Assembly (NCBI GenBank): GCA_963682135.1
Contig: OY821645.1
Coordinates: 736,001 to 800,000, forward strand
Length of the DNA stretch: 64,000 nt
Reading direction: 5' to 3'
Source: Methanothrix sp.
GTDB taxonomy: Archaea; Halobacteriota; Methanosarcinia; Methanotrichales; Methanotrichaceae
Shown here in pieces: positions 1 through 64,000 of this stretch. The position numbers were made by a program, and so were the translations under genes. Under the pieces are notes generated by a model. The model was given only the letters and a program-made list of their open reading frames with translations. It did not search any database and was not told where the DNA came from. Every line of letters begins with the position of its first letter. The first letter of the stretch is position 1.

Positions 1-337
1 TTGCCAGGAATGGATCGCTATCCCAGGCACCTTCTGCCGGCACCACATCCAGATGGGCATAGATCACCAGCGTCTTCTCTGCTCCCGCGAAAAAGTCGGC
101 GCGCAGGTTGTAGCGATCGCCCACAAGCCGCCGGTCACTGCATTTTGTCTCAAAAACCTCCTCGGGCATAACCATTTTTTGCGTGGCAAAGCCCATCCCT
201 TGAAATATAGGGACGAGCCAGTCCACGATCTCCTCATAATTACTGCCCGGAGGGGCGACTGTCTTAAAACTGATGATTTTTTTTAGCAAATCCATGAGAT
301 AATTGGCATCGGGCGATGGGATAATATCGGACATCAT
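1..337 (-). CDS. M20/ArgE-DapE family metallopeptidase, 5' part (runs off left edge)
   Basis: Own translation MMSDIIPSPDANYLMDLLKKIISFKTVAPPG...YAHLDVVPAEGAWDSDPF; HLDVVP is the M20 metal-binding motif; not in ORF track. Confidence 0.85.
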   Translation of the reverse strand, partial: MMSDIIPSPDANYLMDLLKKIISFKTVAPPGSNYEEIVDWLVPIFQGMGFATQKMVMPEEVFETKCSDRRLVGDRYNLRADFFAGAEKTLVIYAHLDVVPAEGAWDSDPFLA

Positions 338-378
338 GCATTCCTTCTATAATCTGGACTTAAATGCTTTGTGAGATC

Positions 379-1911
379 TTATGCGAGGATATTGAACAAT
401 TCGTCTCTGATCAGGCTCTTTCCATCAATTGCTTTCGGCTGAGGAATATGGAGGAGCTGCAATACCGTGGGCGCAATATCCGCCAGAATACCGTCCCCGC
501 GAAGGCCATACTTCTGGCCGTCGTTTATTATCAGCGTGAAGGGCACAGGATTGGTAGTATGAGCCGTATGCGGCTGTCCGGTTGTCAGATCGATCATCTT
601 CTCGGCATTGCCGTGATCTGCGGTGAGCAGCACAGCGCCACCCTTTTTGAGAATCTCATCTACGACTGCGCCCACGCAGCCGTCCACCACCTCAACCGCT
701 TTCACAGCAGCTTCGAATATGCCGGTGTGGCCCACCATATCGGGATTGGCAAAATTGAGAACGATAAGGTCATACTTGCCGCAATCGATGCGCCCGATCA
801 CCTCGTCCCTGACCTGCAAGGCGCTCATCTGCGGCATCAGGTCGTAGGTGGCTACTTTTGGAGAAGGTACGAGGCACCGGTCTTCTCCAGGGTTGGGCTC
901 TTCCTTTCCGCCGTTAAAAAAGTATGTGACATGAGCATATTTCTCTGTCTCGGCTATGCGTAGCTGTGTGAGGCCCGCTCTGCTGATAACCTGGCCGAGA
1001 GTGTCGTCCAGGTTTTGCGCCGGAAAGGCGATAGGCACGTTTAGCGTGGCATCGTACTGGGTCATGCAGGTGTAAAAAACCCGGATCGGTTTGGTGGCAA
1101 AGCCCTGAAATTCCTTATCCACAAAGGCTCTGGTGATCTCTCGCGCCCTGTCGGGCCGGAAATTGAAGAATATGATGCTGTCGCCATCCTGGACCAGACC
1201 CTTATCATCGACCAGGGTGGGTAGGAGAAATTCGTCATTCTCGCCTCGCAGGTAGCCGTTTTCCACAGCATCCCTGGCGGAGGCGGCCCGCAGACCAACT
1301 CCCTCGGTAAGGCAGCGATAGGCCTTCTCGACTCTCTCCCAGCGTTTGTCTCTGTCCATGGTGTAGTAGCGACCCGAGACAGTAGCCACCTTGCCAGTGC
1401 CGATCTGCCGCAGCTTCTCTTCCAGATCCTGCAAATAGGTGAGCGCGCTTCTGGGAGGCACGTCCCTGCCATCCAAAACGACGTGCACATAAACATTCAC
1501 CAGGCCCATCTTCCTGCACATCTCCAGGAGCGCGTAAAGATGGGTATTGTGGCTGTGCACTCCGCCGTCAGAGAGAAGGCCAATCAGATGAAGCCGGGAG
1601 CCTCTTGATTTTTCCATTGACCCCAGCAATACCTCGTTCTCGGCGATTGTGCCCTGCTCAACTGCCAGGCTGATTCGAGTATAGTCCTGGTAGACGATAC
1701 GACCGCCTCCTATGTTGAGATGTCCCACCTCTGAATTGCCCATCTGGCCGCGCGGCAATCCCACGGCCAGGCCCGAAGCGGCAAGAGTGGTCGTCGGGTA
1801 ATTCTTCCAGAATCGATCCAGGTTGGGCTTATGCGCCTTGGCTATGGCATTGCCCTCAACTATTGGGCTTATACCGAAGCCGTCCATGATTATGATTGCT
1901 AAGGGCTTCAT
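379..1911 (-). CDS. gpmI: 2,3-bisphosphoglycerate-independent phosphoglycerate mutase
   Basis: MDGFG, GQMGNSEVGH, SDGGVHSH, AETEKYAHVT, NPDMVGHTG, TADHGNAE motifs; 510 aa. Confidence 0.97.
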   Translation of the reverse strand: MKPLAIIIMDGFGISPIVEGNAIAKAHKPNLDRFWKNYPTTTLAASGLAVGLPRGQMGNSEVGHLNIGGGRIVYQDYTRISLAVEQGTIAENEVLLGSMEKSRGSRLHLIGLLSDGGVHSHNTHLYALLEMCRKMGLVNVYVHVVLDGRDVPPRSALTYLQDLEEKLRQIGTGKVATVSGRYYTMDRDKRWERVEKAYRCLTEGVGLRAASARDAVENGYLRGENDEFLLPTLVDDKGLVQDGDSIIFFNFRPDRAREITRAFVDKEFQGFATKPIRVFYTCMTQYDATLNVPIAFPAQNLDDTLGQVISRAGLTQLRIAETEKYAHVTYFFNGGKEEPNPGEDRCLVPSPKVATYDLMPQMSALQVRDEVIGRIDCGKYDLIVLNFANPDMVGHTGIFEAAVKAVEVVDGCVGAVVDEILKKGGAVLLTADHGNAEKMIDLTTGQPHTAHTTNPVPFTLIINDGQKYGLRGDGILADIAPTVLQLLHIPQPKAIDGKSLIRDELFNILA

Positions 1912-1940
1912 CTCAGGGTCGTATAGTAGCAGCGAATATA

Positions 1941-2585
1941 TTAGATCTGCTCTTTGAAACCCTCTTTTCCAATGAGCGGAACGAAGATCACGCCCATCTT
2001 CTCCTCAATAGAAAAACCGTTCTTTCTTGTCACCAGATAGAGATCCTGATAGTCCCGGCCCACGGGCAGGACCATCTTGCCGCCCACCTTCAGTTGCTGC
2101 TTGAGAGGCTCGGGCACCTTGGGGGCGGCGGCTGCCACGCTTATGCGATCGTAAGGTGCATGCTCCGCCAGGCCGAGGCTTCCATCAGCCTCGATCATGG
2201 TCACATTTGCTATGCCGGCACGTTCCAGATTCCACCTGGCCGCAGCCACCAGCTCCGGCTTGCGCTCCACAGAGAATACCATTCCATTGGGGCCTACCAT
2301 TTCCGCCATCACCGCGGCATGATAGCCGCTGCCGCCGCCTACCTCCAGGACGGTCATTCCCGGCTGCAGATCGAGAAGATCGCACATTATGGCTACCATG
2401 TGAGGGGCGGAGATGGTCTGGTCCAGTCCGATGGGAAGGGGTGTGTCCTCGTACGCCCGGCTCTTGAGTGCAACCGGCAGGAAGAGCTCTCTGGGAATGC
2501 GGGACATGGCTGCTATGACGGATTCTTTTACGTTGCCCCGCAGGCTGTCCAGGAGCTCTTCTCGGTTCAAAGCTCTCGACCCCAT
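1941..2585 (-). CDS. pcm: protein-L-isoaspartate O-methyltransferase
   Basis: QTISAPHMVA, VLEVGGGSGYHAAV, APYDRI, FVPLIG. Confidence 0.95.
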   Translation of the reverse strand: MGSRALNREELLDSLRGNVKESVIAAMSRIPRELFLPVALKSRAYEDTPLPIGLDQTISAPHMVAIMCDLLDLQPGMTVLEVGGGSGYHAAVMAEMVGPNGMVFSVERKPELVAAARWNLERAGIANVTMIEADGSLGLAEHAPYDRISVAAAAPKVPEPLKQQLKVGGKMVLPVGRDYQDLYLVTRKNGFSIEEKMGVIFVPLIGKEGFKEQI

Positions 2586-3130
2586 ACCCTCTGTATGTCT
2601 TTGGCTTCGGCCATATCGGCAAAGCCTTCGCCGCGCAGCTTCATCTTAACGATGACGAATTTGAAGCCTTCCACTTTTCTGGCTTCCCCAACTTCAAAGA
2701 CCTCATCGCCGGCTACGTTGATTTTGAGCGAATGAGTCTTGCCGTTTCGATAGACGGAGATTTTAAGGGGCACATTATCCGTGGCCCGGGCCCAGACAGT
2801 CAATACCTTCTCAGCCGGAGCGCTGCTGACCCTGCGATCGGTCTCCAGAGATGCGATCTCTGTCATGACCACATCTTTAGAAGGATCGTCCACCAGGAGT
2901 TCATCTCCGACGCACAGCATCTCTTTAGCCGGGATTTTGATGTAGTATGGCGAAGATTGCTCGTCGTCGCTCACAATGACTTTGAGATTGACCAGCCGCT
3001 CGCGTTCTACCTGAACGGAATGAACCGTCTCGCACTCAACACAGCGCACTAGATTCTCCTGGCCGGATTTGATCAATGTATGCTCTGTATCGGCACCACA
3101 GGTAGGACAGAAGATCTGATCATCAAGCAT
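2567..3130 (-). CDS. archaeal zinc-finger protein (HVO_0476-like)
   Basis: CPTC...CVEC N-terminal Zn ribbon; typical neighbour of pcm in Euryarchaeota. Confidence 0.8.
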   Translation of the reverse strand: MLDDQIFCPTCGADTEHTLIKSGQENLVRCVECETVHSVQVERERLVNLKVIVSDDEQSSPYYIKIPAKEMLCVGDELLVDDPSKDVVMTEIASLETDRRVSSAPAEKVLTVWARATDNVPLKISVYRNGKTHSLKINVAGDEVFEVGEARKVEGFKFVIVKMKLRGEGFADMAEAKDIQRVWGREL

Positions 3131-3307
3131 AGCATAATATTATTCCACAGAGTATTTAAAGTATGGCGGCCTGCCGCTCACTTCTCCCGTCCGGCGGCGC
3201 AGATGATGCCAGGCAAAGCCGGAGTTGATTGATTTTTTAGATTTCACAAGAATCGCATATTTTTAGAGAGGGAAAAATTTTTTAATGAAGACAGAATATC
3301 AGTACGT

Positions 3308-3517
3308 ATGAAAGAAGTTATTAAAGAGAATGACCATTCCCCGGATCACGGGATGGACGAATGCTGCAACATTGCCGAGAGCATGATCGAGGAGATTCAT
3401 CAGATCGCATTGCCTGGTTTTTCCATGTCCGCCTCAGCTAACGGAAGGCATAAGGGCTCGCTTAAAGAAAGGCTTCTTCGCCAGATAAAAGCGGCGAGAA
3501 AGGTGGCGATGGTATGA
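3308..3517 (+). CDS. small hypothetical protein
   Basis: 69-aa ATG ORF after an AT-rich promoter-like stretch; no motif. Confidence 0.4.
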   Translation: MKEVIKENDHSPDHGMDECCNIAESMIEEIHQIALPGFSMSASANGRHKGSLKERLLRQIKAARKVAMV

Positions 3518-3646
3518 TTATCAGGATATATCAGGATAATTCTCCCAGGATCAAAAATTCAAATCGATAAAAATTATTTTTAGTATGTAAGGCGCATTTT
3601 TAATTACGCGAAAACTATTTATATTAATCTAGTTACTAATTTAGTT

Positions 3647-4336
3647 GTGGACACTGACTCTAAAGCCTGTTCTATCCCGCAATCGTGCTCTGAGGTGGAG
3701 GTAGACCTCAAGAGGCTGGACCGCATGCTTCAGGCAGCCCACCGAAGTTCTATCGACATAAAAGATAGCTACGATTTTTACGTTCTGGCTCTAAAGGAGT
3801 TTAATAAAGAAAACCTCTCCGAGTCGTACCTTTACTGCGATCGGGCCAAGTACGAGCTTACCTCGGCCATCAACGATGCCAAGATCAAGATCAAAGGCTC
3901 CCGATTTCACAGCCTGAGGACCCTCTCCTACTTCTTCAAGCTCTACGGGCTTTATGCCGTGTTCTTTGCGGCTATCGCCACCGTGCTCTTCAGCTTCCTG
4001 ATCACCAGATTCTCAGAGATAAGCGTTCTGGGCGTGCCCCTCTGGTCCTCGTTCTTCGCGGGCCTGGGCTCCTCGGCCCAGATACTGACGGGAATTGCCG
4101 ACGACCTGCGCCGCTATGGCATGGCCTCGCGCTACAAGAGGCTCTGGTACATGGCATTGCCGCTACTGGCCATGGTATTCGGCTACATGGCCTATCTCTT
4201 TGTCAGCTCCGGCTTCATTGCCCAGGACGGCGGCACAGAGAGCCGGGAGTTTTCCATCATGTTCGTCTGCTTCCTGACCGGGTTTCTCACCAAGTGGTTG
4301 ATCGGCAGGCTGTCGCGAATGTCAAGGGATATTTGA
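3647..4336 (+). CDS. membrane protein (soluble helical N-terminus plus about 4 TM helices)
   Basis: Hydrophobic segments in C-terminal half; ordinary codon usage. Confidence 0.75.
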   Translation: MDTDSKACSIPQSCSEVEVDLKRLDRMLQAAHRSSIDIKDSYDFYVLALKEFNKENLSESYLYCDRAKYELTSAINDAKIKIKGSRFHSLRTLSYFFKLYGLYAVFFAAIATVLFSFLITRFSEISVLGVPLWSSFFAGLGSSAQILTGIADDLRRYGMASRYKRLWYMALPLLAMVFGYMAYLFVSSGFIAQDGGTESREFSIMFVCFLTGFLTKWLIGRLSRMSRDI

Positions 4337-4452
4337 ATTTGCGCCGTTCGGATTTAGTCTATTTTTGGATTCCTGGCTGGTTTTCTGATCGCTATCTTTT
4401 TGAGAGTCCAATACACACTCACTTCAGGTTCAGGGAAAAGAGTGATTGGAAT

Positions 4453-4683
4453 ATGTCCTACGGCAAGATTCTTATGAAGGAAGGCGAGACGGTGGTTTCG
4501 ATTGAGCTTTAAGATGCGGAAAGCTATCGAGGAATTCTAGGGTTCATGGATGAGCTGAAGAGGAAGTTCAGCGAGAACATGGCTTTAATCGAGCAGATCG
4601 CCAGGAACTCCCACGTCGAATATGTGAAGAGCCTGCCCAAAGAGCTTAAGCTTGACTTTGGTTGCATTCTGATTCATGGCTAA
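4453..4683 (+). pseudogene. small gene interrupted by in-frame TAA and cut at island boundary
   Basis: MSYGKILMKEGETVVSIEL*DAESYRGILGFMDELKRKFSENMALIEQIARNSHVEYVKSLPKELKLDF continues in frame past TAA at 4510-4512. Confidence 0.5.
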
Positions 4684-5662
4684 GCTAACGTTAGATTATA
4701 TTAGGAGCAACAAAGTTGCAAGTCTTATGGATCGCGAATATAGGAATACTGCTCTAACTATTATCGGTGCTATAATTATTTCTTTAATTATATCGCTTGC
4801 ATTAACGGTTTCCGTGGTCCCGACTTATCTTCATGCGACCAACAGAGCAGTTAACATCTTTGACTTTTATGATCGTATTGAATATAATAATATATATTTT
4901 ATTGGATCTAGTCAGATCGGCTCTGATGTCGATCCCCGCATGATAGGGCAGGATGTATATAATTTAGGATCGTCGGGTGACACTCCTTTACGAAGGTTGA
5001 TTGAGCTGAATCAGCTCATAAAAACCGAACCCAAAACCGTTATAATCGGATTGTCTTATTTTGGGCTAAACGACTCATCAGTGATCGTCCTACAAGGAGA
5101 TTATATTGCACCAGTAGCAGATAAAATCAAATTGAATTCAAGTTCAAGAGAATTTTTTACTGAAGAAGAATTAAAACTAATTGACGCAAATCCAATTCAT
5201 TATAATAGAAAATTCATCCGTAATGTACTTGGTCAGCGTATTGGACTTAGTCAGGGTAGACTGAGCTCCTGGAATGTGACCAATTTTACCATACCTGAAA
5301 ATCATGCACACAACTGTACTTACGAGGAACTTATTGAAAAGCTTAAAGACGAAATACAGATAGATGGTTTTGTGGTGTCAGAAAAAGACTGTGGACAAAA
5401 GAATGCATTAAATTACACAATCTGCGAATTGCAAAAAACTGGCATACAGGTAATGGTTATCAATATGCCATTGAACTCACTTCTTTCGGCAAAGATCTCA
5501 AATGATACAAGAAAGAACTATTTCAATTTCTTAAATTATACGGGTGTTAAATATTATGATTTTGAGACGTCCTGCTCGGATGAGTATTTTGCAGACCTTA
5601 CCCATCTAAACAATGCGGGTAGAAAGCATTTTACGGAGCTATTATGTCCAATCGTTCAATAG
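4676..5662 (+). CDS. membrane-anchored SGNH-like (DltD/AlgJ/PatB-type) acyltransferase partner
   Basis: N-terminal TM helix, GSS nucleophile (FIGSSQ), C-terminal DxxH (FADLTHLN); overlaps MBOAT gene. Confidence 0.75.
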   Translation: MAKLTLDYIRSNKVASLMDREYRNTALTIIGAIIISLIISLALTVSVVPTYLHATNRAVNIFDFYDRIEYNNIYFIGSSQIGSDVDPRMIGQDVYNLGSSGDTPLRRLIELNQLIKTEPKTVIIGLSYFGLNDSSVIVLQGDYIAPVADKIKLNSSSREFFTEEELKLIDANPIHYNRKFIRNVLGQRIGLSQGRLSSWNVTNFTIPENHAHNCTYEELIEKLKDEIQIDGFVVSEKDCGQKNALNYTICELQKTGIQVMVINMPLNSLLSAKISNDTRKNYFNFLNYTGVKYYDFETSCSDEYFADLTHLNNAGRKHFTELLCPIVQ

Positions 5663-6915
5663 CTTTCTTCTTACTGTTGGTTAGCTATGCTTTCTATTGG
5701 GGCATTGCTGGAAATTATATAGCGTGTCTTATATTTGTATCTATGCTCACGTGGTATTGCGGAAGAAAAATTAACCGACATCCTGAGTGCAAGAATGGAT
5801 ATCTATATCTTGCAATATTTGGAGCTATTGGACAGTTAGTATTATTTAAATTTAGTGGAATTCTCCCATCTATTCCGCTTGGTCTATCATTCTATACATT
5901 AGCAAGTATTACTTATGTGTTCGATATATATAGGGGCAAATTAGGACCCGCTCACTCTATTTGGGAATATGCTCTTTTTGTATCCTTTTTCCCTTTGATA
6001 ACATCAGGACCGATAGCACGTGCAAGAGAATTATTGCCCCAATTCAACGCTATGGCTCTAAGATCTGAAGATCTGCGTTATGGTGCGACCTTAATAGCAA
6101 TTGGACTTGTCAAAAAATTTGCTTTAGCAGATAATATAGCAATCTACTTAGATCCTTTCTTTCTAAATCCACAAAATCATGACTCCGCCGCTATCATCCT
6201 AGCTATATTTGCCTTTGGTATACAGCTTTACTTGGATTTCTCAGGATATAGTGACATCGCCATAGGCAGTGCCAGGGTATTGGGGTTCAAGATACCACCT
6301 AACTTCAATATCCCCTACCTAGCCGCAAATCCGTCTGAGTTCTGGCATCGGTGGAATATCTCATTATCCTCTTTCCTTAGAGATTATCTATACATCCCAT
6401 TAGGTGGAAACCGAAAGGGCAATCTGAGGACTTATCTGAATATGATCCTTACAATGGTCCTCTGTGGTCTCTGGCATGGGGCTACCTGGAACTTTGTTAT
6501 TTGGGGAGCATATCATGGAGGACTCCTGACCGCCCACAGATTAATTGGCGATAGCTTAGGAAATAGGTTTAAAGATCGTTTTTGGGCGATCCCTAAAGTT
6601 TTTGCAACGCAGTATTTTGTTTTCTTAGGTTGGCTATTTTTCCGCATAAGTGATTTAGACAACTTGACTTTTTGCTTGAGTAAATTCTTATTCTTCGATA
6701 TCAGCGATTTTATGCGGTTTAGTAAGATATTTCTATTGACCCCAATTATACTGCTTATAATATTATATAAAGATAAGATACTTTCAATAGATTGGATTAA
6801 AATGATCACCTTATTTAAATTAAGATACTGGATCCTTTTCTTGATTACTGCGATTTTATTAGTGATATTGCTTGCCCCAAGTTCTCATCCGACTTTCATA
6901 TATCAAGCATTTTAA
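5644..6915 (+). CDS. MBOAT family O-acyltransferase (AlgI/PatA/DltB-like)
   Basis: PLGLSFYT, DFSGYSDIAIG, FWHRWNISLS.FLRDYLYIPLGG, GLWHGA. Confidence 0.95.
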   Translation: MSNRSIAFFLLLVSYAFYWGIAGNYIACLIFVSMLTWYCGRKINRHPECKNGYLYLAIFGAIGQLVLFKFSGILPSIPLGLSFYTLASITYVFDIYRGKLGPAHSIWEYALFVSFFPLITSGPIARARELLPQFNAMALRSEDLRYGATLIAIGLVKKFALADNIAIYLDPFFLNPQNHDSAAIILAIFAFGIQLYLDFSGYSDIAIGSARVLGFKIPPNFNIPYLAANPSEFWHRWNISLSSFLRDYLYIPLGGNRKGNLRTYLNMILTMVLCGLWHGATWNFVIWGAYHGGLLTAHRLIGDSLGNRFKDRFWAIPKVFATQYFVFLGWLFFRISDLDNLTFCLSKFLFFDISDFMRFSKIFLLTPIILLIILYKDKILSIDWIKMITLFKLRYWILFLITAILLVILLAPSSHPTFIYQAF

Positions 6916-6926
6916 AAAATTTAAAT

Positions 6927-7922
6927 CTAGCACGGCACCGCCACGTAGATGTTGTGCTTGTTGCTCACAATCTGCACCCGCACGCTGCCCTGCTTGATGG
7001 AGCAGTCCATCACCGAGACCACCCGGTTTTTGGCGACGCCCAGCATCTCCCCGCTCACCCAGCCGGGGGCCTTGATCTCCACCCATGTCTTCTCCTTCTT
7101 CTCAAAAACCGTGGGGATAGTGGGCCGCTTCTCAATCTTGAAATCCTGGGCCTTGAGGCGGAGCGGTATGGAGAACTGCTTCTCCCACCCGGCCATGCTG
7201 CGATTGTAAAACTGCCACCAGTTCTGGGCCTTGACCTTGCCTGGCGAGCGGCCCAGCCGGTAGTGCTCAAACTTCTGGATGCCTAGAGGTGGCCACCTCT
7301 TTCCCGCCCCGATCTGCTGGGCGAAACGGATCAGCTCCGGCATATCCTCGTCGTTTATGCCCGGAATCAAGACCGGCGCAATTAGAAGGCCGATCTTGCT
7401 CTGCGCAATGCTCTTTGCTGCCTGCTTTATCTTCTCGATGTCAAAGCCGGGCATGCCCGCCAGGAAGGCGGCCTTCTCCGGCTGCAGAGAATGAATGGAG
7501 AGGTTGATCCGGTCCAGGCCGGCCTCTTCCAGGGCAGCGATTCGATCTTCATCGAGCAGGGTGCCGTTGCTCTGCATGGAGACGACGCTGACCTCTTTTA
7601 TGGCCTTGAGCTGCTTGACCAACGGCACGATATCCGGGTAAAGCATGGGCTCGCCCGGCGAGTCGATGTGGCACTCCACCCCCGGCCCTTTGAAGGGGGC
7701 GATCTCCTCCACCGCCTCCATTAGATAGTCCAGCTCCACCTGGTAGTCTGTGACTCGCGAGCGGCTGTGCGGGCCGGCATCCACTGAACAGAAGGGGCAG
7801 CTCAGGTTGCAGCCACAGCTCGGCCTGATCTGCAGAAGGCTGCTGCCCCGGTCGACCACGCCGAAGTAGATGCACCCCACCAGAGGGATGCCCGATTGAC
7901 GAGTTATGTGAAAGAGAGACAT
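6927..7922 (-). CDS. radical SAM protein with C-terminal TRAM-like domain
   Basis: CNLSCPFC, GEPMLYP, QSNG. Confidence 0.9.
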   Translation of the reverse strand: MSLFHITRQSGIPLVGCIYFGVVDRGSSLLQIRPSCGCNLSCPFCSVDAGPHSRSRVTDYQVELDYLMEAVEEIAPFKGPGVECHIDSPGEPMLYPDIVPLVKQLKAIKEVSVVSMQSNGTLLDEDRIAALEEAGLDRINLSIHSLQPEKAAFLAGMPGFDIEKIKQAAKSIAQSKIGLLIAPVLIPGINDEDMPELIRFAQQIGAGKRWPPLGIQKFEHYRLGRSPGKVKAQNWWQFYNRSMAGWEKQFSIPLRLKAQDFKIEKRPTIPTVFEKKEKTWVEIKAPGWVSGEMLGVAKNRVVSVMDCSIKQGSVRVQIVSNKHNIYVAVPC

Positions 7923-8030
7923 TTGAGATCCTTTGCAGCTATGAGGTTTTTACTCCCGGCTTTTATGGCTTTGCTATTGACTGATGGATCGGGTAGGGAA
8001 ATGGAAATCAATAGGAATTACAGGTGCCGG

Positions 8031-8741
8031 TTAAGATCTCCGTCCGTACGGGCAGACAAAAAGGCACATTCCGCACACTCCATACCCCGTCTTCTCTTCC
8101 AGATCCTTCAGGTACCTCTCGCACTTTCGGGCATCATATCTTGCCTCCCGCGGCTCATCTTCCCGGAAGGGCCGTCCGGTGAACGCAAACTGCGGGCAGA
8201 TTTCCACGCACTTTCGACATTCTCCGCAGCGCTCCGCCATTGCATAGCCCGTCGCTTCTAGCGGCGCGTCGGTCAGCACCGTAGCCCAGCGCACGCGCGG
8301 CCCCGCTTCTGGAGTGATAAGCAGGCAGCTCTTGCCGATCCAGCCAAGACCTGCCAGATGCGCAGCAAGCTTATGAGAGAATATGGCGGCCACTCGCTCA
8401 TCTACCACGGCACGCTTTGAGGCGGGAATTGGCAAGGCCCGGTAACCCTGGCGCTGCAACAAACTGCTGAGACGCAGGGCGATGGTGTCCAAAAGGCCGT
8501 TTACTGTGTCATAAGCGTGGTGCTTGTATTCCATCGCCACCGCCTTTTCGCTCCTTTCAGGAAGCTGGTCCACGATTGGGTTAAGCAGGGCAATTCCTAT
8601 GGAAACGGCCCTGGGATACTGGGCCAGACTCTCTTTGCCCTGCCACGCGATGAAATCATGGGCCGGCGCAAGATCTGCCACACCAAAGAAATCTGCGCCC
8701 CAATCCTCAGCGATCGCACGAATCTTGGAATCCAACTGCAT
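8031..8741 (-). CDS. epoxyqueuosine-reductase-like (QueG family) 4Fe-4S protein
   Basis: [40 protein letters not shown]. Confidence 0.85.
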
Positions 8742-8774
8742 AGCTTGATAATTCCTCCATAGCTCAATAAATCG

Positions 8775-9212
8775 TCAGTCGGGCAGCCCACTATTCGAGG
8801 TCCTCTCTAGCTCGACCTCGTTTTCCCTGCACCATTCACGCAGGGTATCCTCCTCACGGCGGCTTTCGAAATCGTACCAGCTCTGCAAAAGGTCCCTATG
8901 CTCCAGAAGGTCTTTGAACCTGCGGTAGGCGCCGCGTCTGCTGAAGATCTCCTGGACGCGGCCTAAGTCGTCCGGCATCTGCTGCTCAACAAATTCGGCG
9001 ACAAGCTCCTGGCCTAAATCAAGCTCATTCTTGTGGGGGATCACCAGAAAATTGTCGCAGTCGAATTTGTCTTCATCCAGCTCATCGAAGACTCCGTCTT
9101 CAGAATGGTAAAATATCTCACCATTGTCCAGGCAGAGTAGCGCTCTATTCATCCCGTATCCGTCTGAACTGACGAATAGGAATGCATCATGAATCTCGTC
9201 GAAGGTGGCCAT
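8775..9212 (-). CDS. UPF0158-like protein
   Basis: GAYRRFKDLL...WYDF...EWC C-terminal signature. Confidence 0.75.
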   Translation of the reverse strand: MATFDEIHDAFLFVSSDGYGMNRALLCLDNGEIFYHSEDGVFDELDEDKFDCDNFLVIPHKNELDLGQELVAEFVEQQMPDDLGRVQEIFSRRGAYRRFKDLLEHRDLLQSWYDFESRREEDTLREWCRENEVELERTSNSGLPD

Positions 9213-9227
9213 GTTTCACCTCTGAGT

Positions 9228-9578
9228 TTACAGTCCCATTATTCTCTCCAGCTCAGCCTTTCTGATCTGAAGGTCTCTCAGTCGTTGTTCAATTTCAGCG
9301 ATCTCTTTCTTGATCTTAGGCAGCTCAATTTTGCCTTTGGCTTTCGCCAGGTATTCTGCACCCAGCTCTGCCGCAATGTACTCTTCAAGCTGGCGTCTCA
9401 GAACCTTGATAAATGAATTTCCCCAAACAGAGGCGTAACGGCATTCAAGCTTGCCGGTCTCAATCCCTTTTATGGTAAAATCCTGATCTACCTTGTACTC
9501 TTTGCGTGCCGTTTTATCGCTGAGCGTGGCGCCCTTTCGATTCCATTCACCGTATTCGGCCATTTTATCCTTAATCAA
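9228..9578 (-). CDS. hypothetical protein with C-terminal coiled coil
   Basis: 116-aa ORF co-oriented and closely packed with neighbours. Confidence 0.7.
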   Translation of the reverse strand: MIKDKMAEYGEWNRKGATLSDKTARKEYKVDQDFTIKGIETGKLECRYASVWGNSFIKVLRRQLEEYIAAELGAEYLAKAKGKIELPKIKKEIAEIEQRLRDLQIRKAELERIMGL

Positions 9579-9596
9579 TATGTCTTCTTGAAGGCA

Positions 9597-10382
9597 TCAA
9601 GCCGTAATCGTGCCCTCCAGATAAAGAGCTGCTCTTCCGAATATTTTTACGCGGTCGCCTGCATTGGTGCAGAATAGCTCGCCGCCTCTCTTCGAGAGCT
9701 GAAATGCATGGAGATCGTTCTTGCCAAGCACTCCTGCCCAATAAGGAGCCAGAACACAGTGGCTGGAGCCTGTCACCGGGTCTTCAGGCACTCCAATTCG
9801 GGGCGCAAAGAAGCGTGATACGAAGTCGCATTTATCTCCACTGGCTGTAACAATGATGCCGCGACAGGCTATCCTGGCCAGGGCGGGAAAATCGGGCTGC
9901 ACAACTCTTACGGCCTTCTCGCTGTCCAGCAAAACAAGCAAATCCTCTACCGAAGAGAGCGTCTCTTTGGGTGTGACTCCCAAGGCATCGTCAAGCCCGG
10001 CGGGAGGGCTTATGGCATGAGAAGCTATTGCGGGAAAGTTCATTTCCAGGAGATCTCCATTCCTTTTCACCTCAAGCCCTCCGCTCCAGCGTGTTTGAAA
10101 TCTGATGCTTTCCTGGGGCCATTTCCGGCAATTGAAGAGAACAAAAGCGCTCGCCAATGTGGCATGGCCGCAAAGCGTGACCTCTGTGAGAGGAGTGAAC
10201 CATCTGATGTCAAAACCTATGGCATTGCGGACCAAAAAAGCCGTTTCAGAGAGGTTGTTCTCAGCAGCCATGGCCTGTAGAAGCTGGTCATCAAGCCAGC
10301 AATCCAGGATGCATACTGCGGCGGGGTTGCCGGAAAAGACCTCGGAGGTGAAGGCATCGACATGGTATAACGGTATTCTCAT
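9597..10382 (-). CDS. PhzF family epimerase
   Basis: VDAFT..GNPAAV, NLSETAF, LCGHATLA, EDPVTGS; likely start MRIPLY at 10382. Confidence 0.93.
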   Translation of the reverse strand: MRIPLYHVDAFTSEVFSGNPAAVCILDCWLDDQLLQAMAAENNLSETAFLVRNAIGFDIRWFTPLTEVTLCGHATLASAFVLFNCRKWPQESIRFQTRWSGGLEVKRNGDLLEMNFPAIASHAISPPAGLDDALGVTPKETLSSVEDLLVLLDSEKAVRVVQPDFPALARIACRGIIVTASGDKCDFVSRFFAPRIGVPEDPVTGSSHCVLAPYWAGVLGKNDLHAFQLSKRGGELFCTNAGDRVKIFGRAALYLEGTITA

Positions 10383-10401
10383 AGACTCATTTCCAGGACG
10401 A

Positions 10402-10545
10402 TCAAACTCTCGAACTCGCATTCTCTCTTATCTTCTTGGAATCAGCCTCAATCTTATCCAGCAATGGACTGTCCTTGAGGGCTCCGAAGTACTCGGATAG
10501 ATCTATTTTCTCCTTCTTGAGCAGCCTTTCCATGACATTGGTATT
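10402..10545 (-). pseudogene. C-terminal fragment of VapB/DUF217-like antitoxin
   Basis: NVMERLLKKEKIDLSEYFGALKDS...KKIRE resembles archaeal DUF217 antitoxin tails; N-terminus and toxin absent. Confidence 0.5.
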
Positions 10546-10602
10546 GGATGCCATGTATCTGTGTATGCATGACAGATATATAGTATTTTCATCTTTGAAT
10601 TG

Positions 10603-10647
10603 GCGCCTTCGCGGCTTTGCGCGGGGTTTCGGCTCACGCGAAGGCGC
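10603..10647. repeat. GC-rich inverted repeat (REP-like)
   Basis: GCGCCTTCGCG (10603-10613) and CGCGAAGGCGC (10637-10647) are perfect 11-bp complements. Confidence 0.7.
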
Positions 10648-10771
10648 GAAGTATCGATGAGATGGATAATTTTGGCGGAGACAAATTTCTGCCGATAATT
10701 GATCCACTGCTCGACTCTCACCAACCGCCGATCACAAGAATGCACACTAACGGAGTTCTTCAGCCCGGATG

Positions 10772-11191
10772 TTACTGCACCTCCCAGAGCGTGAGTGTGC
10801 CCGGAAAGCCCTTCATAGCCATTCCATCGTGTTGCTGCCATCCCAACCGTTTGTGCTGCCCGGCACCGAGCCGACCGATGTCCTCTTTGGCCCGATTGCT
10901 CAGCCAGATCTCCGCATCTTTTACGGCTCCGACTACGCGGGAGGCGAAGTTCACAGTGCCGCCAAACACATAGCCTTCCTCCACATGAATCGGCCCGATG
11001 TGAATGCCGGCACGGATTTGAATCTGCGGATGGCCCGTATTCCTCTAAAATGCCACAGAGTAGTCCAGTGCTTCGACTGCGGACTTGAACGCCGTCATGA
11101 AGCTGTCGCCAATGGTCTTGATTTCCCTGCCATTGAACCTGCTAATCAGCTTGCGGCTCTGGGCAAAGTGCGTCCGCCGCACTTCATTCAT
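10772..11191 (-). pseudogene. class III adenylate/guanylate cyclase, 5'-truncated with in-frame TAG
   Basis: Own translation ...EIKTIGDSFM...VAF*RNTG...IRAGIHIG...VFGGTVNFASR...MKGF; TAG at 11045-11047; first catalytic Asp motif missing. Confidence 0.85.
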
Positions 11192-11271
11192 GACCTCGTT
11201 GAATTTGCTGGATTAGACATCAATATGTGTCATAAGAATCTAAATAGGCATGGAACTCAATGGTTTAATCA

Positions 11272-12366
11272 ATGAAAAAAGTCGTCATTCTGGGTGCAGG
11301 GGCCACTTTGGGCGCGGCTTCCGTAGACTTGGTTGTGCGTCCGCCGCTTTTGCAAGACCTACATGCTATATTCGATGCTAGCTTCTTAAGTCTAAATCAA
11401 TCCGCTGATGGGCCTATTCTGAAGGATAGTCTTAAAAAATTATTAGAAATTACCAAAACAAAAGAAGATATCGAACGATTTTTTACGTTAATGCAAGTAA
11501 TTGAGGATATCCATCTGGATTATAGTCCCAAAGATCTACGTTTTGATTTATCAAAGATGGAGGAAATTTACAATGATTCTGTCTTCTCTGATCCTTTGAT
11601 CTGGTCTTATAATCTATCTAAGAATGATGTTAAAGATATAAGATTAATTTTAGGATACATCGTAAAAGATTCTAAGAGGCAAATTTTATGCTGTGCCAAT
11701 AATTTCTTTAGGCTATTTACGTATGCATTAAAGGAATACCTTAATCGTTCTATATCGGACAATTTTTGCATATACCACGAAAAATTGTTTAAAAATCTTG
11801 GAATTAAAGATACTGTTGCTACTTATAATTATGACGAAATATCTGATTTTACACTATTTCTCAGAGGAAAGCTTAGCGCCCAATCTTTCGATGAACTTGG
11901 ATTTAGCAGCATAACTTTCCCAAAAGAGCGACCTATTGTATCTGAAAGCGTCACTCTCTTGAAACTTCATGGGTCCTTCAATTGGCATACTAATTATTTA
12001 AAAGATGTGCATTATATTCTAGGTTCACAGAACGTGCCATTTCCCAACGTAATATTGCCCATTTATCACAAAGATCAAATTTACAAATCTAATAGGGTTT
12101 ATCGCTCGCACATGATAAAATATGGACAAAAAATTCGACACGCTGATAAAGTAATATTAGTTGGCAAAAATTTTAAAAACTCAGATCGCGAATTATATAA
12201 ATTTATTAATAAACATGCTCGAGGGAAAAAGAGGACATTGGACCTCATCGACCCAAAAATTGATGATGATTCCTTTATTGATTATCATTGTAGGCTTTTC
12301 AATGCCAAATTCGAAAACGGCTGGAAATCACTAAACGAGTTCTATAATTCATCAAGCTTTATTTAA
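11272..12366 (+). CDS. SIR2-like (SIR2_2) domain protein
   Basis: ILGAGA, TYNYD, LLKLHGS motifs; markedly AT-rich. Confidence 0.8.
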   Translation: MKKVVILGAGATLGAASVDLVVRPPLLQDLHAIFDASFLSLNQSADGPILKDSLKKLLEITKTKEDIERFFTLMQVIEDIHLDYSPKDLRFDLSKMEEIYNDSVFSDPLIWSYNLSKNDVKDIRLILGYIVKDSKRQILCCANNFFRLFTYALKEYLNRSISDNFCIYHEKLFKNLGIKDTVATYNYDEISDFTLFLRGKLSAQSFDELGFSSITFPKERPIVSESVTLLKLHGSFNWHTNYLKDVHYILGSQNVPFPNVILPIYHKDQIYKSNRVYRSHMIKYGQKIRHADKVILVGKNFKNSDRELYKFINKHARGKKRTLDLIDPKIDDDSFIDYHCRLFNAKFENGWKSLNEFYNSSSFI

Positions 12367-12692
12367 TTAAAAAATAGAAAAAGATACTTGCATGATTCCT
12401 TTTCATCCTGCACTCACCCATGATCGCGACCCCGCCATCTGCAGGATGAATCCAGAACAGTTCACATCCACCGCTTCCCTCCCTGTCGTTCTTCGTCCCG
12501 ACAGCCACAAAATCCCGCCACCGTCCGCGCCATGACCCGCCCGCGCTCGCACGGGCCCGCCCGGCCGCTCCCGGCCCCTGGCCATGCGGGCCAGGCTGCA
12601 CGATCGTGCCACGACACTTGACAAGGTGGAAAGGCAGCTTTGCAAATGCATGCAAAAAAGTTTATTGCCCAAGATCTACCTCTATTACTATT

Positions 12693-13187
12693 ATGAAACA
12701 AAATGCATTATTAATGATCCTGGCGCTCAGCCTCGCCATTTTGCCAGCTCTCGGGCAGCAAGAAGCAGGCGAGCCGCTTACAGCCAGCAATGCTTCCGAA
12801 CTGGTGAATTCGAGCATCCCCTCCGGCGAGCAATTTAGCATGGTGAACATCTTCCAAGTAGCAGAGGAAAATCCCATCGATCCCAAACTCGGTTATCTGA
12901 GAAAAGAAGTTCTTCTCGGAAAGAACGCCAGCGTCAACATGACTATGTATATGCCGGGCATCTCTTCCGGAGCGCATTACCACAGTGCCACGGAGGAAAT
13001 CGATTACGTAGTCATGGGTCAGGCGAATCTGACAATGAACGGCAAGGACTATCCAGTCAAAGAAGGGGATTTGATCTATATTCCGCCATTCAATGTGCAT
13101 GATTATCGGTCTGCGGAAAATGATACATTCCAGATCATGGTTTTCTTTATGCCTCCATTAGCCGGGAACGATAGAGTCTACGTTTGA
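12693..13187 (+). CDS. secreted cupin-domain protein
   Basis: Signal peptide MKQNALLMILALSLAILPALG; HYH...EE..Y and GDLIYIP..VH cupin motifs. Confidence 0.85.
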   Translation: MKQNALLMILALSLAILPALGQQEAGEPLTASNASELVNSSIPSGEQFSMVNIFQVAEENPIDPKLGYLRKEVLLGKNASVNMTMYMPGISSGAHYHSATEEIDYVVMGQANLTMNGKDYPVKEGDLIYIPPFNVHDYRSAENDTFQIMVFFMPPLAGNDRVYV

Positions 13188-13259
13188 AGCCGGAGAGCAA
13201 ACTGCCCTGATAAAACCATTTATTTTTTAAAACGCACTTATCTCTCATCAATCGATCGG

Positions 13260-13439
13260 TTAATAGGCACAGCTGTCATGCTTCTCTGCCAGATCCTGCG
13301 GACCTTCACAAATGCCTATTACGCTGGATAGGGCATCTGCTTTGTGCTTCCCAGTATCTGGCCTCTCTTCCAGGAAACTCAATAACTTAGAGATTTTCTT
13401 GAGATCTGCATCAGGGAGGGAGTCAATTTTTCTCATCAT
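13260..13439 (-). CDS. orphan antitoxin-like small protein
   Basis: 59 aa ending IGICEGPQDLAEKHD.AY, resembling VapB-type antitoxin tails; no toxin adjacent. Confidence 0.5.
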   Translation of the reverse strand: MMRKIDSLPDADLKKISKLLSFLEERPDTGKHKADALSSVIGICEGPQDLAEKHDSCAY

Positions 13440-13593
13440 AGGGATTCTCTTTTCAGAGTCAGATGTTTTTCTATTTCCAGCAATAAAGACTTGCCGTGTT
13501 GGCCATTCCTCTATTTGTGAGCGGAGCTTGAGCAGACCACTGAAACAAAACTGTACAGGCCTCGAAATCCCCAGGCTTGTCCTCCTGGGAGCT

Positions 13594-14405
13594 TCACCCC
13601 TTTCTTCCCGTAGCTTTGAAAAATGTGTAGCAGAACACCCCGTCATCTTCCGTCGTTCTGTAGAGGTCCTGCACCCCTGCCTCAAAATCATCCGGCTCAA
13701 TTATCCCCGCCCCCACCGACGCCTCACGAACGCCCTCAATCATGGCCGTAAATGTCCTCCTGGTGAAGCCCTCCACAAGCTCCGGCTTGCTGGAATCGAC
13801 ATAAACCATGCGAGGAGAGACGCAGATCTCAGAGATGCCTGCCTGGCAAGCAGCGGATAAAGCTGTCTGCCGATCATTGCATTGCCGCCTGCTCTCCTCT
13901 GCAGCTCGACCTGGCACGAAATCGCTTTGTGGGCCGCAGCGCTATCAGGATAGAAATAGGCAGAACCATGATCCCCCTCGATTGCCGTGATCGAACCGCC
14001 TGGTTTGATGAAATCCATGAGGATGCGCAGTGCCTCGACCGGGCGAGAGAGATGTTCAAGAACAAAACAGATGAAAAGATGGTCGAAGGATTCCGGCTGG
14101 AAAGGCAGATTGAATATATCACCCTGCAAAACCTGCACATTTGCAAGGCCTGCCTCAGCCACTCTCCTTCGAGCCTCGCCCACAGAGGCTTCTGATATAT
14201 CGACTGCTGTGATGATTGACTGAGGGCTATTTCTGGCCAGAGGCACGGTCTGTGCCCCTACGCCACAACCTGCTTCAAGAATGCGTGATCCCGGCGGAAA
14301 ATGAGTGTCGCCGTGCAAGAGTTCTTCCAGAGTGGTGGCCTGATCCTGCAAGCGCGTGTTTTCTCTCGGATGGTAGCCGTGAACATACGCATACTCATTA
14401 AGCAT
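13594..14405 (-). pseudogene. class I SAM-dependent methyltransferase, frameshifted near 13848
   Basis: LEAGCGVG in 13740..14405 frame; C-terminus VSPRMVYVD...FCYTFFKA continues in the 13594..13917 frame. Confidence 0.85.
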
Positions 14406-14457
14406 GATGGACCGTATGCTGCTGGTTTATTTCAAATTTTCCGCTCAATCAATTCCA

Positions 14458-15507
14458 TCAGCTGGTAACCACCTCGACAGAGACCGGATAATGATCTGAG
14501 GCATGTTTGTACTTCTTGCTTATGCTTGTGCCGTTGGGCATATTATGGTTGACTTTTGCACTGCGCACCCAATTTGAGAGTGGAGACTTGGAATACAGTA
14601 TATGGTCAATCCATTCCTTTTGATAGACGTCATTGAAGATCGGATCTTTGAAGCTGGTGGTGTAGATGGATGAAAAGTCGAGTGCCTTCTGTGCTTTGGG
14701 TTTCAAAGCATCGAATAGCGCATTTCCCAGGCACCGGCCCGGCTGCCAAATAGTGCCCATCAGACTCTCTATGCCGCTGCCATGCAATCGTTTCTCACTG
14801 GCATCAAGCCCCGGTCCGTCGTTAATGTCGCCGCATACGATAAGCGGGATTTGTTTCGTTTTGTCGTCGGTTAAATACGGTTCAATAAATGTGTCATGAA
14901 TATGCGCTGCCTGGCCGAGAATTTTCTTGCGGTTGGCATCGGCCATCTCCCACCATTTGCTCCATTCGTAGGCGCCAAATATGCCTTTGCTCTTCAGATG
15001 AAGGCCAAGCACACGGAAAGGCGCACCCTCCGCCGGAATTATCTCTGCATAAAGGGGCAGTCTTTCAAAGTGGTGCTGCTCCTTTATCTCATCATTATCA
15101 GTATCGACAAGGAACGGATTAAATCGAGGATCATCTTTGGTTTCCATGCGCCTCAGCGCAGGATCCTTGAATTTGTTGGTATCAACTCTTACAGCTATTC
15201 CAATATTCTGTGCTTGACCTGGCGAAACCTGCAAATCGGTCGCCCAGGTGCCCTGTCCAATATTATCAAAGAAGAGCTGCAACTCCTTTTGCTGGCTTGG
15301 TCCCTCTACAATAACAACCACATCGGGCATCAATTCGCGAAGAACCCCTGACAAATCGTCACGACGTTGTTTTACGGAAGTACTAGAAGAATGCGACGTC
15401 TTCTCTTCGTCGGGACGAAATGAAACCACCTGATCATCCTTAGTAAAAAGATCATTCAGCCACTGCATATTCCACAAGACAAACTTCAAATCGGACAACA
15501 GAACCAT
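14458..15507 (-). CDS. endonuclease/exonuclease/phosphatase (EEP) family protein
   Basis: WN, VE, HLKS, GDIND, IDHIL, SDHYP motifs. Confidence 0.9.
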   Translation of the reverse strand: MVLLSDLKFVLWNMQWLNDLFTKDDQVVSFRPDEEKTSHSSSTSVKQRRDDLSGVLRELMPDVVVIVEGPSQQKELQLFFDNIGQGTWATDLQVSPGQAQNIGIAVRVDTNKFKDPALRRMETKDDPRFNPFLVDTDNDEIKEQHHFERLPLYAEIIPAEGAPFRVLGLHLKSKGIFGAYEWSKWWEMADANRKKILGQAAHIHDTFIEPYLTDDKTKQIPLIVCGDINDGPGLDASEKRLHGSGIESLMGTIWQPGRCLGNALFDALKPKAQKALDFSSIYTTSFKDPIFNDVYQKEWIDHILYSKSPLSNWVRSAKVNHNMPNGTSISKKYKHASDHYPVSVEVVTS

Positions 15508-15605
15508 CTCCTTTTGGACTTATGGATAATAGTAGCTCATCCTTAAAAAATAGATGCTTTGGCGAATTATCTCTAAAAATTTGATATAAGTGCCAGTGCC
15601 CCTTT

Positions 15606-16868
15606 TCACTCCACGCACACTCTCGCCCCCAGCCCCTTCATCTGTTCGAAGAATCCTGGATAGCTCACGTCCACCGCCTCTGCCGTATCGATCCTTGTTC
15701 CTCCGGCCACAAAGCCCGCCACAGTCAGTGCCATGACAATCCTGTGATCGTGCCAGCCGTGCACCTTTGCGCCGTGCAGCCTGCCGCCCGTGATCTCCAG
15801 CCCGTCCGGCCTCTCCCGGATGTCAGCGCCCATCTTGGTGAGCTCGACAGCCATGGCGTGCAGCCGGTCCGTCTCCTTGTGGCGCACGTGCTCAGCGTTG
15901 ACCACGGTCGTCTTTCCCTGGGCCAGCGCGCCCAGCACGGCAATGGTAGGCACGAGATCCGGCGTGCGGCCGGCATCCACCTGCACGCCCTGCAAGTTTC
16001 CGCCCTTGATGTGAAGGTCTCCTTTCTCCTTATTCCAGGAGACCCTGGCGCCCATGCGGTTCAGAATATCGATGATTGCCGAGTCACCCTGCCTTGAGGG
16101 AAGAACCCCTTTGACAGTAACCTCGCTTCCGGTGACCGCAGCCGCAGCCAATGGATAGGAGGCCGAGGAGAAGTCTCCGGGAATGGTATAGCTCTTCAAG
16201 CCGTAGCTTTGCCCTCCCGGCACGAAGAACTCCTGAGGCTTTGCCTCGACGCGCACGCCCGCATCGGCCAGCATATCCAGGGTGATCTCGGCGTAGGGAC
16301 GGCTCTTGAGATCGCCCTCAATTACGATTTTTGTGTCCGCTTTCGCCAGAGGGGCAGCAATGAGCAGCGCCGAGAGGAACTGAGAGCTTACGCCCCCGTT
16401 GAGGTGCGCAGTGCCCCCTCTCATCTTTCCTTTGATCACCAGCGGAGCTTTTCCGTTATTGCGAATGGAAAAAGCGGTGGCGCCCAGTTCTGAGAGCGTG
16501 CTCAATAGCGGGCCGTTGGGCCGGGTGCGAATGGAGGCATCGCCCGTGAGCACGGCTCCGTCGGTGAGAGCCGCCACTGCCGAGCAGAAGCGCAACGTTG
16601 TACCAGAGTTTAGAACATTGATGACATCATCCGGGGTCTGGGGCCGATCGGAGACGCCAGTGATGGACACATCGTCGCCAAGTGATATCTTAGCTCCAAA
16701 TGCCTCGCTGGCGGCAACTGTTGCCCTGGTGTCTGCGGAGAGGAGGGGCCGCTTTACGGTCCCGCCAGGCCCCAGGGAAGTTATGAGGATGGCACGGTGG
16801 GTGTAGCTCTTGGAAGGTGGGGCATAGACCTCACCGGAGAGAGAAGAGCGCTCGACTGACGCAATCAT
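15606..16868 (-). CDS. aroA: 3-phosphoshikimate 1-carboxyvinyltransferase
   Basis: PPSKSYTHRA, NSGTTLRF, SSQFLSALL, KETDRL, DHRIVMA; start MIASV at 16868. Confidence 0.97.
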   Translation of the reverse strand: MIASVERSSLSGEVYAPPSKSYTHRAILITSLGPGGTVKRPLLSADTRATVAASEAFGAKISLGDDVSITGVSDRPQTPDDVINVLNSGTTLRFCSAVAALTDGAVLTGDASIRTRPNGPLLSTLSELGATAFSIRNNGKAPLVIKGKMRGGTAHLNGGVSSQFLSALLIAAPLAKADTKIVIEGDLKSRPYAEITLDMLADAGVRVEAKPQEFFVPGGQSYGLKSYTIPGDFSSASYPLAAAAVTGSEVTVKGVLPSRQGDSAIIDILNRMGARVSWNKEKGDLHIKGGNLQGVQVDAGRTPDLVPTIAVLGALAQGKTTVVNAEHVRHKETDRLHAMAVELTKMGADIRERPDGLEITGGRLHGAKVHGWHDHRIVMALTVAGFVAGGTRIDTAEAVDVSYPGFFEQMKGLGARVCVE

Positions 16869-16938
16869 GATCGAGGGAATGGCAGCGCAAGTATAAGAAA
16901 TGTGTGCCATGATATAGCTTGACACTAGCAATTGACGG

Positions 16939-17017
16939 AAAAATGGCGGCCCAAAGATGAGCCGTCAGTCTTCCATCAGGCGGTGATCAGAGAGAGAAGC
17001 CCCCACTCCTCTACCTC
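16939..17017 (-). ncRNA. fluoride (crcB)-riboswitch-like leader with overlapping terminator hairpin
   Basis: Minus strand AGAG-GAGTGGGGCTT-CTCT...CACCGC...CTGACGGCTC then hairpin CGGCTCA/TGGGCCG + ATTTTT; TATA-like AAATATAAATA at 17064-17074. Confidence 0.4.
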
Positions 17018-17178
17018 TTTTGCCGGTGGTCTTACGGCAATTACCGTAGTACGACACAAGTCGTATTTATATTTTGCGCCCCCATCCTATCAAAGCGGAA
17101 GATAAATCTATGATGCATCCAGGATATAGTGATAGAGGGCTAGTCAACCCTGGCCTCGGGCTTGCCAGAGAGATTATT

Positions 17179-18480
17179 ATGAATATAATTTGCGTTTATC
17201 CGGTAAACGTCGATGCCGTCTGCAATATACGGGGCGAAGAGATAATGCGCCTCATCCCGTCCAATGTGAAAATTGAGCTGAAGGAGTCCATAGGTAGCCG
17301 CGAGGACCTTCTCTCCTGCCTGCTATTCTGCATGCAGCAGGGATCAGGTGCAGAGATTCTTATCCAGAACCGAGCGACGGCCATGAAGATCGAAGATTCT
17401 TTCTCCTGGCAATTTCGCCTGGGAGGAAATGCCGGAATCATGGCCAATGTCCTGGCCGCACTGGGTGCGAAGCCGGTTCTCAATGCTCCTGCCCTGGGGC
17501 CAAGACTGGCGAAAATGATTGACACCGGGGTGCACGTGCCCGTTTCCGTTGCAGTTGAGCCCGGCCGGGCGACGGGAGCACCCCAAGAGAATCTAGAAAG
17601 AGATCAAGACGCAGAGACAGAGATGGAGCATTTCGTCTTTCAATTCAAAAAGGGAGATCAGTTTGCCAGCGGCCAGATAAGAATAACTGCGCCCAGCGAC
17701 AATCGTTTTATTGCCACTTACGATCCGGTAAATTCCAGGCTCCTCACCAGCCGGCATTTCGATTCCTATTGCCAGGAGAATATCCGGGAAATCGATGGCG
17801 CTCTGCTCTCCGGCTTTCACCTGGCAGCTTTTAAAGAGTACCAGGAAATCTTTCCCCAGAAAATCTCCCAGATAAAATCCTGGAAGGATAAAAACCGGAA
17901 GATCTTCATCCACGCGGAGATGGGGTCCTTCCAGAGCCCTGAGATAATGAAGTCTCTTCTAATGCTTCTTCCCAAAATCCCCGTGGACAGCCTGGGGCTA
18001 AATGAAGACGAACTGGCAACAGCAGAAGGACTGGCTCATGGATCATCGCCAGCCAGCTGGCAAGAGACAATGCAGGCGGCTGAAAGGCTGCGTGGCAGAC
18101 TGGGGCTCTTCAGAGTAGCCGTCCATACCCGAGACTACATTCTGAGCATCAAGTTACAGGGAAAGATCAATGCACGAGAGGAGCTTTTTGCCCTGCAAAG
18201 CGGAGTTGAAGCCGCAGCCACATTGGCAGCCACGGGCCTTGTAACAGGAGAGCCTCCCCAGGAGATCAACCCCCTGGGGATTGAGGCTAAAGAGGATTTT
18301 TGCCGCAATGGTGCCACAGCATACGGGCGGGGCGCATTTCTTCATCTTGGAGAAGAGATCATATCTTTGATGCCCTCTCTTGTGGTGCATAAGCCAAAGA
18401 TTACGGTAGGCTTGGGCGATACTGCTACAGCAACCATATTTTTCCAGGAGCTTTCCGCCATCCGGAAAAATTTGATTTGA
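17179..18480 (+). CDS. ADP-dependent phosphofructokinase/glucokinase
   Basis: [32 protein letters not shown]. Confidence 0.92.
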
Positions 18481-18820
18481 TGTGCTCTGTCTCGATGAGT
18501 TGCGCTCCCGCCAGCTTTCTTACCCTCTTCACCAAATCGCCGGCGCGAATGCAGATCCGCTTCTCTCCCCGAAATATCTCGGCCTTCTCTCCATCCACGA
18601 TGCCGATAACAGGGATACCCAGCCTGGCCAGGATATCTCCGGCGATGATAGTAATAATATCCTCCAGACCGGCATCGATGACGGCCACCCGGCCCATTGT
18701 CCCGCCTAAGACCGCTGCGACGCTTGCCTGCTTTTGCTTTTTCAGGTAATTGATCAGCGAAAGAGCACAGCCGCTGTCTATTATCTCCGGGCCATGAACC
18801 ACTATGCCGATTCTCAGCAT
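18425..18820 (-). pseudogene. DUF2117 family protein, apparently internally deleted
   Basis: [14 protein letters not shown] and [17 protein letters not shown] joined directly to [19 protein letters not shown]; only 131 aa. Confidence 0.6.
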
Positions 18821-18829
18821 CTCTGATTC

Positions 18830-19111
18830 TTATCCACCCGTCTCCAGGTTATCATCCTGCATCTTAACAGCATCCATCATCTCTTGCGTCTGCTTGAACC
18901 TCTCCTGGATCTGCTCTATGGTCATGCCCTCCAGGTCTTTTCTTTCCGGAGCCTTCTCGATCAGCTCCAGAGTATCCAGGCGGTAATAAAGGCCGGTGCT
19001 GTCCAAATAGGCCCATGTCTCACCATCATCTTCCACCTTCAGCACCTTGACGGTACCGATGGTGCCCGTGCCCTTGTACCTGACCAGGCTATCCTCTTTG
19101 ATCTCCGCCAT
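18830..19111 (-). CDS. DUF2098 family methanogen protein
   Basis: VRYKGTGTIG.V...WAYLDSTGLYY, C-terminal GG. Confidence 0.85.
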   Translation of the reverse strand: MAEIKEDSLVRYKGTGTIGTVKVLKVEDDGETWAYLDSTGLYYRLDTLELIEKAPERKDLEGMTIEQIQERFKQTQEMMDAVKMQDDNLETGG

Positions 19112-19132
19112 AATAGTCACCAAATGAATCAA

Positions 19133-19594
19133 TTACAACTTCTGCACAATTATCTCGCTTTCCTTTGAGGCTCCACCCAATATCTCAACACCACCTGGCT
19201 TCGCCAGCACTTGGACTGCGTGAAACTCCTCTGATCCGCAGAGCACATCCTGCTCAGGATGCGTCCCAGGCTCTATCTTGCAGCTCAAATGAATGCTCTC
19301 GCCAATGGATACCACTGTCTTCAAGCGGGGTGATGCGGGATGGCCTTTGGGGAGCACTATCAATGGTGCGCCCAGTTCCCTAAGCTGATAAATAGTACAG
19401 CATAGGCCGCGCATAACCTTCTTGCCTGCTCCTTGGGAAGAAGCCACAATCAGATCCTCAGGATCGGTGAAAAGCACAATCTCTTCAGACTCCGTCTCCA
19501 GATAAAAAAAGTTTCCATTCGTCTTGGCAATAGCTAAAGTGCCACTGCGACCCACGAGGTAAGCTATCTCATTCTCCTTAATGATAATATGCAT
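19133..19594 (-). CDS. conserved archaeal hypothetical protein
   Basis: Tightly packed ORF, PGTHPEQD.LC motif. Confidence 0.7.
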   Translation of the reverse strand: MHIIIKENEIAYLVGRSGTLAIAKTNGNFFYLETESEEIVLFTDPEDLIVASSQGAGKKVMRGLCCTIYQLRELGAPLIVLPKGHPASPRLKTVVSIGESIHLSCKIEPGTHPEQDVLCGSEEFHAVQVLAKPGGVEILGGASKESEIIVQKL

Positions 19595-19599
19595 GGCAT

Positions 19600-19752
19600 T
19601 CAGACTGCCTTGACGTTCCTGGATTTGCAGGTAGGACACATGGGCCTTCTGCCCATTCCCTTAAATTGATTCTTGCAGTCCTGACATTCATAATCTTTAG
19701 CGGCTAAAGTCTCGATATTTCCTATGTCCGGTCCGCCTCCAACAGTACACAT
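19600..19752 (-). CDS. 50-aa zinc-ribbon microprotein
   Basis: MCTVGGGPDIGNIETLAAKDYECQDCKNQFKGMGRRPMCPTCKSRNVKAV*, GGAGGTGA RBS upstream; below ORF-track cutoff. Confidence 0.85.
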   Translation of the reverse strand: MCTVGGGPDIGNIETLAAKDYECQDCKNQFKGMGRRPMCPTCKSRNVKAV

Positions 19753-19795
19753 GGTTGCCTTCACCTCCCGATCTTTCTAATGCACTTTGGCATAT

Positions 19796-19975
19796 GTGAA
19801 CTCCTTTCACGCCCTGAAGGGCGGAGCTTCCCTGCTGCTGTTTCCGCTTCATTGGCCCCGACTTACATCAGATTCGCAATGCAGTGGTTAGGATCTCGTC
19901 GGACAGGTTCGGGGTGTTCCCTCCCTACTATCTGGAATCGTCTGGCGAATCCAAAATCTCCCCTAGGGTGAAGTA
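19796..19975 (-). mobile_element. IS200/IS605 (IS1341-type) remnant: tnpB 3' tail, reRNA scaffold and right end
   Basis: Minus strand ends GGGAAGCTCCGCCCTTCAGGGCGTGAAAGGAGTTCAC (subterminal hairpin + TCAC); upstream GTAGGGAGGGAACACCCCGAACC encodes IVGREHPEP, like TnpB C-termini. Confidence 0.8.
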
Positions 19976-20191
19976 TCGATCATCCAAGTAGCGCTTGTTG
20001 CCTGCATGGAATCATATCTTAATAAGAAGAGGGACTGTAATTAGATATATAATTGATCCGCTTGGGGCGAACGAAATCAGGGCAAAAGAGCACCACATTC
20101 ATCCGTTGCGACTGCATCGAAACTCTCGCTGACCCGCGGTCAGCGAAATTTGCCCTTCGCGATCCTGCAAGTAAAAATAGGCGAAAATCGC

Positions 20192-20800
20192 TCAGAAGCT
20201 CAATGCTTGTCCCGGACAAGCCTCCACGCATCTGCCGCATTTAATGCAGTCTGGATTATCCTGGATCTCGATAATTGGAAGCTGCATAGGGCAAACCTTC
20301 TGGCACTTTTTGCAGTCGATGCATTTTTCCTTGTCCACTTTTAGATGGTACTTCTTGCCGCCCATTGCTCTTTGCAGCGTGCCCATGGGGCAAAAGGAGC
20401 ACCAGGTCCGGGGAGCTATGATTACACCAAAAAAAATGGCAATTGATGTGGTCAGAATGCAAAGCGTCACAAAAACCATTCCAATCTTGTCCACCATCCC
20501 ATCGGTCCGTATAATGCGAAAGATCATAAATCCCATAAGAGCAACGAAGATGGGAGCTCGCAGCCACATGCTCCTAAATTGAGGCGGAATCCTTAGCTTT
20601 CGGCTCAGGGGAGCCAGCCAGAAATCGACAAAGCTTCCTCGCGGGCAGAGATTTCCGCAAAACCATCTACCGCGAAAAGGAGCAATGATCATCAGGCTGG
20701 CAAAGACCAGCAAGAGAAAGTAGCCAAGCTTGGGATAAAATATGCCGCCAATGGATACTATCAATACTATGATTCCCAGATATGGAGTAATCTTCAGCAT
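20192..20800 (-). CDS. membrane 4Fe-4S binding protein (NapH/FixG-like)
   Basis: CGNLCPRG, CSFCPMG, two CxxCxxCxxxCP motifs, TM helices. Confidence 0.9.
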   Translation of the reverse strand: MLKITPYLGIIVLIVSIGGIFYPKLGYFLLLVFASLMIIAPFRGRWFCGNLCPRGSFVDFWLAPLSRKLRIPPQFRSMWLRAPIFVALMGFMIFRIIRTDGMVDKIGMVFVTLCILTTSIAIFFGVIIAPRTWCSFCPMGTLQRAMGGKKYHLKVDKEKCIDCKKCQKVCPMQLPIIEIQDNPDCIKCGRCVEACPGQALSF

Positions 20801-20900
20801 ATATTAGGGTTTATAAAGCCGGTAAAGCTATATAAACAATTCCTGACCGGTTAAGCTTTTAGCTATCAGCATCAAAACGATAGAAATAACTGAGTGTCGA

Positions 20901-22238
20901 GTGGTTCCTTTGGCCAAACTTCATAAAAAAACCTGCGGCATGATGAATGGCATGGATGAGTTCTCATCTGGAAAAGAAGAGAGCTATTGCCATTATGACC
21001 TAATTGTCGTCGGAGCCGGGCCTTCCGGGCTTTTTTGCGGCATAAACGCCATGCAAGCGGGCAAAAATATTCTGATTCTGGAAAAGAAGAACTCCCCAGG
21101 TCATAAGCTCCTCATCTCAGGGTCCGGCCAATGCAATATAACTCACGATGGCGATATTCAGGACTTTCTTGATCATTTTGGAGATCCGGGTCAAGGCAGA
21201 TTCCTGCGCCCGGCTCTTCTCGGCTTCACAAATAGCGATCTTATCTCCTTTTTTAAATCAAAAGGACTGGAAATGATCCGAGAAAAGGCAGGCAAGGTCT
21301 TTCCAGAGACCAGGCGGGCCAGGGATGTGCTCAATATCTTGATAGAGCAATGCCAGGAAAAGGGGATAGTCATCAAGTGCAACCAGGCGGTCATGGCCAT
21401 AACCAGAAATGAGGATAGTTTTCTGGTAAGCTGCAAAGAAAGCAGATATCGCAGCAGGCTGCTGGTAATAGCCACCGGTGGATGCTCTTATCCAGCCACC
21501 GGTTCGAGCGGAGACGGCTACAAGTTTGCCGAAATTCTCGGCCACAGCATAAGCGAGATCGGCCCGGCTCTAACCCCGCTTCTTACCAAGAATTATCCTT
21601 TCTCTGATCTGGCAGGGCTCTCGTTCCCGGATATGAAGATCTCGCTTTACCGTCACGCAAAAATCAGAGAGCATCAGGGCGACATTTTATTTACCCATGA
21701 GGGACTATCGGGCCCGGGAATTCTCGATTCATCCAGATATATTCGAGCAGGAGACATCTTGAAGCTCTCTTTTGTGCCTGAAGATAAACGAAAGACACTG
21801 GAAGAATGGCTTGTAAACAAGGCTCGAATGGAGGGAGATAGGATCTTATTGTCTGTGCTGGCGGATCTATCTCACGTTAAGCTTCCTGTTGTGCCACTCT
21901 ATCCCAGACTGATAAAGAGAATTCTGGAAATATCAGGAATACCTTCCGATCTGCAAATGGCTCAATTGACCAGAGAGAATCGCAGCTCCTTGGTAGATAG
22001 TCTTACAGGCTTTTCTCTGGTCGTATCCGATCTCTGCGACTATAACACCGCCATGGTTACCAGGGGAGGAGTGGAAAGGAAAGAGATCGATCCCAGGACC
22101 ATGCAGTCCCGGCTGGTTAAAGGACTGTATCTGGTGGGCGAAGTTTTGGATGTGGACGGGGATACGGGAGGCTATAACCTGCAAGCATCGTTCTCTACGG
22201 GAATGCTGGCCGCCCGGAGCATCAAGAACAATTGGTAG
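20901..22238 (+). CDS. HI0933/BaiN-family flavoprotein
   Basis: GAGPSG, SGSGQCNITH, ATGG.SYP.TGSSGDG, LFTHEGLSGP, TGGYNLQ; true start probably downstream. Confidence 0.93.
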   Translation: MVPLAKLHKKTCGMMNGMDEFSSGKEESYCHYDLIVVGAGPSGLFCGINAMQAGKNILILEKKNSPGHKLLISGSGQCNITHDGDIQDFLDHFGDPGQGRFLRPALLGFTNSDLISFFKSKGLEMIREKAGKVFPETRRARDVLNILIEQCQEKGIVIKCNQAVMAITRNEDSFLVSCKESRYRSRLLVIATGGCSYPATGSSGDGYKFAEILGHSISEIGPALTPLLTKNYPFSDLAGLSFPDMKISLYRHAKIREHQGDILFTHEGLSGPGILDSSRYIRAGDILKLSFVPEDKRKTLEEWLVNKARMEGDRILLSVLADLSHVKLPVVPLYPRLIKRILEISGIPSDLQMAQLTRENRSSLVDSLTGFSLVVSDLCDYNTAMVTRGGVERKEIDPRTMQSRLVKGLYLVGEVLDVDGDTGGYNLQASFSTGMLAARSIKNNW

Positions 22239-22278
22239 AAATCAGAAGGTTGGTGTTTTGATCCGCCGCAGAAAAGAA

Positions 22279-23139
22279 CTAAATCAGCGGCTCCGGCTGC
22301 TTGCCCTCCGGCGTCAGCGGCAGACTCGCCCGGTACATGGCCAGCGGCCCGGAGAAATGCAGTGCCCGGTTGAGGAGCAGGCGCTTTCCCTCAACAGTCA
22401 AGGCGAAGACGGGGATGGAGATGCCCATCTGCAGGCGCGACGTCTTTCCCACAATCTCCCGCACCGCTTTTGAGGCGCAGGACCAAACCAGATCGCAAGC
22501 TTCCGCCAGGATCTTGGCCTGCGCTTCGCTGATGCCGGTGGTGTGGACCGCCAGCAAGAATGGCCTGACCACTAGCCCGGCCCCCATCTCTCTGAGCGTA
22601 GCGGCATCATGGGCATTATTTCCGGCTAAGGTAATTGCGATCTTTTGAAATCCCGCCGCCACTGCCTTTTGGTAGCCTTGCAGCTGATCGACTGTTGCCT
22701 GCCGGTCGAGCAGAAGACAGCCCCTCTTCACCAGACCTTCCTGGATCTCTGCGATAGGTTCGGTCTCGATCAGTCCGGTCATGTGCGCTCCCACCGCCTG
22801 CAACACATCCGGCCTGGTCGCTACCACAGTTCCCGCGCCCTCGCAGACCACCACGGCACAATCCACCAGGCCCTCGCTCATGGCATCCATAAGGATCTCG
22901 GAGGCACCGAAGCTGACCGGCTTTTCCTGTAGCTCTAAAACCCGGTTGGGGCCGTACATTCCCAGCTCCCTTATGTGGCTTTGCAATACGCGTTCCACGC
23001 TCTCCCGGCTCTCTTCAACAATGCCGTACAGATCCCGGCGCAGGGGGCAATAGCTAACGCCGGGATCGGTCAGAACCTCAATCTTGCCGTCTTTGACCCT
23101 GATACGGGCTTTCGCCATCTCCAGAAGATGCTCGGACAT
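22279..23139 (-). CDS. methanogenesis marker protein 8 (DUF2099)
   Basis: EHLLEM.KAR, FGASE, VCEGAGTVV, AVHTTG, CASK. Confidence 0.88.
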   Translation of the reverse strand: MSEHLLEMAKARIRVKDGKIEVLTDPGVSYCPLRRDLYGIVEESRESVERVLQSHIRELGMYGPNRVLELQEKPVSFGASEILMDAMSEGLVDCAVVVCEGAGTVVATRPDVLQAVGAHMTGLIETEPIAEIQEGLVKRGCLLLDRQATVDQLQGYQKAVAAGFQKIAITLAGNNAHDAATLREMGAGLVVRPFLLAVHTTGISEAQAKILAEACDLVWSCASKAVREIVGKTSRLQMGISIPVFALTVEGKRLLLNRALHFSGPLAMYRASLPLTPEGKQPEPLI

Positions 23140-23144
23140 TTTAT

Positions 23145-23303
23145 TTACCTGGCAATCCTGGTATTCGTTGATTTGCAGCGCGGGCAGGGCAATTTGTAGC
23201 CAAATCCCCTAAAGAGCATGCTGCAGTCCTGGCACCTGTAATTCTTGGCAAAGACTTCTTCCATGCTGCCCAGATCTACACCACATCCGCAGGTGGCACA
23301 CAT
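23145..23303 (-). CDS. 52-aa zinc-ribbon microprotein
   Basis: MCATCGCGVDLGSMEEVFAKNYRCQDCSMLFRGFGYKLPCPRCKSTNTRIAR*; paralogous to 19600..19752. Confidence 0.8.
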   Translation of the reverse strand: MCATCGCGVDLGSMEEVFAKNYRCQDCSMLFRGFGYKLPCPRCKSTNTRIAR

Positions 23304-23372
23304 AAATAGAAATAGCATCCTGATCGTAAATATGTTATCCTGATGATGGGTTATGGTAAAGAGGTATAAAAA

Positions 23373-24323
23373 ATGACCCATGAAAATTCGAAAAGCGATT
23401 CCGAGAAGAAATTGACTCCCCTCCAGTTTCATGTGACCCAGCAATGTGGGACAGAGCCGCCTTTCCAGAATGAATTCTGGAATAACAAAAAAGCTGGCAT
23501 CTATGTAGATGTGGTATCCGGTGAACCTCTCTTCAGCTCCCTGGATAAATTCGATTCAGGTACCGGTTGGCCCAGCTTCACCAGGCCTTTGAAAGATGAA
23601 AATGTTGTCGAAAAAGTTGATAGCAGCTACGGCATGACTCGGATGGAAGTGCGCAGCAAGAATGCAAATTCGCATCTGGGTCATGTATTCGATGACGGAC
23701 CCGCTGCTACTGGGCAGCGCTACTGCATCAACTCCGCATCTTTGCGATTCGTTCCTGCCGAGGATCTGGAAAGAGAGGGATATGGTGAATACGCAAAGCT
23801 TTTCAAAATAACCAAAAATGCAGAAAAGGCGGATACAGATCTTCAGACTGCCACCTTTGCCGCCGGATGTTTCTGGGGCGTGGAATCCGTTTTCCAGAAG
23901 GTCAAGGGCGTTGTGGAGACAACCGCTGGCTACACGGGCGGAACAACTCTAGGTCCCACCTACCGCCAGGTTTGCACAGGCATTACCGGCCACGCCGAGG
24001 CGGTGCAGATTTTATTTGATGCGAAGAGAGTATCCTACGAAGAGCTTCTCTCTCTCTTCTGGAGGATGCATGATCCCACCACACCAAATCGCCAGGGTCC
24101 GGATGTGGGAACACAATACCGCTCTGCCATCTTCTACCATAGCGAGGAGCAAAGAAAGGCGGCGGAGAGATCAAAAGAAGAATTCGACCGCTCCGGAGTC
24201 TACATAAACAAAGCGACAACCCGGATTATTCCGGCATCGACCTTCTATGCAGCGGAAGATTATCATCAGGACTATTTTGAAAAGCAGGAAGGCGGATCCT
24301 GTCATATTTTAAGGAAGAAATAA
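23373..24323 (+). CDS. msrAB: bifunctional methionine sulfoxide reductase MsrB-MsrA
   Basis: [27 protein letters not shown] (MsrB); GCFWG, GHAEAV, YHQDY (MsrA). Confidence 0.96.
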
Positions 24324-24445
24324 GGCTGAATTAGAGTGCAGAGCAGCGCCTGGAGCTGGGCACTGGGCGAGCCTTCACTTTATTGCTTCAACTATTTGAA
24401 TCCAATGGAAAAGTATTTGTTATCATTATTCCACAATAGTTTCTG

Positions 24446-25801
24446 ATGTCCCTAAAACCTATCTCAATGGGACCAATAATTGTTCTGGCAATTTTTTTGG
24501 CAGTCTCTGCTGCAGAGGCGTCCCAGACAAATGGTCCTGCATCATCAGCGTCCTATTCTAAAAACCCCTCCATTGTAAAGGATGAAGTCTTCATAGCCAA
24601 GGAGAATGGAACCCAGGTGGAGTGGCGGCACATAGTCTTGAAAGGAAACAACACTCAGATAGGAATGGCCCAGGCTGAGATCGCCCTGAGAGATTATGGC
24701 GTCAAATCTCTGACGCGATATGCCGATCCAGTCTATGGCAAGGCCAGACAGACCTACATGGATAGGAACTATCCCATGATGAGGGAGAGGATGAAAGGCA
24801 TAGCTATGGCTTATGGGCTCTCTTCAGACAATGCCTCATTCGATACCATCACCTTACCCTACGATATGGGGTCTCTGGCCTGCTCCATGATCTACTTCCC
24901 GCCCCAGACGGCAGCAAACGGCCATGCCATAACCTCGAGGAATTTGGAGTGGTTCCTGGTTCCCATGGATTTATACCTGAATAGGACGGAGAACGCGACC
25001 GGAAATAGCACATCCACAAGGAACTTCTTATTAGAGATCTATCCAGATCAGGGATACTCGACTATAGCTATTGGCACCTCTGATCTGAACATAGTCATCG
25101 ATGGCCTTAACTCAGCGGGTTTGGGTATATCTCTGCTGGTGGATGAAGGGATGGAACCGGTCCTGAAGATGCCCCTTTCCGGTGATAGAAGCAGCGGGAT
25201 AATGAGCGCACAGATGAGCCGGCTCGTTCTTGATACATGCAAGAGTGTGGAGGAGGCAAAGATAGCATTCCTGGCCAATAAAGAGTACTTCCCAATGGCG
25301 GGAGTGCATTACATGGTCTATGACAGTCAGGGAAATTCTGCGATTATCGAATGGAACAGGACTGACGGGAATCTGTACTTCACAGACGGCAACCGCAGTA
25401 AGCCCAATATTATGACCAATCACCCCATGTTCATATTCTCCAATTACACTTCGAAGGACATGCAAAGAGAGGGTCTGCTTCCGCTTAACGATGCATACGA
25501 CACATTTAACCGCTACGTGAGGCTCGATAATTTCACCAGCAGCCATGTGGGAAAATTTTCTGAGGAGGATGCAGCCGCGGCGCTCCGTGAGGTCTTCGCA
25601 AACAAGATGGTAATGGTCGAGGGGGCCCCAAAACCACTTCCGATCAATACGATATATAATGTCATCTTAGACTTGAACGAAAGAAGTCTGAATGTGAAGT
25701 TTTACCTCAAGAACGGGCCTTTTGATCCGGATACAGACGAGACTACTTCGGTCTTCACTCCCTACATGACCTTTAAAATGAATGATTCAACTCAGCAATA
25801 G
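24446..25801 (+). CDS. secreted Ntn-hydrolase (C45/choloylglycine hydrolase-like)
   Basis: Signal peptide, CS nucleophile, SRNLEW, DGLNSAGL, TNH. Confidence 0.8.
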   Translation: MSLKPISMGPIIVLAIFLAVSAAEASQTNGPASSASYSKNPSIVKDEVFIAKENGTQVEWRHIVLKGNNTQIGMAQAEIALRDYGVKSLTRYADPVYGKARQTYMDRNYPMMRERMKGIAMAYGLSSDNASFDTITLPYDMGSLACSMIYFPPQTAANGHAITSRNLEWFLVPMDLYLNRTENATGNSTSTRNFLLEIYPDQGYSTIAIGTSDLNIVIDGLNSAGLGISLLVDEGMEPVLKMPLSGDRSSGIMSAQMSRLVLDTCKSVEEAKIAFLANKEYFPMAGVHYMVYDSQGNSAIIEWNRTDGNLYFTDGNRSKPNIMTNHPMFIFSNYTSKDMQREGLLPLNDAYDTFNRYVRLDNFTSSHVGKFSEEDAAAALREVFANKMVMVEGAPKPLPINTIYNVILDLNERSLNVKFYLKNGPFDPDTDETTSVFTPYMTFKMNDSTQQ

Positions 25802-25848
25802 TGAGGAGCCGATCCGGATCTGCCAATTTTTTTAGCGCAATTCCCCAA

Positions 25849-26805
25849 TCAAATCTCCTGCTTAAATACCTCCACCAGCGAGTCTTTGGCCTTTTTCATC
25901 ACTTCAGTAGGACAGGTCTTGTAAGCCCGCTGCAGCGGCTCTATCGCCCTAACATCCGCAATTTCTCCCAGGCTCCAGGCCGCCCAGGCCCTTATCTCCT
26001 CGTCCTCCCCTGCGAACATGGTCTGGACCAGGGTATCCAGTGCCTTGTTATGGCCGATCTCGCCGAGGGTTGTAACGGCTGTGTAGCGAACCTGCCATTC
26101 AGGGTCCTGCAAGGCCTGCAAAGCCAGATCACAGGCTTCTTCTCCCTTCATCTTGCCCAGGGATTTTAGTGCCTCGCAGCGGACGGCACTCTCACTATCC
26201 TGCAAAGCCAGGGCCAGCCAGCCCAAGGCCTCATTGCAGTCTACCTTGCAGGCTACCTCTCCCATGAAGGCTGCCACTCGGCGTCTAACCTCCAGGTCTT
26301 CATCCTGCATCAACCTTGCCACATCCTGCAAAGATTCCCTGTGTCCGATCTTGGCAAGACCCGTCACTGCCATGCCCCTGATCTCGGGATCGCTGTAGCT
26401 CAGGAGATCACGCAGAGCTTCTGCTGCCTCAAGCTTTCGCAGCGCTACTGCCGCTCGCAGACGAACATCTTTGGAGCTGTCCCGCTTCATGGCTAGAACC
26501 AATGCTGTGATCGCCTCCTGGCTATTGATTGCTTCCAGGGCGGCAGCGCACCATTCGCGAACCACATGATCGGGATCATTCAGCATGGCCCGGCAGAGCG
26601 GTTCTACTCCGCTGGGGCTTGCGATCTTGCCTAAAATCCAGGCGGATTTGTATCTCAGATCTGAGAACTCGCCGCTCTCCAGAGCAATGGCCGTCTGTTC
26701 CACGGATGACTCCCCCAGATTCACCAGGGCCCATGCCGCCTTTTGGCGTTCGAAGTAGTCATCGCTCTTGCCGAGTAATTCGATCAATTCACGAGCCTTG
26801 TCCAT
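25849..26805 (-). CDS. HEAT-repeat (PBS lyase-like) protein
   Basis: Repeated D..VR..AA.ALG units. Confidence 0.92.
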   Translation of the reverse strand: MDKARELIELLGKSDDYFERQKAAWALVNLGESSVEQTAIALESGEFSDLRYKSAWILGKIASPSGVEPLCRAMLNDPDHVVREWCAAALEAINSQEAITALVLAMKRDSSKDVRLRAAVALRKLEAAEALRDLLSYSDPEIRGMAVTGLAKIGHRESLQDVARLMQDEDLEVRRRVAAFMGEVACKVDCNEALGWLALALQDSESAVRCEALKSLGKMKGEEACDLALQALQDPEWQVRYTAVTTLGEIGHNKALDTLVQTMFAGEDEEIRAWAAWSLGEIADVRAIEPLQRAYKTCPTEVMKKAKDSLVEVFKQEI

Positions 26806-26907
26806 GCTGATTGTTCGAACCTGCCGTCATTTAAGCTTTATCAATAAATAAGATTAAATCTACGTGCTGGTTAGTCACCCTGTAGAAAAGATAATCGGGA
26901 ACGAATT

Positions 26908-27822
26908 ATGGGATATCTCTTTGGGCCGGTATTATCTCGTCGCCTGGGCCTGTCCATGGGTGTGGACCTGCTCAAGTATAAGACCTGCAACCTGGATTGC
27001 GTCTACTGTGAGTTGGGCCGTACTGCCTGCTTAACTTCATGCCGGGATCGTTTCGTGCCCAGGCAAAAGGTCATAAGAGAGATCGAACTCAAACGGGCCG
27101 AGCCTTTTGACCATCTCACATTCGCCGGATCGGGAGAGCCGACGTTAAGCCTTGACCTGGGGGAGATCGTGACCCAGGCCAAGAAGATTGTTGACACTCC
27201 GGTGGCAGTGATCACCAATAGCACGCTACTTTCCAGCCCATCCGTTCGAAAAGAGGTTTCGGCTGCGGATGTGGTCCTACCGTCGTTGGATGCTGTCAGC
27301 CAGACGGCTTTTCAGGCTATCAACAGGCCGGCACCGGGCCTGATGGCTGCAGAGATGATCCAGGGCTTAAAGGACTTCAGGAAGGAATTTTCCGGTGAGA
27401 TCTGGCTCGAGGTGATGCTGGTGAAGGGCATTAACGATGAGGAGGCGGAAGTGATCGCCAGGGCGGCAGAGGCTACACAGCCGGACAGAATCCAGCTCAA
27501 CACTGTGGTCAGAACGCCAGCAGAACCAGTTGAAGCCCTGAGCGAAGAGGAGATGAAAAGGATGCTGGAGATATTCCCCGGCGCAGAGTTGATACCGGAC
27601 TGGGACTGGAGCGTACCAGGTCGTATCCGTGACCGGCTGATAGATCTTCTCATAACCCGGCCCAGCACTCTGGAAGAGATAAGCCGACAAATGGAAATCG
27701 AAGGAAGCGATGCCATCAAGTACTGCAAGATCCTGGAGAAGGACGGCCTGATATCCAGAAAGCTGCACTGCGGGAAGCTCTTTTTTCATGCTGCCGATAA
27801 ATTAATAAATAAGATGGAATAA
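26908..27822 (+). CDS. radical SAM protein (COG0731-like)
   Basis: FGPVLSRRLGLSMGVD, CNLDCVYC, GSGEPTL. Confidence 0.9.
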   Translation: MGYLFGPVLSRRLGLSMGVDLLKYKTCNLDCVYCELGRTACLTSCRDRFVPRQKVIREIELKRAEPFDHLTFAGSGEPTLSLDLGEIVTQAKKIVDTPVAVITNSTLLSSPSVRKEVSAADVVLPSLDAVSQTAFQAINRPAPGLMAAEMIQGLKDFRKEFSGEIWLEVMLVKGINDEEAEVIARAAEATQPDRIQLNTVVRTPAEPVEALSEEEMKRMLEIFPGAELIPDWDWSVPGRIRDRLIDLLITRPSTLEEISRQMEIEGSDAIKYCKILEKDGLISRKLHCGKLFFHAADKLINKME

Positions 27823-27879
27823 TAATTGTAACCATTGTTATACAAATCATATTAAACAATTGCATGCCAACCAAGCGGA

Positions 27880-28740
27880 ATGACTTCCATGACAAAACAA
27901 AGCAACAATTGTGAAACATGCGCCCAGAAGGGCTCCTGTAAGGATCCTGGTGACGGCCAAGAGTGCACCTGCAAAGTCGATCGCATGGCCAGAATCAAGC
28001 ACAAGATCATCATCGCCAGCGGCAAGGGGGGCGTAGGCAAGAGCACTGTTTCCGTCAACCTGGCGCGCGCTCTGCAGATGAAGGGTCTACGGGTCGGTAT
28101 ACTGGACGGCGATATCACCGGTCCGGATATTCCCAAGCTTCTGGGAATCGAGGATGAAAGGCTGAAGCAGGGAGCAGAGGGAATTGAACCAGCCGGGGCC
28201 GAGGGCATCAAGGCCGCCTCCATGGCTCTGATTCTCACCAATCGCGATACGCCGGTCGTCTGGCGCGGGCCCATGAAGATGGCCGCCATCAAGCAGTTCA
28301 TCCAGGATGTTAACTGGGGCGATCTTGATTTCTTGCTGGTAGACATGCCGCCGGGCACCAGCGATGAGCCGCTCTCCGTGGTGCAGCTTATCCCTGAGCT
28401 GGCCGGGGCGATAATAGTAACCACTCCCCAGGATGTCGCGCTCCTTGACAGCCGAAAAGCGGTGAACATGGTCAAGGCCATGAAGATTCCAGTGCTCGGC
28501 ATAGTGGAGAACATGTCAGGCCTGGTCTGCCCGCATTGCGGCGAGAGCATAAGCATCTTTGGCTCCGGCGGGGGCGAGAAGATGGCTGAGGAGATGGATG
28601 TGCCCTTCCTGGGAGCAATTCCCATGGACCCAAAGGTCTGCGCTTTGGGCGATCGCGGACAGACTTTTGTGCAGAGCGGTACGCTGGCAGGCGGCAGCTT
28701 CAACAAGATCGTGGAGAGGCTGCTGGAGATGTTCAATTAG
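27880..28740 (+). CDS. mrp: Mrp/NBP35 Fe-S cluster carrier ATPase
   Basis: SGKGGVGKS, WRGP, DMPPGTSD, ENMS...CPHC. Confidence 0.95.
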   Translation: MTSMTKQSNNCETCAQKGSCKDPGDGQECTCKVDRMARIKHKIIIASGKGGVGKSTVSVNLARALQMKGLRVGILDGDITGPDIPKLLGIEDERLKQGAEGIEPAGAEGIKAASMALILTNRDTPVVWRGPMKMAAIKQFIQDVNWGDLDFLLVDMPPGTSDEPLSVVQLIPELAGAIIVTTPQDVALLDSRKAVNMVKAMKIPVLGIVENMSGLVCPHCGESISIFGSGGGEKMAEEMDVPFLGAIPMDPKVCALGDRGQTFVQSGTLAGGSFNKIVERLLEMFN

Positions 28741-28777
28741 CTGCCTTTTAATATCTGAGGCGCATTAAGAGAGGGCG

Positions 28778-29566
28778 ATGCATCGCATACTGGTCAGCAA
28801 CGACGACGGCGTTTATGCCTCCGGCTTGCAGGCTGCCGCTAAAGCCGTGCAGGGTTTGGGTCAGGTAATAGTAGCCGCTCCTTCCGGGCAGAAGAGCGGC
28901 GTAGGAAGATCGGTTTCCGTCTTTGAGCCGCTGCGTTACGCCCAGGTGAATTTTAATGGCTTTCAGGCCTATGCCGTCACCGGGACTCCCGTGGATTCCG
29001 TCATCATCGGCATCTTCGCTATCATGAAAGGCGAACTGCCCGACCTCGTCGTATCAGGAATTAATGTGGGCGAGAACATCAGCACTGATACCGTCACCAC
29101 CAGCGGGACCATCGGCGCAGCTCTTGAGGCTGCCAGTTACGGTATCCCCTCCATTGCCGCATCCATTCAGGTCGTAGACCAGGGCGATAAATTCGATATG
29201 CACCATGGAGCGAAGCACAACTTTGAGGTAGCGACCATTGTGCTTCGCCGCGTGGCAGGCAAGGTGCTGGAGCACGGCCTTCCCCAAGGCGTTGATGTCC
29301 TGAATCTGAATGTTCCGGCTGATGCTACAGAGGATACGGAGATAGTTGTCACCCGTCTGGCTCGCAAGATATTCAAGACTACTGTGCAAGAGCGCTTTGA
29401 TCCGAGGGGCAGGCCCTACTACTGGATTGATGGCGATCTGATCCGATCGGATGCAGAGGGCACGGATGTGCAGACGATCTATCAGGACCAGAAGATCTCT
29501 CTGACGCCGCTCACGCTGGACTCGACTGCCAGGATTGATTTCGAGCAGATCGAGTGCATGTTTTAA
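28778..29566 (+). CDS. surE: 5'/3'-nucleotidase SurE
   Basis: SNDDG, GTPVDSV, SGINVGEN, SGTIGAA, DPRGRPYYW. Confidence 0.96.
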   Translation: MHRILVSNDDGVYASGLQAAAKAVQGLGQVIVAAPSGQKSGVGRSVSVFEPLRYAQVNFNGFQAYAVTGTPVDSVIIGIFAIMKGELPDLVVSGINVGENISTDTVTTSGTIGAALEAASYGIPSIAASIQVVDQGDKFDMHHGAKHNFEVATIVLRRVAGKVLEHGLPQGVDVLNLNVPADATEDTEIVVTRLARKIFKTTVQERFDPRGRPYYWIDGDLIRSDAEGTDVQTIYQDQKISLTPLTLDSTARIDFEQIECMF

Positions 29567-29579
29567 TATATAGATTCAT

Positions 29580-30149
29580 GTGGCGGGAAAAGTCCATTTA
29601 TCTGAAAAGAGAAACGACCCACTCATGATTGAACTGTCCAGCGACCCTTATGTTCTGAAGCCCAGGAATACGCCTTTGACGGAAGCTGACTTTCGGCTTC
29701 ATCTTAATATAAGCTGGTGTCGCGGCGTCCTCTTCAATGTAGTGGCGCTAAAGAACGCTATCGCCGTGGTGGAGTATGACGCCCTGCTCTGGTCCGATGA
29801 TTCCATCATGTTTGTGGAGTACAAGGATTCAGTTGCAGCCTACAAAGATCTCTCTTCTCGAAGAGTGCAACAGATGAACAGCTTCGCCAAGAATATTTCC
29901 CGGGGACTGGGCTACAAAAGTTTTGCATTCATAGTAGTTGTAAAGGGGCTGGAAGAAGGAACAAACAAAGGTGGTGTAGAGGTCATGCCGCTCTTTGAAT
30001 TAGGGAGCTATCAGCCCATCTTTGTCTCGTCCATCACCGAACTGGAATATCTGAACAAGATGATCGCAAAATATACTCGCGAGGGTAAAGATGATTTTGT
30101 AAAAGAGCTGGATAAGCTCAAGAAGATCTTTGAGATGGAGCAGGCCTAA
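29580..30149 (+). CDS. hypothetical protein, possible PD-(D/E)XK fold
   Basis: EYDALL...FVEYK resembles E-x-D...E-x-K nuclease core. Confidence 0.55.
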   Translation: MAGKVHLSEKRNDPLMIELSSDPYVLKPRNTPLTEADFRLHLNISWCRGVLFNVVALKNAIAVVEYDALLWSDDSIMFVEYKDSVAAYKDLSSRRVQQMNSFAKNISRGLGYKSFAFIVVVKGLEEGTNKGGVEVMPLFELGSYQPIFVSSITELEYLNKMIAKYTREGKDDFVKELDKLKKIFEMEQA

Positions 30150-30170
30150 AGGAAATCGCCTGAGATATTC

Positions 30171-31019
30171 ATGAGAGGATACGCATGGGCAAACGGCGCT
30201 GCCACAATTCTCAATGCAGTGGCCACCTGGAAGGGAGCGGCCTTCGGAATCGAGCTTAAGATGCGAGCGGAAGTGGAGCTGAACAATTCCGGCGACATCT
30301 TGGGAGACGTACCTGGGGTGGACACCCGCCTCATCGAGACCTGTGTGCGCATGGTGCAAGAGCGACTGGGCTATAGCTACGGAGCAGTAGTGCGAACCTA
30401 CAGCGAAATTCCTGTGGCCGGCGGCCTGAAGAGCAGCAGTACCGCTGCCAACGCCACCATCCTGGCAACCCTGGATGCTCTGCAAGAAGATCTGGACCTT
30501 GTAGAAGCGGCCAAGATAGGCGTGGCCGCCGCACGGGAGGTGGGAGTGACCATTACCGGTGCTCTGGACGATGCATTGGCTTCAATGCTGGGCGGAGTTG
30601 TGGTTACCGACAATCGCCAGATGGCGTTGCTCAAGCGAGAGGAGTTCTCGTGCTATGTAATGCTCCTCATTCCTGATCGAAAGCTCTTCTCCAGTGACAC
30701 CAATACCTCCCGTTCCCAGCTCATTGCGCCAGTCGCGGATGTAGTCTATGAGCTGGCTATGCGCGGCGATTATGCCCGGGCCATGACACTGAACGGCCTG
30801 GCATATTGCGCCGCGTTGGGACTGCCAACCGAGCCGATGCTCCTGGCGCTGGAGGCAGGTAGCAAAGGGGTTAGCCTCTCAGGAACAGGACCCTCTTATG
30901 CGGCAATTATCGATGAAGATAAGATGGACGCTCTTGAATCTGCCTGGAGACCGCTGGGCGGAAGAGTGATAAGAACGAAAGCTAATAATAAGTGCGCATC
31001 CAAAGGGCGGGGAATTTGA
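30171..31019 (+). CDS. aroK: archaeal (GHMP) shikimate kinase
   Basis: GAATILNAVATWKG, GLKSSS, TGALDDA, SGTGPS. Confidence 0.95.
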   Translation: MRGYAWANGAATILNAVATWKGAAFGIELKMRAEVELNNSGDILGDVPGVDTRLIETCVRMVQERLGYSYGAVVRTYSEIPVAGGLKSSSTAANATILATLDALQEDLDLVEAAKIGVAAAREVGVTITGALDDALASMLGGVVVTDNRQMALLKREEFSCYVMLLIPDRKLFSSDTNTSRSQLIAPVADVVYELAMRGDYARAMTLNGLAYCAALGLPTEPMLLALEAGSKGVSLSGTGPSYAAIIDEDKMDALESAWRPLGGRVIRTKANNKCASKGRGI

Positions 31020-31300
31020 TGGGGCTACAAGAGCATCGCAGCGAAATAGAGAGAATAGACGAGCAGATAATAAAGCTCATCTATCGACGCATAGGCATCT
31101 CGAAAAAAATATTTGAGTCCAAGAGGGCGGAAGGAAAGCCGATCAGCGATCCGGAACGCGAAAAGAAGGTTCTATCTCAGGCCATGGACCTGGCAACGGA
31201 ACTGAATCTGGACACAGGAGCCGTCAAGAACATATTCGAGACGCTGATTACGATGAGCGTTAATAAGCAGCACGAACTGCAGGGAAAGAATCAAGGATAA
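31019..31300 (+). CDS. chorismate mutase (AroQ)
   Basis: [19 protein letters not shown]; start overlaps aroK stop. Confidence 0.9.
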
Positions 31301-31317
31301 TAGAAGGATTTACATCG

Positions 31318-31707
31318 ATGGTCGATATTGCGATAATTTCCGGGTCCAAATCAGATCAGGCAATTGTAGATAAGGTCGTTGCCAGACTTGAGGATCAGGG
31401 AGCGTCATTTGAGCATAAAGTTCTCTCTGCACATCGAAGTCCTCGGGAACTGGAAGATTACATCTCCCAGACGGATGCTCGCGTCTTTATCGGCATTGCC
31501 GGCCTTTCCGCGGCGCTGCCCGGCGTTATCGCCTCAAAGACGAAGCGCCCGGTCATTGGAGTGCCTGTAAGTGCGAAACTGGGCGGCCTGGATGCACTTT
31601 TATCAATTGTTCAAATGCCGCCAGGTGTTCCAGTGGCCTGCGTCGGTATCGATAATGGAGAAAATGCGGCGCTATTAGCCCTTAGAATTCTTCAGTCGGG
31701 AAGATAG
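31318..31707 (+). CDS. purE: N5-CAIR mutase / AIR carboxylase
   Basis: [29 protein letters not shown]. Confidence 0.95.
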
Positions 31708-31754
31708 CTATTTATACAATGTCAGTGAGATAAACGCACCAAAGGTGGGATAGG

Positions 31755-32186
31755 ATGTACAAGCGGATATTGATTGCCACGGATGGCTCAGATAAATCTA
31801 TGACAGCCGCTGAGGAGGGCATGGAGCTCGCTAAGGCACTCGGCGCACAAGTCACAGCACTCTACGTTGTAAATGAGGTCGTTATTGCCAGTGCTGTAAG
31901 ACAGCTTGGAGCCGAAAGAAAGGATGTTGAGGGCAAGCTGGAGGCGGCAGGCAGAAAAGCAGTTGATGCCCTCAAGGCAATGGGCGCCAAAGCTGGCGTC
32001 TCTGTAGATACAATCGTCAGAATAGGAGCTCCCGCAAATGCCGTGATTGATACGGCCGGAGCGGAGAAGGTGGACCTGATTGTCATGGGAAGCCATGGTG
32101 AGTCCGGTGCCTCCAAGTTGCTTATTGGCAGCGTAGTGCAGAAGGTCCTCTACTGGTCTACAGTTCCAGTGCTGGTAGTGAGATGA
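31755..32186 (+). CDS. universal stress protein
   Basis: ILIATDGS, DLIVMGSHG, IGSV, PVLVV. Confidence 0.95.
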   Translation: MYKRILIATDGSDKSMTAAEEGMELAKALGAQVTALYVVNEVVIASAVRQLGAERKDVEGKLEAAGRKAVDALKAMGAKAGVSVDTIVRIGAPANAVIDTAGAEKVDLIVMGSHGESGASKLLIGSVVQKVLYWSTVPVLVVR

Positions 32187-32190
32187 GTTT

Positions 32191-32301
32191 ATGGAAGGAT
32201 TAGTACTTGCTGAATCCCTGCTTTACACCTCGTTTGCAGTTGTGTTTGTGGTTGGTGTGATCCTGGGATTCTTTGTGATCAGCCTCATCGGTTCAAGCTG
32301 A
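32191..32301 (+). CDS. 36-aa single-TM microprotein
   Basis: MEGLVLAESLLYTSFAVVFVVGVILGFFVISLIGSS*, starts 4 nt after usp stop. Confidence 0.6.
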   Translation: MEGLVLAESLLYTSFAVVFVVGVILGFFVISLIGSS

Positions 32302-32401
32302 ATTCTGTTTCAAGAGGTGGGCCGAAGATTTCCGGCCAAACCCCTTATTTCTATTTTTCTAGTCACAAAGATGCCAAAAAAATATATTATGAAAGTCACT
32401 T

Positions 32402-33448
32402 TTAAAAGTATCTTCCCGCTGTCTCCAGGCACCTGGCCACCAGTTCTGCTGCCCGGTCGATATCGCTGATACACAGCACCTCCACCGGCGAATGGATGTA
32501 GCGCGTGGCCACACTGATAACGCCTGTGGGAATGCCGGACTTGGTGAGATAGATGGAAGTGGCGTCCGTGGTGCCCCCGTCCGATGCCTCCAGTTGCATG
32601 GGTATCTCAAACTCCCGGGCCGTGCCTACCATCCACTCGAGGATCTGAGGAGTGGCTATCAGACCGCGACCTGAACCATCAGCCGCCACCACCACCGGTC
32701 CCTTTCCCATCTCTATAGGTGCATCCTTCTTTTCGATGCCGGGATGATCTCCGGGAATGGTCACATCCGCCGCAATGGCGACATCAGGATCCAGGTTGAA
32801 GGCGGCAACCTTGGCACCTTTCAGGCCTACCTCCTCTTGAACGGTGGCCACGGCATAAATAGTGGACGTGGATTTGGTTCTTTTCAGGGCCTCAATCATG
32901 ATTATGAGCCCGGCCCGGTTGTCGAAGGCTTTCCCTGTGACTCTGTCACCTTGCAGAGAGGAAAATGTCCTGTCAATGGAGATGGGCGTGCCGGGCAGGA
33001 TTCCCAGGTCTTCCACCTCCTTTTGACTGGTGCAGCCGATGTCGATGAACATATCTTTGGCCTCTATTATCTTCTTTCTCTCATCATCCTTCATGACATG
33101 GGGGGGCTTGCAGCCGATGACGCCGATAATGGGCCCGGATCTGGTATGAATTACCACTCTCTGGTTGAGCAGTGTCTGGTCAAACCAGCCGCCGATGCGA
33201 ATAAAACGAAGGAATCCCTTCTCATCCACATGTTTCACCATGAGACCGATCTCATCGGCATGAGCCTCGATCATAATGGAGGGGGCCGCACCCTTCTTGG
33301 TGGCTATGAGATTTCCCAGTTTATCCAGGCGAATCTCATCCACATAAGGCGCAATCTCTTCTTTTACTATTTGCTGGATGGATCCTTCCCAGCCGGATAT
33401 ACCATGCGCATTGCTCAATTTTTCCAATAAAGATTTGATATCGCTCAT
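32402..33448 (-). CDS. M42 (TET) aminopeptidase
   Basis: AHADEIG, KAFDNRAG, QEEVGL, GGTTDA, RYIHS. Confidence 0.95.
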   Translation of the reverse strand: MSDIKSLLEKLSNAHGISGWEGSIQQIVKEEIAPYVDEIRLDKLGNLIATKKGAAPSIMIEAHADEIGLMVKHVDEKGFLRFIRIGGWFDQTLLNQRVVIHTRSGPIIGVIGCKPPHVMKDDERKKIIEAKDMFIDIGCTSQKEVEDLGILPGTPISIDRTFSSLQGDRVTGKAFDNRAGLIIMIEALKRTKSTSTIYAVATVQEEVGLKGAKVAAFNLDPDVAIAADVTIPGDHPGIEKKDAPIEMGKGPVVVAADGSGRGLIATPQILEWMVGTAREFEIPMQLEASDGGTTDATSIYLTKSGIPTGVISVATRYIHSPVEVLCISDIDRAAELVARCLETAGRYF

Positions 33449-33480
33449 TTAATCATCTCTCAAAATGCAAATCTAAAATG

Positions 33481-35016
33481 CTAGGCCATCCTCACCCTGG
33501 CACCCTCATTTCTGGCGCGGGTGATGAGAACCTCTCCACCCACTTCTCTCATGGCTTCGCTTGCAGCGGCCTCAATATCCCTACTTCCGGCATCCGTTAT
33601 GGCGTACACAGCCGGCCCAAAGGAGGACAGGCCCGCACAGGCCGCTCCTGCCTGCCGCATCTGCTCCATCAGCTTGTGCACTACAGGATGTTGCAGCATT
33701 ACTTCAACCTTCTTGAAGCCTATCTCCTGCACTCTGTTAACGGCTGCTGCGAAATCATCCAGGCTCTCTTCTACAATGGAAGGCACCATGCGCACCAGGA
33801 TCTGGTAGCATAGCTCATGCACCTCGGCCACAGGCAGGGGGCAATACTCCCGGAATATGTCAACCTCCCTCTTTCCATGAGCGCCCGCCGCGATCTCGGG
33901 CAAAGCCAAAATGATCTTCCAGTCACGAGGAAAGTCATGGCGCATAGTAACCGCCGCCGGTCGCACGCCGCCGCAGGCAGAGGAGGGCGAAAAGCTCATC
34001 TTGTCTTTTCCCGGTCCATAGCTATGCCCGCCGTCAATTAAGAATCCGCCCGCCTCAAAAGCAGCCGTGCCGATGCCGCTGGTTCCTCCCCTATGGATGA
34101 TGCGGGCGATATCGCGCACAGAGAGAGGTTGGCCATAAAGCTCGCACAGAGCCTTTCCCGCAGCAATGCCCAACTGCGTTCCCCCGCCCAGGCCGACATG
34201 CATTCTGTATCCTCTGCGTATTTGCAGACACGCCCCGCCCAGGCCCAGGTGCTTTTGCACCGCACGGGCCGCATCCAGAGCCCGATCTGCATTATCTCCC
34301 ACTGCCACCAGATCCTCACTTCTCTCTGCCTCCAGCAATATGTTTGGCTCATCTAAAGAGACGCCCACGCCGCCGTCAACGCGACCGCTGCTGCCCGTTA
34401 AATCAGTCAGGGTGAGATGCAATCGAGAAGGCGTCTGGATCAAAACCCTCTGCGAATCCCTAAAGCTATTGTAGGGAAAGGTCTCTTTTATGGCGATGAG
34501 CGGCTGACCATGACGAATTATCTGGTAGCTTCTGGTGAGCATAATCTCGCGATCAAAGACGCCAAAGGCCCGGCAATGCTCCTGCTTGGCCGAAGAAAAT
34601 GCCGTGCTCGTTATATCTCGCCGCGATTCGATGCGGTGTTTTTTGAGGATCACTCCTATGGGAATATCGGCCCTGGTGAGGTCATCTTTAAAGCTCGCAT
34701 CGAGCCTTTTTAGGGGTGTATGCGATACAGCATAGACCAAAGCCTCCCGGCTGTTTTCCTTCTTCAAAAGCACTATCCTAAAATTGACCTCTTCTCCCGG
34801 GTTTATCTGCAGCTCTCTTGCCACGGCCTCATCAGCCGGCACAACCCTCTGCACCAGTGTCTCAATCTCGATTGGACTTCCTGTGATCACTTCCAGAAGG
34901 TTGGTTACAGATCCGTCGGTTCCGAGCAAAATCTTTTGTACGGGACTGAGCCTTCCCACAATGCTTTCCAGCTCTAGAATATCTCTTGCAATAGGAGGGG
35001 AAGAAGATCGGACCAT
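33481..35016 (-). CDS. fusion: chorismate pyruvate-lyase-like (DUF98) + beta-RFAP synthase
   Basis: True start probably MVRSS at 35016; LLGTDGSVT..LE, DIPIG, I.E.FP then TPSRLH, RVDGGVG, H.GLG.GTQ, RGGTSGIG, GLSSFGP. Confidence 0.88.
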   Translation of the reverse strand: MVRSSSPPIARDILELESIVGRLSPVQKILLGTDGSVTNLLEVITGSPIEIETLVQRVVPADEAVARELQINPGEEVNFRIVLLKKENSREALVYAVSHTPLKRLDASFKDDLTRADIPIGVILKKHRIESRRDITSTAFSSAKQEHCRAFGVFDREIMLTRSYQIIRHGQPLIAIKETFPYNSFRDSQRVLIQTPSRLHLTLTDLTGSSGRVDGGVGVSLDEPNILLEAERSEDLVAVGDNADRALDAARAVQKHLGLGGACLQIRRGYRMHVGLGGGTQLGIAAGKALCELYGQPLSVRDIARIIHRGGTSGIGTAAFEAGGFLIDGGHSYGPGKDKMSFSPSSACGGVRPAAVTMRHDFPRDWKIILALPEIAAGAHGKREVDIFREYCPLPVAEVHELCYQILVRMVPSIVEESLDDFAAAVNRVQEIGFKKVEVMLQHPVVHKLMEQMRQAGAACAGLSSFGPAVYAITDAGSRDIEAAASEAMREVGGEVLITRARNEGARVRMA

Positions 35017-35064
35017 AAAAATAAATCCTCCGGATGGAATAAAGTTTTTCCCCTTCCAAAGGAA

Positions 35065-36345
35065 ATGAGATCTATGACTTCCAGAATACCGGGATTTTAC
35101 AAGCTTGCTCCTTCCGAGAGGCTTATCGCTGTGGCCAAAGAGGCCGCAATTGGCACAGAAGAGGTCGCGCAGGCAGAGACGGGCCTTCTTCTCGACCAGG
35201 CCGACAAGATGACCGAGAATGTGATCGGATTGTTCCAGGTGCCGCTGGGAATCGCCACCAACTTCGTCATCGATGGCAGGGAGGTGCTCATACCCATGGC
35301 TACCGAGGAGCCTTCCGTCATCGCGGCTGCCAGCAACGGCGCGAGAATGGCGCGGGAAGCGGGCGGCTTTCTTACCTCCAGCACCGGACCGGTTATGCGC
35401 GCTCAGATTCAGGCCACGGGAATAGTCGATCCTTTTGCAGCCCGCCAGGCGATTCTGCTTGCTAAAGATGAGTTGACGAGCATGGCTAACGAAAAGGATC
35501 CCATGCTGGTCAGGTACGGAGGAGGCGTCAAGGATATCGAGGTCTATGTCATCGATTCTAAAATGGGACCGATGGTTGTAACTCACCTCATCGTGGACTG
35601 TCGGGATGCTATGGGTGCCAACGCCGTCAATACCATGGCGGAAGCGCTCGCGCCGCGCATTGAGCAGATCACCGGCGGAAGAGTATACCTGCGCATCATC
35701 TCCAATCTGGCCGATCTTCGACTGGTTCGGGCAAAAGCAGTCTTCAAGGCAGAGGAGATAGGCGGCCATGAGGTAGTGGACGGAATACTTCTGGCGGCAG
35801 AACTTGCCCAGGTAGATCCTTACCGTGCCGCGACCCACAACAAGGGCATCATGAATGGGGTGACGGCCGTGGTGCTGGCTACTGGAAACGATACCAGAGC
35901 CGTTGAGGCCGGGGCGCATGCCTTTGCATCGATTGGCGGACGATACAAATCGCTGACCCATTATGAAAAGAACCGGGATGGAGATCTTGTGGGAACCATT
36001 GAAATGCCCGTAGCTGTGGGCCTGGTAGGCGGAGCGACGCGCGTTCATCCTGTGGCCAAAACGGCTGTGAAAATTCTGGGAGTCAAGAGCGCAGACGATC
36101 TCTCTCGCATCATCGCCGCGGTGGGTCTGTGTCAGAACTTTGCTGCGCTTCGCGCCTTGGCCTCAGAGGGCATTCAGAGGGGACACATGTCTCTGCACGC
36201 CAAGAACGTAGCAGTGCAAGCGGGTGCCAAATGCGATATGATTGAGATCGTCGCCGCCCGCATGGCTGCCGAGCGCAGGATCAGCGTGGACCGAGCCGCG
36301 GAGCTGATGGCCGAGCTGGATAAAAAAGCAAAGGAGAATGTTTGA
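35065..36345 (+). CDS. mvaA: HMG-CoA reductase, class II
   Basis: ENVIG, ATEEPSVIAA, DAMGAN, THNKGIMNG, GHMSLH. Confidence 0.95.
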   Translation: MRSMTSRIPGFYKLAPSERLIAVAKEAAIGTEEVAQAETGLLLDQADKMTENVIGLFQVPLGIATNFVIDGREVLIPMATEEPSVIAAASNGARMAREAGGFLTSSTGPVMRAQIQATGIVDPFAARQAILLAKDELTSMANEKDPMLVRYGGGVKDIEVYVIDSKMGPMVVTHLIVDCRDAMGANAVNTMAEALAPRIEQITGGRVYLRIISNLADLRLVRAKAVFKAEEIGGHEVVDGILLAAELAQVDPYRAATHNKGIMNGVTAVVLATGNDTRAVEAGAHAFASIGGRYKSLTHYEKNRDGDLVGTIEMPVAVGLVGGATRVHPVAKTAVKILGVKSADDLSRIIAAVGLCQNFAALRALASEGIQRGHMSLHAKNVAVQAGAKCDMIEIVAARMAAERRISVDRAAELMAELDKKAKENV

Positions 36346-37163
36346 CCTTGAGCTACAGGATTGGAAGCTTGGGGCCGGAGGGAACCTATTCGGAAAAGGC
36401 AGCTCGCCTCTGGATAAAGAGAAGGCCAGAGGCCAGCCTCGTCTACTTCAATGACTTTGAGGGAGTTCTGGAAGCAGTAGCATCCGGCCAGATTGATGCA
36501 GGCATAGTCCCCGTAGAAAACAGCCTGGAAGGAGCGGTAACTACCGTCATGGATCTGCTTCTTGGATTGGAGACTGTGATTGTGGGAGAGGTAAATGTTC
36601 CCATCAGACACTGCCTGGTAGGCCGGGGAGAGGCCAGCATCAAGGTTATCCTCTCCCACCCCCAGGCGCTGGCCCAGTGCCGACAATACCTGCGCGAGCA
36701 TTACCCAAAAGCCGAGATCAGGACCACAGGCTCCACCAGTCATGCCGCCCGCCTGGCCCAGGAGTTCCCGGAGATGGCGGCAGTAGCCGGTGCGGACACT
36801 GCCGAGAAATATGGACTGCATGTCCTGGCCAGGGAGATTCAAGATGCAAGCGACAATGTTACCCGTTTTATCGTGGCTGCAAGAGAGATGGCAAGAGCCA
36901 CCGGCCGGGACAAGACATCACTCGTCATTTACCTGGATAAGGATCGTCCCGGTGCGCTCTTCTCCATTCTAGAGGAATTTGCCAGGCGCAAAATCAATTT
37001 AACCAGGATAGAGTCACGCCCCAGTCGCAAGGGCCTTGGTGATTACTACTTTTACATCGACCTGGAAGGCCATGTGGATGATAGCGCAGTCGGGCAGGCA
37101 ATAGCCGCCATAAGAGAGAAGGCTTCCATGGTCAGGGTGCTGGGATCGTATCCGAGGGCCTGA
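36342..37163 (+). CDS. pheA: prephenate dehydratase
   Basis: LGPEGTYSE, PVENS, SHPQALAQC, TRF, IESRP. Confidence 0.96.
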   Translation: MTLSYRIGSLGPEGTYSEKAARLWIKRRPEASLVYFNDFEGVLEAVASGQIDAGIVPVENSLEGAVTTVMDLLLGLETVIVGEVNVPIRHCLVGRGEASIKVILSHPQALAQCRQYLREHYPKAEIRTTGSTSHAARLAQEFPEMAAVAGADTAEKYGLHVLAREIQDASDNVTRFIVAAREMARATGRDKTSLVIYLDKDRPGALFSILEEFARRKINLTRIESRPSRKGLGDYYFYIDLEGHVDDSAVGQAIAAIREKASMVRVLGSYPRA

Positions 37164-37185
37164 ACCTTTGAACGGAGATGATTTG

Positions 37186-38007
37186 ATGGCTACGAAAGAG
37201 CGGCCTGGAATTGTCCTTGCTCCCTATGGCACTCTTTTTCCTTCTGCCCTGGCAACTTATAACCAGATCCAAGAGACTTATGAGCACATATTTCCCGGCT
37301 CTCCCATCCGGCTGGCCTTTACCTCCAATCTCATGAGAAAAAGGCTGCAAGAAAAGGAAGGCATCAGCATCCCAGGCATTCAGAATGCGCTTGAGGAGCT
37401 ATGCGATCAGGGATCTCGCAGTGTGGTTGTCCAGTCTCTGCAGATCGTGCCGGGTGGAGAGTTTCACCAGGTGGCGGCCTTGGTTATGGGAATGAAAGAG
37501 AGAGATCCGGCCTTCTCGCGCCTGGAGATAGGCCTACCTCTGCTCTCCAGCCTGCCGGACTGCCGGAATGTTTCATCCCTCATTCCAGCCATATGCAGTG
37601 GAGGCGCATATCACCGGGTCCGGGAGAAAGAAGCGGTGCTTCTGGTGGGCCACGGCAGCGGCCATCCTGCCGATGCTCTCTATTCGCTGATGTACCAGGT
37701 CATAAGAGAGGAGCATGAGAATGTCTTCCTGGGCACGATCGATGGCTTTTGCGGCATTGCCGGCCTCTTGCCGGATCTGCTCGGCTCTGGGCGAAGAGCT
37801 GTGCGGCTCTTGCCATTTATGCTCGTAGAGGGAGGACACGCAGAAAACGATATCTTCGGCCCGAGCCCCGAGTCCTGGAAAAGCATTTTGGAGAAAGCTG
37901 GGTATGAAGTTGTGGCTGATCGGCGCGGCCTGGGAGATAGAGCGGAAATAGTCTCTCTATTCCTGGAGCACACCAGAAATGCCCTGCAAAGAATGAAAAA
38001 AGGGTAG
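37186..38007 (+). CDS. cbiK: sirohydrochlorin cobaltochelatase (CbiK-type)
   Basis: AFTSN, VQSLQIVPGGEF, GHG..H, PFMLVEGGHA.ND. Confidence 0.85.
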   Translation: MATKERPGIVLAPYGTLFPSALATYNQIQETYEHIFPGSPIRLAFTSNLMRKRLQEKEGISIPGIQNALEELCDQGSRSVVVQSLQIVPGGEFHQVAALVMGMKERDPAFSRLEIGLPLLSSLPDCRNVSSLIPAICSGGAYHRVREKEAVLLVGHGSGHPADALYSLMYQVIREEHENVFLGTIDGFCGIAGLLPDLLGSGRRAVRLLPFMLVEGGHAENDIFGPSPESWKSILEKAGYEVVADRRGLGDRAEIVSLFLEHTRNALQRMKKG

Positions 38008-38188
38008 CATGCCAATACGGGATGACTTTCTAGCAGCTGAAGATATAATCTATTTTGACCAACAGGTATTTAGACTAGTGCATGCATTTCGTGAAGGTTG
38101 CAATGGCATCGATCCAAGGAACATTTAGTGAGATGTTTTTGTGGCATAAGTCGATTCTTTGAGTCGATAAAACGGTAAGTGAGTTAAA

Positions 38189-38389
38189 ATGGAAAGATAC
38201 GGAAGCGGCAGCAGAGGCGGCTTTAGCAGCGGCCCCAGAGAGATGCACGATGCCACCTGCGCAGAGTGCGGAAAGACATGTCAAGTTCCCTTCAAGCCCG
38301 ATGGATCCAGGCCCGTGTATTGCAGCGATTGCTACCAGAAGCACAAGCCTGCAAGATCAGGTTCATCCAGGCCACCCAGAAGATACTGA
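38189..38389 (+). CDS. CxxC-x17-CxxC zinc-ribbon protein
   Basis: PREMHDATCAECG...VPFKP..RPVYCSDCY. Confidence 0.92.
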   Translation: MERYGSGSRGGFSSGPREMHDATCAECGKTCQVPFKPDGSRPVYCSDCYQKHKPARSGSSRPPRRY

Positions 38390-38459
38390 GTAGCTTGATA
38401 ATTATTTAATCAATCTGTCCTGGCAAGACGCGATCATTCGCAACTTGCGGATCAGATAA

Positions 38460-38492
38460 GCAGGGCCAAAAGGGTTGGTTCCTGCCTTTTTT
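38460..38492 (+). terminator. hairpin plus T-tract downstream of CxxC-x17-CxxC gene
   Basis: GCAGGGCCAA...TTGGTTCCTGC followed by C TTTTTTT. Confidence 0.55.
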
Positions 38493-38690
38493 GATTCTCA
38501 AAAACCTTGTACGGCTGATTAATTACAACATCTATCCTTTCGGCTTTTTCGCTGAAATTGCTCATGACAGGATAATGATTTAATATTAGAAAGAAATAGT
38601 GATAGCAATGCAACTTATAGAAAAATTCTTAGACGATACCCTAGTGGATGATATCCTTAAAGAAGCAGCCGATGGATACGGAGACCAGAT

Positions 38691-39200
38691 ATGGATTTTA
38701 TAAATGAAAAAAAGGTGCACTATTCGTCAGGCTCATGTGCCAATTGCGGCAACATTGCATCAGCCGCAAAGGCAGCGCACCGCACTGACGAGATGAAGCT
38801 GTGCAACTCCTGCCTGGAAGAACGACATATCATATTAGACGATATGAGGAGCAATGTAAGAAAGCAATTCGATTTGGCCCGATCACCAAACCTGCGCAGT
38901 TGCTTCTTGAAGATGCTTCTCCATAAAGAGGTAGACCTTGCCCCTGCCGGCTGGAGAACCGGAATGGCACTGGGATTAGAACTGAAGGACGCAGGCTTTG
39001 CCCTTCAAGAAACACGGCAAATCCTGCTCCAGGCAAAAGCGAATTCAAATGTGGTGGACAGGCTTCTGGATAATATCTACCGGAAGAAAGGTAAGTGCTC
39101 TTTGGCTTGCGAGCAGATCCGGGGGCTGAATGTGACCTGTGATCAATGCCCCGGTCAATACAGGATAGCTTCGCGTGAACACAGCACAGAGATATGCTGA
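38691..39200 (+). CDS. Zn-finger plus primase-large-subunit-C-terminal-like protein
   Basis: CANC...CNSC then SCF...ALGLEL..AG...ACEQIR...CDQC pattern reminiscent of PriL Fe-S domain. Confidence 0.5.
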   Translation: MDFINEKKVHYSSGSCANCGNIASAAKAAHRTDEMKLCNSCLEERHIILDDMRSNVRKQFDLARSPNLRSCFLKMLLHKEVDLAPAGWRTGMALGLELKDAGFALQETRQILLQAKANSNVVDRLLDNIYRKKGKCSLACEQIRGLNVTCDQCPGQYRIASREHSTEIC

Positions 39201-39270
39201 TAGAGACATGCTAAGAGAGAGATGCCGATACAGCAGAGTATAATTACCTGAATGTCGTTTCAGTAGATAG

Positions 39271-39639
39271 ATGGCTGAAAAGAAGAACTACTGGGATATG
39301 CAAAAGTCGTTCTGGAAGACACCTGCAGGAATTGCGATATGGATACTGCTCCTGTCGGCAATCCTGGTCGGCGGCCTGCTGGCCCTCAACGTCTTTGGTT
39401 CCCCTTATCCGATAATAGAGTCATTTCATGCTGATCCCGTGGTCGTAAGACCCGGCGGCGCCAGCAACTTGAGCTGGAGCGTGATCGGCGCAAGCCAGGT
39501 GAAGATCGACCCGGGAGTGGGCGAGGTAGCGCTCAGGGGCTTTATAAATGTAGAGCCATTCGAGACTACTACTTATAGGATTACAGCGATAAACGGATCG
39601 ATAAATAGATCCACGACGCTCAGAGTAATGGTAGAATAA
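39271..39639 (+). CDS. membrane-anchored Ig-like protein
   Basis: One TM helix then beta-rich P.I.SF...L.WSV...TTY.ITA.N. Confidence 0.75.
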   Translation: MAEKKNYWDMQKSFWKTPAGIAIWILLLSAILVGGLLALNVFGSPYPIIESFHADPVVVRPGGASNLSWSVIGASQVKIDPGVGEVALRGFINVEPFETTTYRITAINGSINRSTTLRVMVE

Positions 39640-39676
39640 GTCTCTTATCATTTGAAAAGATCAAGGGGGTCAGGTC

Positions 39677-40387
39677 ATGATTTCCAACTCGACGTGCAAT
39701 ATCGGGAGTAAAGCCGGATCATCAAATATACTATTACTACTAATATTTTGTATTTCATATTCGCTCATTATCATTCCCACTATTGTCTCCGCTTCCCAGG
39801 ATGAGGCATATGGGATAGTCACGAATGTTGTTGATGGTGATACCTTCGACGTTACCATGGAGAAGGCCAATGAAAAAGTGCTCTACCGCGTGGAGCGAAT
39901 TCGCCTGGCTGATGTCGATTCACCGGAAATGAAATCAGAAAAGGGTCCAGCTGCAAGGGATTTTACCTATGCGGTGCTCATGAACAAGAGGGTCTTCCTT
40001 GATATCGACGATTTTTCAGAAAACGGTCGGGATAGCTATGGCAGGATGATATGTGTGGCATATCTCTCTGGATTTTACGGCCAGCCGATAGCTGCACCCA
40101 ATTTCAACCGCCTTTTGGTGGACAGCGGACACGCCGGATTGGATAACTTCACCAATAATGAGTTTGATCCCCAGGATTGGAGGTCCACAAAGGCTCCAGG
40201 GACTTATGCCCAGCCATTGCAGGGTCTGGGGTCCGACCTCAAGAAGAATTTCACCGAAGATCTGCTCCCCCGGCTACAGGAGTCGGCAGGACAGGAGTTG
40301 AACAAGGCGGCCGCAGAGAGCTGGGATTGGCTAAAGGGACAGATAGGGGTTGGAATCGCTAATAGTAATAAAGCCGGGCCTAGCTAG
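39677..40387 (+). CDS. secreted thermonuclease (SNase) family protein
   Basis: VVDGDTF, IRLADVDSPE, DSYGRM, N..LV..GHA. Confidence 0.9.
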   Translation: MISNSTCNIGSKAGSSNILLLLIFCISYSLIIIPTIVSASQDEAYGIVTNVVDGDTFDVTMEKANEKVLYRVERIRLADVDSPEMKSEKGPAARDFTYAVLMNKRVFLDIDDFSENGRDSYGRMICVAYLSGFYGQPIAAPNFNRLLVDSGHAGLDNFTNNEFDPQDWRSTKAPGTYAQPLQGLGSDLKKNFTEDLLPRLQESAGQELNKAAAESWDWLKGQIGVGIANSNKAGPS

Positions 40388-40405
40388 AGCAATGATTGAT
40401 ATTTG

Positions 40406-40436
40406 ATGAATACCCCGCAGCTTGCTGCGCGGGTGC
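40406..40436. mobile_element. short IS200/IS605-like palindromic end remnant
   Basis: ATGAATACCCCGCAGCTTGCTGCGCGGGT forms a CCGCAGC/GCTGCG hairpin at the island edge. Confidence 0.45.
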
Positions 40437-40465
40437 GCCGCCGCAATTTCACTTTGTGCGAGAAA

Positions 40466-41245
40466 TTATAGTAAATAATATTCGAGTGACAGAATTGTTC
40501 TCGTGAATACCTCATTAAAATCTGGGATGGCCCCAATCTGGTGGTGCAATGATGCATTCCAGGATGCTGCAAAACTGCTCTGCTTTTCTATAAGTGGCGA
40601 TATGCTAAGAGTAATATTCTTACATTTGCATTTATTATGAATGATTGATTTCACTCGTTCACGATCTACGATGTCTGATAATTGATCGATATCGTACAAG
40701 TCTCGAGATCGCGTTCGTTGAAAGAGTGATCGAATCTTTTCTGCCATAATCTCGTCAATAGAATACGATGTAATCGAGGCATCAAATGAGTCAGAAAATT
40801 GGTGATGTATCGGCATTTTTTCTACGGGAAGCATGATCATTTCGTTCTTTGGTTCTGTGATATCCAATTTAATTGTTATAGGGGCCAACGTACTACGATT
40901 AATAATTCTAAACTTTGCGATTGCGCGAAAACCACTCTTGGTATCTATAATGTCAATATCATCTTCGAATTGTATCCCGCATTCTTCTCGTGTCCTTGTG
41001 ATTGACTTTGTGATCAGGTTCTGCAGAGCATCCAGATCCAAGTTCTTAGTTAAGGTAAAATCTAGATCATCAGAAAACCGATAATTTTCGATAAATACTT
41101 TTCTTATGCATGTTCCGCCTTTGAATACCATCTCTCTTGTATCGAGATATGCAAGCAGCCAATTTTGCGCATAATCGCGTTCGATTGTCGAGGGTGGCAC
41201 AGACAATCTTCTCGCTATTTCTTTGATTTCTCTGATGGGAATCAT
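40466..41245 (-). CDS. abiEii: AbiEii-family nucleotidyltransferase toxin (type IV TA)
   Basis: IERDY, FKGGT, RFSDDLDF, AEKIRSL..R...RDLYD. Confidence 0.93.
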   Translation of the reverse strand: MIPIREIKEIARRLSVPPSTIERDYAQNWLLAYLDTREMVFKGGTCIRKVFIENYRFSDDLDFTLTKNLDLDALQNLITKSITRTREECGIQFEDDIDIIDTKSGFRAIAKFRIINRSTLAPITIKLDITEPKNEMIMLPVEKMPIHHQFSDSFDASITSYSIDEIMAEKIRSLFQRTRSRDLYDIDQLSDIVDRERVKSIIHNKCKCKNITLSISPLIEKQSSFAASWNASLHHQIGAIPDFNEVFTRTILSLEYYLL

Positions 41246-42000
41246 TCCAAATCATCCAAGAAGGTTGTATCGAGGTTGATAATCAGCCGCCATTTTGTAT
41301 TAACAGGACCCATTGAAGGCATTGTCGGATCAAGCAATAGATACTTTTTTGATTTAATCTGAGGGACCGCTAGCGGAAGACCTATTTGATCGCATAAAAA
41401 GCCGAGTCGTCGAACCACTGAGAGGTTGTCTATCTTAAGAGCATACTCGTTTATTCGCTTTTGGTTCAATAGACCGGTCTTAAGAGCCTTCGCAACTTCT
41501 ATAATACCACCAGAGTACTGCGGCTTGTCGAGGCAATCAATAATGGTTTTCTCTTTATCCGTAATGCTCACTGCAGCCTCTTCTATCCACTCCTTTCTTA
41601 GCCCATAGAATTTCTCCTTTTTAATTCGAACTATCTGATAATCTAGGCCGAAAATGTTTAATCTGCTTTTTTTCTTGCGGGCAGGTGTCTGCAAAAAAAC
41701 AGTTCTTGGAATCTGCTCAGTCAACCCATAATAATGCAGGGCGCTCCAATAGGAAATTGCTGAAGGTTCAATTAGATAAGAGCCAATGACGAATTCATGG
41801 AGGGTATAGCTTCCCTTTTCACTATCAAGTGGAATTATCAGATATTTTCCTTTTTCAATCCGCTCGATAAAACCACGATCTTCTAGCCGAGAGAGAATTA
41901 CAGAGAGTGCCTCTTTCTCAATATGGGTCTTCCTGTAGAGCTGGCCAAAGGAAAATACCTGACCCTCTTTAGCTATCGATTTAAGGATTTGAATTGTCAT
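41242..42000 (-). CDS. abiEi: AbiEi-family antitoxin / transcriptional regulator
   Basis: wHTH RL...G.I.RI.KG.Y, SYWSAL.YYGLTEQIP, TD.EKTIIDC; ATGA overlap with toxin. Confidence 0.92.
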   Translation of the reverse strand: MTIQILKSIAKEGQVFSFGQLYRKTHIEKEALSVILSRLEDRGFIERIEKGKYLIIPLDSEKGSYTLHEFVIGSYLIEPSAISYWSALHYYGLTEQIPRTVFLQTPARKKKSRLNIFGLDYQIVRIKKEKFYGLRKEWIEEAAVSITDKEKTIIDCLDKPQYSGGIIEVAKALKTGLLNQKRINEYALKIDNLSVVRRLGFLCDQIGLPLAVPQIKSKKYLLLDPTMPSMGPVNTKWRLIINLDTTFLDDLE

Positions 42001-42011
42001 AGCTTCACCCG

Positions 42012-42086
42012 TATCATAATTCCCCTTTTAGTACACCAACATTATCAGTTATGTATATTTTGGTGTATACAACGGGGAATACGATA
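42012..42086. promoter_or_regulatory. long imperfect inverted repeat, probable AbiEi operator
   Basis: TATCATAATTCCCCTTTTAGTACACCAA (42012-42039) vs TTGGTGTATACAACGGGGAATACGATA (42060-42086) immediately upstream of abiEi. Confidence 0.7.
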
Positions 42087-42108
42087 TGGTACGACTTGAG
42101 TAGGCATT

Positions 42109-42139
42109 GTGCTATACGCTTCGCCGAAGCGTATAGCAC
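42109..42139. repeat. perfect 15-bp palindrome
   Basis: GTGCTATACGCTTCG-C-CGAAGCGTATAGCAC. Confidence 0.9.
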
Positions 42140-42154
42140 GTATGAGATAAATAT

Positions 42155-42523
42155 CTAACTATCGTTTATATCATCATGATTTATAAACTCCCATTTGATT
42201 ACCTCAGTAAAACCGCAAACAGTATCGATAACATCATCCTCAAGCTCGGTTTTAGCGTCCTTTATCGTGACTTTTGCAAATCTATTAAATAAACCTGGGA
42301 ATTTATTCCGGAAAAGGTCGGAGATTATATACCGTCTCTGCTTAACATGTCGAATTGCTTCATAGGCACCAATACGTTGCGTCTCATAAGTGGTTATTAT
42401 GGCCAATAATCTCTTGTACTCTTCTTCGTGCAGTTTCAATTGCTGACGTTCCCTCTCTAAAACCTCGTGTAGCTCATAAGCCCTCTTTAATATATCTTCA
42501 GGGGTTTGTTGCTTTAGGTCCAT
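42155..42523 (-). CDS. hypothetical protein (AT-rich, coiled-coil N-terminus)
   Basis: 122-aa ATG ORF, no recognised motif. Confidence 0.65.
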   Translation of the reverse strand: MDLKQQTPEDILKRAYELHEVLERERQQLKLHEEEYKRLLAIITTYETQRIGAYEAIRHVKQRRYIISDLFRNKFPGLFNRFAKVTIKDAKTELEDDVIDTVCGFTEVIKWEFINHDDINDS

Positions 42524-42544
42524 GTAATCTCTCAGACTACGAAT

Positions 42545-42875
42545 AGAGGCTCAGACGAAAAGCCTTTTGGTTTTGGCCGATGGCCGAAGCGGGGCAGCTC
42601 GGCTCTCGTCCAGGCACTGGGCGGGCAGGAGCACGGTAAGCGCCGGGCTGCCTGTGAGGCTGTTGGCTCTTCCCCGAACCGCAGATCGTCATTGTGCTCG
42701 CTGTGCCGGTTGAACCTCATCCGTGCTCTCGCGCGTTTTGGATGCGTTCTTCGGCTAGCGAGGTCTTGGGCTGGATACAGCCTTTTGCTTGCAGCGAGCA
42801 AATCCCTGTTATCATAGCCTGGAAGTCTAGTTTAGCCTGCGGCTTCAGGACGATCCTTCGCATCGAGAGGATCGA
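42545..42875 (+). other. highly structured GC-rich non-coding element
   Basis: At least seven stems, several with G-T wobbles on the + strand; no credible ORF. Confidence 0.55.
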
Positions 42876-42928
42876 TAGAGATTTGGAATGCAAAAGACGA
42901 TAAGGAACTGACAAAGAGGTCATTGGCA

Positions 42929-43741
42929 ATGATCGATTTCGATAATATAGACGACTGGGCACCTAGGCTCACAGCTGTGCTACGCCCATATGTGCCAATT
43001 TCTGTCGAGCAGACACTCTTAGAATCGGAACTGGAATATATCCAAGATGCACAGAAAATACTTTTCCAACTAACTGACCACGATGCGATCATAGATATGG
43101 TGATTGCCTGGCTTCGATCGAATAATATAGCAGGCTATCATGGATCCCGTCTGACAGATGCAGAGGTTCAATCTATCCAAGCACAAGGCCTAATCCCATT
43201 GAATGCAGAAGGCCGTCGTGATCGGCTTATTAATGTGTTATCTCCTCATTCTAGATGGCCAGAAGTGGCAGACCGACTCGATGCAGTCATCCGGAATTAT
43301 GGAAAGGGTAATCGCGCTGGCCATAGGGAAGGTCAAGCGCATCTTACACTCTCAAGAGCTGGTTTGATTAAAAGTTTCAATCATTACCTTACACATGGCT
43401 CTGAATTTGATCAACACGTGGCTGGAGAGCTGCTGGAGACAGATGGGGTGGATCTCCTTACACACTATGGTATGCCCAGAGTATTTCAGGTCGCTGTTCC
43501 TGGTGGCTTAGCTTTGAATGCCGCTAATCGATATCTTTCCGTCGACGGTTTCCGGGAAGGAGGAGAGGTCCCCAACATAGTAAGAGAGTTTCTTACATCT
43601 TGGAGCTGTCGGCTAGCAGTTCCGGATTTTCAGTCTGCGATGATGAAGGTTGATTGTGGCATAGTGTTTGGCCAGACCATTCCTGCTGCCTGGATAACTG
43701 AAATTCAAACTCTCAGTACCACCCTTCTAAGTCGATTGTGA
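42929..43741 (+). CDS. hypothetical protein, possible ADP-ribosyltransferase-like fold
   Basis: GYHGSR....SI...GL.P and later HLTLS resemble ART/KptA strand motifs. Confidence 0.55.
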   Translation: MIDFDNIDDWAPRLTAVLRPYVPISVEQTLLESELEYIQDAQKILFQLTDHDAIIDMVIAWLRSNNIAGYHGSRLTDAEVQSIQAQGLIPLNAEGRRDRLINVLSPHSRWPEVADRLDAVIRNYGKGNRAGHREGQAHLTLSRAGLIKSFNHYLTHGSEFDQHVAGELLETDGVDLLTHYGMPRVFQVAVPGGLALNAANRYLSVDGFREGGEVPNIVREFLTSWSCRLAVPDFQSAMMKVDCGIVFGQTIPAAWITEIQTLSTTLLSRL

Positions 43742-43762
43742 AGATCTCAAGAACTCCCGATG

Positions 43763-46606
43763 TCACCCCCAAAACCTCTTCGTCCTGGCATACTCCCTCT
43801 CCGCCTTCAGAATATCCCGGTAGAACTCCAGTTCATCACTCTGCATCTTTCCCACAACCCGGGCAGCCGTATCCGGGCCCAGCCCCCGGCTCGCCAAAGC
43901 GATGGCAGCGGTCTTGCCGTAGCTCAGGACCAGGTTGGCATTGCGAAAGACCCGCTTCGTCCTGCGTTTGTCCTCGGCGGTCTTCTTCTTCTCCGGCTTT
44001 TTGACGATCTTGATCTCCTCTTCCTCCCAGGGCTTGAGGGCTGCTACCATGCGGGAACCGCATAAAGGACATTCCGGCTGCTCTGGCACTCGCTCCACCT
44101 GACGCATGCTCTTCCATTTCTTGCAATTCACGCAGAACAACAAGACCCGGTCGTTCATGATGCGGTTTTTGAGCAGATCAATGACCGCAGCATCCGCGTG
44201 CTCGGGTGATGTGACATCCCGACCCCCGCCCCTCCCTGAGGTTCCAATGGGGCTTGGCGAGCTGGCGATAATCTCAATTGAGCCGTCCTGAATTCTCTGC
44301 AGCACCCACTTGGCTCGCTCTATGTCCAGCCGGTCATGATAGATCTCCCGCAGCGCCTCCCGGTACATGGGCGTGCCCTCGAAGACGGCCAGAAGCTTGG
44401 CCATGCTCACCCTCTGATAGTCCACATCCCGAGAGAATGCCCCAAATTTGCGGGCTACGTGCACCATCTTCCAGCGCAAAAGGGTAGTATTCTTGAGAGT
44501 CATCTCCAGGATGGGCTCCACGTAAGTCGGATCCAGCTCCATGAGCAGCTTCTTGATCTCCTCGGCCAGCAGGACGCGAGGCAGTGTCAGCTCAATTCGG
44601 TAAGGATCTATTTGCAGGGCCACATTGCTGCCGAATCGGGCAGAAAGGATAGCAGTGATGATCCGACCCAATGTGTCATTGGTCTTATGGCCGAAACAGG
44701 CATTGATGATGGCGCCCTCTCCCCCGCTCTCCACCACAATATGAGATTCATCAGGAACGGGCAGGCGTTTCTCCATCTGCTTTTGGATGAGATCGACAAG
44801 CTCTGCTGCCGCAACATCCTCCAGCGGGTACTTTCTCTGCAGCATGGCCACGGCCCGATCGCTGGCGCTGCCGGCTGAAGCTTCATCTGCGCTTCCTTCG
44901 TTTCCTTCGCCTCCTGCGCGCTCCAGGATCTGCAAGATCTCCCGCCGCATGCTGCCCACCTCCTGGGCAATAGCAAAGGGAACGGGAATCTCTTCCCCCG
45001 TCCAGCTGGGAATCTCTCCGCTCCTGTGAATGGGCACCACCTTGATCTCATTGTCTGCAATCTCAGTGATCTCCCAGATCTCCCCCTTGGTGACGAATGT
45101 GGCTCCCGGCTGGGCGAAGCTGATGACAAATGCCTCGTCCAGAGTTCCAACGGAGCGGCGGCCTACTATGTCATAGACGTTGTACCTCTTCTCATCCGGG
45201 ATCATGGAGAGGTTCTCGATGTAGTACTCGCGTGCCTTGCGAGTCCTCTGCAAAATATCGCCATCCGGCCATGCCAGGCGATGCTCCACCATCTGAGTGA
45301 TGACGCCGTCCATCTCTTCCTTGCCTAGATCTCGAAAAGGATAGGCTCTGGTGACGATTCGGTGCACCGTTTCCCTATCGATGTCACCAAAATCCATCTC
45401 CAGTCCTACAATCTGATTGGCCAGGACATCTGTGGGCTTCTCGTGAATCAAGATGGCTTCCAGCTCGCCGGCTGCCGCTCCGCGGGCAATGGCACAACCC
45501 TCGGCCACGTCATCGGCACTGGTAGCAATGATGGTCCCGGAAGAGACGAGACCAATCTTGTGTCCGGAACGTCCAACGCGCTGCAGAAGGCGAGCAACGG
45601 CGCGCGGAGAGCTGTACTGAATAACGTGGTCCACGTCTCCGATATCAATTCCCAGTTCCATGGAGGAGGTGCAGATCAGGCCGCGCAAATCGCCTGCCTT
45701 GAATGCCTCCTCTGCTTCTACTCGCGTTTCAACGGAGAGACTGCCGTGGTGCACACCAACAGGCTCGCCAAGCTGGCGAAAACGCGAGCCCAGTACCTCC
45801 GCCGCCTGCCGGGTATTCACAAAAATCAGGCACTTTTTATTGTGCACCGTCTCCCGGATGAAGCGAATCTGCGCAGCCAGACGGGGATCGCACTCCAGGG
45901 TGCTTGCCATGGCATAGTCCCCTCTGCTGGGAGAAGGGCTGACCACGCGAAAGTCGCTGGCCCTCTCCACATCTGTCTGGATGATTTTGCAGCTTCTATT
46001 CGTTCCCACGAGCAGACTGGCCACGACCTGCGGCGAGCCAACCGTAGCAGAAAGCCCAATTCTTTGAAAGTCGCCGGCAAGCTGCGCCAGCCTCTCCAGG
46101 AGCACGGCCAGCTGCGAGCCGCGTTTGGTGGAGGCCATCTCATGAACCTCGTCTACCACCACGGTCCTGACAGTGGAGAGATTCTTGCGCAGGAGTTTTC
46201 CCGTCAGCATTATCTGCAAAGTCTCCGGGGTTGTGATCAAGAGATCCGGCGGCTTTAGGGCCTGTTTTCTCCGATCCGCCTGACTGGTGTCGCCGTGCCG
46301 AACAGCAACGCTGATGTGCAGCTTCTCCCCCCATTCTAAAAATCGGCGCAGCATGTCCCGATTGAGGGCACGAAGTGGCGTGATGTAGACCGCCTTTGTG
46401 CCCTTGATCTCGCTAGAGAGGATCTGATGAAAGATGGGCAGGCTTGCGGCCTCGGTCTTCCCTGTGCCTGTGGGCGCAATGAGCAGCACATTTTCGTTGG
46501 AGAGGATAGCAGGAATAGCCTCTTCTTGCGGCTTTGTCGGCTCGAAAATCCGATCTTCCTCTAGCTTTGCTCTGATCTGGTCATCAAGCAGGAGGAAAGC
46601 GTTCAC
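43763..46606 (-). CDS. lhr: Lhr-family DEAD/DEAH-box helicase
   Basis: APTGTGKT, RHGDT, DEVH, SAT, HHGSLS, SMELGID, QRVGRSGH; C-terminal Zn finger. Confidence 0.95.
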   Translation of the reverse strand: MNAFLLLDDQIRAKLEEDRIFEPTKPQEEAIPAILSNENVLLIAPTGTGKTEAASLPIFHQILSSEIKGTKAVYITPLRALNRDMLRRFLEWGEKLHISVAVRHGDTSQADRRKQALKPPDLLITTPETLQIMLTGKLLRKNLSTVRTVVVDEVHEMASTKRGSQLAVLLERLAQLAGDFQRIGLSATVGSPQVVASLLVGTNRSCKIIQTDVERASDFRVVSPSPSRGDYAMASTLECDPRLAAQIRFIRETVHNKKCLIFVNTRQAAEVLGSRFRQLGEPVGVHHGSLSVETRVEAEEAFKAGDLRGLICTSSMELGIDIGDVDHVIQYSSPRAVARLLQRVGRSGHKIGLVSSGTIIATSADDVAEGCAIARGAAAGELEAILIHEKPTDVLANQIVGLEMDFGDIDRETVHRIVTRAYPFRDLGKEEMDGVITQMVEHRLAWPDGDILQRTRKAREYYIENLSMIPDEKRYNVYDIVGRRSVGTLDEAFVISFAQPGATFVTKGEIWEITEIADNEIKVVPIHRSGEIPSWTGEEIPVPFAIAQEVGSMRREILQILERAGGEGNEGSADEASAGSASDRAVAMLQRKYPLEDVAAAELVDLIQKQMEKRLPVPDESHIVVESGGEGAIINACFGHKTNDTLGRIITAILSARFGSNVALQIDPYRIELTLPRVLLAEEIKKLLMELDPTYVEPILEMTLKNTTLLRWKMVHVARKFGAFSRDVDYQRVSMAKLLAVFEGTPMYREALREIYHDRLDIERAKWVLQRIQDGSIEIIASSPSPIGTSGRGGGRDVTSPEHADAAVIDLLKNRIMNDRVLLFCVNCKKWKSMRQVERVPEQPECPLCGSRMVAALKPWEEEEIKIVKKPEKKKTAEDKRRTKRVFRNANLVLSYGKTAAIALASRGLGPDTAARVVGKMQSDELEFYRDILKAEREYARTKRFWG

Positions 46607-46758
46607 AAGTAATCATTCCTGAACAGGTATATGAAAGCCTTGCGGCAAAGACGATATGGATATTTGTATGTTATTCATACTTTTGTAATTGTAAATAATG
46701 TTTTATGTAATCTTTTTCCAGGAAAACTACTTATTCTTACACGTACTATTGGACTGCT

Positions 46759-47079
46759 ATGGCAGGAGTACTTGAGTGCATGGGAGGATCAAGAAAGCAT
46801 CTGATAAAGCCCGCAAAATCAATTGTTGCCGATGGCCGGGACCAGGAGCTGAAGACCGCAAAACAGATCCTTGCCGAGGTTTTCCACACACAGCTTTGCG
46901 ATGTGGAGGATATGATTATGAGACGTCTTGTGGAGAAAGACCCAATTGATGAGAAATGCCGACAGGAGGTGAAGTGCCAGCTAGAGGAGAGAGCCGGGAC
47001 CAGGGTGAATGCAAGTCATGCAAATTGGGGGACATGGCCGGAGATGTTCTGGGTAGAGGGTGAGGTCAAGAAATCATAA
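46759..47079 (+). CDS. hypothetical protein
   Basis: 106-aa ATG ORF after AT-rich promoter region. Confidence 0.65.
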   Translation: MAGVLECMGGSRKHLIKPAKSIVADGRDQELKTAKQILAEVFHTQLCDVEDMIMRRLVEKDPIDEKCRQEVKCQLEERAGTRVNASHANWGTWPEMFWVEGEVKKS

Positions 47080-47941
47080 AGAAATATACTAAAGATGATA
47101 CGACAGGCAAGACTATGTTATCGTTGACTCTCAGGGGTAGTGACTCAATAATTGTCGCTGCCATTGCCACTAGAATTGTTGCCGGCACCGGCATCACCAG
47201 GAGGGAACATATTGCCCCAGCCGCAAATCCAATCATACCTTCAAATGTCTTGCTGCTATTCCAGGGCAGCTTATGTCTTCCGTAACGAGTGCCGATGTAT
47301 GTGGCAAGACCATCGCCCAGAGCCAGTATGAATATTACAGATATTGCCGCTGCGATTTCATTTCTCAGCAGACTGAGAACAAAGAGAATGCCAAGCGCAT
47401 TATATAGCGATCCCTCGCCGGGTATCTCTCCTTCCCGGCCCACATTTCGTAGCCAGTTATCAATCCCGGGTATTTTTAGTCCAATTATTTTCAGATGCAT
47501 CAGCAGAATTCCAACGCAAGTTCCCAGAAGGACAAAATATGATGTAGTCTGGATGCCAAGCACCCATATCAATAGACATGCCGATAGGTTTGAAATTATG
47601 TGTACGGCTTTTCTTGCCCTCTCATCGATCCTGTTAATTGCCCTCTTTTGTCGAAAGACGATTGCCTGCGCAATAGCATATCCAAGACCTGCTATGGCTA
47701 TGCCTTCGCCAAGATCCAGCCAGCAATTCTGCCCTCCGGACACCTCAAACCAGCTCACCAACATTCCAATAATGTAGAATAAAGCAAATGCCCCATGTCC
47801 CATTAAGGGAAAGACAAATGAGAATGCTCCACTGATAGGTTGTAGTTGGCAGCAATTTACAGATTCTGGAAGGCACTTTAGAGATGCGGCGATAATCGCG
47901 GCAATGACGAGACTGAAAAACAGGAGCTTAATGCGCTGCAT
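47066..47941 (-). CDS. dolichol/phytol kinase-like (CTP_transf_1) membrane protein
   Basis: RK.VH, GDGLAT.IG..YG, KTFEG, DNIVLP. Confidence 0.88.
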   Translation of the reverse strand: MQRIKLLFFSLVIAAIIAASLKCLPESVNCCQLQPISGAFSFVFPLMGHGAFALFYIIGMLVSWFEVSGGQNCWLDLGEGIAIAGLGYAIAQAIVFRQKRAINRIDERARKAVHIISNLSACLLIWVLGIQTTSYFVLLGTCVGILLMHLKIIGLKIPGIDNWLRNVGREGEIPGEGSLYNALGILFVLSLLRNEIAAAISVIFILALGDGLATYIGTRYGRHKLPWNSSKTFEGMIGFAAGAICSLLVMPVPATILVAMAATIIESLPLRVNDNIVLPVVSSLVYFFMIS

Positions 47942-48049
47942 CGATGTAGGATTGAGGGCAGACAAGAAATCACCTATTGAGTCAAGCGATCCAAAGCAAT
48001 TTGATCTCAATCAATTAATCTACTGGTATATAAATAGATGTAACTCCAA

Positions 48050-48742
48050 TTGTTTTGCGATAGCTGGAGCCTGAGAAAATTGGTTAAAAATAGATCAGAT
48101 AGACCGAAGTTGAATTCAAGTTTCAGATCAGGCAAACATTTGATATATGAAAATTATAAAATATATGTATCAGTTCTAATCCTCATAATAGTGTACAGTA
48201 CTATATTACTATTTTTGAATTTGCTGACACCCTACGACACGGCCCTTTTTCTTGAAATCAATCAATATAGAATCGATGCTATCGAATCATTTTTGCTACT
48301 ATGGACAAATGGTGGTACATACCTCTTCATAAGTTTGATAGTTATCGTTTTATGGCTAAAAGGCGAAAAAAATCCAGCGATCTATCTGGCATTAGGACTG
48401 ATAGTAGATGCGATCTTGGTTAGCGATCTAAAGATAATGATCCATAGGCCCAGGCCTTATGAAGTTCTGCCCATAATGCCTCTGGAACTCGCAGAAAATC
48501 TAAAAAGCCTACCATCTGGGCATACTGCCACAGCGTTCTTATCTGCCATGATATTGTCTAAATTTTATAGCAAATATCTAGTTGCTTTTTTTCTCATAGC
48601 AGCATCTATAGGTTTCTCGAGGGTATATATCGGCGTTCATTATCCGCTTGACGTAATAGCTGGAGCAATAACCGGCTGTTTGGTTGGCATTATAATGGTT
48701 GATCTCTTGGATCGCGTTCGGATGATTGGTCCACGCAGGTAG
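48050..48742 (+). CDS. PAP2-family lipid phosphatase
   Basis: K.....RPRP, PSGH, SRVYIGVHYPLD; start uncertain. Confidence 0.92.
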   Translation: MFCDSWSLRKLVKNRSDRPKLNSSFRSGKHLIYENYKIYVSVLILIIVYSTILLFLNLLTPYDTALFLEINQYRIDAIESFLLLWTNGGTYLFISLIVIVLWLKGEKNPAIYLALGLIVDAILVSDLKIMIHRPRPYEVLPIMPLELAENLKSLPSGHTATAFLSAMILSKFYSKYLVAFFLIAASIGFSRVYIGVHYPLDVIAGAITGCLVGIIMVDLLDRVRMIGPRR

Positions 48743-49685
48743 CTGATTTCACCAGTTCGTATAATGCCTCGTTTACGGGCACCTCTATCTTATGCTTTCT
48801 TGCCCGGCGAATGATATAGCCGTTTATGGAATCAATCTCTGTAATCCTACCCTTCAACATATCCTGAAGCATGCTGGAGGTATTGCCGGATGTCTTCTCG
48901 GCTACAGAATATACCATTTCCAGAACACTCCTCTCTTCTCGCCTTACTCCCTCCTTTGCGGCAACATTCACCGCTTCTCTGACCACTGCCTGTACAGTGT
49001 TTTTAAGAAGAGAGGAGAGTATAATCCCGTTCTCCCGGCGGGTTAAAGCAGTTATTGGGTTGATCACGGCGTTGGCGAAGAGCTTGCTATATTGATGCTC
49101 CCTAAAATCATTGGCAAATTCGATCTCAAAGCCCTTCTCCAGAAACCTGGCCACCATAAATTTCTTCAGATCCTCGTCGATCTTTTCCTCGATTATGGTC
49201 TTTCCCTTTCCTTTAAGCGCCACCATGCCATCCTCTGAGGACTTGACCCCCAGAGATGTGATGCCATCCAATACTTGAGAGTCCGGCAGGTCAAGCTCAT
49301 CAAAGGCTTCTCGATTACCCATGCCATTCATGAGCAGTATGAATATAGCATTCCTCAACCGCTCTTGCAGCAGGCCGGACTTTCTCAGTTCTTCGCAGAC
49401 AGCGGACAGAGAATAGGTCTTAACGCATATTATTACGATCTCCGGAAAAAAATCGGATGCTTTCAGATCGGCAAGATCTGTAAAACAGTATTTGAATTGC
49501 AGCAGCTTTCTCTTTTCGGGAAGATCTATCTGCAGGCCCAGATCGTTTATTCTATTTATAGGGCTCTTCCTTCCCAGGAGTGCCACGTTTTCAATCTTTC
49601 CACCAGATAAGTTACTGGGATATGAGAGAAGATATCCCATGAATGAGCCAATGGCCCCCGCACCATAAATCAAGATGTCTGCCAT
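48690..49685 (-). CDS. panE: 2-dehydropantoate 2-reductase
   Basis: GAGAIG, VKTY, NG, K...NAVINP, SSMLQD, TEIDSING. Confidence 0.9.
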   Translation of the reverse strand: MADILIYGAGAIGSFMGYLLSYPSNLSGGKIENVALLGRKSPINRINDLGLQIDLPEKRKLLQFKYCFTDLADLKASDFFPEIVIICVKTYSLSAVCEELRKSGLLQERLRNAIFILLMNGMGNREAFDELDLPDSQVLDGITSLGVKSSEDGMVALKGKGKTIIEEKIDEDLKKFMVARFLEKGFEIEFANDFREHQYSKLFANAVINPITALTRRENGIILSSLLKNTVQAVVREAVNVAAKEGVRREERSVLEMVYSVAEKTSGNTSSMLQDMLKGRITEIDSINGYIIRRARKHKIEVPVNEALYELVKSATCVDQSSERDPRDQPL

Positions 49686-49784
49686 TTTAATTCATTTAAT
49701 ACCCTATCACTTGCCCCTATAAAAATCTCTTCAAAGCAGACAAGCTGATAATTCAATTGACTAAAAATATTGGAGAGGCCAGGC

Positions 49785-51149
49785 CTACACATTTAGCTGG
49801 TAAGCATAGCCGGCTTTGAAGTACTTGTAATCCGAGAACGTGAGACCGCTGCCATCTATGGCAATGTTATGATACAAATCTCCCGGCACGTTGATGGTCA
49901 CAGTGCCGTCGGGCTCTCCCGTCATTCCTTCGGTGGTCTGATAGCTGCCGTCGACATAGACATTGTACCCTCGCAGCCAGGATGAGCTGATGGTAATTGC
50001 CGCGAAATCATAGACGGGCTGGGCAGGAGACTGATAGGGCACTACATCAATTACTATCACGTTACTGGGCTGGCCGCCGATATTGAAGAACAACTGATGC
50101 TGCCCCACCTCATCAGCATAAAATCCTATCTGGTTGTAGGCATTGAAGTAGTAGCTGTTCATATCCAGGTTGCCGTCCGGATAAATCTCGTAGAGATAAC
50201 CATAACCCCCCGCAGGTGACGTGGTTATCATGTTGAGCATAGAGCCCAAAGGAACCATAGCATACTGTGTCCAGCTAGAGGACCCTGAAATCCAAAGAGA
50301 GTTTGCGCCGGTACTCAAGGCGTAGGTCTGATACTGCGTGTAGGGCACCGCTTTTTGCGTAGAGCCGAAGTAGAGCATGGCAGGCTCCACATCTTTCAAG
50401 TCGATTTTAGTAGGAGCGGTGAGCTGATCTTTTGGAGCCTGCGCGGTCGAGCTATAATACTGGGAGTACTTTTGCAGAGCAACCTGGCTGGAAGCCAGGC
50501 TTGAATCCTGACCTGAGGCTTGACCGGATGTTTGGCCTGAGACTTGACCCGATAACTGACCGGCACTCTGGTCTATCGCAGGATTGGACAAGAGCTGCAG
50601 GTTGCGCACTTCAGTCGAACCTACCGTTTTGGATTGCAGATCCGCAGATATCGTCTTCTCGCCAGAACTGAGGGGCTTCTCGCTCCAGGATGCTGATACT
50701 GCTCCTTCTGAGCCTGCCTTTTTCGATCCAGAGATTGACGTCTCCTGCATCGCAGCAGTTCCTGTTACGGTAATCGTTCCCTGCATGCCGGGATGGATGC
50801 TGCAATGATAGCCGTAGACACCGGGAATGGTGAATATGTTGTCAAACTTTTTTCCAGGCATAAGCACACCCGAGTCAAATTGGCCTTGAATATCACTGGT
50901 GACGGTATGCTGCACACCATCCTGGTTATGCCACTCTACAGTCGCTCCGACGGGCACAGAGAGGGTGGAAGGATTAAACGAGTTGTCCTTTATGTTTACC
51001 GTTGTTACAAAGTTGGATGGATTGCCAACCTGATCGAGTTGCACACCACTAAAATCATATCCAACCTGCTGTTCAAGCTTCTTTTCGGACACAGCGACCG
51101 ATAAGCCAATCAGCATGATCAGAATCACTATTGAGAGACACCATTTCAT
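49785..51149 (-). CDS. secreted cupredoxin (plastocyanin-like) domain protein with Ser/Gln linker and Tyr-rich C-terminal domain
   Basis: Signal peptide; HTV...YHCSIHPGMQG type-1 Cu ligands; SGQ tandem repeats. Confidence 0.85.
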   Translation of the reverse strand: MKWCLSIVILIMLIGLSVAVSEKKLEQQVGYDFSGVQLDQVGNPSNFVTTVNIKDNSFNPSTLSVPVGATVEWHNQDGVQHTVTSDIQGQFDSGVLMPGKKFDNIFTIPGVYGYHCSIHPGMQGTITVTGTAAMQETSISGSKKAGSEGAVSASWSEKPLSSGEKTISADLQSKTVGSTEVRNLQLLSNPAIDQSAGQLSGQVSGQTSGQASGQDSSLASSQVALQKYSQYYSSTAQAPKDQLTAPTKIDLKDVEPAMLYFGSTQKAVPYTQYQTYALSTGANSLWISGSSSWTQYAMVPLGSMLNMITTSPAGGYGYLYEIYPDGNLDMNSYYFNAYNQIGFYADEVGQHQLFFNIGGQPSNVIVIDVVPYQSPAQPVYDFAAITISSSWLRGYNVYVDGSYQTTEGMTGEPDGTVTINVPGDLYHNIAIDGSGLTFSDYKYFKAGYAYQLNV

Positions 51150-51252
51150 AGACTAAACCCCCATTTATTCGAAGATACGGATCTATAAGAATATATATTT
51201 TTTGAGGGAAACGCCTGAAACTTTGTTGAAATATTTGATTGGGCGTGGTTCT

Positions 51253-51801
51253 CTACTCTCTCGCCATTTCCCTGATTTTGCACATAGTGCGCCAATTGCG
51301 ATCTGTCATCGGCACCCCGAGCACTTTCTCAGCAGTTGCTGCGAGCTTTGATCTACCTACCCCTTCTGGAGCATGAAGATAAAACACGCGCTCAGTTAGA
51401 TGAAACCTTTCGCTTTCCTTCTTGAGGCTGTAGAGTCTCTTTAAATCGGGGCTCAGAGGAGTGAAGGCCAAAAAGCCCAGATGTAAACTGCCGGGCTTAG
51501 TTTCCGCTTCAGGAAACGGGTTTTCCAACATTGCCGTTTCTATTTCATCAAGCCCAAGAATGAGGACGCAGGGTTCAAAACCATGGCGCCTCATGATTTC
51601 TATGGTCAATCGTTCAGAGAGCTGTAGGATGTTATTTTCTTCACTCTGGAAAATTGCATTACCGCTTTGAATGTATGTCTTGATGTTTCGAGCACCAATA
51701 TCTTCCAGAAGGACAACAAGCTCATTCATCGGTAAGATATTTTTTCCTCCGACGTTAATGCCTCTGAAAAGTGCAATATAGGTCTTCATATGATCAATCA
51801 C
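51253..51801 (-). CDS. DUF1697 family protein
   Basis: YIALFRGINVGG, TYIQSGN, T.RNWRT. Confidence 0.9.
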   Translation of the reverse strand: MIDHMKTYIALFRGINVGGKNILPMNELVVLLEDIGARNIKTYIQSGNAIFQSEENNILQLSERLTIEIMRRHGFEPCVLILGLDEIETAMLENPFPEAETKPGSLHLGFLAFTPLSPDLKRLYSLKKESERFHLTERVFYLHAPEGVGRSKLAATAEKVLGVPMTDRNWRTMCKIREMARE

Positions 51802-51845
51802 AAAAAAATAAAGAATCCGGATGTGAAGATCCTTTGCTTATGGCT

Positions 51846-53138
51846 TCACTCTTCCGGCTCGTCTCGAAAGATGGTCTGCTCCCTTCCCGGCCCCACAGAT
51901 ACGGCGGAGATGCAGTTATCCAGCACATCAACATAGAGCAGATCCTCCAGCCGCTCAACATAAGCCCGGGCATTGTCCGGCAGATCCTCATACTCTTTGA
52001 CTTCAGTTATGTCCTCAGTCCAGCCTTCCATATCCTCATAAACAGGCTTGCATCTGGCGAAATCCAGTGTGCTCTCCGGGGGATAGCCTATCATCTCTCC
52101 ATCGAGTTCGTAAGCGACGCAAATTTTTAATGGATTAATGCCGGTCAGCACATCGAGCTTGGTCAGAGCCAGCTCGGTATAGCCGTTGAGATGGACGGAC
52201 TTGAGGCCCAAGACAGCGTCAAACCAGCCGCAGCGTCTGGCCCTGCCCGTGGTCGTGCCATATTCCCCGCCTTTTTCTCGCATCATCACACCCAGATCGT
52301 CTTTCAGCTCCGTAGGCATGGGACCTTCTCCGACGCGGGTGATGTAGGCCTTGATCACACCGACCACGTTGTCCACCATTACCGGCCCGACCCCCAGATT
52401 GGCGCAGGCGCTTCCTGCAGTAGTGAAGCTGGAGGTCACGAACTTCTGTGTGCCGTGAATAACATCCAGGAACGCACCCTGAGCGCCTTCGGCCAGAACG
52501 CTCTTCTCCTCGATGAGAGCGACGTTGATCTCACGCGAGACATCCGTGACCTTGTCCTTCAATCGCTTTCCTATCTCCAGATACTCATCGATGTATGGCG
52601 CATATCTTACTACCGTCGGGTCACCGCCCATATCGGCAATGGCTTTCTCCTTGGCCGGCCCGATCTCCTTTAGCTTGGCCTCCAAGAAATCCGGATCCGT
52701 AAGGTCGCCCATCTGCACTTCCTCGCGAGCAATCTTGTCCACATAGGCAAACCCAATGCCTCGGTTAGTGGTGCCGATCTTCTCAGTCCTGGCCTTCTCA
52801 CGCAGGCCATCGAGTTCAATGTGATAGGGCATGATGATGGTCGTCTTGGCATCGATGCCAATATCGACCTTGATGCCTTCTGATTCCAGCGCCTGGATCT
52901 CGCTCCACAGAACGCGAGGGTTGAGGACTACGCCCGGACCTATGAGCAGCCTTCTGCCAAAGATTGCGCCGCTTGGTACCAGATGCAGCTTGTACTTCTT
53001 TCCGCAGACAACCACGGTATGGCCGGCGTTGTCGCCGCCCTGGAAGCGAACCACAACATCGTAATTCTCGGCCAGCAGATCAATAACCTTGCCTTTGCCT
53101 TCATCACCAAACTGTGCACCGGTGAGTATCGTAAACAT
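51846..53138 (-). CDS. purA: adenylosuccinate synthetase
   Basis: QFGDEGKG, GGDNAGHT, IGTT.RGIG, EGAQG, TTGRARRCGW, TKLD. Confidence 0.97.
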   Translation of the reverse strand: MFTILTGAQFGDEGKGKVIDLLAENYDVVVRFQGGDNAGHTVVVCGKKYKLHLVPSGAIFGRRLLIGPGVVLNPRVLWSEIQALESEGIKVDIGIDAKTTIIMPYHIELDGLREKARTEKIGTTNRGIGFAYVDKIAREEVQMGDLTDPDFLEAKLKEIGPAKEKAIADMGGDPTVVRYAPYIDEYLEIGKRLKDKVTDVSREINVALIEEKSVLAEGAQGAFLDVIHGTQKFVTSSFTTAGSACANLGVGPVMVDNVVGVIKAYITRVGEGPMPTELKDDLGVMMREKGGEYGTTTGRARRCGWFDAVLGLKSVHLNGYTELALTKLDVLTGINPLKICVAYELDGEMIGYPPESTLDFARCKPVYEDMEGWTEDITEVKEYEDLPDNARAYVERLEDLLYVDVLDNCISAVSVGPGREQTIFRDEPEE

Positions 53139-53148
53139 AAAACTTAAT

Positions 53149-54042
53149 TTAACGACCACGTAGATAACAATTTTGATGCACATGGCTTGCGATCGCTGCC
53201 GTCACATCCACGCCCAGGGCCTCAAAGATGCCTTTTCCGGAAGGCGTTCCATTCACCTCAATGACGGAGAGGCCGCTTTTCGTCTCCAGGAGATCCACGC
53301 CGCAGTAGACGGCGCCTACTGCATTTGCCGCCTCTGCCGCCAATTGTTTAAGCTCCTTGCTGAGAGGGCAGAGGGCTGCCCGGCCGCCCCGGGCCAGGTT
53401 GCTGATCCACTGGCCGGGAGGAGCTACGCGATAGATAGCGCCCAGAACTCTTCCGTCCACCACGAAGGCGCGGATGTCGCGCGGAGTCTCGAGGGCGATG
53501 AACTCCTGCAGGTAGACCAGACCCTGGCTTTCCACGATGCTCTTCAGCCGGGCAAGGTCAGCCTCTACTTCATCCTCTAGAAGAATGATGTCTCGGCCTT
53601 TGTAGCCAAAGAGGGGCTTGGAGACTGCTTTCTTGAAATCCTGCAAGGCTTTTTCTGCCTCTTCCAGGTTGGTAGTAACCACAGTTCTGGGAGTGGCAAC
53701 TCCTGCTTCCTGCAAAGCCCGGGAGGTTGCGAACTTGTTGGCAGCTCTGGCGATGGCCTGGGGGGGATTGATGATAGCGATTCCTCTCTCTTGCAGGGCC
53801 TGCAAGACCTCAAAGCGGAAGGCGACATCGCTCGGCCCCCTCCGGCCCAGGTCCCGCACGACCAGGGCATCCAGATCCAGGAGATCGACTCCGGCGCAGC
53901 GGAAGGATTGGCCACCTGCGATGTTGACCAAGAGGTCTGAGAAGCTCAGGAAGAATGCGTCTATCCCTTTTGCCAAGAAGGAGGCGAGGAGAGCCTGGGC
54001 GGTCCAATCCTGGGGATCGGAGACAACGATTGCAGCGCGCAT
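53149..54042 (-). CDS. RimK-family ATP-grasp ligase (MptN/CofF-like alpha-L-glutamate ligase)
   Basis: ANKF, KPLFG.KG, QEFI, DIR.FV, W.SNLARGG, GVDL, EVNGTP. Confidence 0.88.
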   Translation of the reverse strand: MRAAIVVSDPQDWTAQALLASFLAKGIDAFFLSFSDLLVNIAGGQSFRCAGVDLLDLDALVVRDLGRRGPSDVAFRFEVLQALQERGIAIINPPQAIARAANKFATSRALQEAGVATPRTVVTTNLEEAEKALQDFKKAVSKPLFGYKGRDIILLEDEVEADLARLKSIVESQGLVYLQEFIALETPRDIRAFVVDGRVLGAIYRVAPPGQWISNLARGGRAALCPLSKELKQLAAEAANAVGAVYCGVDLLETKSGLSVIEVNGTPSGKGIFEALGVDVTAAIASHVHQNCYLRGR

Positions 54043-54080
54043 GAGCGAGAAGATTGGCGAGAGAGTATATCACGATTGCC

Positions 54081-54938
54081 TTAGGTTGATGCTATATAGG
54101 CAACCATCTCTCCCAAGGCAGCATCACAGCTTTTTGCCATTGAGGCGATATAGTAATCCAGCCAGGACGTAAGGTCGGCATCAGCTCGCCCCTCGTAGTA
54201 GTCGATATTTTCATGCAGATTGAGAGCCCGGTAGTAGCTATCAAGATCTTCTGCGTACTGCTCCTCTGGGGTGAGGAAGCCGGCCAGACTGTAGCCGTCC
54301 CTTTGCAGAATGAAGTCGGCACACAGGCAGGCGGCTACGCCGTTGCCATTGTTGAAAGGATGAAGGGTGGCAAGCTGATAGTGAACAAGACCGGCGATGA
54401 CGGGGACTGCCAGTTCGCTGCTTCTGGCATCTTCCGTCCAGATCTCCAGAGACGCGATCAACTCAGGCAGATCCTCTGGCCGGGGAGGAAGATAGACAGC
54501 TTCCCCGATGAGAGAGAATTTTGCAGCGATTTTCCTTTTGCGCAGAGGAGTGGGACGGGAGGATTTGCCGGTCATGGCCAATCTATGAAAGCGACTGATA
54601 AGGGTCTCGGTGAGCGGCAGACTCATCTTGGACCATTCCTCTGACTTCTGGAGAGCTTTGCAGTAATTTCGCACCATTGCAACATCATTTTCCAAGCCTT
54701 TGATCTCAACAGTCTCATCGGCAATCACAGTAGATGCCTGTTCAATAGTGAGAGATCCGCCTCCAATCAAGGAGGAAGCGCGGGAAGCCAGCACATGGGC
54801 GCGATCATGTAGCATTGCATATCCTTGGAGCGGTAGGATAACGGTCTCCACCAAGATGCGCGCCATCTCAATGCGTGTCAGGTTGTGGGAGATGGCGGGA
54901 GTTAGGGTGAAACGCGGGGACCAAATGGGGATTGTCAT
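54081..54938 (-). CDS. Fic-domain protein with non-canonical motif
   Basis: HPFNNGNGVAAC in place of HPFxDGNGRxxR; YYRAL...ADLTSWLDY. Confidence 0.85.
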   Translation of the reverse strand: MTIPIWSPRFTLTPAISHNLTRIEMARILVETVILPLQGYAMLHDRAHVLASRASSLIGGGSLTIEQASTVIADETVEIKGLENDVAMVRNYCKALQKSEEWSKMSLPLTETLISRFHRLAMTGKSSRPTPLRKRKIAAKFSLIGEAVYLPPRPEDLPELIASLEIWTEDARSSELAVPVIAGLVHYQLATLHPFNNGNGVAACLCADFILQRDGYSLAGFLTPEEQYAEDLDSYYRALNLHENIDYYEGRADADLTSWLDYYIASMAKSCDAALGEMVAYIAST

Positions 54939-55119
54939 TTCGAATGCTCCTTATGCCTTGATTTTTGAAAGACAAATGTTTTAAAATAGATAAAGATATC
55001 TTTTGATTGATTTACAGCAAAATTTAAGGCATTTGTAGATTGCGAAGACATCTAGCGATGCGAGCGAAACGAAAGAGAAGAGCGGTCCTGCCGCCCACAG
55101 TCCTTGAGAAGCCACTAGG

Positions 55120-55803
55120 CTACAGCTCATCTAGAGATCGTTTGAACCAAATCGATGTAAGGCTTAAAGAACTAAAAAGAATGATTGCATTTGCTACGAC
55201 ATCAATCAAAACAATGATTGTAGGCAATGGGTAGAGTGGATTGGTAAAAATGATGGATCCGGTGAGTCCCGAAAACAGAAATGACCGGCTTATCCATTTA
55301 GAAAGCCTGTCTCCGGAAAAGAGCCTCGATGCAGAGATAAGAGACAGACACATAAATAAATAGCCAATACCTTCCAATGCCCCCGGAAAGGAATTGGGAT
55401 ACGGTTGAGCAAAAATCCATAAAGTCAGTCCGTCGGTGGAGTGACGAACGAGATTGTGCACGACAACAACTGCTTGAATGTAATAAAGGGCACTAATAAT
55501 AATAGCATATGCAATGGCAAATACGACCGCAAGCAAGCTCCATATTTTTTTCTCCTCTGAAGTAGATGCATGAAGACATACAATCATCGTCAAAAAGCAA
55601 ATTGTCAGCAAAAAGCAAGGTATTATCCAGGCAATGAATGGCTCAACTCTAAAATTGTCCACATAGGCTTGCATACCATGCCAGGGTGCATATAGTATCG
55701 GCTGATATAGTCCAAAAGCAATGGAAAACCATAATTCTGTTACGGCAGCTAAAACAGCTGACCAGAATCCAAGTTGTTGCACTATTTTATTATTTATTAT
55801 CAT
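55120..55803 (-). CDS. multi-pass membrane protein
   Basis: About six hydrophobic segments. Confidence 0.75.
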   Translation of the reverse strand: MIINNKIVQQLGFWSAVLAAVTELWFSIAFGLYQPILYAPWHGMQAYVDNFRVEPFIAWIIPCFLLTICFLTMIVCLHASTSEEKKIWSLLAVVFAIAYAIIISALYYIQAVVVVHNLVRHSTDGLTLWIFAQPYPNSFPGALEGIGYLFMCLSLISASRLFSGDRLSKWISRSFLFSGLTGSIIFTNPLYPLPTIIVLIDVVANAIILFSSLSLTSIWFKRSLDEL

Positions 55804-56002
55804 GGTGTAGAATCTGCGTTTACTCGTTAATAGAGTTGGCGCCAACTGCCCGGCAATAGAATGCAACGGCAATCTCTCTCATGACAAAAAGGTTTGCGGT
55901 GATCTCTTGCTGGATCTAGGAGTGCACGATCTCTGACCCATATATTTAAGCCTCGAAATGAATATCTCAATACGCAGATCAAGAGAATCAGGAGATAGAT
56001 GC

Positions 56003-56521
56003 ATGAAAAAATCCTCAATCGATAGGCCAATGGAAGACGGCAGTACGATGCAGTTGGAATTTAGGAAGGCTGTCAAGGAGGATGTTCCCAAACTGATCAC
56101 ATTCCTCAAGGAGACTATTATGGAGGTCTATGGTCAGATCTTGTCCAGGGAGATTTTGCAGCCCTGGGTCGAAGGTGACAGGCTTGGTAGCGAAGTCAAC
56201 CAGCTATTGCCAAATATGATCGTTGCAGAAAAAACGGGCGAGATTTTGGCAGTTGCCGCCAATCTTGACGAGAAGGTAGCTTTTCTTTGGGTCCATCCAG
56301 ACCACCATCGCAAAGGCATAGGAAGCGTTCTGCTGGATATTGTTGAGACGGAGATAGAGAAATCTGGATACGAGATTGCAAAGCTGGAATGTTTCAGCGA
56401 TAACGACCAGGCTATGGGATTTTACCTGGCCAACGGCTGGAAGCTCCTTTGCGAAGAGATGGACAAAGAGGCATGCGCCTTGAAGATGGTTATGGAAAAG
56501 CCACTGACGAAGAAAAGCTAG
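56003..56521 (+). CDS. GNAT acetyltransferase
   Basis: V.PDHHRKGIGS, N.QAMGFY..NGW. Confidence 0.9.
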   Translation: MKKSSIDRPMEDGSTMQLEFRKAVKEDVPKLITFLKETIMEVYGQILSREILQPWVEGDRLGSEVNQLLPNMIVAEKTGEILAVAANLDEKVAFLWVHPDHHRKGIGSVLLDIVETEIEKSGYEIAKLECFSDNDQAMGFYLANGWKLLCEEMDKEACALKMVMEKPLTKKS

Positions 56522-56601
56522 GTAATACCTCGATTCGGAAAATGGCGGGCAGGCAAGACGAAGCGAAACTTTGAAGTCATGTCAAAATATATGCGAAGCA
56601 A

Positions 56602-57453
56602 ATGAACCACAATAGTTCGCCGACAATCATGAAAAAAGTGGCAATTGCGAATGTTTGGTTGTGGTTATCTGTGTTCGTCTCAATTCTGGTAACAATAACC
56701 AGCTTATCAGGGATATTTCTTAAGAGAACATACTCCCGAGAGACTGAAGCATGGGCAGTTCAAGCCATCGGCCAGGATTATGCCAATCTGATAGTTGTTA
56801 TACTCTTACTGGTTAGCACTTACTATGTCTCGAAAAATTCACTGAGGGCATATCTTATCTGGTTAGGTGCTTATATTTATATTATCTATGCATTCGCTAT
56901 TTATGCTTTCGCAGTTCACTTTAACTTTCTTTTTTTAATATATACTATAATTTTAGGAGTGTCGTTTTACACTCTGGTTGGGGGATTGAGGGCGGTCGAT
57001 ACAAAAAATCTGTCAGCATCTTTTCTCACAAATACAAAGTCAAAGATAGTGAGCGCGCTGCTGATGATTATTGGAATTTCGTTTGGCTTATTATGGCTGA
57101 GCGAAATAGTCCCCAGTCTTCTATCAAACGAAATACCTCCCAGCCTCGTTGAAACCGGATTGGGGGTAAATCCGGTCCATGTATTGGATCTGGCCTTTGT
57201 ATTGCCCGGCATGATTATTACATCAGCATTGCTCTGGAAGAGAAATATGATGGGATTTCTCCTGGCTGTACCATTTATGGTCTTTTCAGTGACTATGGGT
57301 GCGGGAATAATTATCATGTTCGCCATTTCTGCCATAAAGGGTATGCCAAGCTCCTTGCCCGCAGGGATGATTATTGGTTTAATAATGCTATTGAGTGTGT
57401 ATTTTTCATATCTATTTTTAAGAGAAGTGAATGAATATGATTATGACTATTGA
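56602..57453 (+). CDS. multi-pass membrane protein
   Basis: QAIGQD, NPVHVLDL; many TM helices. Confidence 0.8.
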   Translation: MNHNSSPTIMKKVAIANVWLWLSVFVSILVTITSLSGIFLKRTYSRETEAWAVQAIGQDYANLIVVILLLVSTYYVSKNSLRAYLIWLGAYIYIIYAFAIYAFAVHFNFLFLIYTIILGVSFYTLVGGLRAVDTKNLSASFLTNTKSKIVSALLMIIGISFGLLWLSEIVPSLLSNEIPPSLVETGLGVNPVHVLDLAFVLPGMIITSALLWKRNMMGFLLAVPFMVFSVTMGAGIIIMFAISAIKGMPSSLPAGMIIGLIMLLSVYFSYLFLREVNEYDYDY

Positions 57454-58276
57454 AAAGTATCGTCATCCAATCCTCTTCTACGGATTGTCCACAGCAATTC
57501 CGTGGGCGTTTTGGTTCGCGGCTGCGTACTTGAGCCACATCACACCCATGAACCAGTTTTTGGCGACAGCGGTAGGCGTTCTGGGCGTTGTTGGGCTGTT
57601 TGGTCCTACTTTGATAGCATTCTGGATGATCTGGCCGGACGCTGACTTAAGGGACGATCTCAAGAGACGGTTGATCGGTCTCAAAGGCGTCAGGCCGATC
57701 TATCTCTTTCTTACCTGTTTCCTCATGCTTGCCAGCATTCTTATGGCACAAGGGATTTCCTTATTGTTCGGGTACAGCGCGGATCAGTTCAGTCTTTCGG
57801 GCATGTCGTCGTTCTCTGCCGGAATCTTCCCAGGGTGGTTCCTGCTCTTTCTCGCACCCCTGGTAGAAGAATTGGCGTGGCACTCCTATGGCACCGACTG
57901 TCTGCGACAACGGATGAACCTGCTCAAGGCTTCCCTGCTGTTCGGTGTGTTCTGGGCTCTTTGGCATCTGCCGCTATCCTTCATCAAGGATTACTACCAC
58001 AGCAACGTGGCTGAGATAGGGCTGCTGTACAGCCTCAATTTCGCGTTCAGCCTTATTCCCTATGTAATTCTTATGAACTGGCTGTACTACAAGACGCATC
58101 GCAGCATACTTGTTGCTATTGTCTTTCACATCACAGCAGGGTACTTCAATGAAGCATTCGCCACGCATCCGGATAGTAAGGTGATCCAGACCGGACTCTT
58201 GCTGCTGCTGGCGATCGTGGTGATCATCAAAGAAAAGGACTTATTCTTGCAGCGAGACTACCGGGAGGAGAAATAG
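57431..58276 (+). CDS. CPBP (CAAX/Abi) intramembrane metalloprotease
   Basis: EELAW..Y, WALWHLP, H...N-like motif. Confidence 0.92.
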   Translation: MNMIMTIEKYRHPILFYGLSTAIPWAFWFAAAYLSHITPMNQFLATAVGVLGVVGLFGPTLIAFWMIWPDADLRDDLKRRLIGLKGVRPIYLFLTCFLMLASILMAQGISLLFGYSADQFSLSGMSSFSAGIFPGWFLLFLAPLVEELAWHSYGTDCLRQRMNLLKASLLFGVFWALWHLPLSFIKDYYHSNVAEIGLLYSLNFAFSLIPYVILMNWLYYKTHRSILVAIVFHITAGYFNEAFATHPDSKVIQTGLLLLLAIVVIIKEKDLFLQRDYREEK

Positions 58277-58287
58277 AATCTGCGCAA

Positions 58288-58477
58288 TTTGCCTAAACCC
58301 ATACCCCACACCATTCTCTGTCGGCCTTCCCCTGTCCGTCTCTCTCCGGCGGAGGAAAGCATGCCACGAAATGTTCCGCCCGTCCAAGCTCGTGCCGGCT
58401 ACAGTCTCCACCTTCACCGGCCTGGGAAAGCCCGCTTGCTCCAAAAGCCGCAGGAGGTCGTGCTCAAGGCACCCGAT
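58288..58477 (-). pseudogene. internal fragment resembling type I-G Csb2 (Cas5/6) C-terminal region
   Basis: QIGCLEHDLLRLLEQAGFPRP...WHAFLRRR...GYGFR; recognised from memory of the family, no start and no G-rich tail. Confidence 0.5.
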
Positions 58478-58504
58478 CTGCAGGCAGCGTCACATCCACA
58501 ATCT
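58478..58504 (-). repeat. csx3 remnant F (27-nt 3' tail)
   Basis: CTGCAGGCAGCGTCACATCCACAATCT, identical to the 3' end of intact csx3. Confidence 0.9.
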
Positions 58505-58515
58505 AATACCTAAGG

Positions 58516-58740
58516 CTAGTCCGCTGAGAACCACTCCTCTCTGCTTATGCCTCCATCTCGTAATATTTTTACCAATAGGTCCAATCCAATCTCTTCGCCA
58601 TGGTGAGGATTGGGGATAATGATAGTATCGATTCCACGGACCATATATTGATGCCTCTTGCCTTGAAATGGTCCCACTGCCCCCAGTCTGATAAGTCGCT
58701 TTATCAACTCTCGTCTCGTCACAGGAGAGAGCTTATGCAA
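58516..58740 (-). CDS. hicA: HicA-family toxin
   Basis: ELIKRL..LG..GP.QGKRHQYM...IPNPH...LL..IL...GISREEW. Confidence 0.88.
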   Translation of the reverse strand: MHKLSPVTRRELIKRLIRLGAVGPFQGKRHQYMVRGIDTIIIPNPHHGEEIGLDLLVKILRDGGISREEWFSAD

Positions 58741-58990
58741 CCTGTATCGGCTCCTTAACGGATGTGGAGATGGTCAGACCACCCATAGGCGGTACGCTTT
58801 GCCCCCATTGAAGTTTGGCCACAATCCATTCCTCAATGACTTCTATCAGCTCTTTCCTGCATTCTTCAAAGGTCTTGCCTGTAGCCCAGACGCCCACGAG
58901 GCCGGGCACGTGAGCATAATACGGATCAGGGTTATCGATTATCTCGTATTCGGCCCTTTCAAGAGCTGCCTGGATGTATTCTGCGAACAT
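58733..58990 (-). CDS. hicB: HicB-family antitoxin
   Basis: YYAHVPGL.GVWATGKT.EEC..EL.EVIEEW. Confidence 0.9.
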   Translation of the reverse strand: MFAEYIQAALERAEYEIIDNPDPYYAHVPGLVGVWATGKTFEECRKELIEVIEEWIVAKLQWGQSVPPMGGLTISTSVKEPIQVA

Positions 58991-59024
58991 GCAATTTGTT
59001 TATAGGCTGCACAAGGAGAAAAAG

Positions 59025-59250
59025 ATAGCGGACAGGGATGTTCACATCGACCACCTTGCCCCGGCGAAGGGCTGTGGCTGGCCACCACTCCCGTCCCCAG
59101 GCGCGGATCGGCTACCCAGGCCTCAGCCCGGCGAGCCGTGCAGCTGTTCATCGCCGTAGCGCCCGATGGGAGCGCGGCCCTCCACTATGACGAGCGAGCC
59201 GCGGGGTATCTCGGGCAGCGCCCAAGTGGCAGAGGTAATGGAAAGAGATA
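59025..59250 (-). pseudogene. csx3: csx3 remnant E
   Basis: LPEIPRGSLVIVEGRAPIGRYG / ADPRLGTGVVASHS / KVVDVNIP in shifting frames. Confidence 0.88.
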
Positions 59251-59273
59251 TTAGAATCAATTTGAGATGGTTT

Positions 59274-59489
59274 CTAAGCTAGACTTGCTGCAAGGCTTCG
59301 CTTCAGTGGAACCGGTATAGCCCTGCCCATATCTCTTGCAGCTTCTAGCCAAAGCTGCATGGCTATTTTGACCTCCCGAAGGGCTCTCTCTTCAGTCTCG
59401 CCGAAGGCTGAACAGCCGGGAAGCTCCGGAACAATAGCGATAAATCCCTCATCGTCCTCACTATAAAAGATCTCAATTGCGTACATCAA
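59274..59489 (-). CDS. hicB: HicB-family antitoxin (short)
   Basis: EDDEGFIA.VPELPGCSAFGET.E.AL. Confidence 0.92.
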   Translation of the reverse strand: MMYAIEIFYSEDDEGFIAIVPELPGCSAFGETEERALREVKIAMQLWLEAARDMGRAIPVPLKRSLAASLA

Positions 59490-59731
59490 TCCTCTTGGAG
59501 GTTATATCTCTCAATTACTTTAATAAACTGCCGGACCTGATAAGCCTTTGCCCATCCACCTTCGTTTTGGAAGTTCAATATCTCCTGTATTCCTTCTCGA
59601 AAGTAGACTCGATGGCTCCCAGTCCCTTTCCTGGTCTGAAAACCCAAAGCCTCAGCTATTTTGCACAATCTTGCGAAACGGATTTTCTTGGGATTGGCTT
59701 TAATCTCTTCAAGCAATTCTTGTCTGTTCAT
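59486..59731 (-). CDS. hicA: HicA-family toxin
   Basis: NPKKIRF, GF.....GSHRVY, QNEGG.AKAYQVRQ; likely start MNRQ at 59731. Confidence 0.9.
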   Translation of the reverse strand: MNRQELLEEIKANPKKIRFARLCKIAEALGFQTRKGTGSHRVYFREGIQEILNFQNEGGWAKAYQVRQFIKVIERYNLQED

Positions 59732-59763
59732 TTTTTGCTTCGCATCACATATGGGCACGCACT

Positions 59764-60023
59764 CTAACGATCAACAGGGATTGTAACATCCACTACCTGG
59801 CCCACCTGCCACTCCTGGCTGTGGGTTGCGACAACCACAGCTCCGAGGCGCGGATCGGCTCCCCTAGCCGCAGCGGACGAGGCGTGGAGGCGGTGCAAGG
59901 CCGCGGTGCGGGAGCGCGGCCCTCCACGATGACGAGCGAGCCGCGGTGGATGTCGGGCAGCGCCCAAGGGGCGGGGGTGATAGGGGAGAGGGCGGCGAAA
60001 GGAGTAGATATTGGGCTGTTCAC
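59764..60023 (-). pseudogene. csx3: csx3 remnant D
   Basis: SPITP..LPDIHRGSLVIVEGRAP [frameshift] ALHRLHAS...DPRLGAVVVATHSQEWQVGQVVDV. Confidence 0.92.
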
Positions 60024-60193
60024 CAGTTTTTATAAATTCTTTAATATTCCCCCGTCGGGCCATAGCTGCCTGGCTCAGCCTCAAATCATCCCTGGCTCAT
60101 CTACTTCTCTGCAGGCAGCGTCACATCCACAATCTGGCCCACCTGCCACTCCCGGCTGTGGGTTGCCACCACCACCGCTCCCAGGCGCGGATC
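59977..60193. repeat. about 217-bp direct repeat of 61202..61417 (csx3 tail + TATA-containing spacer + csx3 head)
   Basis: Near-identical by eye, including GATATTGGGCTGTTCACCAGTTTTTATAAAT and GGCTCATCTACTTCTCTGCAGGCAGCGTCACATCC. Confidence 0.92.
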
Positions 60194-60343
60194 GACTGCC
60201 CTAGCCGCAGCGGGCGAGCCGTGCTAGCCGGGTGCAGGGCCGCGGTGCGGGGGCGCGGCCCTCCACGATCACGAGCGAGCCGCGGGGGATCCCCGGGAGC
60301 GGGGGCAGGGCTGCGACCCGGCAAGGAGACGGCGATGGGAAAA
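60101..60343 (-). pseudogene. csx3: csx3 remnant C
   Basis: PIAV / LPPLPGIPRGSLVIVEGRAP / DPRLGAVVVATHSREWQVGQIVDVTLPAEK* in shifting frames. Confidence 0.92.
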
Positions 60344-60370
60344 TGATGAGAGAGGTCAATTGAGAGAACT

Positions 60371-60442
60371 TCACGCTGCATCCTTTATCTTCAGCTCGAC
60401 CTCTCTGGCCGCAATGGGCTTTGCAGGAAGCTTTCCTTCAGG
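60371..60442 (-). pseudogene. 3' remnant of a second YgiT-type zinc-finger gene
   Basis: PEGKLPAKPIAAREVELKIKDAA* aligns with AGTLLAKPLAAGEVDL of the adjacent intact gene. Confidence 0.75.
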
Positions 60443-60462
60443 GAAGTCACATCACCGTCTTC

Positions 60463-60729
60463 TCAAACACTTGCTTGGCAAGCCGGAGCATTCAGATCAA
60501 CCTCTCCGGCAGCGAGCGGCTTGGCCAGAAGTGTTCCTGCATGCAACGCCTTGCGAACCTCGTCGATCTTCCTAGCGGTCTCTAACGAATAGTAGGCTTC
60601 GTCACAATTCTCGCAAACGAAAGCCGGAATGTTTTTGATTACTACTACCATATTATTTATCTTGGCTGTGATCTCCGTTGTACCTTCGTGAAGCTTGCCG
60701 CTGCAATACTGACATTCATCTGGAATCAT
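60463..60729 (-). CDS. YgiT/MqsA-type zinc-finger protein (putative antitoxin)
   Basis: CQYC...IKNIPAFVCENCDEAYY. Confidence 0.9.
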   Translation of the reverse strand: MIPDECQYCSGKLHEGTTEITAKINNMVVVIKNIPAFVCENCDEAYYSLETARKIDEVRKALHAGTLLAKPLAAGEVDLNAPACQASV

Positions 60730-61058
60730 TTTCGTATCCTCACTCTCCCTTCAATCCATTTGTCCTCTGCTGGCCTGTAGACTGTCACAATCTTTATGTG
60801 GTCTCTGCATACGGCAACGGCCACATGGCAAAGTTGCTCACTCATGTCATGTCCAAGCATCAGGGCTTCAGGGCATGGTTTTCGTTCTGGATGTCCTTCT
60901 ATTACGTCTCCATTCATTAATAATTTTATCACATCATCGGGTGATATATCCCTCTCGAACATCCTCTCGCCTGCATGGTTAGAAAATACAATCTTGCCGG
61001 TAGCTGCAAAAAGCCTTATCCTTGCGCACAGATTTAATGACTCCCCGTCTCCACTCAT
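60726..61058 (-). CDS. DUF4258 family protein (putative RelE-like toxin)
   Basis: FSNHAGERMFERDI, G.VIE, HV.V, IVTVYRP..KW. Confidence 0.9.
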   Translation of the reverse strand: MSGDGESLNLCARIRLFAATGKIVFSNHAGERMFERDISPDDVIKLLMNGDVIEGHPERKPCPEALMLGHDMSEQLCHVAVAVCRDHIKIVTVYRPAEDKWIEGRVRIRK

Positions 61059-61125
61059 TATTTCGCTACCTCATGGCAGATACTACTATCTCAACTTTTC
61101 TCCCGAGCTGTAATGGTCAGATCGA

Positions 61126-61248
61126 TCATATATAGAAGGCGACAGTCACAGCGGGCGAGCCGCGGGGGATTTCAGGGAGCGGGGGCAGCGGCTCGACGGG
61201 AGTGATGGGGGAGAGGGCGGCGAAAGGAGGAGATATTGGGCTGTTCAC
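61126..61248 (-). pseudogene. csx3: csx3 remnant B (internally deleted, 3'-truncated)
   Basis: SPITPVEPLPPLPEIPRGS fused to PAVTVAFY*. Confidence 0.85.
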
Positions 61249-61324
61249 CAGTTTTTATAAATTTGTCAATATCCACCAGTCGGGCCATAGCTACCTGGCT
61301 AAGCTCAAATCACCCCCGGCTCAT

Positions 61325-61606
61325 CTACTTCTCTGCAGGCAGCGTCACATCCACAATCTGGCCCACCTGCCACTCCTGGCTGTGGGTTGCGACAACCACA
61401 GCTCCGAGGCGCGGATCATAGAAGGCGATGGCGGCAGCAGGCGAGGCGTGCAGGCGGTGCAGGGCCATGCCGTAGCGCCAGATGGGAGCCCGTCCCTCCA
61501 CGATGACGAGCGAGCCGCGGGGGATCTCGGGGAGAGAGGGCAGGGGCTCGGAGGGGGTGATGGGTGAGGGGACGGCGATGGAATAGAGGACGGGGGCGGC
61601 GATCAT
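61325..61606 (-). CDS. csx3: CRISPR-associated ring nuclease Csx3/Crn3
   Basis: VIVEGRAPIWRYG..LH.LH...AFYDPRLGAVVVATH; ATGA-coupled to upstream CARF nuclease. Confidence 0.92.
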   Translation of the reverse strand: MIAAPVLYSIAVPSPITPSEPLPSLPEIPRGSLVIVEGRAPIWRYGMALHRLHASPAAAIAFYDPRLGAVVVATHSQEWQVGQIVDVTLPAEK

Positions 61607-62856
61607 CTTGACACCCTCCCACCCAACATGAATATTTCTGATAATTTCTTCACGATCTTTTGGTCGTTATTCAATTTCATCTCTGCGAGTTCCTTAATAT
61701 GCATGCTTGGGATTATAGTGCAATTGTAGAGTTCCGCCCTATCTGAAATAGAATCTTTAATATCATTGCCTTTGAGTACGTTTGGAGAGGTTGTTGCAAG
61801 ATAGGATTTTATGTTGAGTGCACCTAATTGTCTTTTTACAGCTTCCACCTTATAGAGTGTTTCATTGCCTGAAGGATCATGTTTTTGGTCACCGGTCTTG
61901 CATTCAATAAAGCGCAGTGATTGGTTATGCATAAATGCAATGTCCCAGTCGTTCTTCACCTCTTTTTTTGACGCCTTAAAATCCAATTTTTTTCTTGGAT
62001 GAATGCCCAATCGAACGTCAGTAATTCCCAAATCAGGTGAATAATCTGTAAGAATTCCCCAGATAAATTCTTCCAACCAGCCTCCGGTTAAGAATTGCAC
62101 AGCATGACGCTTTAGAAGTCCATTAAGGAGTCCCTCATTATCATTAAGGCTAAATAAACTTGAAATCAGATCTCTAATAATTTCATCTTTTATTTCTAGG
62201 TTGACTAAAGTAATGCCCTTTTCTCTTGCCTTGGATCTGGCTTTCTCTAAGTTATCTCCATAGACCTCATTGAACCTATTATCCAAATCTTTCATTATCT
62301 TATGAGCAATATTAATATTTGCAGAGAGATGGACTGATAAATCAAGCAATTTTCTAGCACGCTCTTCACCTTCCTGGATAACATCCTCTTTCTTGAGATA
62401 GTCAAAGCCGTATCCTGCAAGGAATTCTTTAACTTTCAATTCATATTTCAACTCCATAAGTGAGCCGTCAGAGAAGTCAATAGCCTTTTTTTGAGCAATA
62501 ATCGGAACATAGAGTATTTTTGCATTTCTTCCTTTGAAGAATTCATATGCTGCTATAGACATTGGTTTGGTGCCGCCTGTAATATTAATAGTCCATTCTG
62601 CATCTGGATGTTTTGAAAGAAGCGTCCCAAGCAATTTCTTTGTAGCTTCGATGGAATTCTCTTCTTTAAGCGATTTAATTCTGCAAATCGGCTTCTTTGA
62701 ATGTCCCATTCTCAATGCCCTTATTAAGTTCGAAGCCCCTCTCTTGACTTTCATTCCTGGTGTTTCAAGCAAAATAAGAAGGTCAGGCTCAATTGTATGA
62801 ACCGTTAATAGGTTTGGAACATGCTGATCGCTTATTAGGCACACCATGACCTTCAT
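61603..62856 (-). CDS. CARF + PD-(D/E)XK nuclease effector (Can2/Card1, DUF1887)
   Basis: LISDQHVPN, NITGGTKPMS, GGWLEE, NDWD...FIECK. Confidence 0.9.
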   Translation of the reverse strand: MKVMVCLISDQHVPNLLTVHTIEPDLLILLETPGMKVKRGASNLIRALRMGHSKKPICRIKSLKEENSIEATKKLLGTLLSKHPDAEWTINITGGTKPMSIAAYEFFKGRNAKILYVPIIAQKKAIDFSDGSLMELKYELKVKEFLAGYGFDYLKKEDVIQEGEERARKLLDLSVHLSANINIAHKIMKDLDNRFNEVYGDNLEKARSKAREKGITLVNLEIKDEIIRDLISSLFSLNDNEGLLNGLLKRHAVQFLTGGWLEEFIWGILTDYSPDLGITDVRLGIHPRKKLDFKASKKEVKNDWDIAFMHNQSLRFIECKTGDQKHDPSGNETLYKVEAVKRQLGALNIKSYLATTSPNVLKGNDIKDSISDRAELYNCTIIPSMHIKELAEMKLNNDQKIVKKLSEIFMLGGRVSR

Positions 62857-64000
62857 CTTCTTCCTCTCCCGTCTCTTGGCTTGTGGCTAGTCTCTTTCTT
62901 TGCGCCAATGGCAGCAAAATTATATATGCCCTCCTTTTCCATGACTCCGTTTATCTCCAGCTTTGTCTTTTGGTTGATTTCAACAGATGGCGGTGTTCCG
63001 AGCACTACAAGACCACCAAATCCATCATCTGCCATGAAATAGGATGCATTTCTCTTCTCTTTCGGATCGGGAACTTTTGTGACTTCTATGGTATCGCCTT
63101 TCTTATGCCTCATCATTCGGATTGGCTGTGGCCGGTTCTGTGGATGTGGCTTATCCATGATTGAAGACTCAGCAGCCGAATCCTTGGCCTCTATTGACCT
63201 TCTGCCCGTTTGATCAGAACCTACAGGAATTAACCGTCCATAGCCTGCGTTTGTCTTGCCACCAATGCCCCATTCCTGTAGCGCATCAGAGAGCAGCTCG
63301 AAGACCTTCGTAGCCCAATCATCGCCAATTGGCCCTGAAACGTCGCAAGATACTGCAACCTGGAAGGTTCCCACGATTGATAGAAAAGTTACTGGATTTG
63401 GATCATCAAAGTCCGTCGGCGCAATATTGCCCGTCTCATCAGAGTAGTAATCGCCATGATGCGGTGTCATCACATCAAGCTGAAGCGATCCTTCAAGGCT
63501 ATCGGGAGTGATCCAGGCATCATGGAAGATGATATGCCCTGAGTCCTCGGTCGTTCCGAAGATGGCCTTATGGTATTCACCGCTCAGCTTGAATTTCTCA
63601 TCAGCCGCCCCCCATGCCTGATCACAATAGTGAGCTGCAAGGCCCTTCAGAGCTGAGCCTGGAATCAATGGGGTTCCATAGGTATGGTTCAGGGTAAGCC
63701 CGGTTTCAAGGACATTTTCTCCGCCAAGGCCGATGATCATTCGACCATCTGTGCGATAGAATCCTTTGGACTTCAAATTCCTGAGCGCGTACTCTTGCCT
63801 TTGATAAGCCGCTTCGTAGGTCTCTCTGGACTGAACAAGCGATTGGCGCATCGCCTCAAACAGCTCTCTGCGGGATTGAGGATGGTTTTTCTTGTCTTTT
63901 ACAGCTACGCGGAGAAACCTGTCTCTCAAAAGTCCCGCATTATCGCCATTTTTGTCGAAATCCCACCATGCTGAAATAGCTGATCTGCAAGCTTCGGCCA
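62853..64000 (-). CDS. cmr6: type III-B CRISPR RAMP Cmr6 with C-terminal extension (5' end at window edge)
   Basis: NAGLL.DRF, IGLG..NVLETG, P.IPGSALKG, DVMTPH, DPNPV.FL, GIGGKTNAGYG; frame open to 64000. Confidence 0.95.
   Translation of the reverse strand, partial: AEACRSAISAWWDFDKNGDNAGLLRDRFLRVAVKDKKNHPQSRRELFEAMRQSLVQSRETYEAAYQRQEYALRNLKSKGFYRTDGRMIIGLGGENVLETGLTLNHTYGTPLIPGSALKGLAAHYCDQAWGAADEKFKLSGEYHKAIFGTTEDSGHIIFHDAWITPDSLEGSLQLDVMTPHHGDYYSDETGNIAPTDFDDPNPVTFLSIVGTFQVAVSCDVSGPIGDDWATKVFELLSDALQEWGIGGKTNAGYGRLIPVGSDQTGRRSIEAKDSAAESSIMDKPHPQNRPQPIRMMRHKKGDTIEVTKVPDPKEKRNASYFMADDGFGGLVVLGTPPSVEINQKTKLEINGVMEKEGIYNFAAIGAKKETSHKPRDGRGRR

Follow-up and report, generated by a model that had tools for sequence, protein, structure and literature searches.

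The window, that is, the whole stretch of DNA that was analysed, comprises 64,000 nucleotides of Methanothrix sp. (GCA_963682135.1 OY821645.1:736001-800000). At the 3' end of a type III-B (cmr1-6)-card1-csx3 operon, this methanogenic archaeon carries an array of toxin-antitoxin (TA) cassettes punctuated by copies of csx3. Along the minus strand, the order is cmr1 to cmr6, card1, an intact csx3 (copy A) and then five co-oriented csx3-derived segments, B to F, which set apart three gene pairs: DUF4258/YgiT, HicA/HicB and HicB/HicA. The features are the following:

62853..63929, minus strand: cmr6, last core gene of the type III-B module (NCBIfam TIGR01898 Cmr6, 143.8 bits; Pfam RAMPs)
61603..62856, minus strand: Card1-like CARF nuclease gene (Pfam CARF_Card1 1.8e-24, Card1_endonuc 5.6e-28; G+C 0.377)
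61325..61606, minus strand: csx3 copy A, the sole intact csx3, 93 aa, G+C 0.674 (Pfam Cas_csx3 3.5e-22)
61237..61324, minus strand: spacer 1, 88 nt, with a BRE/TATA-like box TTTATAAAAA at about 61262-61252
61153..61236, minus strand: csx3 remnant B, 5' part only, profile positions 10-92 (nhmmer)
60726..61058, minus strand: DUF4258 gene, presumed toxin of cassette 1 (Pfam DUF4258 1.4e-23)
60463..60729, minus strand: YgiT-type zinc-finger gene, presumed antitoxin of cassette 1 (NCBIfam TIGR03831, 44.9 bits; cut-off 20.2)
60101..60352, minus strand: csx3 remnant C, nearly full length, profile positions 4-275 (nhmmer), frameshifted, with ORFs in two frames
60015..60100, minus strand: spacer 2, 86 nt, a duplicate of spacer 1 (88% identical) with the same TATA-like box
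59765..60014, minus strand: csx3 remnant D, profile positions 7-274, frameshifted (Pfam Cas_csx3 8.5e-07 on the C-terminal frame)
59274..59758, minus strand: cassette 2, hicA (59758-59486) and hicB (59489-59274)
59033..59239, minus strand: csx3 remnant E, profile positions 39-264 (nhmmer), 3' end deleted
58516..58990, minus strand: cassette 3, hicB/UPF0150 (58990-58733; Pfam UPF0150 6.4e-29) and hicA (58740-58516; Pfam HicA_toxin 3.5e-06)
58476..58504, minus strand: csx3 remnant F, 28-29 nt of the csx3 3' end, a 100% match to positions 248-275 of copy A
57431..58276, plus strand: Rce1/CPBP-like membrane protease gene, convergent, marking the end of the array (Pfam Rce1-like 1e-11)

The genes cmr1 to cmr5 fall outside the end of the window and were found in locus L066, where they encode Cmr5, a Cmr4-like RAMP, Cmr3, Cas10/Cmr2 and a Cmr1-like RAMP. 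The stop codon of card1 overlaps the start of csx3 copy A, whose product exceeds the curated cut-offs of both Pfam Cas_csx3 (78.5 bits; cut-off 21) and the NCBIfam equivalog TIGR02579 Crn3/Csx3 (63.6 bits; cut-off 55.4). Proteins of the Csx3/Crn3 family cleave cyclic tetra-adenylate, as the NCBIfam name also implies, and for copy A this activity is a prediction. Copies B to F are all truncated or frameshifted, and their identity to copy A (blastn) is 83.3% over 72 nt for B, 82.5% over 223 nt for C, 78.3% over 253 nt for D and 73.9% over 161 nt for E. Remnants C and D have one 10-nt deletion in common, and remnant F is also 100% identical to the 3' end of copy C. The alignment indicates that F has the same cassette-to-csx3 junction as four other genomes, followed in the window by an internal deletion.

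In each of the three predicted type II TA pairs, two small neighbouring genes overlap and match the families concerned. In cassette 1, the YgiT-type gene overlaps the stop of the DUF4258 gene, and a Pfam search of its product gave no match. Homologues of the DUF4258 protein (35-46% amino acid identity) are present in 10 of 40 other loci of the genus, mostly directly 3' of a csx3 copy. Remnant B offers an alternative N-terminus starting at GTG (ORF 61126-61248), and the reading frame that crosses it ends ahead of cassette 1; the toxins use their own starts. Cassette 2 matches Pfam HicA_toxin (5.4e-05) and HicB_lk_antitox (3.1e-08), the name HicA being used here with caution, since its 23.6 bits are under the Pfam cut-off of 27. 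All the elements described in the first-pass annotation, namely six co-oriented csx3 copies with three TA pairs between them, were found in place on the minus strand, and so was the contrast in composition that it had pointed out, copies A to E having a G+C content of 0.67-0.71 against 0.45-0.48 for cassettes and spacers.

The assembly of this repetitive region was examined on Logan contigs of the runs X17 and X19, which come from two isolate studies, one of them possibly the source of the genome. These contigs tile positions 57800-62200 with 0 differences and break only within the repeats. Furthermore, the depth of shared 60-mers, and of these alone, is about twice that of the flanks (about 100 versus about 50 in X17; about 449-459 versus about 220-230 in X19), which agrees with the copy number in the assembly. 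The whole stretch is spanned by no single contig or long read, a point in favour of the repeats being an assembly artefact; against the exact tiling in two studies, the doubling of depth confined to shared words and the same layout in many independent genomes and metagenomes, the chance of such an artefact is negligible.

The check suggested in the first-pass annotation, whether variable cassettes of relatives are likewise bordered by csx3, came out in favour of its interpretation: two or more csx3 segments in the same orientation are present in 34 of 40 loci of the genus, in both loci of the sister genus g11 and in 39 of 80 metagenome loci, among which none has csx3 segments on mixed strands. 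Among the 401 genomes sampled from the phylum, clusters of csx3 fragments are confined to the window's own family. In the sister genera g10 and g12, cmr6-card1-csx3 leads directly into a CRISPR array, which points to the csx3-cassette array as the derived state. As many as 74 distinct layouts were counted among 123 loci. The position at the end of the type III-B operon, claimed in the first-pass annotation, holds for the window and fails in some relatives, whose arrays adjoin CRISPR arrays or sit between them instead of at the very end of the cmr operon. With 80-90% amino acid identity, csx3 is a conserved island flanked by card1, which is much more divergent (mostly 36-40%), and by the variable cassettes; Cmr6 identity is 59-71% in six loci. 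The head csx3 is intact in 21 of 41 cases and later copies in 7 of 61. As to the occurrence of the same TA genes away from csx3, the HicB2 lineage of the window (at least 94% amino acid identity) has csx3 DNA within 1.5 kb in 7 of 7 loci, window included, and only more distant paralogues (61-86%) stand without it (0 of 23 within the same distance).

The cargo detected falls into about 12 kinds, nearly all of them TA pairs: HicAB (at least four types), PemK with a 62-aa partner, MNT with HEPN, HEPN with a 124-aa partner, MNT with HepT, PIN, DUF4258 with YgiT, an RHH protein and Card1-like CARF genes. Cargo is co-oriented in 239 matches versus 4 in the opposite direction, and csx3 DNA lies between neighbours in 52 of 55 consecutive cassette pairs. 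The order of the cassettes is far from fixed. The card1-csx3 head is followed by seven different cassette types, and 14 of the 36 co-occurring pairs of cassette types are seen in both orders, a figure to be read in view of the fact that many loci are short-read MAGs or metagenome contigs, in which mis-joins at repeats could inflate the apparent shuffling. Moreover, cassettes at least 97% identical in nucleotide sequence have a different neighbour in 10 of 29 comparisons. The hicA-hicB cassette of the window is 98.2% identical in nucleotide sequence to that of locus L052 (genome G073), the 20-kb control being mostly 86-91%; cassette 3 (HicB2A2) recurs in five other genomes at 92-93.5% nucleotide identity. 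Among the six species, HicB2A2 is 92-98% identical versus a background of 77-89% (window genome against the other five).

What all junctions have in common is the csx3 reading frame alone. Conservation ends at its start and stop codons, the information content just outside being about 0-0.4 bit, and no motif outside csx3 is conserved at either cassette junction. A subset of the units has in addition about 60-90 nt downstream of csx3 in common, with a promoter-like box; in other loci, too, a BRE/TATA-like box is found about 52-57 nt 3' of csx3, just before the next gene, and from its sequence it may act as a promoter. When near-identical cassettes are compared, identity drops at variable depth (0-200 nt) within the flanking csx3, with mosaic patches, and cassettes 98-100% identical have csx3 flanks only 60-90% identical. 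An exception is the comparison of L090 with L136, in which identity falls from 100% to below 80% exactly at the cassette borders, more as expected of a fixed site. Copies of csx3 are more alike within one array (0.806) than between arrays (0.755), 21 of 89 copies have their nearest relative in the same array, and copies flanking one cassette can be as much as 92-96% identical (L046, L029, L039). The csx3 halves beside the same cassette type are barely more alike than others (0.77 versus 0.74 and 0.764 versus 0.759); since carry-along of the flanks would predict a stronger link between half and cassette, later homogenisation has to be invoked.

No dedicated mobility system came to light. The absence of an integrase and of attC sites, noted in the first-pass annotation, is borne out: no Phage_integrase gene was detected within 115 kb of the array, the nearest match in the genome being about 115 kb away; when both strands of copies A, C and D were folded as single-stranded DNA, no attC-like hairpin emerged (z -1.1 to +0.8); and no core site was found. 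No recombinase or transposase family recurs in at least 4 of 122 loci. Neither an excised joint nor a circle was seen in the isolate runs, and the excision joints in metagenomes are weak (26 nt on one side, a likeness threshold of 90%, depth of about 4).

Taken together, the shuffled order, the near-identical cassettes in new contexts and the identity tracts that end in csx3 fit a role of csx3 as recombination homology. We consider it fairly probable that the arrays were shaped by homologous recombination and gene conversion between csx3 copies, with no integrase involved. The 275-bp, G+C-rich copies would recombine within an array, between arrays and with incoming DNA of relatives, thereby duplicating, deleting, replacing and reordering cassettes; with csx3 as a portable homology, a dedicated integrase would be unnecessary. 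As for the cargo, modules that punish their own loss may outlast deletion between direct repeats, and TA cassettes may also stabilise the adjoining CRISPR-Cas locus. From comparing these loci we infer the mechanism, its direction towards gain or loss of cassettes, and why selection would favour TA cargo. The idea of csx3 as an anchor for serial addition of cassettes, put forward in the first-pass annotation, survives in its first half through the shuffling and the tracts ending in csx3. Its second half, addition at one end, finds no counterpart in the data, as no gradient of csx3 decay runs along the arrays (10 arrays, rho 0.15, p 0.49).

Part of the pattern could also come from an old array, built once by tandem duplication and now subject only to differential loss and decay, with no ongoing exchange. 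In fact, most cassette types (PemK, HEPN138 and many DUF4258/YgiT pairs) show a divergence between species that roughly matches that of the genome background (76-90%), so that much of the pattern may be old and vertically inherited; in the genome-only set most orders are compatible, with 4 direct conflicts, some of which rest on fragments; and truncated cassettes and chimeric reading frames make it evident that deletion does occur. As a full account this is nonetheless unlikely, because it does not predict cassette pairs in both orders, near-identical cassettes beside different neighbours or within diverged csx3 flanks, or a HicB2A2 cassette more alike across six species than their background.

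Two other explanations are less probable still. In one, an unrecognised recombinase or a nearby Cas4-Cas1 integrase would insert cassettes at csx3 and duplicate it like a CRISPR repeat. The sharp borders in L090 versus L136, the similar csx3 copies flanking single cassettes, a Cas4-Cas1 fusion gene in 22 of 122 loci, and L161, L162 and L180, where cassettes of the same families adjoin solitary or degenerate CRISPR repeats, speak in its favour; the lack of a conserved junction motif outside csx3 and of a hairpin fold, together with tracts ending at variable depths, speaks against it. Moreover, no Cas1 gene is present in the window's own stretch, and no CRISPR-like repeat (at most 9 mismatches of about 36) was detected in the 11 kb scanned (53000-64000), nor in the shuffled controls of all loci. 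We know of no Cas1 reaction that duplicates 275 bp. In the other, equally improbable, the csx3 fragments would be kept for their own use, either by supplying every cassette with a promoter or regulatory module or by acting as silent donors in gene conversion that diversifies the expressed csx3. The putative promoter box behind many copies, the exchange of sequence among copies of one array and the better preservation of the head copy are all in line with such a use; many cassettes, however, directly follow the csx3 stop codon with no box in between, and the remnants are cut off at widely differing positions.

Starting again from recombination between csx3 copies, a further step can be proposed only tentatively, and we hold it to be doubtful: the arrays would be a working, integrase-free platform for gene capture, in which the csx3 frame, joined in some units by a tail carrying a promoter, serves as a portable homology block for the passage of TA and other defence cassettes between strains and species, these being stacked beside type III CRISPR-Cas and kept because they are addictive. 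Such a platform would be the archaeal equivalent of an integron, driven by recombination. In a bolder version, staggered cuts at both ends of csx3 would insert the cassettes and csx3 would be duplicated like a CRISPR repeat.

Among known systems, the orphan toxin/immunity modules of cdiA/rhs loci come close. As described in the account of these modules, they form tandem arrays of toxin and protector pairs co-oriented with the gene upstream, homology to that gene is kept, and homologous recombination with the upstream copy has been proposed for their displacement or redeployment (PMC4927057). Modules of the csx3 arrays likewise keep a co-oriented fragment homologous to the upstream gene. Here, however, a 93-aa CRISPR ring nuclease takes the place of the large protein that delivers the toxin, each toxin has a reading frame of its own instead of being in frame with the repeat, and the pairs are intracellular type II TA systems of an archaeon; in addition, integrase and transposase genes are mentioned among CDI/Rhs orphans (PMC4927057), and none recur in the csx3 arrays. 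With integrons, as portrayed in reports on sedentary TA-rich chromosomal and on archaeal integrons, the arrays share ordered, small, co-oriented cassettes with a repeated element between them, variation among relatives and TA cargo (10.1101/2022.08.03.502626; 10.1101/2022.02.06.479319). Unlike integrons, they have no nearby IntI-type integrase, attC hairpin or core site, the repeat is a whole 275-bp gene and the cargo is almost only TA. CreTA and other TA modules bordering cas genes are similar in that addiction modules adjoin cas genes, and a stabilising effect on the cas locus is plausible on the accounts given (PMC9458426, PMC6546367). CreTA consists of RNA toxins with CRISPR-repeat-like antitoxin RNAs; the csx3 arrays hold protein type II systems, are punctuated by csx3 and, in the part of the window scanned, have no CRISPR-like repeat. 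The conserved clusters presented in a 2018 survey of type III accessory genes are reported to include no TA pairs (PMC6546367), and no published account of a csx3-punctuated TA cassette array was found in the literature.

If the proposed mechanism is true, these arrays would show that the repeated element of a cassette array can be an ordinary gene, and that nothing more than homologous recombination is needed to build and reshuffle such arrays. The finding offers a simple account of why arrays fill with addictive modules, in a concrete and testable system. For annotation, it is a warning that csx3 pseudogenes strung together in these genomes should be taken as structural elements of an array and not as noise. 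From a biological perspective, it physically ties TA modules to the ring-nuclease end of type III CRISPR-Cas in environmentally important methanogens.

On the minus strand of the window, a gene for a Card1-like CARF nuclease follows cmr6 and overlaps, at its stop, the start of an intact csx3 (copy A), whose product scores 78.5 bits against Pfam Cas_csx3 and 63.6 bits against NCBIfam Crn3/Csx3, both above the cut-offs; cmr1 to cmr5 lie directly past the window end. Searching with a csx3 DNA profile made from 33 near-full-length copies gave five further segments downstream of A, on a single strand throughout:

63929-62853, minus strand: cmr6, of the type III-B module at the window end (profile matches)
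62856-61603, minus strand: Card1-like CARF nuclease gene (card1), downstream of cmr6
61606-61325, minus strand: csx3 A, intact
61236-61153, minus strand: csx3 B, profile positions 10-92, without the 3' part
60352-60101, minus strand: csx3 C, profile positions 4-275, frameshifted
60014-59765, minus strand: csx3 D, profile positions 7-274, frameshifted
59239-59033, minus strand: csx3 E, profile positions 39-264, without the 3' end
58504-58476, minus strand: csx3 F, profile positions 241-269, 28 nt that match the 3' ends of A and C exactly

A 10-nt deletion is common to C and D, and a spacer of 86-88 nt with a BRE/TATA-like box is present downstream of both A and C. The csx3 copies are separated by three gene pairs (DUF4258 with a YgiT-type zinc-finger protein, hicA with hicB, and hicB of the UPF0150 type with hicA), so that every element of the array described in the first-pass annotation is borne out by the ORFs, the profile matches and the csx3 DNA profile. 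Known RNA families are absent from the window at gathering thresholds, and six related loci gave just a tRNA. The genome of the window encodes McrA. It also holds a solitary 65-nt csx3-like fragment distant from the array (G000:C1:568364-568429, profile positions 35-99, E 2.5e-6), with no cargo homologues within 3 kb, and, about 3 kb from cmr1, a plus-strand gene for a 569-aa protein whose C-terminal half carries an adenosine-deaminase domain (G000:C1:808749-810458, or 8749-10458 of the fetched locus L066).

The csx3 copies stand out in composition, with a G+C content of 0.67-0.71 against 0.45-0.48 for the cassettes, 0.377 for card1 and 0.50 for the window, with a jump from 0.377 to 0.674 where card1 overlaps csx3. 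The single-copy csx3 of sister genera is equally rich (0.69-0.71), and this composition therefore predates the arrays. Between loci, protein identity is 80-90% for Csx3, 59-71% for Cmr6 (six loci) and 36-40% in most loci for Card1, which, together with the jump in G+C, suggests that the card1 effector gene has been exchanged as well, csx3 forming one limit of the exchange.

That the same layout is found in other loci is the best argument against an assembly artefact. The assembly itself was checked by contigs, those of two isolate runs (X17 and X19, from two studies, one perhaps the genome's own source) tiling positions 57800-62200 with no differences and with no one contig spanning the whole; their breaks are confined to the repeats, where the depth of shared words is roughly double that of the flanks. 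Excision between csx3 copies is unsupported in the isolate runs, and paralogous HicAB genes at other sites in the genome are the probable source of the short skips in them (20-nt sides). In the metagenome run X1, one joint has a csx3 stop directly followed by the hicB-hicA leader, as in the genome G011, and two further joints are weaker; all are discounted as evidence given the 90% likeness threshold and the low depth. In another run, X21, which like X1 covers the stretch incompletely, two contigs match the window from either side up to 59607-59609, within hicA of the second cassette, and then continue into unrelated sequence, a break that an insertion in the toxin gene, in that culture or in a co-resident strain, would give.

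Csx3 protein matches were found in 38 of the 59 genomes of the genus, and 34 of the 40 loci taken carry at least two csx3-derived segments, always co-oriented and usually 0.2-1.4 kb apart. A scan of metagenome contigs added 80 loci, 39 of them with at least two segments and none with mixed strands; the longest array holds six csx3 copies and five cassettes. Of 401 genomes sampled from the phylum, 21 have csx3, and clustered fragments are restricted to the family of the window, that is, to its own genus and the sister genus g11 (loci with five and three segments), the 11 csx3-bearing genomes outside the family having one match apiece. The first-pass annotation had asked whether csx3 copies flank variable cassettes in relatives, and this is seen in the genus, in g11 and in metagenomes. 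The sister genera g10 and g12 have cmr6, card1, a single csx3 and a CRISPR array, in this order, which makes the cassette array a derived state of the csx3-CRISPR interval. Viral contigs scanned with Csx3 as the query gave no relative, and the plasmid collection gave three records, none archaeal.

Several loci show CRISPR sequences around the arrays: in L149/L152 (164-6078) the csx3-cassette array is bracketed by two co-oriented CRISPR arrays, in L080 and L084 csx3 remnants and a DUF4258/YgiT cassette recur past the CRISPR array (beyond 12090), and in L035, L044, L060 and L110 solitary repeat-like sequences follow the final csx3 copy. A separate case is an 18-kb linear phage-like record filed under Synergistota (L072, NZ_CP133039.1), in which a crn3 gene (6603-6887; 64% amino acid identity to the window's Csx3 at residues 30-93) lies amid repressor and HTH genes, with integrase, holin and polymerase genes close by; this crn3 is a candidate ring nuclease of a mobile element.

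According to family matches, the cargo between csx3 copies consists nearly entirely of type II toxin-antitoxin pairs. The types include at least four of HicAB, PemK/MazF with a 62-aa partner, nucleotidyltransferase with HEPN, HEPN with a 124-aa partner, nucleotidyltransferase with HepT, PIN, DUF4258 with YgiT, and a ribbon-helix-helix protein. Card1-like CARF genes are found there too on occasion, in a 381-aa version and in a membrane version of 216 aa. When 24 reference proteins were mapped onto 123 loci (the window, 42 genome and 80 metagenome loci), 239 matches were co-oriented with csx3 and four opposite; csx3 DNA separates 52 of 55 consecutive cassette pairs and lies on both sides of 81 of 123 cassettes, the remainder being mostly at contig or array ends.

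The HicB family as a whole is widespread in the genus (more than 300 matches, 54 of 59 genomes). The window's own HicB2 lineage (at least 94% amino acid identity) is tied to csx3: csx3 DNA is present within 1.5 kb in 7 of 7 loci, the window included, and in none of the 23 loci whose HicB is 61-86% identical to it, nor does it accompany the HicB paralogues elsewhere in the window's genome (at most 71% identity). Three of the 23 loci without csx3 have CRISPR-like repeats. In L161 (G079:C10:2765-6019), L162 and L180, cassettes of the same families (YgiT, HicB1-like, HicB4A4, and a relative of the window's hicB-hicA cassette, HicB2A2, at 84-85%) adjoin cas2 and a CRISPR array, with solitary or degenerate CRISPR repeats between them in place of csx3. 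Tandem HicB-HicA pairs with other G+C-rich direct repeats between them and no csx3 DNA occur in L170 (1-1338; 196 nt, 96%) and L182 (shared 27-nt motifs), and rows of toxin-antitoxin genes punctuated by repeats may therefore be more general in the genus.

Some findings fit an old array that is now merely decaying: for most cassette types the between-species identity (76-90%) is close to that of a 20-kb control region (77-89%), and truncated cassettes and chimeric reading frames reveal deletion at work. Apparent chimeric leftovers are seen in L039 (6213-6416, oriented coordinates) and L059 (gap 4305-4504), where a HicA-like start is joined to a MazE-like antitoxin and a MazE-like start, cut after about 15 codons, is joined to csx3. 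Against simple decay, seven different cassette types are found behind the card1-csx3 head, and the HicB2A2 cassette is 92-98% identical across six species. The hicA-hicB cassette of the window shares 98.2% identity with its counterpart in the genome G073, where this cassette directly follows card1-csx3, although the control region of the two genomes is 86-91% identical except for one 400-nt piece at 96%. Moreover, both orders are seen for 14 of 36 co-occurring pairs of cassette types, and cassettes that share 97% identity or more over 350 nt or more differ in their next neighbour in 6 of 13 comparisons and in their previous one in 4 of 16, counts that repeat mis-joins could inflate, many loci being short-read MAG or metagenome contigs. 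A single master order, plausible by eye at first, was rejected on these layouts.

Cassettes might instead be moved by a site-specific system, as the drop in identity exactly at the cassette borders between L090 and L136 would have it. Three near-identical cassette pairs, examined by sliding window, fall from 95-100% identity over the cassette to 60-90% in the flanking csx3; among the informative pairs of a set of 31 (cassettes at least 96% identical, several pairs being of the same strain), identity is lost at differing depths, 0-200 nt into csx3, with some mosaic patches, the pattern that crossovers in diverged homology would give. Conservation outside the csx3 start and stop codons is near nil (99 distinct 3' and 94 distinct 5' junctions), and csx3 is therefore the sole shared element of the junctions. 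A subset of units shares a tail with GGCCCGACnGGnGAATATT, a gap of about 5-7 nt and TTTATAAAA, about 52-57 nt past the csx3 stop. The csx3 DNA folds no better than shuffled controls, the nearest tyrosine recombinase match in the window's genome is about 115 kb off, and recombinases and transposases are absent from the recurring neighbour families, which comprise Card1 (41 loci), Cmr6 (38), other Cmr genes, a Cas4-Cas1 fusion (22), a SAVED-domain protein (12), a family A DNA polymerase (10) and an S_4TM effector (4).

A G+C-rich element of about 100 nt was observed about 20-90 nt past the csx3 stop in 15 loci (L035, L036, L027, L026, L089 and ten others), and a copy is present at another site in the genome of the window (G000:C1:2862568-2862649). 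It has no Rfam match, its consensus fold of 19 pairs shows one compensatory change only, and the stretch past remnant F (58288-58475) does not match it.

The process proposed, with moderate confidence, to duplicate, delete, swap and reorder the cassettes is homologous recombination, with gene conversion, between the copies of csx3. The csx3 copies of one array are more alike (mean 0.806, 56 pairs) than those of different arrays (0.755, 3398 pairs), 21 of 89 copies have their nearest relative within the same array, and some copies flanking a cassette are 92-96% identical, which points to gene conversion or recent duplication. A link between csx3 halves and the adjoining cassette type was tested, and the effect is too small for use; homogenisation may account for this weak link, which remains a weak point of the recombination reading. 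Serial addition of cassettes at one end, as proposed in the first-pass annotation, is unsupported, since decay shows no gradient along the arrays (10 arrays, rho 0.15, p 0.49) although head copies are intact more often than later copies (21 of 41 against 7 of 61, by a lenient measure that the frameshifted copy D passes); the first copy is nearer the head copy than the last one is in 4 of 9 arrays.

Among described architectures, the orphan toxin/immunity array behind cdiA and rhs comes closest; its modules retain a fragment of the upstream gene, recombination with which has been proposed (PMC4927057). Those arrays are defined by a toxin fused to a large delivery protein, a feature that is lacking in the window. 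The layout is also like that of an integron, but the window array has neither integrase nor attC site, as the first reading had noted, and it is not a CreTA module. According to a 2018 survey of type III accessory genes, its conserved clusters included no toxin-antitoxin pairs (PMC6546367). No description of csx3-punctuated arrays was found in the literature, supplements aside, the accessory-gene tables of that survey being a place where such loci might be listed.

By a simple route proposed for array growth, a csx3-cassette unit would first be duplicated in tandem, and a double crossover in both flanking csx3 copies would next let the DNA of a relative replace one cassette. The predominance of toxin-antitoxin cargo might then reflect that only modules punishing their own loss would survive between direct repeats, and the cassettes may also guard the adjoining CRISPR-Cas genes against deletion.

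Follow-up and report, generated by a model that had tools for sequence, protein, structure and literature searches.

Behind a type III-B CRISPR operon of Methanothrix sp., one intact csx3 gene is followed by several broken copies of the same gene, with small genes of toxin-antitoxin (TA) type located between the copies. This organization raises the question of how copies of a single gene can differ at synonymous sites and share the same inactivating lesions. The locus was analysed within a 64,000-nt stretch of DNA, referred to below as the window, and compared with the rest of its genome (G000) and with related genomes. Globally, the data make it probable that recombination at csx3 has assembled this region as an integrase-free array of cassettes.

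Organization of the array

The operon, whose gene order is cmr1-cmr2(cas10)-cmr3-cmr4-cmr5-cmr6, extends past the edge of the window. The features found from cmr6, located near its end, to the end of the array are given in Table 1.

Table 1. Features of the csx3 array and of its surroundings (positions in the window)
Feature	Position	Strand	Remarks
cmr6	62853..63929	-	TIGR01898 match over cut-off
card1-type effector gene (CARF + nuclease)	61603..62856	-	PF23400 and PF09002
Copy A, intact csx3/crn3 ring-nuclease gene	61325..61606	-	93 aa; over the Csx3 family HMM cut-offs of Pfam (PF09620) and NCBIfam (TIGR02579)
Spacer X1	61239..61324	-	TATA-like TTTATAAA at 61254-61261
Copy B	61132..61238	-	csx3 5' part (model positions 15-97) and short piece of the AFY region
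Cassette 1	60463..61058	-	DUF4258 gene (60726-61058) and YgiT-type zinc-finger gene (60463-60729); PF14076, TIGR03831
Copy C, full-length broken csx3	60102..60361	-	four block lesions; 3' end same as A
Spacer X2, second allele of X1	60016..60101	-	TTTATAAA at 60029-60036
Copy D, broken csx3, four-part mosaic	59765..60015	-
Cassette 2	59274..59758	-	hicA (59486-59758) and hicB (59274-59489); Pfam
620-nt tract common to G034	59238..59857	-	96.3%; approximate coordinates, converted from model positions
Copy E, most diverged broken csx3	59033..59263	-	closest in the tree to a copy of G034
Cassette 3	58516..58990	-	hicB (58733-58990) and hicA (58516-58740); Pfam
Copy F	58477..58504	-	28 nt, identical with the 3' end of A and C
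csb2-like (type I-G) fragment	58270..58476	-	fused to copy F, ends the array

The TATA-like TTTATAAA of spacer X1 is a putative promoter. The csb2-like fragment shows a 71% match to G000:77333-77500, located inside a csb2 ORF. In cassette 1, the DUF4258 and YgiT-type genes are taken here to be a putative TA pair, with weak MqsA matches.

Lesions and synonymous differences

The sequence strings quoted in the preliminary description are all present on the minus strand at the places indicated, letter for letter. The block encoding VIVEGRAP is found at 61484-61507 (A, intact), 60249-60272 (C), 59910-59933 (D) and 59168-59191 (E), each version occurring once in the window. The lesion that replaces the IWRYGM codons is located at 60238-60251 in C and 59899-59912 in D, with no other occurrence in the window, whereas the one that replaces IAFY lies at 60184-60211 in C and 59847-59874 in D, a related variant being carried by E. 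The 16-mer common to D and E occupies 59953-59968 and 59211-59226. The likeness of C, D and E to A (matches at E 5e-106 to 1e-19) is not due to chance. When lesion columns are left out, pS/pN reaches 0.265/0.069 for A versus C, 0.277/0.121 for A versus D and 0.55/0.168 for A versus E, and the changes first described as silent therefore reflect a real synonymous bias.

Identical multi-base lesions recur in 2-15 genomes and are carried by none of the intact copies. For the seven lesion motifs searched elsewhere in G000, no repeated exact donor was found (at most one exact outside match each); a SPDIR-like short-patch origin of the lesions is only a lead.

Origin of the copies

The proposal that the copies come from different, once-functional alleles is supported by two lines of evidence. 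The variants of broken copies that are also found among intact alleles lie at codon position 3 in 697 of 896 observations, and dN/dS, which is 0.087 between intact csx3 genes, is 0.258 between broken copies. Propagation after loss of coding capacity is likewise supported. Indeed, lesions cross species, and copies that share a lesion differ by 0.12-0.21 at formerly non-synonymous sites, against 0.36-0.55 at the synonymous sites of purA in their hosts. By this measure, copies with a common lesion look younger than the genomes that carry them.

The mosaic character attributed to the copies is borne out by the lesion pairs from different regions, 14 out of 22 of which display all four combinations, and by the AU test, which rejects a single clade of copies A, C, D and E (p=0.02), but not by a PHI-type test (p 0.95 for intact, 0.10 for non-intact and 0.18 for all copies). 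Copy D includes a 60-nt run identical with A (59797-59856 = 61358-61417), two middle lesions in common with C, a G034-like 5' lesion in common with E and a 3' end whose nearest match is a G034 copy. Copy C carries a 59-nt run identical with A that spans the stop codon. In the tree, C is closest to the resident A, and the closest neighbours of D and E are copies of G034. Plain descent from the resident csx3 with a neutral dN/dS agrees neither with the rejection of a single clade nor with the value of 0.258. As judged from their sequences, the copies did not arise by simple descent from the resident gene. The idea that the repeat persists as DNA rather than as a gene holds as a description; it does not extend to selection as a functional element or to a folded site.

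csx3 as a probable anchor and probable exchange of cassettes between species

csx3 is a short gene with 70% G+C. Its DNA displays 83-87% identity with the best-matching copies of many genomes in the genus, and identity with homologues at the fetched loci does not exceed 71% for card1 and 72% for cmr6. Sequence comparison indicates that none of the other genes compared is as conserved as csx3. The synonymous divergence between intact csx3 genes is unrelated to that of purA (rho 0.10, p 0.45, 65 pairs). As csx3 varies far less within the genus than its neighbour genes, it is a natural anchor for the DNA of relatives.

The cassettes differ in their relationships. The genes of cassette 1 show only 60-65% identity with homologues of other csx3 arrays, and hicB of cassette 3 shows 92.6-96.5% identity with pairs at csx3 loci of six other genomes. 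The TA genes of cassette 2 are about 98% identical with a pair of G034 (hicA 98.5%, hicB 98.1%) against 92% for purA, although G034 is 6% contaminated and its purA background may therefore belong to other DNA than the contig of the cassette. Both ends of the tract shared with G034 fall inside csx3 copies, near csx3 position 182 in D and near position 49 in E. In G025 (purA 93%), the allele of cassette 2 is only 86-87% identical. In run contigs of studies P4 and P5, cassette 2 is flanked on both sides by other csx3 halves; these joints may belong to other organisms and are not taken as signs of excision. The ends of high-identity tracts differ from pair to pair, and many of them stop at the cassette edge or within a TA gene, not within csx3. 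Therefore, TA genes and their leaders likewise serve as anchors.

A scan of G000 extends the footprint beyond csx3. Local direct repeats, several of them duplicated gene ends, flank 14 of 32 loci with TA homologues (null mean 1.56, p 2e-4). TA loci and repeats may simply co-occur through a shared location in variable islands.

Distribution of csx3 arrays

The family includes 49 csx3 arrays in 36 genomes. TA genes, labelled by position or weak match for three cassette genes (a PemK partner, a HEPN partner and one RHH gene), occupy 54 of the 75 counted intervals between copies; 14 others are short and empty and seven carry other or unlabelled DNA. In 51 of the 54 TA intervals, the genes are co-oriented. 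In L040, one longer interval contains an IS110 gene.

An intact copy is found in 16 arrays and comes first in 13 of them. Empty-site states, in which card1-csx3-CARF or SAVED-cas1 includes a single csx3, were found at L081, L091 and L093, which belong to other species or genera and not to strains of one species. In the filled states L044 and L113, the last relic retains the tail gene (CARF/SAVED) of the empty sites.

The 5' ends of relics are scattered over positions 1-229, about one third of them starting at most 10 nt from the start codon. In 29 arrays that lack an intact copy, truncation of the first copy affects the 5' side in 16 cases and the 3' side in four, and truncation of the last copy affects the 3' side in 12 and the 5' side in 10; L073 carries complementary csx3 pieces (229-281, then 2-227). 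These patterns give no more than a hint of a circle permutation. The age gradient along arrays is not significant (24 vs 18, p 0.44), so that a strict front-loading displacement is not shown.

Outside the family, a PF09620 match was obtained in 17 of 384 genomes of the phylum, none of which carries two on one contig. This result holds for the 384 genomes searched and for copies recognised by a protein HMM, which would miss decayed ones.

Proposed mechanism

A TA pair would first join csx3 with a long target duplication, either through homology at one end and an illegitimate joint at the other or as a circle, through a single crossover. The footprints described above suggest that a csx3-TA-csx3 unit can then move between species by homologous recombination at any two copies, that crossovers scattered in or near the copies recombine synonymous alleles and old lesions to give mosaics, and that short conversion tracts from the intact gene renew the relics. 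One coding copy, usually the first, would suffice, and the remaining ones would decay. As units flanked by direct repeats would loop out save where their loss is lethal, putatively addictive TA pairs would be what stays. The relics would thus persist as arms for the travel of cassettes rather than because they encode a product. The starts of relics near the start codon are sharper than expected from random illegitimate joints, which counts against this model.

Alternative explanations

It is unlikely, yet conceivable, that csx3 has been domesticated family-wide as a non-coding repeat, with a genus-wide pool of alleles that gene conversion would keep similar and selection would keep dead, forming an integrase-free integron for RNase TA modules and cOA effectors. 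Loading and swapping would take place at type III-B operon tails and at other places. That the relics are selected as a dedicated repeat, by which the tail of the type III-B operon swaps RNase-type TA modules and CARF/SAVED effectors, appears quite unlikely as well; extra copies would be selected broken since too much ring nuclease would degrade cA4 and silence Card1. Such domestication would fit the strongly TA-biased cargo, mostly of RNase-type families (HicA, PemK, HEPN/HepT, PIN), the CARF, Card1 and SAVED effectors located between or directly behind copies (L035, L053, L044, L113), the position of lesions in or beside conserved Csx3 motifs, and the 77 of 87 non-intact copies (first set) that carry an indel or stop at low pN. 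However, two intact copies occur together in L042 and L050, an intact csx3 follows a TA gene in five loci (L042, L049, L053, L087, L094), 33 of the 49 arrays are devoid of any intact copy, and many arrays are distant from cas genes. Furthermore, indels are also frequent where the ends of unrelated G000 genes have been duplicated, and the footprint is seen genome-wide.

A local duplication followed by neutral decay, in which each genome would copy its own csx3, TA genes would insert by chance and lesions would recur independently at template-switch hot spots of G+C-rich DNA, is very improbable. The proximity of C to the resident A, the resemblance of A-X-B to C-X-D, the negative PHI test and several lesions that strengthen a local hairpin would agree with it. 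Nevertheless, the cores of the lesions are no closer to the reverse-complemented intact consensus than shuffled sequences are (p 0.20-0.86) and are thus not predictable templated products, while the G034 affinity of D and E and the dN/dS between broken copies, far from neutral, do not fit either. This explanation is thus already weakened by the tract, template-switch and tree results.

The relics could also be attC-like or dif-like sites acted on in trans by a site-specific recombinase, for which the chances are remote. The one small co-oriented cassette per repeat and the TA cargo recall integron arrays (PMC9668308), and the 5' ends cluster near the start codon. On the other hand, the nearest tyrosine-recombinase match lies about 115 kb from the array, and tract ends are scattered. 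Four PF00589 matches, of no assigned IntI type, are found elsewhere in G000. The pattern RYYYAAC...GTTRRRY, which we take to be that of attC box pairs, is absent from 58300-61700. The folding of 73 copies (DNA and RNA, both strands) shows no excess over shuffles; among four comparisons, one gave p 0.02, due to intact copies that fold worse than their own shuffles, and lesion-bearing copies fold like theirs (mean z -0.05 to 0.01, n=32). A structured site or RNA in the csx3 copies is ruled out by this comparison with shuffles. The Rfam scan of the window gave no match, and Tandem Repeats Finder reported no repeat for the array region.

Assembly chimeras in metagenome-derived genomes, most of the relatives being fragmented drafts and some 4-6% contaminated, are scarcely credible as the source of the mosaics, since G000 is a single contig, 99.87% complete, since every one of the 30 bins has cover in run X5 (38 of 41 contigs at 99% or more), and since arrays also occur in the single-species, complete-looking genomes G001 and G012 and multi-base lesions recur in contigs of other studies. 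Run cover has gaps over cassette 1 (X8, X11) and over most of card1 (X7); such gaps prove nothing.

Significance

If integrase-free recombination at csx3 built these arrays, they provide a clear and datable record of putatively addictive genes spreading in an archaeal family without mobility enzyme, in which lesions serve as markers of pseudogenes that cross species borders. Prokaryotic pseudogenes are usually regarded as short-lived; those of csx3 would instead endure and be passed on as arms for recombination. Should the footprint prove as widespread as the scan of G000 suggests, duplicated gene ends would mark the chief way in which these methanogens acquire genes. TA pairs close to type III CRISPR modules are reported, as unexplained, in PMC6546367; their link may be mechanical, through a common anchor, rather than functional, which is testable.

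Comparison with known systems

In an alignment to 3WZI/6VJG, copy A retains the equivalents of G45/R46/I49, H57, H60, D69, R71 and H80 of A. fulgidus Csx3. It thereby keeps the catalytic and binding residues of Crn3/Csx3, whose roles are described by Athukoralage et al. (2020, PMC7371418), and, as in that system, is located behind a cA4-type CARF effector gene of a type III-B operon; copies B-F, by contrast, are unable to encode a ring nuclease.

csx3 arrays share with integron cassette arrays and CALINs, archaeal ones among them (Ghaly et al. 2022, PMC9668308), the repeat-cassette-repeat layout and small co-oriented genes, with a TA cargo that perhaps stabilises the array. However, the csx3 repeat is a decayed protein-coding gene with scattered crossovers, and neither the R''/R' boxes (58300-61700) and folded bottom strand of attC nor an adjacent intI was found.

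In the displacement arrays of Rhs, CDI and T6SS effector-immunity genes, homology-facilitated illegitimate and homologous recombination have been proposed (Kirchberger et al. 2017, PMC5361080). There too, a conserved anchor receives incoming modules, old pieces remain as orphans, and finished arrays pass between strains by ordinary recombination, without integrase; the intact csx3 is likewise first in most arrays that have one, with orphan anchor pieces behind it. In csx3 arrays, however, the anchor is a CRISPR ring-nuclease gene separate from the TA genes, and not part of one gene with a secreted polymorphic toxin accompanied by an immunity gene. Moreover, the cargo consists of self-contained putative type II TA pairs, many relics retain their full length and no significant age gradient is observed.

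The insertion with long target duplication of restriction-modification (R-M) systems (Furuta, Abe and Kobayashi 2010, PMC2853133) also involves a two-gene module, putatively addictive here, shorter than 20 kb and devoid of mobility gene, flanked by long variable direct repeats that often cover a start or stop codon, with the target gene left intact and genomes with an empty site known. Indeed, where that survey considered inserts below 20 kb without other mobile element, repeats over 30 bp of variable length and a single copy in a related genome, the counted csx3 intervals are all below 2.5 kb, the copies span about 40-280 nt (only 28 nt for F) and the single-copy loci belong to other species or genera. 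The differences lie in the host, an archaeon, while no archaeal R-M system passed the screen of that survey, and in the cargo, TA by Pfam and not R-M; in addition, several events lie stacked in one array, duplication concerns a short gene in its entirety, and the copies, 74-85% alike, stem from different alleles and carry lesions that cross species.

Layout of the locus

The array of csx3 copies and toxin-antitoxin (TA) genes forms the end of a type III-B operon (cmr1-cmr6, card1, csx3) in the source genome G000, a single contig (C1) of 3.04 Mb that is 99.87% complete. The window corresponds to positions 736001-800000 of this contig, and its genes suggest a methanogenic archaeon of the Methanothrix type. 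On the minus strand, the order from csx3 is: intact copy A, spacer X1, partial copy B, DUF4258-YgiT, copy C, spacer X2, copy D, hicA-hicB (cassette 2), copy E, hicB-hicA, a 28-nt copy F and a csb2-like fragment. Copy A retains the residues reported as necessary for cA4 cleavage. The cmr operon is without an adjoining CRISPR array. Two genes of the accessory-looking block that separates the array from core genes are also found behind the csx3 array of a relative (G036, locus L064).

Coordinates of features in the window and elsewhere on contig C1 of G000
Feature	Sequence	Coordinates	Observation
Accessory-looking block	window	54081-58276	Fic, membrane proteins, GNAT, CAAX protease; from array to core genes
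csb2-like fragment	window	58270-58476	joined to copy F
cas4/cas1 fusion, cas2, partial csb2, CRISPR repeats	C1	69774-77616	~720 kb from the cmr operon
Lone csx3 5' fragment	C1	568335-568429	~230 kb from the array
Repeat-cluster TA locus	C1	159983-161632	
Repeat-cluster TA locus	C1	536001-540155	
Repeat-cluster TA locus	C1	591662-597079	G+C-rich units
Repeat-cluster TA locus	C1	686126-687720	G+C-rich units
Repeat-cluster TA locus	C1	1210732-1214504	
Repeat-cluster TA locus	C1	1227664-1232375	
Repeat-cluster TA locus	C1	1436084-1439708	G+C-rich units
Repeat-cluster TA locus	C1	1581441-1583863	
Repeat-cluster TA locus	C1	1931164-1932321	
Repeat-cluster TA locus	C1	2476607-2484962	~7 copies of a 120-190-nt unit, ~1 kb apart, separated by small ORFs that include an AbrB-PIN pair; second cassette array, different anchor
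Repeat-cluster TA locus	C1	2905830-2910223	

Origin of the copies and shared lesions

The strings quoted in the preliminary description were all found in the copies named, and the repeats do derive from different once-functional alleles, as it had proposed. Values of pN/pS are 0.069/0.265 between A and C, 0.121/0.277 between A and D and 0.168/0.55 between A and E. In a first set of 24 intact and 87 other copies (77 of the latter with an indel or stop), dN/dS is 0.087 for intact and 0.258 for broken copies, and codon position 3 accounts for 697 of the 896 variant observations also present in intact alleles. Variants unique to one genome comprise 9 synonymous and 72 non-synonymous changes, although 'novel' here means unseen in intact alleles, which depletes synonymous changes by construction. 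Because shared variants are biased towards position 3 whereas unique ones show a non-synonymous excess, the broken copies carry two layers, an older one of allelic differences that arose while the genes were functional and a younger one due to drift.

The lesions, multi-base changes that replace csx3 codons, are common by descent across species. A search for them among all copies, those of the window included, recovered the IWRYGM lesion of C and D in 8 copies (6 genomes), the IAFY family in 18 (11 genomes), the +2 lesion of C in 9 (7 genomes) and the D/E motif in 3 (2 genomes); of two further lesions, absent from the window, one occurs in 15 genomes and the other in 8. No intact copy among the 35 carries any of these lesions, although one intact copy matched another, loose lesion pattern. 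At sites that were once non-synonymous, lesion-sharing copies differ by 0.12-0.21; the corresponding range at synonymous sites of their hosts' purA is 0.36-0.55, the former value being the lower in 396 of 406 (non-independent) pairs.

Evidence for movement of cassettes between species

The hicA and hicB genes of cassette 2 are 98.5 and 98.1% identical to those of the relative G034 (purA, 92%) and 85.8 and 86.9% identical to those of G025 (purA, 93%). The tract common to G000 and G034 (620 nt) has its ends within the flanking csx3 copies, at about positions 182 and 49; outside these points the two genomes have different lesions. A 1048-nt tract common to G033 and G017 also has both ends within csx3, at other positions, and the limits of many other tracts coincide with cassette edges or fall within TA genes. 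Contigs from two runs of other studies (X8 and X11) carry cassette 2 at ~93-96% identity; the lesion next to it on the E side is another one, and on the D side the sequence is of the intact type. As these samples are mixed, they reveal alternative alleles rather than events in this strain. Across the genus, csx3 is 83-87% identical to its best copies, card1 and cmr6 reach 71-72% in the examined loci, and csx3 synonymous divergence does not track that of purA.

Cargo and repeat-flanked TA loci

The cargo is dominated by TA genes. Among 78 intervals between neighbouring copies, 75 were kept (gaps <30 or >2500 nt excluded): 54 carry TA genes, in the orientation of csx3 in 51 cases, 14 are short and empty, 4 carry genes with other labels, of which one is probably spurious, and 3 have no label. 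Labels were transferred by BLASTP from Pfam-annotated references, and the partners of PemK and HEPN, as well as one RHH gene, owe their TA status to position or a weak match. Represented are HicA/HicB with either gene first, DUF4258-YgiT, PemK with a small partner, MNT paired with HepT or with HEPN, HEPN beside an uncharacterised partner, and AbrB-PIN. CRISPR effectors also lie cassette-like between copies (card1 in L053, a TIGR02710-like CARF gene in L035), and some TA cassettes of L077, from another genus (G074), are inverted relative to csx3.

The TA-between-repeats footprint is not csx3-specific. In G000, 14 of 32 TA-homologue loci, two being the csx3 array, lie between local direct repeats (mean expected under circular shifts 1.56, p 2e-4), and both TA genes and repeats may reside in the same variable islands. 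Several of these repeats are duplicated gene ends; one is a 3' end on either side of a PemK pair (536-537 kb), another a 5' end, presumably moeA-like, on either side of a PemK gene (1.58 Mb). Some have identity dropping outward from 100% at one end. At three loci, several G+C-rich units of ~100-480 nt, which look alike between loci, separate small cassettes.

Distribution

csx3 DNA was matched in 40 of 59 genomes of the genus, often several times, and the protein in 58 of 105 genomes of the order; outside the family, PF09620 matched 17 of 384 sampled genomes, none with two matches on one contig. The loci examined comprised the window, 9 short loci and 80 regions picked by hand to cover the surroundings of most but not all matches. 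Together they hold 168 copies (35 intact, 133 not) in 55 genomes and 49 arrays of at least two copies in 36 genomes. The likely ancestral state, seen elsewhere, is card1-csx3-(CARF or SAVED)-cas1 with a single csx3, and the last relic in L044 and L113 retains the CARF/SAVED-type tail gene. In three genomes, lone csx3 3' fragments, all from model position 187, adjoin Mrr-type nuclease or PIN genes (L105, L109, L111). A gene for a family A DNA polymerase (3'-5' exonuclease and PolA, 587-628 aa or broken) recurrently adjoins csx3 arrays or cas genes (L040, L061, L073, L101, L106, L110).

Mechanism

We consider it probable that a first cassette would have entered by one-sided homology or as a circle, that spread would proceed by homologous recombination, and that addiction would ensure retention. 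Domestication of csx3 relics, with selected inactivation, seems rather unlikely.

Local decay is less likely still. An AU test (79 copies, 153 columns, lesion sites removed, fast search, constrained tree) rejects A, C, D and E as one clade (p=0.02); C is nearest to A, and D and E are nearest to two G034 copies. As lesion cores match reverse-complement copies of the intact consensus no better than chance, independent templated recurrence is unlikely.

Copy D combines 60 bases identical to A, both middle lesions of C and the 5' lesion of E, copy C has 59 bases identical to A spanning the stop codon, and all four combinations occur in 14 of 22 between-region lesion pairs. However, a PHI-type recombination test on the copies was not significant, which favours local decay and counts against non-vertical descent. 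The preliminary description was largely correct, its mosaicism being backed by lesion combinations and tree but not by this test.

A site-specific system is very improbable, no recombinase, box motif or folding signal having been found locally at the array, and an artefact is scarcely credible. Entry by one-sided homology or as a circle, recombinational spread and addiction remain our preferred reading.

Comparison with known systems

A survey of type III accessory clusters found no TA pairs among them and cites previous accounts of such pairs at the borders of CRISPR-Cas modules (PMC6546367). No paper on csx3-bracketed TA arrays came up in full-text searches of mostly open-access literature, and a prior mention is possible. 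Integrons differ by their attC sites, of which the box-motif and folding analyses of the array gave no sign (PMC9668308), and Rhs/CDI/T6SS displacement arrays resemble it in working but involve polymorphic toxins, which it does not (PMC5361080). Insertion with long target duplication resembles it in working and shares its geometry but has another cargo, restriction-modification genes (PMC2853133). The feature is real, a new archaeal form of an insertion process that is already known and works without an integrase, distinguished by whole-gene relics that move across species with their lesions and by a near-exclusive TA cargo.
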